Shown piece after piece: positions 1 to 64,000 of a DNA stretch of 64,000 bases. Made by a program: the position numbers and the translations under genes. Below the pieces are notes generated by a model. That model worked only from the letters and a program-made list of their open reading frames with translations, did not search any database and had not been told where the DNA came from. Origin of the DNA: Epithemia pelagica (taxonomy: Eukaryota; Protista; Bacillariophyta); contig OX337238.1 of NCBI GenBank assembly GCA_946965045.2, forward strand, positions 2,480,001-2,544,000, in the 5' to 3' direction. Each line of letters begins with the position of its first letter. The first letter of the stretch is position 1.

Positions 1-329
1 GCGTTCGTTCTTGTCAATCAGTCTCTTTTCTTCCACTGGAGAACGCTTGTCTACAAGAGTGGCTTCTTGGATTGTTCGGTGTCTTTCGTCTTCTTCTTCT
101 CGTTGGGAAGACAAACTATGAAGTGTAGGGAAAAGGAACCTCTATGATCGATATGCGAGAGAAAAGGTCTTGCAACAACACAGAAACGGCTCTCGTTTGG
201 TTGAAAGACATGCCGCACCTTTTTGTGCTCGGATTGTACCTGCTGTTTGAAGCTAGGTGCCTCTCACTCTCTAGCTGCCTAGCTAGAGCTCACTCTCTAG
301 AGGAGGAAATAGCTGCCTACCGGAAGCTA

Positions 330-730
330 GAGACGGATTGAATCAAAAGGGTATCATGGGAGGAGCACAAAAGACAGTTTTGCTCTCATCCGAGCTCTCT
401 ATACAGCCCGAACCGAGACACGTGACGATGTGATGGTCCGCAATCGAAACAAAAAGGATCGGGAACACTGTCTGTGCGGTTGTGGGGCTGCGCTTCTCTC
501 TTTCCTACATTGTGCGAGAGAGAGAGAGACAAGGTGAATCTAAGATCAGTAGATAGAAATACGCAGCCAACACGTGTAAACGGAGTAAATGTGGAACAAT
601 ACAGAATACAGCATAGGAGTAGATTTGAAGTCATCGTCCTGGTACAACGATCGATTCTCTTAATCTACCTACTCTACCTTGTTTTGATTGGTGCAGCCAT
701 ACCGAGGGACATTTCCATCGGCGTGCCACC
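330..730 (+). pseudogene. Diverged paralogue of the unknown 'family B' ORF at 27948-28541
   Basis: Shares blocks such as catgggaggagcacaa, tgtggggc and ccgagggacatttccatcggcgtgccac with 28170-28512; no continuous ORF here. Confidence 0.55.
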
Positions 731-1453
731 CGATTGTTCAATTCTATGCATACAAAGACACTATTATTATCATTCATCCTCAATATGAGTCATAAAATAT
801 GCAGAAATTGCAATGAATGTGCGATTGCCAGCTTCACTAAAGCTGACTGGCGCTCCTATCCAAAATACCGAGAATCCAGATATCTCCAAGTTCCAAGTAG
901 TGACTTCAAAGCTAAATTATACCTCCGTCGATACCATTTTTCGAAAAGATGGTGCAGAGTGCAGAGTGCAGACAACCAAAAAATTGTAAAACTAAAAACA
1001 TCCAACATACAAGATACAATAAGCAATAATTGTCAGGCTTAAGGCCCGAGGAAAATACATGGAGTATGGATTAAAACCTGAAATCTATCTTGAAACTTTG
1101 TTGGATGATTCTGTAGACTTTTGGAGATAAATCATATTTCTAATATTGTATTGTATTCTACAGAGTCGCGCGGGCATCTCCTACGATCACGCAAGACTCG
1201 CCACTCTCGCCACTTTCAATCCTTCACACCCCATCTGTTGCATCCCATATGGATTAAGAAGGGCAACATATTCTTATCGTGATGTATTACGTGATTCGGC
1301 GCCAATCGAGATTTCGTGTGAGCACACGAATTGCTTGGTTGCGATTTTGATTGATCGTCATGGTACCGTTAATCCTGGTTCCTGTTTCATCCCAGTAGCA
1401 AAGCATTCATTCAATAGCGCCAGCGCCAGCGCGAGGAAGAAACACCCTGTACC

Positions 1454-2412
1454 ATGAGCGCGGTGAATGAAACGCCCACCGTTTCGGATGATGGCCTTTC
1501 GGTAGGTTCCTCCTCATCAGCAAGTCTTCACTCGGCCTCCACCGAACACATCTTGCTCCCGCTGGTTTCCCTCATCGTGGATAGTCCTCCTACCGAAAAC
1601 GACGAGCATTCCTCTGGTCGACGCATTCCACTGCCGGTGGAAATCGTGATGAAGAAATCAGGTCAGTACTTTCATCATTGTCAGTGTTTCACTGACAAAC
1701 CCACGTCCAGTGCATGCGAGTTGAGTCTCACCAAAGATCGAATCAATCGTCATGGCATTTTGCAGGCGCTGATTCCGATACAATTGCCTCTCTGAAACAA
1801 GAGCTGGTAAAAGCGAAGTACAAGTTCGAGTTCATGCAAAAACAATGGCAGGAGAGGATGGCACAAATGAAAGCACAAATGAAAGCACAAATGGAAGCAA
1901 TGGAAGAACAATGGCACGCAAAAGCCACTGAGGTGGTGAATCTACAAACAGAATTGAACCTGGAACGACGAAAATCCGCACATACAGAGCTCATCATGGC
2001 TGCCCTGGATCGCCACGAAATTGCAGATTCGCTGCAAATCTTTACAGATGGTTCCAAGTCTATTACGACTTCGAGTGGGATGTCAGCTGACTCAGATATG
2101 GGAACGGCTGAAGCACAGGCGGAGATCAGTGAGATCTACTCGGAGATGGCTGTCTGGCTTAACAACGTGATCAGCAACAGAGGAGTGGTGGACGATATCC
2201 TCAAGCCTGTCGAAATGATCGCTCAGGCTGTTGTCATCGCAGCTAAATTGGTAAAGACCGACCAATCCGTTGATCATTCTATCGAGAGCTCGAAGAAGCA
2301 AAGTCATGAACACCCCAAGAGCGACGGTAGTCACGGTACGGATTCACGACATGACAGCAAAAGTCCCGATTCTAATGCAACAACGGCTGCTTATCATATG
2401 GGGTACAAGTAG
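1454..2412 (+). CDS. Coiled-coil protein, family A copy 1, join(1454..1661,1766..2412), ~284 aa
   Basis: A 104-nt GT..AG intron (GTCAGT...TTTGCAG) joins ORF MSAVNETP... in frame to the coiled-coil ORF (KKSG|ADSDTIASLKQ). The intron sits at the same place in the paralogues at 26945, 39573 and 47285. Confidence 0.75.
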
Positions 2413-2906
2413 TGCATATGCTGTTGACACGGTGATGGGGAGAAACTGTGTTCGAGCGGTACTACAGTACCAGCTATCATACAGCACGACCATGTTTTGG
2501 AACATTATATAGCATCATAAGACCCAAAGTGTCATTCTTAGAGATAGAGCATTTAACATAGTGTCCCTAGACCCAAAGAGTCATACCTAGAGATGGCACG
2601 AGTCTGACAAAAGAGGCCAGCGGGGTGTGGTGGCCGATAGAATTCTCGTGGTACGCGATTCGTCAACAATTCCAGCAAGAGCTGATTCTCTGGATCCATC
2701 AAGCCGTCATTATGGGGCATTCTTCCGCCCTCTTCCGGTCCTTGACCATTCACGCGAGCGATGCCCCGCAAAGGCGGTTGTACCACAAAATGATAAAGTT
2801 GTACTTGTTCGGGGAGACCAGCCCTGCACTTAATTCGAATAAGACGGCCACGGGTTACGGAGCCCCTCGCAGTGGTATTAATATCTAGACCATGCCAATT
2901 TGCGAG

Positions 2907-2982
2907 GATCGATGGAATTCCTTATCGTGTTGATTTTTTGGTTTGGCTGCACTTTTGATTGTTGAGAAATTGAATGTTCCTC
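2907..2982 (+). pseudogene. 3' fragment of a family C gene (hydrophobic MEFLIxLIFGL tail)
   Basis: Strong similarity to 18340-18415 and to the reverse complement of 50035-50112. Confidence 0.6.
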
Positions 2983-3012
2983 TTGACTGTTTTGATGGCA
3001 GAGTCGTAAATC

Positions 3013-3224
3013 TACTTTAATAGCTGAGGGTGGACGAGGAGGAGCTAGGGTGTGAGGAGTGGCTCAACTCCGAGAAGGGCAATAGCGACGAGGAGTGGAC
3101 TGCCCCTGTGAGATCCGCCTAAGCGGATCGAGGGGGCAGTCCACGACGAGAAGCTATTGCCCGACGAGGAGTTAAGCCACGAGGAGCGCCCTGCGACGAG
3201 GAGTCCCACGGGGCTATTAAAGTA
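3013..3224 (+). other. 212-nt rod-like fold-back element (structured RNA or MITE candidate)
   Basis: Terminal 12-bp IR TACTTTAATAGC/GCTATTAAAGTA, seven nested stems, a central GATCCGC-CTAA-GCGGATC hairpin, and symmetric GACGAGGA/GAGGA internal loops. Confidence 0.8.
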
Positions 3225-4658
3225 TGTTAGCTTCCTTTGTCACAAGGAGTCGTGCCAGCGCACGCTAGGTAATTTTCAGTCTTCCTAAGTGATCGGCTCT
3301 CTCCTTCGATACTTTGAAGTCGAGAGCCAAATTATTATTATACAATTAGGCTGGCCCAACTTTTGATAGGGCACCAGGTAATCTTTAATTGTTTGTAAAT
3401 AGCCATGTCACTTAAGTGATCACATCCGATTACATCGGATGAATAATAACGGTTAATGCTTAAGTAACATTTGTCTTACATTTATGGAAGGCCAATCAAA
3501 CTCCGAGGCGTGCCTCGTTTGTAAATAAGACAACAGAATACTTACGAGTAGAGTCAATGAATGTCCCCCATTACCCCCACGCCTCTTCTCTCCTTTCCCG
3601 TTCCCGACCCGACCCGACCACGACCACTGAATAAACGACACAAACACAACAACAATGGGAAAGCTGACCAAGGTGAGTCCTCCTTCTCCGGGAGGATGGA
3701 GGATGTATCCATAATCCATCCACCAACAAAAGCTCTACCAACTCCCAACTCACAATGATGGTGGATTGTTGCGAATTGCGAACCTCTGTCCATTGTCCAT
3801 TCCTGGCCGTCTTTTGGTTCGTTTTTCGTTTCGGTGTTTGGGTGGTGCTACTTTTTGTTTCTTTTCCCGGGCTATTTTGCATGATTACACTAGAATAAAA
3901 AATCTACGTACAGTAATTTTAGGGGCTTAGGTAGTGTGAGTGTGGGGAGTGACTTACTCCTCAGTGAGTCCTCAGTGAGTGGGGAAGGGTAGGACGACGA
4001 GTGGTAAAGGTAGCCAAGTACGTTCTACAGAGGACCAAATTCTTGTAATAGTGGCCAGTTCTTTGACACACTCTCCCGCGAATGTTGTTGTGATTCATCC
4101 GATTCACTCATTGGATTGGGAAAACTGAGAGGGTCATCAAAAACTGCATGGAAGTAGGATATGATTTGAGCTTGCTGTCGTCATTTTTGTGGATTTCTTC
4201 TATTCTTGAGTTGGAACAGAACGGTTGTTCGATTCCACAAACACTCTGCATGATATAGGAAACGCTAGAGGTATAAGTTGTCCCTTTTGGTTCCTCCGGA
4301 AGTAGAGCCAATCTTTTTTCTTCTCATGGTTGGAACAACAAATAAACGTAAGGACGTGACACTACAAACGGCTGCAAGTCCACAAACGCTATGTCTTTGG
4401 AGGATTCCTTGCGTTCCGTCTCGGGTCGACTGTATACCTTCCAATCAAACAGAGGTAGTTGGGCGCTTGCTGTTCCGTCTCTGGTCCACGGTATGCCACT
4501 GTACCTCCCCATTCCAAAGATGGGGCGCTTGTTGTTCCGTCCACATGATTCACAGTTATTATCCAAGCAACCCCATAGGAACACAAACGAAAATGAATGC
4601 AGGAAGGATCGTCGTTGCCGATCCAACCACTCGTACAGAAATGGTAGAGAACCGCACG

Positions 4659-4925
4659 TCACCCAGAAAAGAGGCACTCTAGTATAGTGTGTTTGGCATG
4701 TTTGTTGTTTCGATTCCAGTCCAACCATTCTCCCACACACATAGAAGGCACTACTCTACCATTCTTGTAGGTGCAAGTGCTCCAATTCCACCGAGAGCTC
4801 GTGTACGGTGAAGTAGAGGTGGCTGTTGGACCACCACCGTCATCATGATGGTCGTCGTCCAGCATGGGACGGATGGTAAGGTTTGTACCTTGGTGATGGT
4901 GACGGGATGTTTTCATGTCCTCGTC
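4659..4925 (-). pseudogene. 3' part of an unknown ORF interrupted by copia element 1; the 5' part starts at 12330
   Basis: Removing the element and one CGTC copy restores KGQELALEIAFGRVFTLKDSDEPHVDDDEDMKTSRHHHQG, homologous to KGQELAALELAFQRVVTLKDPDEPHDDRNESRHHQG in ORF 48512-49249. Confidence 0.7.
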
Positions 4926-5165
4926 TGAATAAATAATCACGGGCGCCCCCTTTGTAACCTACAAAAGGCCTCGCCATGCCTCGCTACGCACCGCCTGGCA
5001 TCGCCCGGCCCCTAGTTATGTGTTCGCTAGTGGGTACCGTGGTCGCTATTTGGCCCCTACGTGAGCGATTTGCCCCCAAAGGGCACCCCTAGTTTAGTCA
5101 TCATAATTTCTGATAGTTTGATTGTTGCAAGCCGTATATTGCGTCTAGCCGTCAGTTTTTATTCA
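4926..5165 (+). repeat. 5' LTR of copia element 1
   Basis: Direct repeat of 12090-12329 (239/240 identical), with an 8-bp terminal inverted repeat. Confidence 0.97.
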
Positions 5166-5660
5166 GTTTATCAGACCCAAGTCTGTTGTTTCCCCACTGT
5201 TCGCCGGACGGCAAGCGCCTGATCAACGCTCGGGAGTTGTTCGCGCTAAGCGGCTTCGTCACTCGCTCGCTTGCGTCATCTCTGTGACTCGTTTCTGTCA
5301 CTGTGGGACCCACTCGCTAATTTGTGACTTGCGACTGCACAACGTACCGTGCACGTGCTCGTACACGTGGACTGTCCATCCACGCGCCCCGTACGACTCA
5401 ATTATATAAGCCTGCTGGCTTTTGACACGTGCCTGCTTGCTCGCGGAATCGCCGGTTCGCCGACTCGCGGATTCGCCGATCGCTAGCTCGCTCGCTCGCG
5501 GAATCGCCGGACGACTACTCGCCGATTCACTCGCAGATCGTTGGCTCACAGAAATTCGCTCCTCTCATCACAATTGCAAATTTCTGCACAAGAACAAGCC
5601 TTCCCTTGCCATCCGTTTGACCTTCTACTACCCTCCTACCCTTCATCCGACCCTTGAACC

Positions 5661-7731
5661 ATGGCCGCAAATGCCTTCCGTACTGCACTGGGCCGCTGTG
5701 GCTACGACAATGCTACCGTTGGGTACCTAACGCAACAGGGCTTCACGACAACGGATCAGTTCCTGGAGTTTCCTATCAACGAAGTAAAGCCCATGCTGAA
5801 GACACTAGCCAAGAACCTACCTTGTCACCCTACCCTACCAATTCAACCTCAAGTTCCTTGGCTTCCGAATGTGGTTGGAATACCATTCTGTCCGTGGTCA
5901 GGACCTTGATGCTGGTGCTTATACTGGTGACGTAATCACCAAGTGGATGAGACGCGTAATGGAACTCGCGAATGCCACCACCACTGATGGTCAGGATGAC
6001 CCAGTACCACCCAAAAGGCTAACGAACCTTGCCGATTGGGAACGTCACGACGGAATGTGGCGCACGTACTTGGGTCAGCACCGTAATCCGACAACGGGAG
6101 TGCCGCTCACCTACGTATTGCGTGAGGAGTCCGACGTACCGGACGACGCACTAACCGCCGATTACGACTGCATTGACGACGACCTAGTCGCGACCACTCG
6201 TCATGAGGGGGACCAGTACAAAGCCGACCGACGCAGAGTGTATGAGCTGTACTACCCTCTTATTTACGATGGTCCGGCATGGACGTTTGCTAAAACGCAT
6301 GCAAAATCAAAGGACGGCCGCGAGGCCTACCTAACCGTCAAGCGGCAAGCCACTGGACAGGCCGCGAGCATTCTGCGCAAGAAACAAGCTTATGCGCAAA
6401 TCGCAAATGCTAAGTTTACAGGAAGAGGGAAGTACCGCTTCCATGACTACATTCACCGTCACCAACACGCGCACAACACCCTGGAAGAGCTTGGCGAAAC
6501 GGTCGGGGAAACGAAAAAAGTGACCGATTTCATGAATGGGATCACCGATCCGACGCTCGTCCAAGCAAAGACCGTCGTCAACGGTGACCAGGAGAAGTTG
6601 GAGAACTTCGAAGCGTGCCAGCAATACTTCTTGACTGTGCACAGTGCCGCCAAAACCGAAACGCAGGACGACTCTCGCAAGATCGCCGCTGCTAGTACCA
6701 CCCCAAGCAAAGGAAAGGGCAAAGGGCGCAATCAGAAAAAGAGCAAGAAAAAGAAGGACCGCGTTCATGCTGGTCACTACGATGCCGACGAATGGGCAGA
6801 CCTGACGGAGGACGAACGCAAACAAGTCCAGGCTCTTCGCAAAGAGCGCAAAGAAAAGCGGAAGCTTGGATCCGTCACCACAGACGACTCTTCCAACGCA
6901 TCGTCGAAGAGGTCGAAAACGTCGCATGGGAGTACTGCTGAGGACGCAATCTCAGTAGACATTGATGACGACGCTAAGCCTGAGGCTAAGACCAACGTAT
7001 CGGTCATTATGGAAGTAGACGAGAACTTGCTTGACTCCTCTGTTGACAACGTACCGTCGCCAGACAAGCACTCTAAGTTCCGCACTTCCGCCCCACCTGC
7101 AGAATCATCCGAAGATGATTCGCAGCCGACAAAGTCCTCAGCTGGCAACAGCTTTGGACGTTTCGCGCATAAGGCTAAAGCACAACCGAACGAACCCGGA
7201 TCTGCGTCCGTCAAATCCGTACGTACTCGCCCCATGGGGGAATACGAGACCTATCCACCGATGTGGCAATGGGAAGAGGACGGACGTCCCGATATGAGTC
7301 ATATGACCATCCCGCCAGTCCCGGAACACGGCGACATCTTTGTGAAGCTGCCGCTACCGGTCAAAGGCAAGTATGCTGAAGGGCCTCGCAACGTCCGCTC
7401 ACTTACCAAGCATGACCAAAGTATGCTGAAAGGAAGCTTCTGCGAAGAGATCGACACTATTGTACACAATAGTCCAATTTGGTCTTGGCGCTGGTCTAAA
7501 ATGTCAGGCTATGAACGAGAAGAGCGCCAAATGTACCATGTGTGCAAACGCTTAGCCGAGCACACGGAAGTGTTCGACGAAGCTTTGAAATACACTATGC
7601 TTGCCAATGGACAATTGGCTGCCGCAGAGCGAAGGCGTAATGTATGCGGTCGTTATTCCGCCGATCTTGAATTTGATGTCCGTGACCCCAATGTCTCTGA
7701 CAAGTCTGCCGACAAGTCTAATTCCTCCTGA
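5661..7731 (+). CDS. gag: Gag of element 1, with a frameshift near 5810-5825 and a long C-terminal extension
   Basis: MAANAFRTALGRCG... (5661) continues in another frame as VTLPYQFNLKFLGFRMWLEY...; CoDi-like PLTYVLR, KKVTDFMNGI and GHYDADEW motifs. Confidence 0.85.
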
Positions 7732-7737
7732 TGGAGT

Positions 7738-10700
7738 GTGCCCTGTGTATCCGCTGCCGAAGCAGTAAAAATTGATAAAACGAATCTTATTGTTCAATCG
7801 AATGCACACGTAGGCACCCATTATAGTTACTCTAAACGTTTCGCACATCGTCTATGTGCTATGAACACCGACGAATATGGTGTTGAGACCGTTGAGCTCA
7901 CCTGTGAGTTGGACTCACATGCGGACACCTGTGCCGTGGGAAGAGACTTCGTAATGCTCTCCGAAGCCCACCGCTATATCAGTGTGCATCCGTTCGCGGA
8001 GGAATATAACCCGCTGACCAATGTCCCTATTGCGACTGTTGCTACTGTCTGGACTGACAGCGAAAACCAGTCTTACTTGCTTGTTATCCACCAAGCATTG
8101 TTTTTAGGGGACCGTATGGGCAGTTCGTTACTCTGTCCGAACCAGATGCGTGCCCATGGCATCGTTGTCAACGACGTACCTAAACAGTTTGACCCGCACA
8201 GCACGCATAGTATCCACGTACCGGATGCCGATCTCACTATCCCGCTCACCATGGCTGGTGTGATAAGTGGTTTCGCCACTCGCAAACCCACTTCTGACGA
8301 GCTGGAACACTTGCCACAAGTTGTGCTAACTGCCGATAGCCCATGGCAACCTCGTTCTACCGCCTTTGCGGACGCGGAGGAGAAACTGGGTGTAGCTGCC
8401 GCTACTGTCGTTCGCAATGGCGATCCGAATTCGATTGCCGCATCCTCCATTCCACGACTCATCAAAGCAGTGCGAACGTACCAGCATGCTTTTGCCAATC
8501 CATCACCCGATCTGGACGCCGACGCACAAGGCGACGACCTATACGAACGCTTGATAGCGACGGTCACTGTCCATCCAGAGAAGGAGGAGCCTGATGTAGT
8601 CCCGGAGGACAAACGTGAACGTCGGCTGTACATGATCAAGACTGCTAACGAGTCTTCCCCAGCCGATCCTGCTGGAAAGGGAGTGCTTGACGCAGCCGTA
8701 CTGTCACAACGTTGGGGCATTGGTTTACCCAAAGCGAAGAATACGCTTAAAGTGACGACGCAGGCTGGAGTACGAAACGTATTAATCCCATCTGAGCGTA
8801 AGGTCCGTAAGAAGGCACCGTGGCTCAAATTCCCCAATGTGAAAGGCCGTTGGTTCTCGGACGAGATGTTTGCCAAGGAAGTTTCACTGAACGGGGACAC
8901 GGGCGCCTCGATCTTTACAGACGGCAAAGGATTCGACCACGTTTATCCCTGGAAGTCGAAAAAGCAACATCCTGAAGGATTGATGTCTTTGATTCACAAT
9001 GTAGGGATTCCCCAAACAATGGTATCTGATGGTGCCCGAGAATTGTTCCTAGGGAAGTCCCGTGAAATATGCAACGAGTACCGCATAAAGATGGAGAAAA
9101 CGGTTCCTTATAGTCCATGGCAGAACGCCGCCGAAGCGAGCATTCGTGAACTAAAAAAGGGAGTTGTCAAGATTATGAGGACAACCGGCGCACCACGACG
9201 TTTATGGAGCTATGCTCTTAAATGGTGCTCACACGTACGGCAACTCACGGCATCCGATATCCCTGAATTAGATGGACGTACACCGTTCGAGCATGTAATT
9301 GGCTCAACGCCAGACATCTCTCCATTAGCCATGTTCCAATTCTATCAGCCGGTGTATTATCGCATGCCCATGGCACAGTTTCCCTTCGAAAAAAGACTGA
9401 TAGGCCGATGGTTGGGTTTAGCCGATGATTGCACCGATGATATGGCCTATGAAATCCTAACGCAAGAGGGCAATCATGTCACACGAAAAGATGTGTGGGC
9501 CATTCCGGAAGACGACCTGAAGAATCCGACGATTCATCAGCAGTTGTTGGACTATGATGTCGCTATTCAAACGCAAATGAAAGAGCCGCCATCTGATGGC
9601 ACAACTGGGAGCGATCCACCCCCAGACCTCTTTGACGAAGGTGAACTTCTAGAGCCCTTGTTCCCAGAGGCTGAAGCCCTGGAATCCGACGCGTACACGC
9701 CGGAGGAACTAGACGAATATCTCACCGCTGAAGTCATGCTGCCGCGAGGAGGTGAAAGCGCTCGAGCGAAAATCATTGGACGCACGAAAGATGCTCATGA
9801 GCGACCTATTGGTGAGCGCGACGCCAACCCAATCCTTGATACCCGGTACTACGATGTACAGTTTCCGGATGGATCGGTCGAGTCGTATGCAACCAATATG
9901 ATCGCAGAGAATCTGTATTCGCAAGTTGACCCGGAGGGTAATGCGTTCAACACATTGAAAGCCATTGTGGGGCACCGTAGTGATGAGACCGCAGTTAAGC
10001 GAACAGACGCATCGTTCCTTGACGGCACATCACACCACACAACGAAAGGCTGGGAATTGCAATGTGAACTGTCCGATCAATCGACTGTTTGGCTGCCGCT
10101 CAAAGACGTCAAGAATGGAAATATGATTGAAGCCGCCGAATACGCAGTATCCACTGGCATCGCAAAAGAGCCTGCTTTCGCATGGTGGGTCCCACGTGCA
10201 CTTCGCAAACGAGACCGCATTATCAAAAAGGTTAAGTCACGTTATTGGAAGCGAACGCACAAGTATGGCATTGAGTTGCCCCACTCTGTGGAAGAAGCCC
10301 TGGCGATTGACCGTCGAACGGGGACTGACTTCTGGCGTAAGGCTATTGAGAAAGAAATGAAGAACGTTGGCATTGCTTTCGAATTTCCAGCTGATGGCGA
10401 AGTGCCTTCTGGATACAAGCATATTCCCTGTCATATGGTTTTTGACATCAAATCAGACCTGCGACGAAAAGCACGGTTAGTGGCCGGAGGCCACAAAACT
10501 GATCCACCCAAAGAATCGACCTATTCTAGTGTGGTATCACGCGATAGCGTACGCATTGCTTTTACTATCGCTGCACTAAATGGTCTTGATGTTCTCGTCG
10601 GGGACGTGCAAAACGCATATCTCAACGCACCGACTAAAGAGAAGACCTATACCACCGCGGGACTCGAATTTGGACCAGATAAGGTTGGACAACCTGCACT

Positions 10701-11967
10701 GATAGTGCGCGCATTATATGGTCTCAAAAGTTCTGCTGCAAGGTGGCGTGATCACATCGCCGCAACGCTCCGCGATATGGGATTTAAGATGTGTCAAGCT
10801 GATCCGGATGTATGGCTTCGAGCGAACACTCGACCATCTGATGGGTTCCAGTATTACGAGTATGTTTTGGTCTATATTGATGATCTGTTGATCGTTAGTC
10901 ATGATCCCAAAACCGTGATGCAGGACCTGCAGAGGCGCTATACGATCAAGCCCGACAGTATCAAACCACCAGACGAATACTTGGGATCCAAAATACGGCG
11001 TTATACCATACCCGACACGCAAGATCCGTCGAACCGTGATCGTTGGGCCATGTCCGCTGACAAGTATTGTAAGCGTGCTCTTGCCGAAGTCGAAACCGAA
11101 CTGGAGAAATCCGGAGAAAAGCTGAAGTCCAAAGTGACGACGCCGATCGCCGATGGATATCGCCCGGAATTGGATGCGACTCCTGAACTTGACGCAAGAC
11201 GTGCGAACTATTACCAAGGACTGATTGGAATTCTCCGTTGGATTGTTGAACTCGGTCGTATCGACATTACAACCGCAGTCTCCCATATGTCCCGTTTTAT
11301 GGCGAATCCACGAGAAGGACATCTCGAGCAAACGTTACACATCTTCGCGTATCTGAAGAAATACGATAAATCCTCCATTGTGTTCGATGACACAACCCCT
11401 GACTTCGACGAGTCACGTTTTACCCGACCGGATTGGTCTGAGTATTATCCTGATGCTGCCGAGCCAATTCCGCCAAACGCACCAGCACCGCGTGGAAACG
11501 CTGTCACCACGACTTGCTTTGTCGATGCTGATCATGCTGGATGTCGTGTCACACGGCGCTCTCAAACAGGAGTCCTACTGTTCTTGCAACGAGCACCGAT
11601 CATGTGGTATTCAAAACGACAAAACACTGTTGAGACGTCTACATTTGGCAGTGAGTTCGTGGCGATGAAGACTGCCATTGAAATGATTGAAGCATTCCGT
11701 TATAAGTTGCGAATGATGGGTATCCCGTTGGATGGAGAGACGAATGTGTTTTGCGACAATGAATCTGTGTTTAAAAACTCGACGCAGCCGGAATCAGTCC
11801 TAAAGAAGAAGCACAACGCAATTGCTTATCATCGGACTCGTGAAGCGCAAGCCGCTGGACTTGTGCGCATTGCATGGGAAGAAGGTGAAACGAATCTTGC
11901 CGATATCCTAACCAAACTGCTACCCGGACCTCGATTGCGATTCCTGGCCCAACGTATCATGTGGTAG
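7738..11967 (+). CDS. pol: Pol polyprotein of element 1 (PR-IN-RT-RNase H), intact, 1409 aa
   Basis: ELDSHADT protease, SDGARE/WQNAAEASIRE integrase, KARLVAGGH/YIDD RT, VDADHAG/SEFVA/CDNES/LADILTK RNase H. Confidence 0.97.
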   Translation: MPCVSAAEAVKIDKTNLIVQSNAHVGTHYSYSKRFAHRLCAMNTDEYGVETVELTCELDSHADTCAVGRDFVMLSEAHRYISVHPFAEEYNPLTNVPIATVATVWTDSENQSYLLVIHQALFLGDRMGSSLLCPNQMRAHGIVVNDVPKQFDPHSTHSIHVPDADLTIPLTMAGVISGFATRKPTSDELEHLPQVVLTADSPWQPRSTAFADAEEKLGVAAATVVRNGDPNSIAASSIPRLIKAVRTYQHAFANPSPDLDADAQGDDLYERLIATVTVHPEKEEPDVVPEDKRERRLYMIKTANESSPADPAGKGVLDAAVLSQRWGIGLPKAKNTLKVTTQAGVRNVLIPSERKVRKKAPWLKFPNVKGRWFSDEMFAKEVSLNGDTGASIFTDGKGFDHVYPWKSKKQHPEGLMSLIHNVGIPQTMVSDGARELFLGKSREICNEYRIKMEKTVPYSPWQNAAEASIRELKKGVVKIMRTTGAPRRLWSYALKWCSHVRQLTASDIPELDGRTPFEHVIGSTPDISPLAMFQFYQPVYYRMPMAQFPFEKRLIGRWLGLADDCTDDMAYEILTQEGNHVTRKDVWAIPEDDLKNPTIHQQLLDYDVAIQTQMKEPPSDGTTGSDPPPDLFDEGELLEPLFPEAEALESDAYTPEELDEYLTAEVMLPRGGESARAKIIGRTKDAHERPIGERDANPILDTRYYDVQFPDGSVESYATNMIAENLYSQVDPEGNAFNTLKAIVGHRSDETAVKRTDASFLDGTSHHTTKGWELQCELSDQSTVWLPLKDVKNGNMIEAAEYAVSTGIAKEPAFAWWVPRALRKRDRIIKKVKSRYWKRTHKYGIELPHSVEEALAIDRRTGTDFWRKAIEKEMKNVGIAFEFPADGEVPSGYKHIPCHMVFDIKSDLRRKARLVAGGHKTDPPKESTYSSVVSRDSVRIAFTIAALNGLDVLVGDVQNAYLNAPTKEKTYTTAGLEFGPDKVGQPALIVRALYGLKSSAARWRDHIAATLRDMGFKMCQADPDVWLRANTRPSDGFQYYEYVLVYIDDLLIVSHDPKTVMQDLQRRYTIKPDSIKPPDEYLGSKIRRYTIPDTQDPSNRDRWAMSADKYCKRALAEVETELEKSGEKLKSKVTTPIADGYRPELDATPELDARRANYYQGLIGILRWIVELGRIDITTAVSHMSRFMANPREGHLEQTLHIFAYLKKYDKSSIVFDDTTPDFDESRFTRPDWSEYYPDAAEPIPPNAPAPRGNAVTTTCFVDADHAGCRVTRRSQTGVLLFLQRAPIMWYSKRQNTVETSTFGSEFVAMKTAIEMIEAFRYKLRMMGIPLDGETNVFCDNESVFKNSTQPESVLKKKHNAIAYHRTREAQAAGLVRIAWEEGETNLADILTKLLPGPRLRFLAQRIMW

Positions 11968-12089
11968 CACCCCTTTTAGATCCAAAATGGGATCGCCCCC
12001 TTTTGAAGAATAGTCCGACGTACTGGACCGGCCTCTGCTGACATGACGAACTAAACGAAGTTGCCCACCCCGATTTTGTTCGCGGGGAC

Positions 12090-12329
12090 TGAATAAATAA
12101 TCACGGGCGCCCCCTTTGTAACCTACAAAAGGCCTCGCCATGCCTCGCTACGCACCGCCTGGCATCGCCCGGCCCCTAGTTATGTGTTCGCTAGTGGGTA
12201 CCGTGGTCGCTATTTGGCCCCTACGTGAGCGATTTGCCCCCAAAGGGCACCCCTAGTTTAGTCATCATAATTTCTGATAGTTTGATTGTTGCAAGCCGTA
12301 TATTGCGTCTGGCCGTCAGTTTTTATTCA
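12090..12329 (+). repeat. 3' LTR of copia element 1
   Basis: Direct repeat of 4926-5165. Confidence 0.97.
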
Positions 12330-12653
12330 CGTCGTCATCCACGTGGGGTTCGTCCGAATCCTTCAAGGTGAAGACACGTCCAAAGGCAATTTCCAATGCA
12401 AGTTCTTGTCCTTTCTCATGCTTTTCGTTTTGTATCGAGAGCACAACAGCAACGAAACAGTGGCAATGAGACAAACCAAACAGGACCATCTGAGAAATAA
12501 ACTACCACGACAAATGAGAACGAGATTCTCGCACGTACCGGCAAATTCATGGTGGTGTCGCGCCTCCTCGTGTGTGGTGGAGGTGGCTCGTTGAATCCGG
12601 GCCATTATTTATCTCCAGAGTTTCACACAAGTCGAGACCCCTTCCACCCAATA

Positions 12654-13380
12654 CTACCACCATCCGGATGGGACCCGAGACCCGAGTGGAGTGGTTTCCC
12701 TCCCAGTTCCATGGTACAATCGGTGCGGAGCCTCGTCAAGCAAAAAGAACAAGAAAAAGAGGAACAAAAGGAAGCCCCCGAAACGATTGCCGAGTGTGGT
12801 GGAACAAAAGACTCGATGGTTGTTGGATATTAGGGGCAGTGCAGCGGCACCGCAATTGTACCGGGGAATGTTCAAATGAGGTCCGGTCCAACACGTCATG
12901 GAGTGGGTATCCACCACATCGACCGACGACAAGTAGTCGATGCCATTGTAGCCACCGACCACCGCCACAAATCGATTGTGCACGGCCACAGGCGACAGGG
13001 CAGTGCCTTGCAAAAATGATTGTTTGGTGTATTGTTTTGGTTGTCATTGTTGCAGAACAAGCATGACACGGGCAACTGTTCCATCGTGTCGACATCGTGC
13101 GTGCCATTCCATCCTCCCACGCCATACAAAAAGTCCCCACAAACGACAGCGGCATGAGAAGAGCGGGGTGCCAGCAAGGAGGGCCCATACTGCCACCACA
13201 AATCCTGTTGGCGAGGAGGAATGGGTAAGACCAGTACAGAAGATGTCACATGTCCCAACTCATTCATTCCTCCCAGGACGACCAGAAACTCATCACGAAA
13301 ATGACGGATCACAACCGAGGCATGAGACCCTCACGGTCCTCCCAACAAAGGGGGAGGCCACTCCTCGGTCATCATTGTCG
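12654..13380 (-). pseudogene. Short Kelch-repeat pseudogene
   Basis: VVLGG, GVGGWNG, VVGGYNG and RYNCGAA Kelch motifs split over two frames by a deletion relative to the 47700-48484 paralogue; in-frame TGA near the 5' end. Confidence 0.85.
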
Positions 13381-13564
13381 TTGTCGTCGTTGAGGTCGCT
13401 GATTTATTCCATGCTAATGATGGTGGTGGTTCCATCAGTTACCATCTCATATCTCATGATATCATATTATAATACTCCATAGGAGATCTCGGTAATAGGA
13501 AGGAGGAAGGTATATTATGGGGTACAATATTGTATACTCGTATTGAAAATATATTGAAGGCGAA

Positions 13565-13614
13565 TTCTCGAGAATCGCGCGGGCATCTCCTACCATCACG
13601 CAAGACTCGCCACT
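13565..13614. promoter_or_regulatory. Conserved ~50-bp motif TTCTCGAGAATCGCGCGGGCATCTCCTACSATCACGCAAGACTCGCCACT, candidate bidirectional promoter
   Basis: Also at 1167-1205 (partial), 26641-26690, revcomp 39817-39866 and revcomp 47525-47574. Usually lies upstream of a family A gene and, except at 1167, is divergent from a short Kelch gene. Confidence 0.5.
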
Positions 13615-13630
13615 TTTAAGGGCTGGGTCA

Positions 13631-15260
13631 TCGATTTGACTGCACGTCTTCCAAATGCTAAGGGGCCGTATAGGGTTAAGGATTTTATCATAGATTTTCG
13701 CGGTGATTGCCCTCACATTTTCTTTCGCAATGACCATGGCAGTCTTCCAATGTTGATTGCGAGTCCCGTCGTCGAAAGCCCGTGCCGACCAGTCCCGACA
13801 AACCAATACAGCATCAAATATGCAACCAACCTACGCAGAAACAGCTTTGAATGTGTCTGGTCAAGAGAATGATGCAGCTATTCTGTATGAAGCTGCTTCT
13901 GGAGCTACTTTGGCACCATTTGTTTCACCTGATGTGGTGAGACGACAGACTCCATCGACCATGGATGATAAGATGCGATCCACTTCTCCAGAAAAATCAG
14001 AATGGCCGGGTGTATCGACAATGTTGAGAACCATGGAGAAACCGTCCAAGGTCTGGTAGGGAACTCATGTGACTTTGGATGTGATGGTAATTCCTCGCTC
14101 CTTTCCAAATCGCCCGAGTCCATGACGACGAGACAAGGCTTCGGCGGACGTTGGGTCATAACTTTGTTTGGCTGCCACCAACAATTAGTATACCATGGAT
14201 GTTTTGCCATGATCGACGTGGGCAATAGTGGCCACATTGCGAATCCCCTGACGTCGAAAGGTTTCGAAATTCATGTCCATCGGAGCTCCTTCGTCTTGGA
14301 CCGTGGCACTTGTCAAAAAGGAATGCGACGGTTGGGTCCAAATGTGCTCGTTCCAAGAATGATTGCGAGCCATTGTGATGTTGCTGGCGGTGGAGTATCC
14401 CCGTCCCGCGGTCACAGAAGGAAGCATTCCACGCTGGTTACGGGCAAAAGAAGATGACAAACGTTGTTGTTGTTGGTTATAACTGGAACCAGACCACTGT
14501 TGCCTTAGCTTTGATACTACACTTCGACGCATCATCATTGTAATGGTCGCTCTTTGTTATTTCTGATCAACAACCGCAACCAAACAAATTACGAAAGATG
14601 TGTCCAACTCCAAGTTACGTACGCCGCATGTAGGTATCCGTCGGCATTGTCGATTGTCGACCGTTGATGACATGGACGACGGCAAGCGATTGTTGCGTTT
14701 GTTGTTTGGCTTCGTTCGAAAATAGATTGAATTAGACAGAGATACTAATGCATAGTATAAACAATACATTGTAGGCTTACCTGTGCTCAACACTCTCCAA
14801 AATAGGCTTTGTTTCGTCGTTTGCTCGTTGATTGTTGTGTGCCATGGTGCCAAACAGAGCTGTTTTGGAGCAGCAAGCTATCTAAAGCTGCGCTTCCCCC
14901 TCCAAACCCACCACCCCACATCGATTCTAGTACTACTGAAGAATAACAGGAAGCAGTATCAGGGTGTGAGAAAGTGAAATAGACAAATAGCAACGGAAAT
15001 GGTGCAGCACAAGCAAAATGGTAAAAAAAACAGAGCAACGCAGATAAACAACTTCATCTCTACCACTCATTCGACTTTTCCCACGAAACTTACACAGCGT
15101 ATCTACTGTATAGTTCTTTCAACACTCACGAAGCTACGACCTCTATCCGATTCTTGATCTGATGAACGGCGGCATCAAATGCGGAGCGTCATGGTGAGGT
15201 GGTGATTTTAAAATTTATAACCTTAACCCTAGTGAAAATTAAAACGTGCAGTCAAATCGA
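13631..15260. mobile_element. Non-autonomous inverted-repeat-bounded segment carrying a captured host gene fragment (Pack-TIR-like)
   Basis: Perfect 17-bp IR TCGATTTGACTGCACGT (13631-13647/15244-15260) plus 11-bp subterminal IR TAGGGTTAAGG (13671-13681/15221-15231); no transposase inside; no clear TSD. Confidence 0.6.
13945..14538 (-). pseudogene. typA: 5' fragment of a TypA/BipA translational GTPase with a mitochondrial-type presequence
   Basis: IRNVATIAHVDHGKT (G1), MDSGDLE..ERGITITSK (G2), [26 protein letters not shown] (G3); two stops and two frameshifts; homology ends abruptly after DGVC. Confidence 0.85.
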
Positions 15261-16462
15261 AGCGGTCTCTCCGTAGTCCGTAGTGTGCGGCCGCTGCTGC
15301 CGACTCGGAGTTGAAAGAACATCCCTAACCGTAAGCCAGTAATGAAGGAAGTACTGACAGCAGCCGGAGAATGAAGGTTACGTTAAAGTTTGGAGGAGAA
15401 AATTGTCGCCATGGATGATTCCAGTGAAGGAAGGAGAGGTCTGGGTGAGGTGTTGCGTAACATGGGGTCTGAAGAGAAACCAGTGGATCCTTTTGCTGTG
15501 AAGATAATTAACAAACCTGCACCCCTCGAAAGACTGGAAAGAATTGCGGAAGCTACCGACGACCGGATGAGCCCCATGGTAGACTCTCTAGAATCCTTCA
15601 AGTGGCCTTTCGTGGAGAAGCAGCGACTCTCCTGGTCAGCCTCATGACTCTAATATCCGTATCGTTTGAATGGCCTTCAACGTTGGCATGTGTGCTACCG
15701 AAGATTCTCATGAAAACTTGAAAATTGTCTGAGAATCTGTGCGACTGATGATTCGTTCACGCGGGATTCAAGCAGAAAGCTTCTGTCATTTTTTCGACAA
15801 CACGGGCATGGTGTGTCTGAAAAATCGAGACCAAACGACAAGACTCTTGGTGTCAACAACAAGTCCACTTCTCATCCTGTCGTCGAAACGTTTAATGGTT
15901 GATTGTGATGGTCTTCAAAATTGGAGAAAGATTCCCGGTCCCTTTATAATGGGTATTTGTCCCTGTGGTATTTGCGCCTTTTGTCGGTTGCGTCTATTAT
16001 TGTTCTTGGTTCGGTGGATGATTTTCCTATCGTGGGTGCCAATTCCAAGTGATCTCGATAAGAGGGTTGGAGGGCTTCTAGCATTTGTTGCATCTTCGCG
16101 TTTATCAGTGTGGGACAACCATGTGATCCATGCCTGGACATGCTCATTTTGCCAGAAGGAATCTGAAAAGGGCCGGACAAACACTAATACTACCGATACA
16201 GTTTCAAAAGGGCTCCTGCTCGAAATCGGATCTTAAGCGTATGTGGAATCTCTGGTTTTGTACCGGGGTGGCTTTTTTCGTGGCTGGTTTTGGACTTCAT
16301 CCATCCATATGAAGAAGAATGCCATGATTGAAATCGTCGCCGTGGAGGTCCGTCCGTCGTTGATCTGCAGAATATTCTGTCCATCCGTTGATTCCTCGTT
16401 CGGTCCTGTTTTCGGGTTTCGAGGAAAAGAATCATCCATTGTTTATAAAATCTTCTAGTACC

Positions 16463-17597
16463 ATGAAGAAGACACTGCATCAGCAAGCACAGCAATCCGG
16501 AGTTTGCTTTGTGGACAGTAACGATCCGCATTGGAATACCAATGACTGGCCTCCCCTTTTGGGTGGATGGCGTGGGCACCATGCATCGGTTGTGCTCGAC
16601 CATCCCAAACATGATGACAGGGCACAGACGGTTTGTTGTTTTGGGAGGAGACAAACAAGGACAAGGCTTGACCAACTCAGTTCTGCTGATGAATTTGGCA
16701 GAAGAAAATAAGCATTGGCGGGAAGGACCGCCGTTGAACAGCAACCGCGCCAGTCATGCTTCGGTGGTTTGTAATGGTGGAGTTTATGTGATTGGAGGAT
16801 TCGATGGTTCATACTTAAATAGTATTGAACGTATCGATGTTGAAACTTTGTCTTCAGGGTCATTGACAAGCGCTACCAGTAACCAATGGACAACCTTGAC
16901 TTGTCGAATGTCTACGAGAAGATCTGGATGTTCTGCTGTTACCGTCTACAATCGTTATATTGTCGTGGTTGGTGGATTCAACGGAAACTATACGTCGTCG
17001 GCTGAGATAATTGATTCAGCTGTGCCAAGCAACCACGCTGTTTTTGCTGGGCCATCCATGACAGTTCCTCGGTCTAGTTGTGCGAGTGCTTTCATTGGTC
17101 ATCGCATCTTTGTTGCTGGAGGCTACAAAGGGAAAATTGGATCTCTCCAATCAGTGGAGTACTTGGAGATTCATGATCCTTCAGGCAATGAGACAATGAC
17201 CACAACAAGTGCAGTTTTTCCATCCTCATGCCGTTGGACACGTCATGACAAGCTTGAGCTTTCCATGTCACGCTGTTATCGTGCAGTTGTATCTGTTGGA
17301 CTATGTCTGATTGTTGCGCGAGGTTCCTTTGCCGCGGACACTGTTAATGTGTTGGATACTCGACGAAACACTTCGTGGACCTTTCCCCAATTATCAGGGC
17401 CGCGTTATCTATCCAGTGCTGTGGTTCACTCGAGGGGAATTGCTGTGATTAGTGGAGATGACAATGCTTCCTGTGCGACACTTTCTTTGGTTGACAAGAA
17501 TACGTGGTGTTTTCGTCGACTCATTGAGCAGGTGCCGAGTACAATCTTTGGATCAAGTACAGGATCACCGGGATATGCTCTGGTCTGGCAAAACTGA
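16463..17597 (+). pseudogene. Kelch-repeat beta-propeller gene with a 1-nt frameshift near 16630
   Basis: MKKTLHQQAQQSG...WPPLLGGWRGHHASVV shifts into the VVLGG... frame; repeated GG-Y/F..W..R Kelch blades; paralogous to 60378-61409. Confidence 0.85.
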
Positions 17598-17749
17598 TAC
17601 GTAGAAAGTGTCAATTGAGAAACCTAAAAACTAGGAGTAAAATGCAGTCATGAGAAAGAGTACTATAGGGTTCAAAGTGCTTGCTTTTCTTTCTGAGACA
17701 AGTGCGTTTACAAACATGCTGGGGGAAACGCACTTCACCTTGTGTTACA

Positions 17750-18420
17750 CAAACGAATGGGTGATTCGGTGCTCCACCAAATTGTAGACTATGGTGATGT
17801 GGACCATATTATTTGCTCGGTAGTGGGTAGAAGCGGCAATGAAATGTTTGCAGATTGCCTGCCAAGATGGACCAATCAGTAAGTTGTGGTCAGCAAGAAA
17901 AAGCTAAACCATTGCGATCAGAGAACGGATCACGATGACTATGGTAGACGCTTATTGGTGACCATTTTGGGTCCCTTGGCGAACACCGTACATCAGTGGG
18001 TGCGAGATGGAGAAAAAGACGCAGTTGCAGCCTCGACTTTTTTGGCGTTGAATGTCACGGCTAAATTGGCGCAAGCTTCGGAGCCTGATGTCTCACCAGA
18101 GGCCTTTAGTATGGTTGATTGTCCATCCCACTTGGGTTCATTGCATGGGTCGTCGTTGGGATTGCGTGCGATAAACAGAATGCAGAAGCGCATCAAGGCA
18201 TTTGAGGACTCTGTCGCATCTTTGGCAACAGATTTGAAAAAGGAGAGCTCGACCATAGCTTGCTTGTTGGAGGAGCTGGAGAAGGCGCGACTGTCCAAAG
18301 CATCCATGATGCAGAAAGTCAAGACGGAACAGTGGAAGGTGGATTCCTGATGCTGTTGAGTTTTGGTTTGGCTGCACTTTTGATTGTTGAAAAGTTGTTT
18401 GTTCCGCAATCTTGATCCTG
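17750..18420 (+). pseudogene. Family C gene (GDSVLHQIVDYGD...VTILGPLANTV...coiled coil), disrupted
   Basis: Paralogous to 44880-45560, 50031-50798 and 58570-59397. Confidence 0.7.
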
Positions 18421-19064
18421 TACGATCAACCGTTGCGACAGCAAAGTTGCCAAGTACGTTGTAAAGAGGACAAAATTATTGTAGTAGTGACCAGTTGTTT
18501 GACACGCTCTCCCATGGGCTCGTTTCAACGGTTGTTGTGATTCATCTGATATCCGATTCACTCATTGGAAAGCCAAACCTTAAAGGGGTCATGAGAACCG
18601 TCATGTGCTTGTCGTCCTGTATGTGGTGGTGGTGACGGGATTCGTTCGTGTCGTCGTTGTATTCGTGACGGAACACCGCGAAATTGCGTTTTGCGTTCTG
18701 GGTCGAGAATTGGATGGCAAATGGCAAACCAAAATCCCAAATCATCCAACCCACCTTGATGTGGAACCAAACTGCTAAGCTAGCTAGAATAAGATAATAG
18801 AAACTATCAAGATTACGATTGAGTGTGATCCATGTTCATTGATTTAGGGCAATGTTATTCTTTATCTACGTAGCTAATTGCTAATTGTGATCGGTGTGCA
18901 TCCTCAATCCTCAGCCCTTCGTGTGCTATGCACTGCTATGTGACACAACAAACCAATGCACTGATAGAATGAAAAAATGAGATGGAGACAAACGACACCC
19001 ACACAACATACAATAGGATTAGCTACGATGAAGCTAGCCAAATAATGAGGATAAGCTGAAAACT

Positions 19065-19340
19065 CAAAACGGCAGATTGGAGCTAAACGGCAGATCGGAG
19101 CTAAACGGCAGATCGGAGCTAAACGGAAGAAAGGCGCTAAACGGAAGAAAGGCGCTAAACGGAAGGAGCTACGAGAAAACACGTAGGATTTTGTACTAGG
19201 AGGCGTTAAACGGCAGAAAGGCGCTAAACGGCAGAAAGGCGCTAAACGGCAGATCGGAGCTAAACGGCAGATCGGAGCTAAACGGCAGATCGGAGCTAAT
19301 CGGCAGATCAGAGCTAATCGGCAGATCAGAGCTAAACGGT
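19065..19340. repeat. 18-bp minisatellite AAACGGCAGATCGGAGCT, ~14 units in two blocks
   Basis: 5 full + 1 partial units, a ~37-bp spacer, then 7 full + 1 partial units; variants with AAAGGCGCT. Confidence 0.95.
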
Positions 19341-20087
19341 AGAGCACGTAGTAAGTAGGACTGATCCATGACCATTTAATATCCCGGTTTGAATTTTTAG
19401 CTTGAGCCTTCTTAGCAATGATTCTGTCTTCTTTATGTGCTGATCCCCGAGTCGCTCACACCAACTCTATGTCTTGGGTCTTGGACAAATTTTTAAACTC
19501 TGTAGCTACTAGTTCTGCGACTCAATCTTATTCGGTTGCTAATGAATGTTCTATTTGTCTATTTGGATGCTAATTGATTGTATCTATAGAGGTCAACAGT
19601 TTAAGCTGCAGTTCTACCTGTTACGAGCCACTGCTACGAGTGTCATCTTGTCTCGACGTTGCGGACCATCAGGCGCAAAAGGCAATTTCGCGATGTTCCG
19701 ACACGTTGAAAGGCAATTTGCACAGAGTGTTCATCCTTCTATTTTTGTATAGAGAGCATATGGGAAGGAACATGTTGAAAGTTCCCCGTTGCCGCCCGGT
19801 GCATTCGGAACCTGGGGGGGAAACTCCACGTGCGTATGGACACACGTCACCATACGACACTTCCCAACTGACGCCCCTACTGCGTCAGCACATACACACC
19901 CATAGCGTAACATGACCATACTCTTATAACTTACTTACTCAATCCCCTTTTACGAAACTAGTTGGCCCTTTTAATTGGCAGTGACCACGGTTAAAACAAC
20001 ACGCTTCCTCTGCGCGATAACTGTGACCTTTCATAAGAAAAACTCACCGATTTGTGCCGTGAACTACTTTCAGGAGAGCAAGAGATC

Positions 20088-21482
20088 ATGGGAGACGCAG
20101 CTGGAGCAGACGCCCAAGCACTCGTTCAAGCCCTGAACAATGCATCCGCTGCGATCCAGAACGCAATAGCGCAAGCAGCTGCCGGACCAGGAGCACCAGC
20201 TGCAGGACCGTTCCTCCGTACTCCCTTGCGATCAGGGATTGCAAACACCCTGGACTTTGGCACGAAAGAAGGCAGGAAGTACTACGAACAGGCAACGAGA
20301 TCCTTATTCTCGACCGACGAGAAGTTTGATGTAGAGCCAGGCCGGTTCCAGCTATTCGTGAACCTACTCCATACGCGGGCTCGCGACCTCGGAATGCTCG
20401 AGAACGGAGCCAACTGCATGGTAACAGTTCCGGCACTTCCAGGCGGAGTCGCACCGCCAGCTGTCAACATGATCACGGATTATGGACGCTTGACGTTGGA
20501 GGAAATCAAGGCCTACAAAACGACATTCATCGGACAGAACACCAGGAACTCGCAGAACTCCAAGATGCTTCATGACTTAATCATGAACTCACTCTCACAA
20601 ACCGGCATTCAACATATCCAAATTTGGACGAATGATACCAAGGTGAATGGGGAAGATGCAGGAGGATGCCTCTTCAAGGTTGTGATTCGCGAGAGTTACC
20701 TAGACTCTAACGCGACTGTCACTACGTTGCAACTGAACCTAACAAACCTCGATCGTTACATCGAGACGAACGGGTCCGATATCGTCGCCTTCAACGCCTA
20801 CGTGCAGAGCCAAGTTGATGGATTGGCATCCAGAGGACACACGTCACTAGACCTAATCGTTAACTTGTTTAAAGGCTATAAAGCCGTCAAGGACGACTGT
20901 TTTCAGGATTATATCCAAAAGATTGAAGACGGCCATGAAGACGGCTCCAATGTCATCACGAGCGCAAACGAATTGATGGTTCGCGCCGTCAACTTCTACA
21001 AGAAACAAGTGACGCGCGACGAATGGGAGCAACCAACCCAGCACCAAAAGGAGGTACTGGCCCTCCAGGCCGAGGTACTCCACCTCAAAAAGCAGTCCAG
21101 CAAGAACAACGCGGACAAGGCAAAAGGAAAAGAAGGAGTCCACAAGAAAGGTACCAAAGCAAAACCAGAGAACACCAAGCAGAAACCCGAACGACCAGGA
21201 TGGCTCAAGGATCACACGAAGCCGAAACAGGAAAGCCTGACAAAGTACCGTACATGGAATGGTACCAAGTGGTACTGGTGCGATGAGGCCACAGGCGGCA
21301 AATGTGGCGGCAAGTGGAGGACCCACAAGCCAGCGGATTGTAAAGGGTACGCGAAACCAGCACCGAAAACGGACGCAAAAGAAGAAAAGAAGAAGAAAGA
21401 AGCTCTGAAGATGGCAGTGGCACATGAGACACTGATCGAGAGCATGGAGGACGAGCAGGAGGACTCTGATTATGAATCGTGA
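20088..21482 (+). CDS. gag: Gag of element 2
   Basis: CoDi gag-like ORF (GGCLFKVVIRES, DLIVNLFKGYK) ending in a WYWC...CGGKW..HKPADC Cys/His knuckle and an acidic tail. Confidence 0.9.
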   Translation: MGDAAGADAQALVQALNNASAAIQNAIAQAAAGPGAPAAGPFLRTPLRSGIANTLDFGTKEGRKYYEQATRSLFSTDEKFDVEPGRFQLFVNLLHTRARDLGMLENGANCMVTVPALPGGVAPPAVNMITDYGRLTLEEIKAYKTTFIGQNTRNSQNSKMLHDLIMNSLSQTGIQHIQIWTNDTKVNGEDAGGCLFKVVIRESYLDSNATVTTLQLNLTNLDRYIETNGSDIVAFNAYVQSQVDGLASRGHTSLDLIVNLFKGYKAVKDDCFQDYIQKIEDGHEDGSNVITSANELMVRAVNFYKKQVTRDEWEQPTQHQKEVLALQAEVLHLKKQSSKNNADKAKGKEGVHKKGTKAKPENTKQKPERPGWLKDHTKPKQESLTKYRTWNGTKWYWCDEATGGKCGGKWRTHKPADCKGYAKPAPKTDAKEEKKKKEALKMAVAHETLIESMEDEQEDSDYES

Positions 21483-21512
21483 CTCCTATGGAGAGGGTGG
21501 AAATCAGTAACA

Positions 21513-24500
21513 ATGTTAGTAATTCCGATATTACACATGTACTCCAACCTCTCCCTCGAAGACATAATCACATACCTGTGGATAAGCACATTCGTCCACC
21601 TCCTCAAACAAATGATGATCACGGTGGAAGCAGCAATAAAGCTCACCATAGTCATCGTACAAATGGAGGAGGAACACAAGACAATTACAAACAAGGAGGA
21701 TTGGATGCACCACGCCATCACGACAACCAACGAGGTAATCGGAAACATGGCGGAATGGGCAGACAAGCAACTCCTGCACACGAAAGAGAAAAAGAGGATG
21801 AGACAACGGAGACAAACAAGAGCGAAAAAGGTAATATGCAGCGCAGCCATCATAGCAATGGCGGCAAAGTGCGCAGCAGCAACCAATTGCCACCCGTTTG
21901 ACTCGAACTCGACCACGATCGGCATCGACAACAGATGCTCAGGCTGCATAACCCACGTACGGAGTGACATACCAGGTTCTTTGAAGCAATGTAACAGAGC
22001 AATCAAAGGATTTGGGGGCGCAAAGACGTTCGAAGTGTGGTCAGGGACCATCCATTGGGAATGGGAGGACGATCAAGGAAAGATCCATAAAATGGTGATC
22101 CCCAATTCGTACTATGTCCCCGAAGGCAAAGTCCGACTACTGAGCCCACAACACTGGGCGCAGACTCGGAAAAACAGTGAAAGACGAGGTGGGGCGGGAG
22201 AAATAACCACTGGCACGGACGTAGTACTCTTCTGGGACGAACGTCAATCACGAAAGACGATCCCAATAGATACTCAAGGCAACAATGTGGCCACGTTCCA
22301 TCTCGCGAGTGGGTACAAGCAGTACCATAATTACTGTAGGGAATGTGGGACTGAACATGACCACTCCTACGACAAAGATCCACTGTTGCAACATCAGGCC
22401 ATGCCATCAATGGTGGTGTCCGATGACGAGGGAGACAACGACGAAGCGACCTACCCCGTCCAGGCACCTCAATGGCATCGAGCCATTCCGAAGCAGACCA
22501 GCATGGCAACAACTGATGCAGCAACCCAACAAACAGACGACGCGGAACCACGCAAGTTTGACTTTGATCTAGACGGTAAAACTACCGAAGACGCAACACC
22601 ACCACCACCAGACATCATCCCACATGAGGAGGAAGAACAACCAACGGCGGAAGCAGAGTTGCTCAGGTACCACTACGACTTTGGGCACCTACCATTCGCC
22701 AAACTACAACAAATGGCAAAGGACGGAATACTGCCGGAACGACTGGCGAAGTGTCACGTCCCAGTGTGTTCGGCATGCAATTTCGTCAAAGCAACGAAGC
22801 GAGCATGGCGCACAAGGTCGTCAAAAGACTGGTCAAACAAGACACCTCCAAGCAAACCAGGCATGGTTGTGTCGGTCGACCAGTTGGTATCACCCACTCT
22901 AGGACTCGTGGCACAGATGACAGGGTTCATCACGAAACAGCGCTACAAATACGCTACCGTGTATGTGGACCAAGCGACGTCACTGGGTTTCGTTTTCCTA
23001 CAGAAGACTTCAACCGTTGAAGAAACACTGCAAGGCAAGCGAGCTTTTGAGCGCTATGCCATCAACAGAGGAGTGACAGTGCGTGCATACCACGCCGATA
23101 ACGGAATTTTCAAGGCGCACGGGTGGGTGAAGGCATGTCACGACCAAGGACAAGACCTCACATTCGCAGCTGTTGGCGCCCACCATTCCAATGGAAAGGC
23201 GGAGCGCAGAATACGGGAATTGCAAGGGATGGCGCGCACGATGCTTCTGCACGCAAACAAGCGATGGCCACAGGCAATTACAGCCAACTTGTGGCCCTAC
23301 GCTGTGCGCTACACAAACGACTGCATCAACGCGTCCCCAAATATGCAACACGAAACGAAGCAATCGCCAATCCAACTGTTCTCCCAGACAGCCATTAACA
23401 CGAACAAAAAGCACTGGAGGCCCTTTGGATGTCCAGTATACGTGCTGGATGAACGACTGCAAGGAAACAAACCACACAATAAGTGGGAGAATCGAGCCAG
23501 GGTGGGAATTTATTTGGGCCAGTCACCAATCCACAACAGGAATGTGGCATTGGTACTCAACCGACACACTGGACACGTGAGTCCACAATTCCACGTACGA
23601 TTCGACCGCAGTTTCCACACCCTCCAACAGGAGCAACTGACGGCAACGTGGCAAGTCAGCACATTCTTCGCTGATGCCAAACGAACCGGACAACCGCAGA
23701 GGAGCCAGAAAGGAAAACGACGGAGGAGGCACAAGGGGCAAGAGGGAGCCCCACAACACTCTCCAACTGGCACTCCACCGGAAGAATGGCAACAACAAAT
23801 GCCTAACAACACATGGCCGGATGAAGCACCCATCCACAATCCAAACACGAGTCCATCAGGTGGGACGCCACCACAACAAGCACAACATGGACCAACCATG
23901 GGTGGAACGCCTCCACAGGATTCAGAGGGAGCACAAGGCCAGAGGGAGCGGCAACTCCCACAACAACAAACAACCAACCACATTCGGACACGATCGGGCC
24001 GACTACGAAAACCGACACAGCGCCTTATCGAGGTGATGTCATCGGAAATCGAGGACGAGACGACTGTCCCAGGGGAGTTGTTTGCATTGTCAACCCTCGT
24101 GCCGCAAGACGACATGGATGACATGGGAAATCCACTCATGGCGTACAAGGCAGCAATTTCCGACCCAGATACAATGTATCACCACGAGGCCATGAAAGAG
24201 CCCGATAAGGCGGAATTTATAAAAGGGATGCAGAAAGAAATGGAGAGGCAGATGGAGGACGGAAACCTGTCCATCGTGCGCCGCACATCGGTCCCAGCAG
24301 GTCAGCGCATCTTCAAGGCCGTGTGGCAGATGCGAAGAAAAGGGGACATCCTGACACGCGATATCAAGACACATAAAGCGCGACTCAACTTCGATGGGTC
24401 AAAAATGGAACAGGGGATCGATTACGATCAAACCTATGCCCCAGTAGCTTCATGGGCATCCATACGACTGGTGTTGGCGCTTGTCTCCGCGTTCAATTGG

Positions 24501-25775
24501 CACACGCAACAAATCGACTACGTCCTAGCGTACCCGCAGGCTCCAGTAGAACGAGAAGTCTACATGGAGTTCCCTGTGGGATACGACTTGGACGAGGGAA
24601 AATCGAAAAAGGACTACGTACTCAAGCTCCATGCCAACCTGTACGGCCAAAAGCAGGCCGGCCGGGTGTGGTACCAGCACCTTTCCAAAAGGTTGGTCGA
24701 ACAGGTGGACTTTACGAAGTCGTCAGTGGATGAATGTGTCTTCTACAGGGGGAGCGTAATCTACGTGCTCTATACAGATGACAGTATCATCGTTGGCCCA
24801 GACAAAGCCGAAATCGACAAAGCAATCAACGATATACGGGCAGCCAAGCTCAATATCACGGTTGAAGGCGACATAAAGGACTTTCTGGGAGTCAACATCC
24901 ACAAACACGACAACGGGGAGATCACGTTTTCACAACCACACCTCATTGATAAAGTTTTGAAAGGACTGCGTCTGGGTAAGGACGCCGTCACGAAAGATAC
25001 ACCAGCAGCCCCATCGAAGATCCTGCACTGACATCTTGAAAAACCCGCATTCGACAACAACTTCAATTACCGCTCCATCGTGGGCATGATGAACTACATT
25101 GAGGCAGGGTCAAGAAGCGATATCGCCTATGCCACTCACCAGTGCGCAAGGTTCGCATCCAATCCACGTAAACCACACGGAGACGCGGTCAGGTGGATCG
25201 GGAGGTACCTACGGGCAACGAGGGATCAAGGCATGACATTCCGTCCCAACAAACAAGCGGGACTGGAAGTGTGGGTTGATGCGGACTTCGCAGGCAATTG
25301 GAAACGGGAGGACGCATCGACTGACCGAGACACGGCCAGATCACGCCACGGATATATCATACGATGTATGGGATGTCCCATAATCTGGAAATCCCAACTG
25401 CAAACGGAAATAGCGCTAAGCTCCACCGAGAGTGAGTACACCGGCCTCTCCTATGCACTCCGTGCCGCCATTCCAATCATGCGCCTCCTGGAGGAGATGC
25501 AACAGCAGGGCATCACGATCCACAACACAAAGGCGGAAGTCCACTGTAAGGTATTCGAGGACAACAGCGGGGCTCTGGAAATGGCCAAAGTGTACAAATT
25601 CAGGCCTCGCACGAAACACTTGAACGTAAAGCTCCATCATTTCAGAACATATGTGGAGGATGGGAGCGTGACGATTCATAAAGTTGCTACAGAGGACCAA
25701 CTCGCTGATTACCTCACCAAACCTTTACCACAGGACACACTACAACGTCTGCGTCAACGGGTCCTGGGATGGTAG
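21513..25775 (+). pseudogene. pol: Pol of element 2 (PR-IN-RT-RH) with a single in-frame TGA at 25029-25031
   Basis: GIDNRCSG protease, H..FGH/CSAC Zn motif, SVDQL/HADNG/AERRIRE integrase, YTDD RT, DADFAG/ESEY/EDN RNase H; ORFs 21513-25031 and 25080-25775 share a frame. Confidence 0.95.
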
Positions 25776-26144
25776 TCACAAATGGGTGCGATTTGAAAAG
25801 TGAGAGGGAGTGTTGAAAGTTCCCCGTTGCCGCCCGGTGCATTCGGAACCTGGGGGGGGGGGGGGGGGAAACTCCACGTGCGTATGGACACACGTCACCA
25901 TACGACACTTCCCAACTGACGCCCCTACTGCGTCAGCACATACACACCCATAGCGTAACATGACCATACTCTTATAACTTACTCAATCCCCTTTTACGAA
26001 ACTAGTTGGCCCTTTTAATTGGCAGTGACCACGGTTAAAACAACAGGAACAACAACAATGATAACGACAACACAATGTCCAAGGATGATTGTTGATTTCG
26101 GGCAACCGTTCGACATCGTGGGTGCCATTCCATCCTCCCACGCC

Positions 26145-26432
26145 TTACACAAAGTCCCCACAAACGACAGCGGCATGAGAACAGCGGGATGCCAGCAAGG
26201 ATGGCCCATACTGCCACCACAAATCCTGTTGGCGAGGAGGAATGGGCAAGACCAGTACAGAGGATGTCACATGTCCCAACTCATTCATTCCTCCCAGGAC
26301 GACCAGGAACTCAGTAATGGTATGATGGATCACAACCGGTCCACCCATCAAATGGGGAGGCCACTCGATCATCATTGTCGTCGTTGCTGTTGCTGCATTA
26401 TATTTCATGGGGATGGGTGATGGTTCCATCAA
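26145..26432 (-). pseudogene. Truncated short Kelch gene fragment
   Basis: EFLVVLGGMNELGHVTSSVLVLP...WQYGPSLLASRCSHAAVVCG; paralogue of 12896-13312 and 44170-44520. Confidence 0.8.
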
Positions 26433-26944
26433 TTACCATCTCATGATATCTTTTATACTCCTTACTTAGGATCTCGTGTGACGAGATCCTTTTTCAATTG
26501 AAGAGAGGTGACCGGTGACCGATGACCGATGACCGATGACCGATGACCGATCTCTCTCTACTCGTACTCGTACGTCGTAGGCAGGTATATTATGGGTTAT
26601 GGGGCATATTGAAATTATATTGAAGGTACCTTGTTCTCTATTCTCGAGAATCGCGCGGGCATCTCCTACCATCACGCAAGACTCGCCACTCTTAATCCTT
26701 CACACCCCATCTTTTGCATCCCATATAGAATACGAATGGCAACATACCTAGGTAGTCTTATCGTGATCCATTATCCATTACGGCATTCGACGTCAATGGA
26801 GATTTCGTGTGAGCACACGAATTGCTTGGTTGCGATTGTGATTGATCGTCATGGTACCGTTAATCCTGTTTCATCCCTCATCCCAGTAGCAAAGCATTCA
26901 TTCGATAGCGCAAGCGCCAGCGCGAGGAAAAAACACCCTGTATC

Positions 26945-28021
26945 ATGAGCGCGGTGAATGAAACGCCCACCGTTGCGGATGATGGCCTTTCGGTAGGTTC
27001 CTCCTCATCAGCAAGTCTTCCACCGAACACGTCTTGCTCCCGCTGGTATCTCTTTCGCGGATAGTCCTCCTACCGAAAACGACGAGCATTCCTCTGGTCG
27101 ACGCATTCCCTTGCCGGTGGAAATCGTCATGAAGAAATCAGGTCAGTACTTTCATCGTTGTCAGTGTTTCACTGACAAACTCACGTCCAGTGCATGTGAG
27201 TTGAGTCTCACCAAAGATCGAATCAATCGTCATGGCATTTTTGCAGGCGCTGATTCCCATGAAATAGCCTCGTTAAGACAGGCGTTGAAAGCCATGGAAG
27301 AAGAAAATGATGACTGGAAGCACAAGTTCGAGTCGATGCGAGAACAATTCCGCGCAGATCCGCCATCTCCTTTGCTTTTTGTGCTTTTAGAGTGGCGGAT
27401 CTGAACGCACAAAAAGCAAAGGAGGTGGCGGATCTGAACGCACAAAAAGCATAGGAGGTGGCGGATCTGTACGCACAAAAAGCAAAGGAGGTGGCCGATA
27501 AACAAGAGGAGGTGGCGGTTCTACAAAAGCAAAAAGCATTGGCGGAGGCGGGTCTAAAAGCACAATTGGACGTAGGCCGAGAGAGAGAGTGCATCATGAC
27601 TGCCCTGCGCTGCTGCAAAATTCCACAAGCACTGGAAAACAAACTCGTAAAGTTCAACATAAACGATGGTTCGTCGTCCGCCGCCAGTGCGAGTCTCGTT
27701 TCAGTTGAATCCGATGAAGCAGCACAAGAGACATGGAACCAAATTTACTCGCAGACGCAAACGTTGCTAACGGAATCTACGTCGACAACACCCCTCGAAG
27801 TCAACGAGATCGTCAAGTCGTTCGGACTGCTCACAAAGTTTGCTCGCATCTCATTGCAGTTCTGGCACTTGAACGACCAGTCGTCTTGTTCTGTTCAAAA
27901 GACACACAACAGTGTAAAGCTTAACTCACGACGTAAAAGCTCGAGTAGTGGTGGAAGTGACTCATCAGGAAATTCTGCGACAGTTCAGATTATGGGAACC
28001 TCATCAAGTCACAAAGGGTAG
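26945..28021 (+). pseudogene. Family A coiled-coil gene copy 2 (frameshifted, micro-inversion, internal TAG)
   Basis: Same exon 1 and intron as 1454-2412 but with a short frameshifting deletion, an inverted repeat unit and a stop at 27452-27454. Confidence 0.75.
27392..27500 (+). repeat. 33-bp tandem repeat encoding 11-residue (EVADLNAQKAK) coiled-coil units
   Basis: Units start at 27392, 27425, 27458 and 27491; one inverted unit at ~27354-27390. Confidence 0.9.
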
Positions 28022-28541
28022 TAGTACAACTACAATTGATGTTGACGAGCAGTACTACAATACAGTATCAGCTATCATGGAGCACGGCCATGTTTTAGAG
28101 AACTTAACATTAGCATCTAAGCTATCTGTTGTGTATGGGGGCAAGAGGTACCCTCTCGCGAACAGAGGAGTAGACGGATTTAACATCACAGATTCATGGG
28201 AGGAGCACAAGAGACGGTTTCGCTCTCCACCCTCCCTACACCAAGCTCTATACACAGTCCGAATCGAGAAAGTGATTGTCTGCAATAGCAACACAGAAAT
28301 GGGGAAACCGTGCTATTATTGTGGGGCGGCGCGGCTCTCTTTCCAAAGAACCAAACAGATGGGAGAGGTCAAACGTAGGAATGCGACTTTTGCGGATGAA
28401 TATGGAAAGTATTTGGTAGTTTTTGTCCGGGTAAAACAAGCGATTGTCTCTCTCATCTCTCTGATGTTTTCTGGTGCGGCCGTACCGAGGGACATTTCCA
28501 TCGGCGTGCCACGACGCAGGTCTCCGATTGGTCGCGTTTGA
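27948..28541 (+). CDS. Unknown protein, family B (CYYC motif); boundaries uncertain
   Basis: 197-aa ORF with a diverged paralogue at 330-730. Confidence 0.4.
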   Translation: MVEVTHQEILRQFRLWEPHQVTKGSSTTTIDVDEQYYNTVSAIMEHGHVLENLTLASKLSVVYGGKRYPLANRGVDGFNITDSWEEHKRRFRSPPSLHQALYTVRIEKVIVCNSNTEMGKPCYYCGAARLSFQRTKQMGEVKRRNATFADEYGKYLVVFVRVKQAIVSLISLMFSGAAVPRDISIGVPRRRSPIGRV

Positions 28542-28991
28542 AGAGTTCATCATGCCTCGGCATGCGAGGCGCCAGCCATCGAGTTGGCGTGCGCATAAGG
28601 CCGTGACCGAATGCGAACCTCTTGAATTTTCAGCGGTTATATCACTTTTGAAAAAGATTGTTCTACTGGACTGCATCAACGAGACGCTCGATAGTGAACG
28701 CATTAACCCGAACTCGTAGATTGGACAAACCCGAACCACACATCCATACAATTTCTAGAGCCCAACACACCCATGGGTCTTGTTATGTCGAGAGAGAAAA
28801 GTCTCTTCCTCGGATGGTTCTGGTCCTTTGCTGCCACAACAGAGACACACCCTCGTTTTGACATCCTTTTGAAGAATTGAAGGAGAGAAAGACACCAAAC
28901 AAACAAGGCACGATGCAACGACGTTTGGCACCTACCACATCCAACACTTCTTCGACGGTCCAAACAACAGCCGCACCCGTATCCGCTACCA

Positions 28992-30665
28992 GTGCCATCA
29001 AATCCGAACTCCGTCGTAAGCGTCGTCGTACGTGGTGGCGGCAACAATGGTCCTGGTGCCGTCCCTCCTCTACAGTCTCGTCTCGTTCTTCTTCTTCGTT
29101 TTCTTTTTTGTGGCAAGACGATGACAGTTTGTTTTTTTATGCTCGTGGGTGCCATGGGATGTGGTCTCGCACTCGTGATTTTGGCCGTGGCCCATTCCAT
29201 GATTTCCACGTTACTGGCTGTCAAATTTGGCAATCGCCATTTGGATCGACGTTTCAATACGAATACTAATAATAATCCACACGTGTTGCATCATCATCGT
29301 CGTCGTCGTCCTTCCCAGGATGAAAATGACGATGATGAGGAGGAAGAATTGGAACCCTTGCCCTTTTCTTCCATTTATCGTGTCCCGGAAGCCATGGAAA
29401 CCATGGGCGATCGCAGTTCGTCGTATGCCGAATTGCGCCACTTGTACGATACGCAAGTACTGCCCCAAGACGACCAACGCAGTCTCGACTTTGTCCAATC
29501 CAAGACACGACCCTTGCCTCCTTCCGTCTTGTCATCATCGACATCGTCGGTGCATCATTCCGATCAAGTCCATCCCGACAACCACAATATGCTCTACGAC
29601 ATTTACAATTGTCCCTATGAGCCACCTCGCAATTATCCTCACGAATGGAATTTGGTAAACCAAGTCTTGAAAAATTGGCCTGCCGATCAAACCGAACTAC
29701 CTTCGTCGACGGGTGGGGTTTTGTATCAAGGCTTTTGTGTGTTTGATTTTGCCCAGGACTATGGCAAGGCCTTGCATTACCGGGAATTGGAATTGCCCTT
29801 TGTGGTCGTCAATGATCCCCGTGTCGCTCGCACGGCCGAACGATGGCATGAACCTGATTATGTCAATCAAATGGTGGGTCCGAACGTCTTGCATCGAGCC
29901 GAATACAATACCAACAATCACTTTTTGTACCATGTTCCCGAAGGACCTCATGCTCGGCAACACCCAAACCGACGTGGCTTGCGGAGCCATCCAAAGAAGC
30001 AAGTACGTGATTTGCAAGGTCGACCAGCCCAAGTCCAAAACAAGGAGGCGATTCCCCAAGCCTTGCGCATGACCTATTCCGATTGGTTGCAAAAGGCCAA
30101 TGTGACGGCCGATCATGCTTCACCGACCATGGAACATTGGTATTATCGATTGATTGGATGTGGCTACATGGGTGCCGATGGCAGTTGCGACAAGGGATCG
30201 ACCGAAGCCTTGTACGATGAGTTGCCCTTTTTTCAACCCACGGCGGAAAATACCTTGTACATTGGTGAGGCGGAACAACAAAAGGGCATTCATTGTCGAT
30301 TTGGTATGAAGGGTGTCATTGCGGAAAATCATTTTGATGCCAGTCGCAATTCCATTGCCCTCTTGTATGGGCATCGGCGATACATTTTGTCCCACCCCAA
30401 ACAATGTCCCAATTTGGCCATTCTGCCCAAGGAACACGAGAGTGCCCGACATTCGGCGGTCGATTATACCAACCCCGATTTGGACCGATATCCGGAATTT
30501 GCCCATGCTACGGCCAATGAGGTCGTCTTGCAACCCGGTCAAGTCATGTATTTGCCCACGAACTGGTTCCACTACATTGTATCGCTCGATTTGAATTATC
30601 AATGCAACACCCGATCCGGTATGGATCAACAATATTGGCCACCCATTCACCAATGCGGCTTTTAA
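28992..30665 (+). CDS. JmjC/cupin 2OG-Fe(II) oxygenase with an N-terminal hydrophobic segment; true start uncertain
   Basis: HFD...WFH facial triad (ENHFDASRN; LQPGQVMYLPTNWFH) in a Cupin_8-like C-terminus. Confidence 0.85.
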   Translation: MPSNPNSVVSVVVRGGGNNGPGAVPPLQSRLVLLLRFLFCGKTMTVCFFMLVGAMGCGLALVILAVAHSMISTLLAVKFGNRHLDRRFNTNTNNNPHVLHHHRRRRPSQDENDDDEEEELEPLPFSSIYRVPEAMETMGDRSSSYAELRHLYDTQVLPQDDQRSLDFVQSKTRPLPPSVLSSSTSSVHHSDQVHPDNHNMLYDIYNCPYEPPRNYPHEWNLVNQVLKNWPADQTELPSSTGGVLYQGFCVFDFAQDYGKALHYRELELPFVVVNDPRVARTAERWHEPDYVNQMVGPNVLHRAEYNTNNHFLYHVPEGPHARQHPNRRGLRSHPKKQVRDLQGRPAQVQNKEAIPQALRMTYSDWLQKANVTADHASPTMEHWYYRLIGCGYMGADGSCDKGSTEALYDELPFFQPTAENTLYIGEAEQQKGIHCRFGMKGVIAENHFDASRNSIALLYGHRRYILSHPKQCPNLAILPKEHESARHSAVDYTNPDLDRYPEFAHATANEVVLQPGQVMYLPTNWFHYIVSLDLNYQCNTRSGMDQQYWPPIHQCGF

Positions 30666-31194
30666 CCGGCTATAGGTAGTCCAGCATTCATGTGGACAAT
30701 GTGTGTTGCCGAACTGTAAAGCAGTCCAAAACTATTAGATCTATATTCTTTGGGAATGTATTTCTTTATGTTCATGACACAAGATAAATCTTTTACAACA
30801 CATCTCCACAGTCCGTAATCCGTTGGATACGAATAGTCTGGTGGTGTGTCAACCACTTTTTATCCTGTGCCCTCTTATTTTCTCAGCACACCGTGTGTAG
30901 TCTCGTTGACTTTACAGAGAACTGAGTTGCGGTTTCTTTACCGGATTCGGCTGAAAACTGACTCGTCATAGTGACGGACGAGGAACCATCGTTTGTGTTC
31001 AACTGATCTACGAGATCATCTTTCAGTTGTTGTGAAATTTCGTCAAGGCCCAGGGCAGCGATGATGTGTCGGAACAAACATCTGTCCGACAGAAAAACAT
31101 CTGTCTCATAAATTCTCACATACAAAATCCTCACCATCACCTTCTAGACCTAATCGTAATATCATAGAGTAACTTTCAAACACTACCAAAACGT

Positions 31195-31969
31195 TGCGGT
31201 ACCCCTATATGGATCCCGCCATACGTGTCACCACGTTCCATTCCCGGTTCGCGTTCTTGACACTGCGACATGAATCTTCCGCCATCTGGCTGTTCCTCCT
31301 CCAGTCATTTCTCGTCGCACGTGGCACTGTGGATTCCTCATTCCCCCTAATTCCTCGTAATTCCTAAAGATCACAATTTTTATACCATGCTATTTTACGT
31401 GGGTATGGCACTCTGAAAACAGTCCGTCTGTAACGACAACAGATTGTCGATGAACGCGCTCGTCTCGCAAATCGTTCTCGTGTCTTTCATGATTACGCTG
31501 TCAACGATCGTGTGTTGCTCCGCGCCACGAATCCGGACAAGCTTGAGCTTCGCACAAGCCCCAATCCCTTTCGGATTACACAGGTCCATTCCAATGGCAC
31601 TGTGACTATCCAACGTGGTCCCCACGTCACTGAACGAATCAACATTCGTCGCCTTGTTCCATTTCGTGAATAAATGGGTTTTAATGCTGGCCACCAAGCT
31701 TTCCCATTCTTGTCCCGCTCGAACTCCCTAGGTCCGACCAGGGAGAGGTAGAGTGCGGTACCCCTATATGGATCCCGCCATACGTGTCACCACGTTCCAT
31801 TCCCGGTTCGCGTTCTTGACACTGCGACATGAATCTTCCGCCATCTGGCTGTTCCTCCTCCAGTCATTTCTCGTCGCACGTGGCACTGTGGATTCCTCAT
31901 TCCCCCTAATTCCTCGTAATTCCTAAAGATCACAATTTTTATGCCGTGCTATTTTACATGGGTATGGCA
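31195..31969 (+). mobile_element. Mini Ty3/gypsy relic (LTR - integrase tail - PPT - LTR) nested in the 5' LTR of element 3
   Basis: 216-bp LTRs (31195-31410, 31754-31969) with 3 substitutions and TGC...GCA termini; TSD AACGT/AACTT against the empty site in the 3' LTR; interior encodes HDYAVNDRVL...VHSNGTVTIQRG...ERINIRRL, a gypsy integrase C-terminus; PPT AGGGAGAGGTAGAG. Confidence 0.9.
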
Positions 31970-32431
31970 AACTTATCTCTACTTCCACCACTATTAGGAC
32001 CAACCATGAACCTTCCAAACGAAAGACCCGACAATGACCAACCCCAAGCGGTTACGGCCATTAACATCACTCCTGACTCCCTCGAAGCGAGCGCCTCTTT
32101 AAACACCAAGACAACGACAGGTTATGAGCCCAAACGCTACCGCTGGGTGTTGATACTCTTTCTCACATACTCGCTTTGGAACATGCAAGGTTCTCTTTCT
32201 TTACTTAACCCTCGAATCGTGGAGAGACTCAAGAAAACAAAGCCCTTGACTCCCAACCGATTGTATCCGCTACCTTTCAAGGTGAACTGTGATTCAGATT
32301 CCTTTGAATCTACCACTTTCACGACCGCTTCACAAATCAGTTTTCATTGGAACGTCCTCATTGCACAACCAAAGCAACATTTGGTACCTGGAAACTCTCT
32401 GAAGCTACTTTCACCGCTAAGAACAACAACA

Positions 32432-33838
32432 ATGAAGCTTAACACTCCTTTCTCCACGCCTACAAAGGCCGCTGAACCGACCATGGGCGGCGACACCGCT
32501 ACAATCAATGGAATCACATTTACGGCGAAGAAGATTCGCGCCTTTGAACTTGGCGCTTTCGCCGACACGGTAACGCCCAAGTATCGCGAGTCCCTTGGCA
32601 GGAAGAACCTGTTTGAGTTTCGTAACGAAGCCGTGACTGCTCTCTCACCTCCATTTACTCTGGAAACAGCCAGCATTCGTATCACGGAAGACACTGATTT
32701 CTTCGGGAATAACAACAAGGTGATGATGCAACTTTTCAACCTAAAGGGGCGCTTAACTAGCTATTGCATGCAATCCGTCTTTCAGGTCCTTCCCATCGAC
32801 CCGATTACTGGCACGCTTGACGAATCCAAGGCTACTACGAACTTGCTTGAGTCCGCTTGTACCATTTCTGAGGCCCAAGTTTGTCTTAGCAACCAAGCTT
32901 ACGCTGAGAACACAAGTGAGAAGATTCATCCTCAGAATTTGTCCTGGACACAGGAGATGCTACTTGCCTCATGTGATTCAACGCTTCGTTCCGATATTGA
33001 ACATCGCTTGGTGTCAATCCCTCAGAATGAACAAGGCGGACCGCTCATCCTCCACATGATTCTCAACCAGATGATGTCCACTACCCACGAGGCTGCCCGT
33101 CACATTGTTCGCCATTTGGAATCTCACTCCGTAACCAACTATCCCGGTGAAAACATTCCCAACTTTTGTGCCACGTTCAACAACGCTATTATGCGCCTCA
33201 ATGTGAGTGGCCATGTCCCGAAGGACGTTGCCAACATTTTCTTTGTGCAACTACAAACATGCACAGTTCCCAAGTTCGTGAGTCTTTTGGACAATCTCGA
33301 GAACAATGACGACCCGATTCTTTTTGATTTCGTGGCTCTCCGTGAACGTGTGATCCTCAAGTACAATGACCTTTTACTCGCCGACAAATGGTTACCCACG
33401 AGTAGCCATGACAGCTCTTCCTTCGCAAGCTCTAGCAAGAAACTGTCCGATAGCAAGAAAACTTCAGACTCTGGCAATGGTCGTCGCAATCGTCTTCCTA
33501 TTGACACGACACCTCCCAAGGACGGCGAACCCAACTGGCGTGCTCACCCACTGAGCAAGGATTGCAAAATTTGGTGGTGTGCCTTATGCCCCAATGGTAC
33601 TGAAGATGGTTTGGGACGGTGGGGCAACCACAGTACATCTCGCCACGATCCGTCCAAAGTCAAGGCTCGTCGTACCCAAGCCCATGCATCCGAGACAACA
33701 ACCAATTCAGCCAATACCACCACTGCTACTGACTCGTCTCCGAATGACGACTCCGATACTGCCCCTTCTTCACCCTCGACGTCTTCTCCGAGCGGTGTGA
33801 CGGCTTCGGTGTCCTCTCTTCGCCTACGGGATTTTTAA
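32432..33838 (+). CDS. gag: Gag of element 3 (start after the PBS/leader)
   Basis: QNLSWT..LLASC, GGPLILHMIL, YPGENI and a WWCALC...WGNH knuckle, typical of CoDi gag. Confidence 0.85.
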   Translation: MKLNTPFSTPTKAAEPTMGGDTATINGITFTAKKIRAFELGAFADTVTPKYRESLGRKNLFEFRNEAVTALSPPFTLETASIRITEDTDFFGNNNKVMMQLFNLKGRLTSYCMQSVFQVLPIDPITGTLDESKATTNLLESACTISEAQVCLSNQAYAENTSEKIHPQNLSWTQEMLLASCDSTLRSDIEHRLVSIPQNEQGGPLILHMILNQMMSTTHEAARHIVRHLESHSVTNYPGENIPNFCATFNNAIMRLNVSGHVPKDVANIFFVQLQTCTVPKFVSLLDNLENNDDPILFDFVALRERVILKYNDLLLADKWLPTSSHDSSSFASSSKKLSDSKKTSDSGNGRRNRLPIDTTPPKDGEPNWRAHPLSKDCKIWWCALCPNGTEDGLGRWGNHSTSRHDPSKVKARRTQAHASETTTNSANTTTATDSSPNDDSDTAPSSPSTSSPSGVTASVSSLRLRDF

Positions 33839-36800
33839 TGGGGCGAGCATCTCTCCAGTGCTCCCACGCCCCTTTTCCCACTTACATGGAGATTCTGTCG
33901 TGGTGCTACGGCCTTTGGTCCCTGTCCAGCCTTTACCTTTGGTCCTGGTTCGGCCCCTTGGTCCTCACTCTGACAGTCTTATTGTTGGTTCCTTTACTAC
34001 ACACTCGGTTTCATTCCTTTCGGACGCGACGACTTGGTTCTCTCTTTTACCTTTGGATTCTCGTTTCGACGGTCTGCGACTCTTGGTTGATTGGTGTAAC
34101 TGGTTTCTTTGCTCCCACGGCTGTGTCCTCTCTTCCTTCTTACTTGGCTCGGCTCGATTCGGACTTCCTACTTCCTCATGCCTTTCCTCCAAGCGGTTTC
34201 GACTCTCGGCTGTTGATCCTTGACCACGCAATTGCTCTCACTCCAAGCTCCACTTGTGCCATTCACCGTCGTCAACTTCGTTTTGCTTCTAGTACATATC
34301 CTCTCGGTCGTCAAATCTTTCGACGCCCTTTTCGGTTCTGGGGCGAGATTCGACGCAAACATCTCCGAGCACGACGACGTTTTGAATTATGGGAAACATA
34401 CGTGAACAATTTGACCGACACACAGGTCGCCAGTCAACTCTTTGAGACATTCTTCGTTGCAGACTCTCCACGTCGGACTACCTTGATCGATTCCCTCGGC
34501 TTCGACACTGATTCGGAACCCTTTCTCCCAAAATCAAGATACTTACATCTCACAGGATTCGGCACACTGTTCGACAAAATCCTTCGCGACCACATGTTCA
34601 CTCAAGCACCTTTTTGTCCGGTTCCTCAAGCCACGATTCGACATCCCGATGATTTGGAAATCCACGAACTCGGTGACGATTTCAGCAATCTTTTACGTTT
34701 CAACTGCATGACACCTACCACATACTCCAAACTTTTCAACTTGAGACTGGATCCCACGATGCACATCGACCCATCCATCAACGTCGGAAACGATCCTTTA
34801 CTCCGAATCATTTTGGATACTGGCGCTTCACATGGACTGACGATGTCCACCGACAACTTTGTCGAATTGACATACGGGAATTTTGGAGCCATGTCGACTG
34901 CTGCCAACGAGAACAAATTTCCAATCATCGGAGCCGGCATTGTTGCGTATGACGCCATCAGTGAAAACGGCGACTTGTTACGATGGACCTTTCCAGCCAA
35001 TCTATGTAAAGCCGCTGGAACGCGACTCTGCTCACCACAAGTCTGTGCCGATTATTTGAATCTAGACCGTCGCTTCCCGAGTTTTGAAAGCAACCACGTC
35101 TTCGCAAGTATCAAGACAGATGCCATTGGTGGTCGTCTGACCGTACCTATTGACCATTCAACCAATCTTCCTCTCGTGAAAGCGAAGAACGTACACAAAC
35201 AACCAAACGTTATCAGTCACAACACTGATCCGAGTTGCAAGTGTGGAAACGCCAACTGGTGTCGATGTCCTCTTCAACAGGCACCCTCTCGAACCACCGT
35301 TACCTTAGCAGAAGCTTTTCACCAACAACAGGGACATCCTTCGGAGCTTTTTTCGGACAACAACCGCAACCTTACAACGGCTCAGAAACACCTTTTGTTG
35401 GATCACCAACGCCTTGGACACTTACGCATGCGCCGAATTCAAAATCTATACCATTGTCAAGAGATCAGCCCCGAATCATGTTTGAAACCAAGGACTCCAG
35501 GTTGCCTTAACTGTCCTCTTCCCAAATGTCACGCTTGCTTATTGGGAAAGGCACGTCGTCGACCATCCAAAGCAACAGTAAAAACGCCTCGACCAGATGC
35601 AGGACACATCCCAACTGACCGTAGCAAACTCGAACCCGGTGGATTGGTGTCTATTGATCATTTTGAATCCTCGGTCCGAGGACGTCTTTACAATACCAGA
35701 GGACGAGAACGTCCAGAACATCGCTTCTGTGGCGGCACCCTATTTTTCGATCACGCTTCAAGAGCCATTTTCGTCTATCCTCAAGTGTCCCTTGGAGGTA
35801 GCGACACAATTCGGTCCAAGTTTACGTTCGAAACATTCGCCTCCCAGGTTGGTCGAACCATTTGTCGCTATCACACCGACAATGGCATCCTCACAAGTAC
35901 TGCCTATGAGAAATTTCTCCGCGCCGATCGAGTTCAAACACCACCACCACTCCACACCGTTTCAGGCGTCGGCGCTCACCATCAAAATGGGGGCGCGGAA
36001 AGGGCCATACAAACCGTGACAAGCATGGCTCGTACCATGATGATCCATTGCCACCTTCACTGGCCTGATGGTTTCTCTCCAACATTGTGGCCCATGGCAT
36101 TGGACTACGCCACGTGGATCTACAACCACACTCCCACTGAAGACTACACCTTGTCTCCCCTTGAAATCTTTACCGGGTTGAAGGAATCATGTACTCAACT
36201 TCGTCGTCTCCGCGTGTGGGGCTGCCCTTCCTACGTTCTTGATCCACGTATCCAAGACGGCAAGAAACTCCCAAAATGGAACTCTCGAGCCCGCCAAGGA
36301 CAATTCTTGGGTTTCTCCAACCAGCACTCGACGACGGTGGGCCTGATTCGAAATCTTACTACCAACCACATCAGTCCACAATTTCACGTCGTCCACGATG
36401 AATTGTTTCACACAGTCCACAGCAATTGGACACCACCGTCTGACGGCGCTGATTTTCCCGATTTTGTCACACGTGACCACTACCTTGAAGACCACGATTC
36501 CAGCATTGACGGTCCCTTGCCACCTTTGGACCCATCCTGGTTGCCTCCAAGTGATTCCAACATCGACACCATGCTCCCTCCGTCCGATCCTCAAGCTGTC
36601 GAGGGCGAGCAACAACCACAACCACAAGTACAGACAGAGTTCCCACTTGGCAACCCACCAGGACATGACTTGGAACCCACCGTTTTGGAGTTGGGCGAGC
36701 CAGAGTTGGAACCACCACCTCCACCTCCGGTCGAACCGGGCGAGCCACAGTTGGAACCCGTCAACGAAACGGGCGAGCCAGAGTTGGAACTCCCAAACGA

Positions 36801-38770
36801 AACGGGCGAGCCACAGTTGGAACCATTGGCACCACGTCGCTCTCGTCGCAATCGTCCCCAGACACGACGATTTCCCGACCCTGAACGCCACGTCCGTTTC
36901 GATCTCCCGTCCGACGACAGCAGCTGGAGTACGCACTGCCTTTGTCACCACAGCACCTTTGCCCACAACGCCAATTTCTTCTTTTCTACAACTTCTGTCA
37001 ACAACGATACCTCCACTTTCGCTACCATGGCCAACGCTATCGATTGGACTCACTGGAGCGATCCTGATCTGGGCGAACCGTGCTACCTCAACGATCGATC
37101 CTTCTCTCTAAGCCACCACCGCTCAACAGTTGATTGATGATTGGGATCCACGGTATTTCGCTTCCAAATCGTTTGATGCCGACAACCCCTCCTACTTTGA
37201 TTTACCACGAATGTCTCCTGAGGAACAAGAGAAATGGTTCATCGCCATGGACCGCGAATTGGATGAATTGGAAGGAAAAGGGACCTTTCGTCTTGTTCCA
37301 CGAAGCAACGCCAAAGGCAAAGAGATTGTAGATACAATGTGGACACTCAAAAGGAAGCGTCTCCCCGACGGTACCATCTCCCGTTACAAGGCACGCCTGG
37401 TGGTTCGAGGCGACCAACAGAAGGCTACATTCGACAAGGAGGACACTTTCGCACCCGTCATTGACTGGCCCTCTGTTCGTTTATTGTTGATTCTATCACT
37501 GCAGGACAACCTGGTTACAGCCTCAATCGACTTCAAAAATGCCTTCGTCCACTCCAGTTTGCCCGAGCCCATCTACGTCAATTAACCATCCGGCTACGGG
37601 CAAGGCCACAGCGAGAAAATCCTTGAAGTAAACAAGAGCCTGTACGGTGACTGTCGAGCACCACGACTGTGGTATGACTACCTGAAAACACGGCTTGAAA
37701 CACTTGGACTCACACCGGACGGCAACGATCCTTGTCTCTTCTGCAAGGCTGGATGTATCATGGTGACATACGTCGACGATGCTATCATCTGTGGAGTAAA
37801 TCAAGAAGCAGTCGATGAGTTGTTACACGGTCTCACCAAATTGAAAATGGATTTCGACCACCTCGGAGACTTGCCCACTTACCTCGGAGTTCAGATTACC
37901 CGTTCGAGCGACGGCAGCATGACACTCACACAACCACACCTCACTCGCAGTATCATTTCAGCACTGGGCCTCAACGATAGCTCTCCAAAGAAAACACCCG
38001 CGACAAAAACACTCGGCAAAGACAAACACAAGCCTCCTTTCTCTGAAGACTTCAACTACCGTTCCGTGGTCGGGGTGCTACTGTATCTTGGGAACAATAC
38101 TCGTCCAGATTGTGCTTTCGCGATCCACCAAGCAGCACGATTCAGCAACGATCCACGAGTGACACATGGTGAAGCCTTAAAACGAATTGGAAGATACCTA
38201 CAAGGCACAAGTGATCAAGGCTTAAAACTTAAGCCCTCAAAAGATCTAAATCTCGACTGTGTTGTGGATGCAGATTTCGCCGGAATTTGGGGAAACGAAG
38301 ACCCCCAAGATCCTTCTAGTGTACGATCGCGTACCGGCTTCCTGATTTCTCTTGGCGGTTCACCTGTGACATGGTCAAGCAAATTGCAAACCGAGATCGC
38401 ACTCTCTACAATGGAGGCAGAATATATCGCTGCCAGTACCAGCATGCGCACATTACTCCCACTTCAACGACAACTAAAGAAAATGACTACGCATCTCCAG
38501 CTCGCCCAACCTGGCACTACTTCCATTACCACCATTTGGGAAGACAACCAAGCCGCATTGAAACTCGCTACGAAAGACCCCCCTCGCATGACACCGCGAT
38601 CGAAACACATCGGGGTCAAATACCATTGGTTCCTGTCCAAACTCAACAACGGACCCAACGGCATCCAAATGAAACCAATCGCCACTGACGAACAACTCGG
38701 AGACTGTTTTCCGAAACCACTTGACGCAACCTTGTTCGAAACCTCCCGTAAGAAAATCATGGGATGGTAA
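33838..38770 (+). pseudogene. pol: Pol of element 3 (PR-IN-RT-RH), frameshift near 37100-37135 and TAA at 37583-37585
   Basis: ILDTGAS protease, HQRLGH/CHAC, SIDH/TDNG/AERAIQ integrase, YKARLVVRGD/YVDD RT, DADFAG/EAEY/EDN RNase H. Confidence 0.93.
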
Positions 38771-40408
38771 GACGCCCGGTCGAGGGCGAGTGTCGGAACA
38801 AACATCTGTCCGACAGAAAAACATCTGTCTCATAAATTCTCACATACAAAATCGACCTCAGCACTCACCATCACCTTCTAGACCTAATCGTAATATCATA
38901 ACTTTCAAACACTACCAAAACGTATCTCTACTTCCACCACTATTAGGACCAACCATGAACCTTCCAAACGAAAGACCCGACAATGACCAACCCCAAGCGG
39001 TTACGGCCATTAACATCACTCCTGACTCCCTCGAAGCGAGCGCCTCTTTAAACACCAACACAATGACATGATGTCCGCTCTCTTTTTTGCTTCTTGTCGT
39101 TCAGATTCCAATTGTGCTTCAAGATGCGCAACCTCCCTTGCTTTTTCGAGGATTTGTTTATCCATGGACTCGAACTTGCGCTTCCAATAATCCTTTTGTC
39201 TTTCCATGGCTTTCAGCGCTTGTTCCAACGAGGCTATCCGCTTGAAATCAGCGCCTGCAACATGCCATTACGATTGATTCGATCTTTGGTGAGACTCGAC
39301 TCACATGCACGCAAAGGACGTTGGGAATTTGTCAGTGAAACACGGACAAGAATAAAAGCACTAACCTGCGTTGTCCATAATGATTTCCACTGGCAACGGA
39401 ATGCGTCGACCCGAGGAATGCTCGTCGTTTTCGGTAGGAGGATTATCCACGATGAGGGATACCAGCGGAAGCAAAATCTGTTCGGTGGAGGCCGAGTGAA
39501 GACTTGCTAATGAGGAGGAACCTACCGAGAGGCCATCATCCAAAACGGTGGGCGTTTCATTCAACGCGTTCATGATACAGGGTGTTTCCTCGCGCTGGCG
39601 CTGGCGCTATCGAATGAATGCTTTGCTACTGGGATGAGGGATGAAACAGGAACCAGGATTAACGGTACCATGACGATCAATCACAATCGCAACCAAGCAA
39701 TTCGTGTGCTCACACGAAATCTCCATTGGCGTCGAATCCCGTAATACATCACGATAAGACTATGTTGCCTTTCGCTATCCATATGGGATGCAACAGATGG
39801 GGTGTGAGGGATTGAAAGTGGCGAGTCTTGCGTGATCGTAGGAGATGCCCGCGCGATTCTCGAGAATATGGTACCTTCAATATAATTTCAATATACCCCA
39901 TATCCCATAATATACCTTCCTACTCCTACTCCTACTACCTCTACTCTCTAGCTACCGTAGATTGCGCTAGTAGTTAAGCCTCACCGGAAGATAAGCCTCA
40001 GTGGGTAAAGCTTTTGAGTTGCGGCTTGTACAATGGGGACATATCATATATCAATCTTAACTCTTTTGGGACGGCAAATTTTTTACTCCGGTCATTGACC
40101 ATTTGGTTAAAATTTTTACTTAACAAAATCACCGATCACTTATAGGATTCTCCACGTAAGCGATGACTCCCAACTCGTGATTCAAAAACCATTGACCATA
40201 AGGACAATTCCGAAAATCGAGACTTTGTCGTTAATGTAACTCAACAACCAAACCATTTGGTCATTACTCCTTCATACATACTCTTCCATTTGTTACAAGC
40301 TTTCAGTAGCCGGTCCAAATGCCGAATTCCGACCGGTAGTTCTTGCGTACGAGCAGTTTTGGGAGTACCCTCATTTTTGTTGCACCTCCTTCGTCTACGA
40401 CCTTCACC

Positions 40409-42925
40409 ATGGCAGATCGGTCAACCCAAGACACCGACAAGCCTCCTTCGGCTGCGAGGGAACTTGACTTTAGACAGCCTGACTCTGATGATGACGAAGA
40501 TAACGAAGAAACCTCTGTCCCTTTGATTTCTGCTCATACTCCCACAGAAGAACAAATTAGTGTTTGGAGATCGGAAAACAAGTACATTGATGAACAGATG
40601 GCTGCGTTGGACCTGGTTCTATTCAACCCGGTGGCTTGTGCTCAGGCTTACAAAGACGACGGCCCACTTGGACTATTCTTCCAGTTCATCCCGCGAGGAT
40701 TCATTGATCGCTTCATGCTCAAGGCCACACAAGAAGAATTGGCCTCCAAGGATGGCAACTCTGGCAAGAAGATCGTCCTTACACCCAAGCTTTTTCGGTG
40801 TGTCATTGGATTAGATATCGCATTATCTCTTTGCAACAGTACCTCCATCAAGGAACTGTGGAGCTCTAAAATGTTTCTCGGCTCTCTGTCATTCTCCAAT
40901 TCTATGGCCAGAGACACCTTCACTACCGTCCGTGGTTCGTTGAAGGTGTATTCGACCTCGACATGTCGCAACATGGAAGACCCGCTGTGGCAAGTCCGAC
41001 CGCTTCTTGGACACGTTCTCCGAAATTTCGCTTCTGTTGGGTACGTTGTTGGGCCCGTTGCGCTTGACGAGGCGAGTTGTCCGACCAAAGCAAGGACCAA
41101 AGCGTCGTCCTACCTTCCGTCTAAACCGAATAAATTTGCCATCCGTTTTTACGCTCTTGTTGGTTGGAAGAGCGTTTATACGTTCGCCTTGTGGGATAAT
41201 GGCACCGGTAATGCACTCAACCAAACGCCTGCCGAACGCTTTATGAAGGTATTCGGTGAACTTTGGTCGTCCTTCAATCAGTTTTCACAAGCGTGCAAAA
41301 GTCGGATGCGCAACGCTTGTCCAGTAGCATTTGACAGCGCATCAATGCTCTGGGTGCTAATGATTGGATTGCTATACAGGTCGATAGCAGGAGCTGCTTC
41401 TCATCGCCGCAGCAACGATTCCCAAGTCCATACTGTCGTGTATATGGACAATTACTATACACGACACGCATTGGCCCGGGCTTGTTCGGATTTCACAGAC
41501 AATTCCATGAAAGTGACCGGTACCGTCAAGATGAACCTTGTTGACAAGGTGAACAAACCATCTGTGATCCAGGCAACGAAAGATTTAGAAAAACTTCCTC
41601 GTGGTTCTTGGATTTTGGTCCAGGTCTACACGGCCGTGATTCATCCGGACAGTAAAATACAAAAAGAGAAAGAAAAAAAGGACGGTTATTCTAAGTCGTT
41701 ACCAAGAGCGAAAGTCGGCTTCAACGAGTCCGATGTACTCGAAGTTGCCAATGAATACTGTATTGTTGCGAAACGATGCGGTTTCATTGTCTTTCATGAT
41801 AAAAAGCCCGTCGTTTTCTATACGAATGATCTGGCGGATACTCCCCAAACTTTGTTCGGTGACAAGAGTGACGAGCATGCCGTAAGATGCGTACATGGTC
41901 TTGCCACGTTGTTTCGGTGGACGGGGGATTCGTATCACGCCAAGCAATCATTCAAGGTCCCAGCCCCTGTGGTGGCATACAATTTGTTCATGAACGGGGT
42001 TGATCGGGCGGACCAGATGCGATCGACGAATGCTTGTCGACGCAAGGAGAAACATCTCCATATGACGATCTGGCATTTTGTCGTGGATCTCTGTATTCTG
42101 AATGCGTTCCAAGTGTACCTGAAACTTCGGAATTCACAATTGATCGACACATACTACGCTAAAAAGCAAGGCACAGAAGAAGAAGAAATTCGAATGACCA
42201 AAGAGATGCCTTTGAGGGAGTTCAAGAGGAAGGTCTGTGTGGCATTGTGCATGCCGTATGCAGAAACTTACAATGCCACGAAGAAAACAAATAGCAAAGC
42301 CGGTCCACAGGTTGCGTCGGCTGAGAACATTCAAGTCAAGTTGCCACCTCGTCCCCCAGCACGATACAAGACACCGCCGGTCCGAGCAAGAAAACTAAGA
42401 CGTTGTACGTCTTCGACAAGGAAGAGTGCCCGTTTTGAAGTTGACCTGGAAGCGGATACTCCTGGTGGTGCAAGCGAGGTAACCAAAGCCTCCGAAGCTT
42501 CAACGGAAACAGAAAAGACTGTCCATCCACTCCGTTTTGAGACCAATTTGTCTCATCACATTCTTCAACCCAACCCAGTTAATCATGGACGCCGACACAG
42601 AAGCACATGCTACTTGTGTAGTATCATTGGCACTGGCGGCACACATCCAGTCACGAGCTATGGATGTGTGCAATGTCAACGGTGCTTCCATCCCGAGTGT
42701 TTTTCACTCTATCACAACAGTTGGAAGGTGGCCTTTTGCAACGATCGTTGTAAAGAGATTCGCGATCTGTTAGAGGGTTTCTGGACTGCGAATCCCCATG
42801 TCCTCGAATACAACATGGAAGGCGAAGATACACCAACAAAGGAAGATGTGGAAGAGTACGAGATTCAACAAGGCAAGAAGGGAATTTGTGCTAAAGAAGA
42901 AGACATTCGAAAATTTGGAGAATAA
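40409..42925 (+). CDS. piggyBac transposase (DDE_Tnp_1_7) with a C-terminal Cys-rich domain
   Basis: ALDE, MDNYYT and GVDRADQ catalytic DDD; SKPNKFAIRFY; YNLFMNGVD; CYLC...CVQC..CFHPECF..YH. Confidence 0.95.
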   Translation: MADRSTQDTDKPPSAARELDFRQPDSDDDEDNEETSVPLISAHTPTEEQISVWRSENKYIDEQMAALDLVLFNPVACAQAYKDDGPLGLFFQFIPRGFIDRFMLKATQEELASKDGNSGKKIVLTPKLFRCVIGLDIALSLCNSTSIKELWSSKMFLGSLSFSNSMARDTFTTVRGSLKVYSTSTCRNMEDPLWQVRPLLGHVLRNFASVGYVVGPVALDEASCPTKARTKASSYLPSKPNKFAIRFYALVGWKSVYTFALWDNGTGNALNQTPAERFMKVFGELWSSFNQFSQACKSRMRNACPVAFDSASMLWVLMIGLLYRSIAGAASHRRSNDSQVHTVVYMDNYYTRHALARACSDFTDNSMKVTGTVKMNLVDKVNKPSVIQATKDLEKLPRGSWILVQVYTAVIHPDSKIQKEKEKKDGYSKSLPRAKVGFNESDVLEVANEYCIVAKRCGFIVFHDKKPVVFYTNDLADTPQTLFGDKSDEHAVRCVHGLATLFRWTGDSYHAKQSFKVPAPVVAYNLFMNGVDRADQMRSTNACRRKEKHLHMTIWHFVVDLCILNAFQVYLKLRNSQLIDTYYAKKQGTEEEEIRMTKEMPLREFKRKVCVALCMPYAETYNATKKTNSKAGPQVASAENIQVKLPPRPPARYKTPPVRARKLRRCTSSTRKSARFEVDLEADTPGGASEVTKASEASTETEKTVHPLRFETNLSHHILQPNPVNHGRRHRSTCYLCSIIGTGGTHPVTSYGCVQCQRCFHPECFSLYHNSWKVAFCNDRCKEIRDLLEGFWTANPHVLEYNMEGEDTPTKEDVEEYEIQQGKKGICAKEEDIRKFGE

Positions 42926-42992
42926 GAGTGAGAGATTTGATTCATTGAAAACTAGGTACACGATAAGATATTCAATAATTTAGTAATGAGGT

Positions 42993-43736
42993 TTATTCTA
43001 CACTGTCATCTGTAGAGGAGGCCGAATTGTCATCACTATCTTCGTGGTTGGTAGCCCCTTCTTTGAGGGATGAATCGGCGTCGAATGGAGCTCCGGAATT
43101 ACGGAATCCAACGTAGTCGCCATTTGGATCGGGGTACATTTTGTGAATGATTAGCTCAATACACTGTGGAATCCGGACTCGGTTCCAACGACCCAATGAT
43201 CCATACTTGGACGCGATATAGAACTTGTAGAGGTGATGGCGTGTGGCGCGATTGTGTCCGTTGTTTCGTTTATGGGCTTCAAGACCTGCGGTTTGAAGGG
43301 CAATTTCATAAGTCACGCCATCACAGGGGGAAAGTCCACATTGGTCGCAAAGAAGGTCGTTGTTGTTTTGTATAAAAGAAGAGACAACTGCTGCTGGTTT
43401 GGAGTCTTCGGCTTTGTCCTCCTTGTCTTGTTTGTCTCCTTCAGTTTCGGTGTTAACTCCTTTGGTCCGTTCCTTGTCTTCATCTTTCTTGATCATTGCC
43501 TTCACGTCGGAATCAATGATCTGCTGGTTGATTGCTTGAAGATCGATTTTCTTGTTCTCTTGTTGTGCTTGTTGTAACAATTCACCACCCAACGGACTTA
43601 GGAAGAGAGGGGACGACGATGCTTTGCAAACATGCTTGTAGGTAGCGGGATCCTCTTCGTCTATGTAAATCGTCTGTGATTCAGATGTTGGAGTACTTGG
43701 CTTGTACCATTTCGAGTGTTTGGAAGGAGAGTCCAT
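42993..43736 (-). CDS. Second, convergent ORF inside the piggyBac (247 aa, Cys/His motif)
   Basis: Intact ORF between the transposase stop and the right TIR: CDQCGLSPC...NRATRHHLYKFY...GSLGRWNRVRIPQCIELIIHKMYPDPNGDYVGF. Confidence 0.75.
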   Translation of the reverse strand: MDSPSKHSKWYKPSTPTSESQTIYIDEEDPATYKHVCKASSSPLFLSPLGGELLQQAQQENKKIDLQAINQQIIDSDVKAMIKKDEDKERTKGVNTETEGDKQDKEDKAEDSKPAAVVSSFIQNNNDLLCDQCGLSPCDGVTYEIALQTAGLEAHKRNNGHNRATRHHLYKFYIASKYGSLGRWNRVRIPQCIELIIHKMYPDPNGDYVGFRNSGAPFDADSSLKEGATNHEDSDDNSASSTDDSVE

Positions 43737-44099
43737 GGTGCAAAGGTTGTAAGGACGACACTAATGAAGCACAGTTACTGCTTTTGGATTCGAGTCCTGT
43801 AACAAAATTCCCTATAGATTATTCTTACGTGGTTTGGAATCCCCAAGAGATTTTTTGTCCATTTTGTTAAGTGGCAAAATGGGTCACTAAAAATGTGAAA
43901 TGACCGACCATATGGTCAAAAGTAGAGGTCGCCGTCCCAAAAGAGTTTATGTCTTTTCCCACAGAAATGAACTATAGAAACAGCGTAAGTGAAAGAAAGA
44001 GTAGAGGAAGAGTACATCCAGCTATATTGTCCATGTGCGACCTAAAAACCGGACATTTGGTGAGGCTTAACTAGCACAATCTTCGGTAGGTAGAGAGAT

Positions 44100-45970
44100 C
44101 GGTCATCAGTCACCGGTCACCTCTTCAAATTGAAAAAGGATCTCGTCACGATATCATGAGATGGTAATTGATGGAACCATCGCCCATCCCCATGAAATAT
44201 AATGCAGCAACAGCAACGACGACAATGATGATCGAGTGGCCTCCCCCTTTGATGGGTGGACCGGTTGTGATCCATCATTCTCATACTCATACTGAGTTCT
44301 TGGTCGTCCTGGGAGGAAGGAATAAGGAATGAGTTCGGACATGTGACATCCTCTGTACTGGTTTTGCCCATTCCTCCTCGCCAACAGGATTTGTGGTGGC
44401 AGTATGGGCCCTCCTTGCTGGCATCCCGCTGTTCTCATGCCGCTGTCGTGTGTGGGGACTTTGTGCAGGGCGTGGGAGGATGGAATGGCACCCACGATGT
44501 CGAACGGTTGCCCGAAATCAACAATCATCCTTGGACATTCGTGTTGTCGTTATCATTGTTGTTGTTCCTTCCCATATGCTCTCCATACGAAAATGGAAGG
44601 ATGAGGAGAGACGAGAACACACAGCACAAATTACGCTGAAAGGATCCGGACGAATCACACGGGGACAACGACGACACGAACGAATCCCGTCACCACCACC
44701 ACAAACAGGACGACAAGCACTGACAGTTCTCATGACCCCTTTCAGGTTTGGCATTCCGATGAGTGAATCGGATGAATCACAACAACCGTTGAGACGAGCC
44801 CATGGGAGCGCGTGTCAAATAACTGGTCACTACTACAAGAATGTTTTTATACACCAAAGTACTTGGCGATTGTGCTGTCGCAACGGTTGATCGTAGATGG
44901 TCAAGATTGTGGAACATGCAATTTTTCAACAATCAAAGTGCAGCCAAACCAAAAATCAACAGGATCAGGAACTCCATCGATCGTCGCAAACAGAACACAT
45001 TCCACTGTTCTGTCTTGACTTTCTGCATCATGGATGCTTTGGACTGTCGCTCCTTCTCGAGCTCCTCCAACAAGCATGCTACGGTCGAGCTCTCCTTTTT
45101 CAAATCTGTTGCCAAAGATGCGACAGAGTCCTCAAGTGCCTTGATGCGCTTCTGCATTCTGTGTATCGCACGCGATCCCAACGACGACCCATCCGACGAA
45201 TCCAAATGGGAAGGACGATCAACCATAGTAAGGGCCTCTGGTGAGACATCAGGCTCCGAAGCTTGCGTTAATTTGGCCGTGGCAATCATCGCCAAAATAG
45301 TAGCTGCTGCACCTGCGTCTTTTTCTCCATTTCGCACCCACTGATGTACGGTGTTCGCCAAGGGACCCAAAATGGTCATGTGGTCAGCAAGAAAAAGCTA
45401 AACCATTGAAATCAGAGCACGATGACTTTGGTAGACCATTTCATTGTCGCTTCTACCCACTACCGAGCAAATAATATGGTCAACGTCACCATAGTCTACA
45501 ATTTGGTGGAGCACCGAATCACCCATTCGTTTGTGTTACACAAGGTGAAGTGCGTTCCCCCCAGCATGTTTGTAAACGCACTTGTTCTCAGGAAGAAAAG
45601 CAAGCACTTTGAACCCTATAGTACTCATTCTCATGACTGCGTTTTACTCAAAGTTTTAGGTTTTTCAATCGACACTTTCTACCGATCAGTTTTGCCAGAC
45701 TGGAGCAGATTACAGTGATTTTGTACTTGGCCCAAAGATTGTACTCGGCACCTGCTCAATTAGTCGACGAAAGCACCACGTATTCTTGTCAACCAAGGAT
45801 TGTGTCGCACAAGAAGCATTATGCCGTCCACGAATCAAAGCAACCCCCTTCGAGTGAACCACAGCACTGAAGGCCGAATGTGGCCCCGTTGATCGGGGAA
45901 AGGTCCACACAGTGTTTCGTCGAGTATCCAGGACTTCAACATTGCCCGCGGCTGAGAAACCTCCCATAAC
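44100..45970 (-). repeat. Inverted paralogue of 17330-18700 + 19700-19772 + 26046-26550, containing the empty site of copia element 2
   Basis: Revcomp reads gagagcatatgggaaGGAACAacaacaatgataacgac without the element. Confidence 0.85.
44880..45560 (-). pseudogene. Family C gene copy, disrupted
   Basis: TILGPLANTVHQWVRNGEKDA...coiled coil...MEFLILLIFGLAAL. Confidence 0.7.
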
Positions 45971-45973
45971 CAT
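45710..45973 (-). pseudogene. 3' fragment of a Kelch gene
   Basis: VEVLDTRRNTVWTFP...VDKNTWCFRRLIEQVPSTIFG, paralogous to the end of 16463-17597. Confidence 0.75.
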
Positions 45974-46290
45974 AAGACTGTGGTTCTAAATCCGTCTACT
46001 CCTCTCTTAGCACCTTTTGCCTCCATTGCGAGGCTTTTTGTGTTTTCGCACAAGCTCAACCATGCTTTGCGCTTTTGTTGGACTCACGTCATGACTAAGA
46101 ACTAAGAATAACAAATTGGGTCTACTAGGGATGCTTCTATTTGATGCTCTAATACATGGTCGTGTTGTATGATAGCTGGTACTGTTGTACCGCTCGAACC
46201 CAGTGACCAACCATTGCTCTGTACTGATGGTTCCCAGGGAATCGTTTCGTGCGGCCGCATCGACTGCATTTGCAGTGGTTGTTGTGTGCA

Positions 46291-47285
46291 TTAATGCTGT
46301 GAGCACTCCCCGCGCACAAACACAGTCATACTTCCCGTACTTCCACCAGACTCGTTTCCAGTATCACTGGAAGATTCGCCTGAACGGAGTAAGTCATTGC
46401 TGTCACTCTTGGGACTAGCTTGATCAGGAAAAGCAGCCGAATTGTCGTTGTTCAATTGCACGTGCTGCCATGTGATCTTAATAGCCCGAGCGAGCAATGC
46501 GACAGTGCCGAGGATCTTGGTGTCTTCCTTCATGCTAATAGCATGCGTTATACAGTTCTGCATTTCCTCGTAGATTCCGTCGATGTGCTCTTGTGCAACA
46601 GCCGTTGATGTATCTGACTTTGTTGAGAACTGAGTTGCGGTTTCTTTACCGGATTCACCTGAAACGTGACTAGTTATAGCGACGGGCAAGGAACCATCGT
46701 TTGTGGTGTTCTCTACGAGATCATCTTTCAGCTGTTGTGAAATTTTGTCAAGGCCCAGGGCGGCTATGAGGTCTGCTCTCGCTTGGGATTCTTTTTGTTT
46801 GGAGTACAACTCTGATTTTAAATCCGCCACCTCCACATGTAGAGCCGATACCTCCATTGCTTTTTCGCAGAATTGTGCTCGCATCGACTGGAACTTGTGC
46901 TTCCAGTCCTCCTTGTCTTCTTCCATGGCTTTCAACGCCTGTCTTAACGAGGCAATTTCATCGGGATCAGCGCCTGCAAAATGCCATGACGATTGATTCG
47001 ATTTTTGGTGAGACTCAACTCGCATGCACTGGACGTGGGTTTGTCAGTGAAACACTGACAATGATGAAAGTACTGACCTGATTTCTTCATCACGATTTCC
47101 ACCGGCAGTGGAATGCGTCGACCAGAGGAATGCTCGTCGTTTTCGGTAGGAGGACTATCCACGATGAGGGAAACCAGCGGGAGCAAGATGTGTTCGGTGG
47201 AGGCCGAGTGAAGACTTGCTGATGAGGAGGAACCTACCGAAAGGCCATCATCCGAAACGGTGGGCGTTTCATTCACCGCGCTCAT
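46291..47285 (-). CDS. Family A coiled-coil protein copy 4, join(47078..47285,46291..46973), ~296 aa, intact
   Basis: The same 104-nt intron as copy 1 gives a continuous frame. Confidence 0.8.
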
Positions 47286-47699
47286 GATACAGGGTGTTTC
47301 TTCCTCGCGCTGGCGCTGGCGCTATCGAATGAATGCTTTGCTACTGGGATGAAACAGGAACCAGGATTAACGGTACCATGACGATCAATCACAATCGCAA
47401 CCAAGCAATTCGTGTGCTAACACGAAATCTCCATTGGCGTCGAATGCCGTAATGGATCACGATAAGACTATGTTGCCATTCGTATTCTATGTGGGATGAA
47501 ACAGATGAGGTGTGAAGGATTGAAAGTGGCGAGTCTTGCGTGATCGTAGGAGATGCCCGCGCGATTCTCGAGAATTCGCCTTCAATATATTTTCAATATA
47601 CAATATACCCCATACGATGATATCATGAGATGATAACTGATGGAACCACCACCATCATTAGCATGGAATAAATCAGCGACCTCAACGACGACAACGACA

Positions 47700-48484
47700 A
47701 TGATGACCGAGGAGTGTGGCCTCCCCCTTTATTGGGAGGACCGTGAGGGTCTCATGCCTCGGTTGTGATCCGTCATTTTCGTGATGAGTTTCTGGTCGTC
47801 CTGGGAGGAATGAATGAGTTGGGACATGTGACATCTTCTGCACTGGTCTTACCCATTCCTCCTCGCCAACAGGATTTGTGGTGGCAGTATGGGCCCTCCT
47901 TGCTGGCACCCCGCTCTTCTCATGCCGCTGTCGTTTGTGGGGACTTTTTGTATGGCGTGGGAGGATGGAATGGCACGCACGATGTCGACACGATGGAACA
48001 GTTGCCCGTGTCATGCTTGTTCTGCAACAATGACAACCAAAACAATACACCAAACAATCATTTTTGCAAGGCACTGCCCTGTCGCTTGTCGACGCCCCGC
48101 AATGGATGTGCGGCCGTGGCCGTTCACAATCGATATGTGGTGGTGGTGGGTGGCTAATACAATGGCATCGACTACTTGTCGTCGGTCGATGTGGTGGATG
48201 CCCACACCATGACGTGTTGGACCGGTCCCTCGTTGCAAGTGCCACGGTACAAGTGTGGCGCGGCCGCACTACCAGTGTTCAACAACAAGCTTGTGGTAGT
48301 GCTGGTTATGGGTGGATGTGCCGCATCCAATCAACCCCTCGATTCCATCGAATATTGGGAGTTGGAGAATGAGCATCTAAAGACTGTCGGTTTCACGACT
48401 ACTCGAACTGGTTGGACCCTCCATCCGTTTGTACGATTGAAAATTCCTCGCTGGGCCTTTGGCATGACCGTATTATTGTCGTAG
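47700..48484 (+). pseudogene. Short Kelch-repeat pseudogene
   Basis: Kelch motifs with in-frame TGA at 47744-47746 and TAA at 48155-48157. Confidence 0.85.
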
Positions 48485-50030
48485 TCGTCGGCCGGCGGTT
48501 CGTGGCAACTGGTGGTTGCGGGTGGATGCACCGTTTCAGAACAATCCGTCTTGTCCAGTGTCGAACGTTTGACATTGGACTGGCCCGTTCCACCATTCCC
48601 CACCATGGCGTCCTCAGTTTCACCACCACAACACGACGACGACATGGCCATTGTATCTGGAGCGTCTTCTTGGTGTTGTTCTTTTTCTTGTTTGACGAGG
48701 CCACGCACCGATTGTACCATGGAACTCGTAAGGAAACCACCACACGATACGGCTCCCATTCTGATTGGAAGGGGTCTCGACTCGTGTGAAACACTATTCG
48801 AGATGAAGGATGGTCCGGATTCCACGAGCCACTGCCACGACACGAGGAGGCGTGACACCACCAAGGATTTACCGGTACGTGTGAGAATCTCTTTCTTGTT
48901 GGTCAGTTGGTCCGGTGTTTGGTGTGTCTCATTGCTTCGTTGTTGTTGTGTTCGATCCTTGTCTCATTGCTTCATTGTTGTTGTTGTGCTGCTCTTGATC
49001 CAAAACGAAAAGAATGAGAAAGGACAGGAACTAGCCGCCTTGGAACTTGCCTTTCAACGGGTCGTCACCTTGAAGGATCCGGACGAACCACACGACGACA
49101 GGAACGAATCCCGTCATCACCAGGGGACTACCATTCGTCCCATGCTGGACGACGACGACAACAGTCCAGCTGCCGCTGCATCAACAATTCCAACCACTGT
49201 CCACGCGCTCTCGTTGGACTTCGAGCACCTCCACCTGCTCGACTCGTAGAGTATAGTGTATGTGTGTGTGTTTGTGTGAATGGATGGACTGGATTCAAAG
49301 CAAAAAACCCGCCAAACACTCCACTCTTGAAAACAACAAGACGCCTCTTTTTTGGGTGAGGCGTGGTTTTTTACCATTTCTCTACGAGTGTTTGAATCGA
49401 TGACGACGATCGTTCCTGCATTCATTTTCGTTTGTGTTCCTGCGATGTTGGATGGATAATAATTGTGGAGCATGTGGATGGAACAACAAGCGCCTTACCT
49501 TTGGGATGGGGAGGTACTGTGGCATATAGTAGACCACAGAGACGAAACATTGGAAGGTATACAGTGGGCCCGAGACGAAACACGGTGACGACAAGGAATC
49601 CTCCATCGTCCAGACTTTTTGTTTGTTGTTCCAACCAAAAGAAGAAGAAAAAGAAGAAAAAGAACTGGCTCTACTGCCGGAGGAACCAAAAGGGCCAACT
49701 TATACCTCTAAACGTTTCCAATATCATGCCAGCTGTTTTTGGTATGGAACAACCATTATGTTCCATCTCAAGATGAGAAGAAAACCACAAACATGACGAC
49801 AGCAAGTACAAATCATATCCATCCACCCATTTGTGTTCCATGCAGTTTTTGATGACCCTCTCAGTTTGATCAATCCAATGAGTGAATCGGATGAACCACA
49901 ACTATCTTGAACGATCCCACGGGAGAGTGTGTCAAACAACTGGTCACTACTACAATAATTTTGTCCTCTTTAGAACGACTCTGCTGTCACAACGGTCGAT
50001 CGTACTGTCACAACAGTTGATCGTACAGGA

Positions 50031-50798
50031 TCAAGATTGTGGAACGTGAAATTTTTCAACAATTAACAGTGCAACCAAACCAAAAATCAACAGGATCAGG
50101 AATTCCATCGATGCTCGCAAACAGAACACCTTCCACTGTTCCGTCTTGACTTTCTGCATCATGGATGCTTTGGACTGTCGCTCCTTCTCGAGCTCCTCCA
50201 ACAAGCATGCTACGGTCGAGCTCTCCTTTCCCAAATCTCTTGCCAAAGATGCGACAGAGTCCTCAAGGGCCTTGATGCGCTGCTGCATTCTGTTGATCGC
50301 ACGCGATCCCAACGACGACCAATCCGATGCACCAAAGTGGGAAGGACGATCAACCATACTAAGGGGCTCTGGAGAGACATTAGGCTCCGAGGCTTGCGCC
50401 AATTTGGCCGTGACAACCAACGCCGAAATAGTCGTGGCTGCGCCTGCGTCTTTTTCTCCATTTCGCACCCACTGATGTACGGTGTTCGCCAAGGGACCCA
50501 AAATGGTCACCAGAAAGCGTCTACCAAAGTCATCGTGATCCGTTGTTTCATGATTACAATGGTGTAACTTTTTCTTGCTGACAACAACTCGCTGATGAGT
50601 CGTCTTGAACATGTTCGTTGTGGCGCGTTCCACCAGGGCAAGTCCACTTTGGCACGCAATCTGCAACATTTCATTGCCGCTTCTACCCACTACCGAGCAA
50701 ATATGGTCCAGATCACCATAGTCTACAATTTGGTGGAGCACCGAATCACCCGACCAGACTTTTGAAGCAGGCGGTGGAACGACATTCACAAATGCCAT
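50031..50798 (-). CDS. Family C protein (255 aa) with coiled coil and hydrophobic C-terminal tail
   Basis: Intact ORF, in frame with upstream ORF 50871-51659 across one TAG. Confidence 0.65.
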   Translation of the reverse strand: MAFVNVVPPPASKVWSGDSVLHQIVDYGDLDHICSVVGRSGNEMLQIACQSGLALVERATTNMFKTTHQRVVVSKKKLHHCNHETTDHDDFGRRFLVTILGPLANTVHQWVRNGEKDAGAATTISALVVTAKLAQASEPNVSPEPLSMVDRPSHFGASDWSSLGSRAINRMQQRIKALEDSVASLARDLGKESSTVACLLEELEKERQSKASMMQKVKTEQWKVFCLRASMEFLILLIFGLVALLIVEKFHVPQS

Positions 50799-50870
50799 TG
50801 CATTGAGAATCGAGCAAATAAATGAAATTGCGACATGGTCATGATGTTGTTGATAGAATGCGGAATGAAA

Positions 50871-52764
50871 CTATTTGAGAGATCGACCCAGAATTTGAAC
50901 GTACGAAAGACAGCGACGATGACCATCACTCGTGATGGTATTCGATGTAGAAAGCTTCCCAATACCTTCAGACTCTGTTCGCGGAAGGATTTCTCCAACT
51001 CGAAATTCATAATTCGCGAGTTCCAATTGACTGACACCTTGATGATGAGAAGCCAGTCGCCCAACGGATGCTGTAGCTCTCCTGTGATGGTTCATGATCT
51101 CGTCATTGACAACAATACCATCTTGACGACATTTGTTGACAATTCTCTTCCATGTCGCCCAATTGGCCTCCGAATCACCCACGTCAATCAATGACATTGT
51201 CCGCCGCAATGCTTTAATTGAGTTGCGTTGCCACTCCTGACGAGAAATTTGTTGGGAACGATACATATGGTGAACAACGGTGTAGAATATTTTCATTTCG
51301 CAAAGATTGGATACTGAACGCGCCAACACGGATAACGCCAAATGTTTACTGTCGGCCTTCACAAGTTTTGTGTAAAACGTACTCTCCAACGTCACCAAAG
51401 AACCTTGTCTGTGATGTCTTTGATGGTCATACAAGTTTCGATTTTCGTCTGATATCGACTTCGATGCGGGGAGACTTGTGGAACTACCAATCATCTTGAT
51501 AATGCGAATGCGTTCCGTATCCCACGGCGAGAGTTCACATACAGTGAGGAAACAGCAATCATACTTTTGGAAATACTCGTTTAAGCGAACAAGCAAGTGT
51601 GTCTTCTCCTCGTAAATCAATGGAAACATTTCGCATGAAACTGTTCCCCTCACCTCCAATTACAGCAATTCCTGAAGAAAAGGCGACCAAACTACAACCT
51701 TTCCGCGCCGTTGTCGCATCCAGAAGTTTCCAAACAGTGTTCCGTTGCATATCCACTACATGAACAGAAACGGGAGTGTTTGTCAAGTTATTTTTGCAAC
51801 CTCCTGCCAAAACAATGTACGATCCAACACTGACAGCATTGTAACTGGAATCAGGAAGACCAACCTCGAGGTCGTTGCGTTTTGTCGATGACGACGAGAA
51901 TGCACCAGAAACTGAAAAATAGTAGGGATGAAAGGTCAAATACTCCACCGATCTCCTTGTAGGTGATCCCCCCACAACGTAGATGCGATGATCCATAACG
52001 GATATTGCACATCTAATCCGCGGAATATGCATCTCGGCACCCGCAACGACAGTGTGTTGGGGTTTCACTCTCGTGTCAATGATGTCAACTGATGATAATG
52101 GGTCGTATCTGGTGTTGTTGGAGCCACCGACGACAACAATGTAACGGCTTTCGACGGCAACGGCCGCACATCCACTTCTTGTCGTAGTCAATCGACAGCT
52201 CAATGTCGTCCACTGGCCGCACTTGATAAGGCTTGTGGATGTGGTCCGAAGCAAATCGATAACATCAATACGTTCGATGGAATCCAACATATAGCTCTGG
52301 CTTGTTTTTCCTCCTAAAGCATACACCCTGCCATTGCAAGTCACTGCTGCATGACAGCTTCTATTCCAATTCAGGTTTGGTCCTTCTCGCCAATCACGCA
52401 CGCCTCCATTCACATTGAGAAGAATTACCGAGCCGGTCGTCCGTTGGTATTTCTTTTCTCCCCCTATAACAACGACAGTTTGTTCGGCAGTTTCCGGATG
52501 ATCAATGACCACCGAAGCATGAGAATGACGCCATCCACCTGACAAGGCAGGCCATTCGAACCATCGAGGTGAGTGGCTGCCTTTGCTTTGTCCATTCCTT
52601 GACAAGAGCACGTTGTCATGCATTGTTGCTCCGTTTGTTCTTTCAGGTTCCGGACTATTGAATGTCTGTGATCGTGGATATGTTGAATGTTGACCAATAT
52701 TTTCACACCAAAATCTCAGTTCCCCAAAATTCTTGCATAAAAGATACGACTTATTGGCGACCAA
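50871..52764 (-). pseudogene. Kelch propeller + helical 'E' domain gene with a frameshift near 51640
   Basis: Kelch blades to GIAVIGGEG, then the shifted frame TVSCEMFPL...; C-terminus homologous to 59398-59950 (FRVGE.L.RT, QxxGRSLK). Confidence 0.75.
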
Positions 52765-52980
52765 TCTATCGAATATAAACAGGTACCGCCTTTTCTCTCT
52801 CCATTCGGGACAAATTTCCTTAACGCTGAGGAATAGTTCTCATGGCTTTTTGTTTCGTTGGGCTCACAAATAATTGGCGATGGCGCACAAATTGAAAAAT
52901 CTTTTCAACTGTCAGTTGGACTTCAATCCTCGCTTTCTTGTCTTCTGGATTGAACATCCTAATCCAAATACATTACTCAC

Positions 52981-54178
52981 GTGTTGTTCGTAACAATGAG
53001 AAAAACGAAACCGGAGTGCAACATCATCAGAGGCAAACACTTGCCGATTCTCTTGCCGGTTTGTATGCTACTATGCGTCACCCTCCTTTGGAAAATGGAA
53101 GGAGACCGTCAGTCCAGTGTTGAAACTCATGAATATCTACAGACACATCTTCAGATGATGAAACCCGTGACAGTGGAAATGGCTGCTGAATTATCCAAAC
53201 GAATTTGCACTCAAAATCCGTATTTGCAGTCTCTTGCCGATCCACTCGAGACGATTGCGATCAAAATGAACGAGATGCTTACTCACGTCCGTATTGCCCA
53301 AGGAACCGAGGCCACCAAGGAAATTTATCAACTGGAAGATCATCGTCGATTCTTTCCCTTCAATCCGTTGACCAAATGCACAGACCAGCAGTGTATCGGC
53401 GGACCATGTCATTCCGATGAGAGCAAAGTCGTTTGTGGCCTCCAGCAACTCGGAGCCAATAGCACAATGACATCTTCTATTCGAAAGAATTACGCCGACG
53501 ACACGTGTGTCATTTATTCACTCGGGAGTAACAATCTGTGGGGCTTTGAACTGGATGTATTGGACAAGACACCCTGCCAAGTCCATACATTCGACTGCAC
53601 CGGTGCCCGCAGTCGCTTCAAGGTACCACAAAACCCACGATTGACCTTTCATCATGTGTGCTTGACGGCCTATCCCCGTGATCCCTCGGTACCACGTACC
53701 AAGAAGATGCCACGAGGCAAGAGTATGGTTGGAGAATCTTGGACTTTGTTGGAAATGCAACAAAAACTGGGACACAAACGAATCGATTTACTAAAGATTG
53801 ATGTGGAAGGTGCCGAAATTGGTCTCTTTCGTTCGTGGCCGCAGTTGGAACACTTGGAAGAATCGGAAAAGTTGTTGATGCCCATGCAGATTCTTGTAGA
53901 GGTACGTGATTGACTCTGTGAGACACGGAAAAAAAGTATTCGTAACCGGTTCGACATTCTCGCTCATTTTACTGGCTCGTGATTCAATGATTGAACAGGT
54001 TCATTACCATAAGACGCTTCTGAGTGCCATGGATTTGGTGGAGCTTCAGAATCATCTACTCCACATGGGTTACATTGTGGTGAACCGAGCAGATAATCCA
54101 CGATGTACTGGATGCACCGAGTTGACCCTTATGCGTGTACGATGTCCTGGAACGGGCGTTTACAATCAACTATCGTAG
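52981..54178 (+). CDS. Methyltransf_22/METTL24-like SAM-dependent methyltransferase, join(52981..53901,53999..54178)
   Basis: N-terminal TM; VIYSLGSNNLWGFE, CQVHTFDC, IDLLKIDVEGAE, QILVE|VH; in-frame GT..AG intron. Confidence 0.85.
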
Positions 54179-54456
54179 TGACAGTTCTCTCAGCATGCTA
54201 ACATTTTGATGGAAGAAAGGGGGTTGAAGATACCATCCGAAGCGTCAAAATCAAAGAATTGGGCCAACTTTTCCATCATGTCGTGTATCTTCGATGTGGT
54301 GGGTATGTTGGTAATCATGAGGAATGAATCCATGGTATGAGTCGCCGCATAAGACTGTGGTGGAGAGGCAACGAGTGCCACCTAGAAACACAAACCAAAT
54401 ATTTGATAGTCTGATTTGTTCAACACACAAGACGGATTTTTACGTTTCCAGTCATT

Positions 54457-55107
54457 TTGTGTGAATGGACAGAGAGCCAGAATGCGGTCGAACATCCAGT
54501 ACGAGACGTGCGCATAGACAACAAAATAATATCACTCCAAGAACAGTGGATAAATGCCATGCAACGCCAAGTCTTGTCACCGACCTTTTTCATGACGCAT
54601 GCCTGTGGATACGAATTGTGGACCGTCGGCAAGGCTGCTTCGGCCGAATTGGAACTCTTGGCCGAAGATGGTGATACCTCGGCCTTGGTGGCCAAGTACG
54701 CCACAGTCGAAGGTGTCTGTCAATGCGGAGCCATCGACGAGGCCGTCCCCGCGGGAGGCAGTACCTATTTGGAAGTGAATTTGGACAAGGACTGTGGTTG
54801 CATCACGACGGCCACCATGTTGGTGGGTACCAACGATGCCTACACGGGCTTTCTCAATACACCGCTCAAGGCGTTTGGCGGCTACCAACCCGTGACGGCC
54901 TTGGCCTACGATGCCGGTACCGAAGCCAATACCGAACTCTGCAAGGACATTCCTGGACCTCCCTGCAATGCCCCGGACAGCACCAATAACAACAGCAACA
55001 AAAATGCCGAAGGCTTTGTTCATGTCAGTCCCGGTATTGCCGGAAACGCGGAAGTTGGATTTGCCTATGATTGGCGTGCCACCGTCTTGTTTGGAAAGGA
55101 AGCCTAA
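54457..55107 (+). CDS. Spondin_N domain protein (5' end uncertain)
   Basis: QVLSP, LELLAEDGD, TMLVGTNDAYTG, YDAGTEANTE, IPGPPC, EGFVHVSPGI motifs. Confidence 0.8.
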   Translation: MCEWTESQNAVEHPVRDVRIDNKIISLQEQWINAMQRQVLSPTFFMTHACGYELWTVGKAASAELELLAEDGDTSALVAKYATVEGVCQCGAIDEAVPAGGSTYLEVNLDKDCGCITTATMLVGTNDAYTGFLNTPLKAFGGYQPVTALAYDAGTEANTELCKDIPGPPCNAPDSTNNNSNKNAEGFVHVSPGIAGNAEVGFAYDWRATVLFGKEA

Positions 55108-56042
55108 ATGAATATGCTGGCATTTCTTCCTTTGCGGAACTACTACTACGCGCAACATGCCAAGTTTTTTCGAATTTCCTGGACCTGTGGTATTTTGGTT
55201 GCATGAATCCTTCGTTCTTTCTTCTTCCTGTTGAATGGGATTCTGTAGTGCAATGGATCCATGGTGGTCGTCCATCGTCGTCGTTCTCGTTTTTCGTTTT
55301 TGCATGTCAATGGAACCAGTCGAGTCTGTTACTTTTCGAATCGGCCGATAATACTATATAGATTATACATGTTATCATGATTCTTGACAAGGCTGTCTTT
55401 CTTTTGTAAAAGGTGTGCATGGGATCCTATAGGGTAGGGGCATGTTGAGGATTTCTTCTTGTCACGTTCCAACCGGACGTGCCCAACCACACGTTCCACA
55501 ATCACCTTTCCATAACACTATCCTCCTTTTTTCTCTGGGACCAAAGAATGGGGACATTAATTTCTTGCGCACCGCAAAACGGGGACTTGTGATTTTTCCG
55601 TGGCAACTACATAGGAGTAACTATTAGTATATTCAAACTTCAAACGTACATAGCAAGTCGCCATGCATCTCTGATACAGCGAAACTGCGAAACAACCTGC
55701 TGGTATTCGGACCCGCAAACGGTATGTTAGTTACTACCACCCCCTCTCAAAGAGAGGCGATTGCGATTGTTGTGTGCGTTTGCCGTTCCACAAAAGTGGG
55801 TGTGAGCGGACCTGGCCTAGAAAAGGTATCGTGCGGCGACAAAAAGTATCTTGTGACGACACCAGACCCGCCTCACGTGCATTCGCGCCTGCCTCCCATT
55901 CCATGAAGCGACCCTTCCGCGATATATATGCGCGACCAACTCTCTCGTGGAAGCAACTGCGTCATTCGCGCATCATCATCGGCGTCGCTCTCTTCATCAT
56001 CATGTTGACCTCTTTTGTGCTTCCAACACACAATTGATCAGC

Positions 56043-58170
56043 ATGATGAGGATCATGTTGGGCTGGACTCTGTGGCTCTTGGGTTGGACGCTGTTGGAAT
56101 GCGAGGCATGGACGACGCGAGCGCCACCCGCTTTGATTCGTCCGTCGGATCCTTCTCGTCGTCTTGCGGCTCCCTTGTGGAGTGCCCCGGACGAGAGTAC
56201 GAGCACCACTGCCACCACCAACGACAACAACAACGATAACAAGAAGGTCCAGGAAGTCGATGTGGTGGTGATTGGCAGTGGTGTGGGAGGGTTGTCCTGT
56301 GCCGCCTTGGCCGCCACCTATGGTCTGGACACTGTATGTGTGGAAGCGCACGATACACCGGGAGGAGTGGCCCATTCCTTTGACCGATACAGCAGTGCTT
56401 CCAAGACCATTCCCTTTCAATTTGATTCCGGACCGTCCCTCATTTCCGGCTTGTCGCGACCCGGAACCAATCCGTTGCGACAAGTCTTGGATGCGATTGG
56501 AACCAGCAACGACATACACTGGAAGACGTATGATGGATGGCTCGTCCATGACTTGGCCGATGGCCAAGCCTTCAAGGTGACAGTCGGCGACGGCGACGAA
56601 TTTGCCCAGGCCGTGGAACAAAAGGCCGGTCGGACCAGTCGATTGGAATTGGAACGCTTTCAAGCGACCATGTTGCAACCTCGTGGATTGGCCGAAGCCA
56701 GTACGTATATTCCTCCCTTTGCCTTAAGGGGTGGATGGGCCGCCGTGGCCAGTTTGGCTCGCTATACCCTCAAATTGTTGAGTATTGGACCGCGCGGTCT
56801 CGCCTTGACGGGTCCCTTTTCCAAAGTCTTGGACGAGAATCACGTGCACGACTTTTTTGTCCGACAATGGTTTGATTATTTGGCCTTTGCCTTGTCCGGA
56901 TTGGATGCGGCCCATACCCAAACGGCACCGATCGTGTATATGATGCGCGATTTGCATACGGCCGGTACCGTCCTCGATTATCCCATGGGAGGCATGGGAT
57001 CCTTGATTCAAGCATTAGTGTCGGGCTTGACCAACCATGGGGGACAACTCGTCCTCAATCGTCGCGTCGAACAAATCCTACTGGATGAAACCGAGGAGGA
57101 TGCGGAAAACGACTCCCCAAAGAGCCGCAACACCAAGGCATTCTGTCATGGTGTCGTCTTGGACGATGGGACTGTGATTCGGGCCCGACGCGGTGTCGTG
57201 TGCAATGCACCCTTGTGGAACATGGCGCGCATCTTGCAAGATTCCGTCACGGATCGGTCCACCGACGCGGTCCGTCACGCCGTCGAAACCGTCCAGAAAA
57301 ATGCCCAGGACTTGAACATGACCAAATCCTTTATGCATTTGCACTTGGGCATTCCCGCCGATGGTTTGCCCGAAAATTTGGAATGTCATCATTCCGTCTT
57401 GGACTTGAGTCAAGATGTGACGGCCGAACAAAACATGGTCATCTTGTCCATTCCCACTGTCTTTGATCCCAGTTTGGCTCCACCGGGCTATCACATTGTC
57501 CATGCCTACACGGCCGCCTGTGATTCCTTTGACCCCTGGCAAGACTTTTGTCCCGAAACGGGCAAGGTGGGCACGAGTCCCAATGCCGGTGCCGCCGCTC
57601 AGTATCGAACCCAAGACGGTTATGCCCACCTCAAGCAAGAGCGGGCCGAGGTGTTGTGGAAGGCGGTGGAATGTGTCATTCCCGACGTGCGCCAACGTGC
57701 GGCACAACCGGGTGCCCTGGCCTTGGTCGGCACGCCCTTGACGCATCGACGGTACAATCAACGATTTCGGGGAACCTATGGACCAGCACCCTCCGACAAT
57801 CAAGATGTCTGGGAGTTGGCCGGGGCCTTGACACCCATTCAAGATTTGTTGGCGTGTGGAGGTACGTGGTTGTACGACGGCGGCGCGGTCGCTGCGAGTC
57901 TCGAGTGGTGGTGGTGTTGTTGTGGCATTGGTGTCGGTGGTGGTTGCTACCTTATTATTGTTTCCGAGTCTCACAGTATTTCGTGTTCTTGTTTGTTTGT
58001 TTGTCTGGTTCTTCTTCCTTTCATTCGACCATTTTGTAGATACCACCTTTCCTGGTATTGGACTTCCAGGAGTAGCCGCTAGTGGAACAATTGCCGCCAA
58101 CACGTTGGCGTCCGTGGCACAGCAAACAAAACTCATGAAGGAACTCAAACAACAAGGATCACTCCAATAA
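56043..58170 (+). CDS. CRTISO: Carotenoid isomerase (CRTISO)/phytoene desaturase-family flavoprotein, join(56043..57861,58040..58170), ~649 aa, likely plastid targeted
   Basis: Signal peptide with A|W cleavage, VVIGSGVGGLSCAA FAD motif, FDSGPS, MGGMGSL, GTPLTH..Y..R..GTYGP, CG|GDTTFPGIGLPGVAASG across the intron. Confidence 0.8.
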
Positions 58171-58569
58171 GAATGGGAGTTCGAAAACACACCCTCTTTC
58201 AATTTGTGTTAACTATAGGCTATATAGCGTAGCCATTCCCTTGGTGTTTTGTGTTGTCCGTCCACAAATCGATTTATGTTACCTATAGATTGCAATGCCT
58301 GGAATCAGGACTCGAAGGGGTACCTTTCAAGTATCAACAAATGCGTGTTAAAATCAATAAATATCTGCACTTCAATATATCTGAGAAGCTGCTCCAATCC
58401 AAGTGCCCATCCACATACACTGTGCTCCATGATCATTGCGTCGCAATGCCAGCATGCCGTAATCCGTGGTACATACGACAGTCCGTGAACCTCATGCGCT
58501 TGTGGACACACACCGACTGAAACAGTGTTCCATTATTCAACAAGAAAACCATGTAAGATTTGCTTGCGG

Positions 58570-59397
58570 TCATTTGTCGGAGTACCGAAGCATTTTCTCT
58601 AGTCGAGTCACACGATCGTCCAATTTTCCTTGCATATCAACCAGCTGCGTTAGACTCTGTCTTTCCGCTGTACGCTCTTGACGTTCTTTCCGTAGTTCCT
58701 CCATCATTTCACCAACCGACGATTCCAATCTTGATAAGCGTTGAAAGACGGACAAGTCTTCACCTTCCAATGATTCACCTTCCATCGAACCACAACAAGA
58801 AACCTTGTCGCGAGGACAATTTCGAGGGGCTGTGATAGAATCAGGACTTTGAAAGAGTTTGGCTGCTGTGCACTCATCGCCCTCACGTGGCTCTCCACCG
58901 TCGATAGCCGCTTTCGTTTCTGCTTCGACATACTGGGACACTTGTACCATTTTGGCCGTGACAACCAACGCCAAAAGAGTGATTGCTTCCGTGGTCCCAT
59001 CCTGACAGTCACCGTTTGGGGATTCCATACCACGGACCCTTTTGGCGACTGCATTGGCCAAGTAACCCATGACGGTTACCAAGATTTTTGGTCCGGCTGT
59101 GCCTTCTTCTTCCGATGCTTCATTTTCCATATTACTTTCCATGACTCCATCATTTGACAAAGTCGCCATGGCTCTTTCGACGATTGCCAGACCCTCTTGG
59201 CATGCCTCATGCAGCTTTTCGTTTCCACTGTGATCCACGACGGAACAAATATGATGCATATCTCCGTAGTCCACAATGTCATCCAGAAGACAAAAAGAAT
59301 CTTGGCCAGGTAAATGATTAGGAGATAAAGCCTGTCCAAATGAAAGTGAATTCAGAATCGAGCAAACAACTGCAACCGACCCACGATTATGATCATG
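58570..59397 (-). CDS. Family C domain + coiled coil; probably the C-terminal part of the upstream Kelch gene
   Basis: LDDIVDYGDMHHICSVV...; in frame with 59398-60285 across one TAA. Confidence 0.6.
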   Translation of the reverse strand, partial: HDHNRGSVAVVCSILNSLSFGQALSPNHLPGQDSFCLLDDIVDYGDMHHICSVVDHSGNEKLHEACQEGLAIVERAMATLSNDGVMESNMENEASEEEGTAGPKILVTVMGYLANAVAKRVRGMESPNGDCQDGTTEAITLLALVVTAKMVQVSQYVEAETKAAIDGGEPREGDECTAAKLFQSPDSITAPRNCPRDKVSCCGSMEGESLEGEDLSVFQRLSRLESSVGEMMEELRKERQERTAERQSLTQLVDMQGKLDDRVTRLEKMLRYSDK

Positions 59398-61409
59398 TTA
59401 TTCCAATGCAACCTGAAAATCCTTCAGAGATCGCCCGACAGCTTGGACTTGTGTAAGAATGGCGGGGTGACAAACGCTCTCATTGGGGGTGTTTGCAGTA
59501 ACCTGTGATTGAGTTGAGGTTCGGGCTAGCATTTCGCCGACTCGAAATTCAATCATGGCAAGACTGCTTGCAAGAGAAGGCAGTGATGGCTCCGTAGATG
59601 TCACAGAATCTGCGTCATGTTCATCAATCCCATGAAGGAGGATGCCGTCGTCACGGCACTTTTGTATAATCCGCCCTTGCATTGTCTTGAGTTGACAGCT
59701 GCTCTTACAAATAGTTCTGGATGTCTCCTGGAGTACTTTTAATGTGCATCGTTGTCGATCATCTTTCGATATACGATTGGATCGGAAGAGGTGATTGAGA
59801 AAGGCGTAAAACACTTTGACTTGATGAACGTCTGAGACCAACAACGCCAAGTTGTAGGCCTTGAAAACAATGTCGTCAGAATCAACTTCCACAAGTTTTT
59901 TGTAGAAGGCATTCTCCAACACACAAGAGTCCGCGTGTCCCGTCGATCCGATGGAACTACTAGCAACTTTCCCATCATTCTGGTTCACCCCCTTGAGTTC
60001 AAGTTGTGCTTCCAGATTCTTTAGTTTTTGAACTATCGGGATTTTGTCTTTTATGACATTCATGCTGTCCAATCGAATGGTGAGATTGTTAATTTCATTT
60101 TGAATTTCTTGGACTGAGCGATATTTCTCAGTGGCACAAAGAGAACGTAAAACCGAATGCAACTCCTGTGCCTTGGCACCTTCTTGCAATATCTTGACGT
60201 CGGTACGTTCAATCTGTGCGCGATCAATGACAATCTGTAATTTCGCCATCTCCGCATCTAGTTCCGCCCGACACGAATAAAGATTCTACAACGTAGATAG
60301 AAACGGTTAGATTTTAGATGACACCAAGCTTTCCGCATCAACCATACCACCGTGATGAGCTGCATAACAAAACGTACCTTTTCAAGGGTTAAGGGCAAAG
60401 TAACGCATGACTCCACATCGTATCCACCAATAACGGCAATGCCGTTTCTAAAGACCAGCATACTGCATACAATACGTCCTCTGATCAAGGGTGGAAGGTT
60501 CCACACAATGCCATGTTCTGTATCTAAGACCTCCACGGTATCTTTAGAACCTCTATCTCCGGCAACAATGACACAGGATCCAACTGTCACGGCTGCATGG
60601 CAAGAACGTGGGACAGATAGAGCTAGGTCCGTGAAAGCCGTCCAGACACACGATGAGGAAAACACTGTATAAGTAGTCTCCTTGGTTCCATCCCCAGAAG
60701 TCTCCTTGAAGTGCAATGACTCTATTGATGTCAGGAAATCCGTCCCACTGAATCCTCCAACAACATAGATACGGTGGCCAACGACAGCACTTGCACAACC
60801 AGACCGAGGAACTGTCATTGATGGCCCCGCAATCACAGTGTGGTTACTTTGTACAGCCGTATCAATAACATCAACGGACGATAAAGCCTCTCCGTCAAAT
60901 CCACCCATGACAAGAATGTAACGATTGTAGACAGTAGCAGCCGAACAGTTTTTTCTTGGTGTAGATAACCGACAATTCAATATCGTCCAATGGTTCCTTG
61001 TTGTGCTTGCCGATGCCGCTGAACACAAGTTCTCAACATCAACCCGTTCGATCGTATCCAACTCTGAAAATCTAGTCCATCCTCCAATCACATACGCTCC
61101 TCCGTTACAAACAACGGCTGCATGATGCCCTCTTTTGTGGTTCAACGGCGGTCCTTCCTGCCATTGCTTGTTCTCTTCTTCCAAATTCAGCAACAGAACT
61201 GAGTTGGTTGCGTGATTACAGCTCCTGAGTCCTCCCAAAACTACAACCGTCTGTGCATCGTCATCCTGTAAGGGATGGTCTAGCACAACCGATGCATGAT
61301 TGTACCGCCATCCACCCAAAAGGGGAGGCCAGTCATTGACATTCCATTCCGGCCTCGCCAAGCCAAAGCCAAGCCCTGATTGCTTCGCTTGGTCTCGCAG
61401 TGTTGGCAT
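59398..61409 (-). CDS. Kelch propeller + coiled hairpin + 'E' domain protein, join(60378..61409,59398..60285), ~639 aa
   Basis: Repeated Kelch blades; GTACGT...TTGTAG phase-0 intron gives TLEK|NLYSCRAELDAEM. Confidence 0.8.
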
Positions 61410-62973
61410 GGTTGATTTGCGTTACAAAACTGAATTTATGGCCTGAGAAAAGAATGAAACACTTTGGAGTGTTCTCGTTCCAAGTCCGACAACATCACGA
61501 ATCGTAGCCGTGAACGACACTTGCGCCAGTCCAAAACTGTCCACGAAAAAAGTAAGTGCTACGCAAGAACCAAATTCGACCGATTGGATCCACGCCGCAG
61601 CCAATCCCACTTCAGACCGTAAAAGATTGAATCGACCGTGGTTTCTTGCCATGCCAGAGTTTGACAGGAAGGGAACAGGTGCATTGCCTGTCCACGCTGT
61701 CGGTCGTGGAACAGTGTGATCTGTTCCGAGATGCATTGGAGGTCCAAAAGTCAAAAAGGAAATGACCTTGACACCATCATCATGAGTGCGCGTTGACACG
61801 TTTTGCAACAGATTTCAGCGCATCCTCCTCAAAACCAAAACACATTGGAATCACGGTGCTTTTGGTACGTATAGATACGTTGTTCGTTGCATTCGGGAAA
61901 CCATTTCCGATTCCTTCCTGCTCGCAAAGTTCTGGAGGACTGACATGCACACGCTAGGTCTCCACCTTGCTACGCACGGAAATGCAAACCGAGAATGCTG
62001 CCATCATAGCCAAACGCTCTCTCATTGTCCAGGAGAGTAGTAGCATTGCCTCATCGTTTTCCGACATGAATTTGTGCAGGTAACCACAAAATATGGCATA
62101 CAAAAGCGCGCGGGGCGAATCAGCCCGAGAGACTGCCCGACGCGCGTGCGTGACGACGAATATTACACCAGAATCACAAATCACAAATCACAAATCACTT
62201 GCTCACAAAATCAAAGACGGAAGAAACACAGAACCATGACAAAAAGAAACGAAGAGGGAACGAAAGTATGGATTCGACACAACAGGTCCATTCGTATCGC
62301 CTCCTACAAGACGAGAAGAATGTGCGGTGGTGTCCGAGCATCGATCGAACATTCTTGAGACGACGTGCACGCGAATGTATGTGTTTGATCAATGTGCATC
62401 CTTCACACACGTGCCGGAGAGACAACAAGAGAAGTCGGGCCAACTGCAATGTCGTCGCCGTCGACACAACATCCAACAACCAACAAGGAATCCAAAGAGT
62501 CATGAGCTGATTACTATATGTGAGCGTCATGGTGGCCTGAGATCCGTGCAGACCCCAAGAGTACATAGAGTATCGCAAGGTTGTCAGCCGTCTGTTGATG
62601 ACGGGATAAATTTCGGGAGAAACCTCGTTCGCGCCATGGGAAGATAGAACCATGGCGTCGATACAACGGCCGGCAAACAACGGAAATAATCGTTGCTGAT
62701 TATAATTCAAGGTTAGTACAAGCAATGTTACTCCCATGCTTTTGGGGCAGGCGAAAAGGCTATAGGACTGGCTACCTGCCTTGTCTTCAAATTCGCAACC
62801 TACTCATTCTCACGCAACTTGTGTGTTGAATAAACTAGTAGTTACTTCGCCATGTGATTCTTATCGCTCAGGAGTCTCAACGTGACATCCTGGAAAAGCA
62901 ACCTCTGACCTAAACAATCGTATAAGGGCAACCAGTTCAAGAATAACAACGGATACAAAAGGTTCTACTTTAT

Positions 62974-64000
62974 TCACCGGTTCCACTGTCTGCCCATGGA
63001 TGTTTTTCTGGATGTTGTGGTTCGTGTTGTGTTGGATGTCTCGTTTAATCTCGAAGCTGCACGTTGCTTCGGCTGTGCTGGTTTTCTGGTGGTTGTTGTT
63101 CGTGTTGTGTTGGATGTCGTGTTTAATCTCGAAGCTGCAGACGAAGCTGCACGTTGTTGGGGCTGTGATTGTGCCGGCATGAATCGAGTCGAAGTTTGTA
63201 ATGTTGTTCTGGCAATAGGAGTAGCCGGTTCCATTCTGGGAGCATATGCTGGAGGATTGATCATTGGATTCTCCGTCACAACTTGGACCCGTCTCAATGG
63301 AAGCGCACTCGGTTCAAGACAAGCCGGCTCTATTCTGGGAGCATATGCAGGCGGATATATCGTTGAATAATCATCCGTCACAACTTGTACCGCATCAGTC
63401 ACGATAATAATGTCTTCCTCAACTGGAGCAGAAGCGTTCGCTTTACTCATTGCCCTTGTTGTGACTTTTGACGCCATTGATGAACAAATATCCTCATTCG
63501 ACAATCCCACAGAGTAACGGGTCACCCCATTCAGCTCAAGGAGTGATTTGAGTTTTTGAATTTTTCTGCCGATTGGAATTTTGTCTTGAATGACCATTGT
63601 GTTTCTTATTTCAACTGTAAGCTGGTCAATCTCCTTTTGAATTTGTTGGACCGACCGAAATTTTTCATCGTCACAGAGGGATAATAACAGTGGCAGCAAA
63701 GATTCAGCCTTGACACCCTCTTTCCACAGCGCCTCATCGTCATCGCTGTAACCAACAGCGGCATTTGCCAGTTGAATCTCATTGTTGAGTTTTTCCATTT
63801 CCGCGTCTAGTTCCATTCGACACGAAAACATTTTCTGCCAAGTACAGAATCTGTAAGACTTGATAGTGCCAAGCCGAAAAGGGCGCAGTTAAAGCCACAC
63901 AATACAACGTACCTTGAGCTGCTCTTTCTTGTCAATCAACATCAGTGTCTCACATGAATCCACCTTGTCACCTCCAACAACGGCAATGCCAGTTTTGTAG
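62974..64000 (-). CDS. 3' end of another Kelch + coiled-hairpin gene (runs off the window), intron 63835-63912
   Basis: TGIAVVGGDKVDSCETLML..EQLK|KMFSCRMELDAEM matches the 59398-61409 junction; C-terminal 54-bp duplication and two PPAY motifs. Confidence 0.75.

Follow-up and report, generated by a model that had tools for sequence, protein, structure and literature searches.

In bacteria, the IS91/ISCR elements (one-ended rolling circle) and the IS200/IS605 elements, whose hairpins are subterminal, carry imperfect hairpins that are meaningful on one strand only, and they have no inverted termini. The terminal hairpins of linear single-stranded DNA viruses contain purine-rich mismatched 'bubbles' that are kept as strand-specific signals. 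At the level of base pairing, CGAG opposite CGAG (pyrimidine-GA-purine) is a classic stable context for tandem sheared G.A pairs and is known as a local motif. Helitron-like elements have one terminus that is more conserved, and some Helentron-type families have a 5' stem-loop (PMC11417382). The canonical Helitron (HLE1) has a 5' TC and a 3' CTRR terminus (PMC11417382, PMC4067079). A further study describes the Helitron 3' hairpin as a terminator that can be bypassed, with flanking DNA then being transduced (PMC4778049).

We identified a 212-nt rod-like hairpin in a 64,000-nt stretch of the genome of the diatom Epithemia pelagica (the window, meaning the whole stretch analyzed). In this genome it forms the conserved end of mobile insertions that make up a small family, of which two copies were found in the sample described below. 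We tentatively favor, at somewhat less than an even chance, a reading in which this hairpin serves as the only conserved end signal of an element that is non-autonomous and handled as a single strand in a rolling-circle manner. The sample consists of the window, which lies on contig ctg1337l of assembly ERZ21939226, and ten loci around paralogous retrotransposon proteins, approximately 300 kb altogether. A different contig of this assembly encodes a ribosomal protein uL15/L27a with 96% identity to an Epithemia clementina protein, and its next best matches come from further diatoms.

Structure of the hairpin

The hairpin and the insertion that carries it consist of the following parts, in window coordinates.

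2899–3006: host repeat, left flank; homologous to 18343–18405 (plus strand) and to 50121–50041 and 44990–44900 (reverse)
3007–4012, plus strand: hairpin-bearing insertion of ~1006 bp, missing from three paralogous repeat copies in the window; the bounds carry a 1-nt ambiguity (G at 3006 or at 4013)
3007–3012, plus strand: 6-nt tail from the host junction to the first paired base
3013–3224, plus strand: rod-like hairpin, 212 nt; the plus strand is the purine-loop strand
3033–3040, plus strand: loop GACGAGGA, left arm, opposite 3195–3202
3044–3194, plus strand: core common to L018 18281–18432 (minus strand), from blastn, the pair alignment and the covariance model
3054–3058, plus strand: loop GAGGA, left arm, opposite 3181–3185 (GAGGA)
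3071–3076, plus strand: loop CGAGAA, left arm, opposite 3163–3168 (GACGAG); identical in L018
3087–3094, plus strand: loop GACGAGGA, left arm, opposite 3145–3152 (GACGAGAA)
3119–3122, plus strand: apical tetraloop CTAA, closed by a 7-bp stem (3112–3118/3123–3129)
3145–3152, plus strand: loop GACGAGAA, right arm
3163–3170, plus strand: motif GACGAGGA, right arm; its final two bases are paired in the next stem
3181–3185, plus strand: loop GAGGA, right arm
3195–3202, plus strand: loop GACGAGGA, right arm, in the same strand orientation
3225–3991, plus strand: insertion interior, with short ORFs only and no family match
3992–4012, plus strand: far end of the insertion, with the loop-like motif GACGACGAG; the final bases are TA
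4013–4924: host repeat, right flank; 72% identical to 49977–49089 and also matching 18443–18605 and 44842–44732

Both strands were folded, a check proposed in a preliminary description of this DNA. As RNA, the plus strand of 3013–3224 forms a single rod of -129.2 kcal/mol, compared with -68.8 +/- 4.1 kcal/mol for shuffled sequences (z -14.8; 0 of 200 as good), and the minus strand reaches -107.7 kcal/mol (z -10.9). With DNA parameters the plus strand has an energy of -58.4 kcal/mol (z -8.9), and the advantage of the purine strand is 4.7 kcal/mol versus 21.5 kcal/mol with RNA parameters. The nested stems and the four symmetric internal loops lie where the preliminary description placed them, but the outermost region (3025–3032/3203–3212) is less regular than it stated. 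Its observation that the loops read the same on both arms is correct for their strand orientation, but the 6x6 loop has CGAGAA on one arm and GACGAG on the other.

When the two arms are aligned, they form 71 Watson-Crick pairs and 4 G.U pairs, with 4 gaps and a longest unbroken Watson-Crick run of 12 bp. Nearly all of the other oppositions on the plus strand are purine-purine (26 of 27, comprising 21 G.A or A.G, 3 G.G and 2 A.A); there is a single C.A and no pyrimidine-pyrimidine opposition, and the ratio of G.U to A.C on the purine strand is 4:1. Within the hairpin the plus strand contains four occurrences of the motif GACGAGGA, against just two in the remaining 63.8 kb of the window. Similarly, CGAG is found eight times and CTCG not once in the hairpin, whereas the whole window contains 255 and 249, respectively. 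The asymmetry is genuine and, as the preliminary description had argued, differs from that of an inverted duplication. Along the hairpin the purine motif is spaced by approximately 18 nt.

Another palindrome of this genome, 223 nt long (L012 23303–23525), was scored in the same way as a control. It has 6 G.U, 7 A.C, 5 purine-purine and 2 pyrimidine-pyrimidine oppositions, so that purine-purine oppositions make up 5 of 14, compared with 26 of 27 in the window hairpin and 11 of 13 in the second copy described below. The control shows the mixed spectrum of a decaying inverted repeat, and the observation made for the hairpin thus stands, far beyond chance. The arms of the control palindrome are 109 nt long and 79% complementary, and its GGGTCG/CGACCC motifs are in the ordinary inverted orientation.

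When GACGAGGA is placed antiparallel to itself, the successive oppositions are G.A, A.G, C-G, G.A, A.G, G-C, G.A and A.G. Because the 8-mer faces itself with G.A/A.G and C-G/G-C pairs, the 'loops' are probably a stacked non-canonical helix and not open loops, as far as can be judged from sequence. The tandem sheared G.A pairs suggested earlier are a reasonable reading of CGAG facing CGAG. The k-turn-like sites suggested alongside them are not, as all of the loops are symmetric (8x8, 5x5, 6x6 and 8x8) and none has a 3-nt bulge.

The stems are five differing sequences, each complementary solely to its partner on the opposite arm. Adjacent stems on one arm are non-complementary with the exception of one 7-mer in the second copy, and an origin from tandem stem-loop units was rejected for this lack of complementarity. 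PARCEL coding repeats were also rejected, since the ORFs crossing the hairpin do not exceed 54 aa and Pfam gave no match at E up to 10.

The hairpin lies at one edge of an insertion

The hairpin is not free-standing; it begins 6 nt inside the left edge of the segment 3007–4012. The equivalents of 2899–3006 and of 4013 onward directly adjoin in all three other copies of the host repeat in the window, and since the flanks are contiguous in these paralogous copies, the ~1006 bp of 3007–4012 are unique to this copy. On the evidence of the window locus alone, the 1-kb difference could be an insertion here or a deletion in the other three copies. The junction falls between G/C bases, with at most one duplicated base. 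The segments 3232–3243 and 4001–4012 form a possible inverted match that is not significant (9 of 12, P 0.06).

The interior (3225–3991) has no other copy in the ~300 kb sampled and is not common to the insertion at the second locus. Exact and word look-ups with the interior and adjoining short ORFs matched this contig only. A gene fragment within the 1-kb interior was considered and dropped, as there is no family match and there are no relatives. At 3655–3680, 3' of a CT-rich tract, an ATG is followed six codons on by GTGAGT. This segment resembles the first exon of a gene, ending in a splice donor, and may represent part of a gene that was carried along; no relative of any kind was found. 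Neither the window insertion nor the second one has a poly(A) or other retroposition mark at its far end.

The surrounding region is transposon-rich, with Copia-type elements, a piggyBac-like ORF and repeated blocks with Kelch genes. A multi-kb block, present in direct and inverted copies (1146–1806, 13555–13616, 26631–27354, 39122–39868 and 46841–47575), surrounds the Kelch-repeat genes at 16509–17597, 51559–52764 and 60258–61409, and the hairpin-bearing insertion lies in one copy of the block. The right-flank repeat is interrupted at 4925 by a Copia-type LTR retrotransposon (4925–12329) with 241-nt LTRs that are 100% identical and ORFs for a 620-aa gag-like protein and a 1409-aa RVT_2 pol. 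This Copia-type family looks recently active, given 90%-identity protein clusters of 69 and 91 members that all come from this assembly.

A piggyBac-like element at 39935–44073 has a DDE_Tnp_1_7 ORF (40343–42925) enclosed by approximately 200 bp of nested inverted repeats, and TTAA beside both ends. The ends of this element are unrelated to the hairpin; the 9-mer AGTTAAGCC at its left end also occurs in the hairpin (3170–3178), probably by chance. The segments 19031–19378 and 27355–27565 hold an 18-nt minisatellite of at least 12 units and, separately, a 33-nt repeat block, which pairs with an upstream inverted copy to form alternative 37-bp hairpins.

A second copy of the hairpin

One further copy was identified in the ~300 kb, on the minus strand of locus L018 (18266–18437), with 78% identity to the window hairpin over 142 nt (blastn, E 1e-23). 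It is a 172-nt rod with energies of -119.9 kcal/mol for the purine strand and -112.6 kcal/mol for the other strand. In both copies the purine strand is the better fold under RNA and DNA parameters. The two natural copies were used to build a profile (hmmbuild) and a covariance model (R1), and the latter scores them at 168.8 and 180.2 bits. Neither nhmmer nor the two-copy covariance model found a third copy in the ~300 kb.

For the core (3044–3194, alignment A6), 50 pairs are predicted. Between the two sequences, 7 of these show compensatory change and 2 a wobble-compatible one (G.U to G-C), and no pair is broken. When the partners are slid by 1–3 columns, zero compensatory pairs are left. One stem differs between the copies by 2 bp added on both arms. 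The copies are 22% apart with almost no stem mismatches, which indicates that the pairing was kept while the sequence changed. The search for copies and covariation that the preliminary description had called for thus gave one more copy in the ~300 kb, with pairing that is compensated and not broken.

The facing loops in the L018 copy have 11 purine-purine and 2 A.C oppositions and no pyrimidine-pyrimidine ones. The purine motifs are on the same strand, and CGAG and CTCG occur in a ratio of 5:0 (13:0 for both copies summed). The apical loop is TTAA and its closing pair has changed from G-C to A-T. The ratio of G.U to A.C is 1:2. This copy lacks the 12-bp termini and TA flanks seen in the window, and conservation is confined to the apex-proximal core.

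A structured RNA transcribed from the purine strand, whether a protein-binding or guide-type scaffold at the end of an element or a retroposed hairpin RNA, is compatible with several of these features. The covariation, although from two sequences, has the pattern expected when an RNA helix is conserved, the lower stem varies more than the conserved core, and the window copy has both the larger strand difference under RNA parameters and an excess of G.U over A.C on its purine strand. However, that excess is reversed in the L018 copy, there is no match to an Rfam family, the far ends have no poly(A) or retroposition mark, and both copies lie in degraded, transposon-rich DNA. We consider such an RNA unlikely. 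Compensatory change in a DNA palindrome can also come from arm-to-arm conversion, without a single-strand or RNA function. The proposal in the preliminary description, that selection acts on the fold of a plus-strand RNA or single-stranded DNA, is partly supported, insofar as the purine strand folds better and the motifs are kept on that strand in the second copy.

The fold and its motifs could instead be a neutral by-product without function, in which a palindrome grew from short tandem units and identical spacers came to face each other. The ~18-nt period of the motif is what such growth might leave, and one study reports that extended palindromes can form from tandem palindromic units (PMC2996958). 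A parallel is also provided by a coding tandem repeat on two IMG/VR contigs (L005 7135–7272 and L006 1739–1876), which consists of a self-complementary hexamer and GACGAGGA and gives a weak 21-bit match to the model; this viral repeat shows identical spacers facing each other in a fold without homology. A neutral origin is nevertheless decidedly improbable, as each of the five different stems is complementary only to its partner on the opposite arm, and the stems are still paired across 22% divergence.

The L018 hairpin lies within a ~0.36-kb insertion that splits a Copia-type RT reading frame, as seen when the gene pieces were compared separately with intact paralogues. This is a clear case of insertion. 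Another insertion, of ~1.4 kb, also breaks this RT gene. It has terminal inverted repeats of ~90 nt with 96.7% likeness and represents a distinct non-autonomous DNA transposon.

In these two independent insertions the hairpin is located 6–9 nt from the junction at one edge, which on the purine strand is the 5' end of the insertion in each case. The junction bases (3007–3012 and the first three hairpin bases) are identical at 8 of 9 positions. These bases and the hairpin core are all that the two insertions (~1006 bp and ~0.36 kb) have in common. Likeness between the far ends and between the regions beside the hairpin has P values of 0.76 and 0.52, and terminal inverted repeats are not significant in either insertion (P 0.06 for the window, 0.37 for L018). 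The target sites also differ, being repeated non-coding sequence in the window and the RT gene at L018. The L018 insertion is flanked by a 3–6-nt direct repeat, and its junction lies in a short trinucleotide repeat. As the window insertion has at most one duplicated base, no fixed target duplication is seen. A slight resemblance between the two loci in the host DNA immediately beyond the hairpin end (P 0.027) may reflect a preference for certain targets.

These comparisons also bear on whether the hairpin could be a foldback element or MITE moved by cut-and-paste, in which case the mobile unit would be the hairpin alone, with two long inverted arms, and the adjoining DNA would be unrelated. 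The window copy has perfect 12-bp termini that start with TA, and DNA transposons are abundant in the genome (the piggyBac-like ORF in the window and DDE_Tnp_4 ORFs in L013 and L014). The genome also contains other palindromes of ~135–225 nt, one of which (L013 14276–14410) has similar TA-led termini and a 10-mer in common with the hairpin. However, the L018 copy has neither conserved termini nor TA...TA flanks and keeps the apex core, the opposite of what is expected for an element driven by terminal inverted repeats. Additionally, the motifs are direct and not inverted on the two arms, and placement of the hairpin at the same edge and in the same orientation of a longer insertion at both loci would be an unlikely double coincidence. 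We regard a MITE of this kind as improbable. The more specific Tc1/mariner MITE of the preliminary description is not supported at L018, where the 12-bp termini and TA flanks are missing, and it is the core and not the ends that the copies have in common.

Two other MITE types were tried and rejected. For a piggyBac MITE with TTAA duplication, the ends of the piggyBac-like element in the window are unrelated and the palindrome extends past TTAA in two elements. For PIF/Harbinger, with its 3-bp duplication, the empty sites have no such triplet. The L013 palindrome is 135 nt long and TA-flanked, with GACGAGGAGG in its apical loop on the minus strand. It may belong to a related family, or it may hint that the outer stem of the window hairpin was acquired from such an element.

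Searches for relatives

Comparison of the whole window with Rfam 15 gave no match at the gathering score. At E up to 10, the region 2800–3450 gave only four chance-level matches, all with E above 3. The Infernal search of Rfam proposed in the preliminary description therefore places the hairpin in no family.

The preliminary description had also compared the rod to viroids. The rod shape and size are the features that would fit a DNA copy of a viroid-like or retrozyme circular RNA. Such an RNA should match a self-cleaving ribozyme, but neither a ribozyme nor any other Rfam family was matched at E up to 10. Moreover, the stem is perfect to its last base where another terminal loop would be expected, non-homologous DNA adjoins the hairpin within the insertions, and both copies are DNA insertions with recognizable host junctions. 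A viroid-like origin is thus extremely unlikely.

Searches of larger sequence collections did not reveal relatives. In IMG/VR, the motif-spacing pattern matched acidic coding repeats only, and the terminal 17-mer of the hairpin matched only an unrelated phage gene. Peptide-pattern scans of IMG/VR and JGI metagenomes returned nothing usable. Exact patterns, including blocks conserved in the two copies, gave chance matches to GC-rich bacterial genes in GTDB genomes, JGI metagenomes and IMG/VR. No relatives were found by blastn against plasmids and phages or by a protein word search with the frame open through the hairpin. Pfam analysis of the called genes in the sampled loci (~300 kb) identified no Rep/helicase or other transposase, whether beside either hairpin copy or elsewhere in the sample.

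Proposed mechanism and significance

Three properties of the two copies suggest that a single-stranded form is of importance: the mismatches are strictly strand-biased, the purine strand folds better, and pairing has been kept. The two insertions have only the hairpin-bearing end in common, in the same orientation, and differ in length and content, which fits an element with one essential end; this 'one conserved end' pattern comes from two copies in ~300 kb. Rolling-circle elements are the known elements that work in this way, and a non-autonomous element of that working type is for this reason the reading that we favor.

Such an element would be recognized as a single strand and would probably also be copied or moved in that form. 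With CGAG facing CGAG (C-G, G.A, A.G and G-C), the purine strand would make the rod an almost continuous helix, in which Watson-Crick segments of 10–14 bp would be linked by stacked G.A pairs. The complementary strand would have pyrimidine-pyrimidine mismatches instead. The hairpin would then be the sole end signal required by the machinery, for either the start or the stop. With a variable opposite end, varying stretches of neighboring DNA could be carried along, as happens in rolling-circle (HUH-type) elements such as Helitrons and IS91/ISCR. A protein that reads the hairpin might dock at the repeated purine sites.

A more novel possibility, to which we assign only a minor likelihood, is a so far undescribed diatom element that is handled as a single strand and carries a rod with sheared G.A docking sites spaced by ~18 nt, or an RNA scaffold (guide-like or packaging-like) at the end of an element. 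If this were true, the hairpin would be a terminal structure without counterpart among described eukaryotic transposons. 

If the favored reading holds, the part conserved in this eukaryotic mobile element is a strand-specific hairpin of 170–210 nt, made of short helices joined by stacked G.A pairs. An architecture of this kind points to an intermediate of single-stranded DNA or RNA and to a protein able to read non-canonical pairs. The element would then extend the range of rolling-circle-type terminal signals, add a transposon class to diatom genomes, and offer a naturally occurring model for long helices in which tandem G.A mismatches recur periodically. Even on a plain reading, the locus illustrates that what looks like a 'structured RNA' in raw DNA may turn out to be the terminal part of a transposon.

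Comparison with known systems

Helitron-like elements, as described in three studies (PMC11417382, PMC4067079, PMC4778049), resemble the hairpin insertions in having non-coding derivatives and a stem-loop a few bases from one terminus. Further likenesses are one better-conserved end, heterogeneous carried DNA, the lack of a regular target duplication, and a strand-specific hairpin read on single-stranded DNA. However, neither orientation of either insertion has the 5' TC or 3' CTRR of HLE1. HLE1 inserts between A and T, whereas the junctions here are G/C bases in the window and a trinucleotide repeat at L018. The HLE1 palindrome lies ~11 bp from the 3' end, which agrees with the hairpin's distance of 6–9 nt from one end, but it is 16–20 nt long, which does not agree with a hairpin of 172–212 nt. 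The stem-loop of HINEs is likewise short, at 5–10 bp compared with 172–212 nt.

Helentron/Helitron2 (HLE2) elements have subterminal inverted repeats of 12–16 nt with the stem-loop outside one of them. The best candidate repeat here is 9 of 12 (P 0.06), with P 0.37 at L018, and the T-T insertion site of these elements is not seen at either locus. Given the lack of TC/CTRR ends, A-T or T-T targets and significant subterminal repeats, a hairpin approximately ten times longer than described Helitron palindromes, and no Rep/helicase gene in the ~300 kb sampled, the element is not a member of the described Helitron-like families.

Foldback elements and MITEs are similar in being short, non-coding, palindromic dispersed repeats with internally repetitive arms. 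However, their arm motifs are inverted and their termini conserved, while here the motifs are direct and the termini vary. PARCEL/DUF285 repeats are dyad-symmetric and present in diatoms, and their palindromic parts encode similar peptides on both strands; the hairpin differs in having no ORF running through it, no 25-residue repeat and no Pfam match. A rod punctuated by tandem G.A pairs every ~18 nt in a mobile element was not found described in the literature.

The terminal hairpins of linear single-stranded DNA viruses offer an analogy, in that an imperfect palindrome could keep its mismatches as each strand refolds on itself. In contrast to those viruses, there are no viral genes here and both copies have chromosomal host junctions. 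The IS91/ISCR and IS200/IS605 elements differ in being bacterial and in having much shorter hairpins. By analogy, however, they may have the same working logic as the insertions described here, with one conserved end, variable co-mobilized DNA and hairpins that are meaningful on one strand only.
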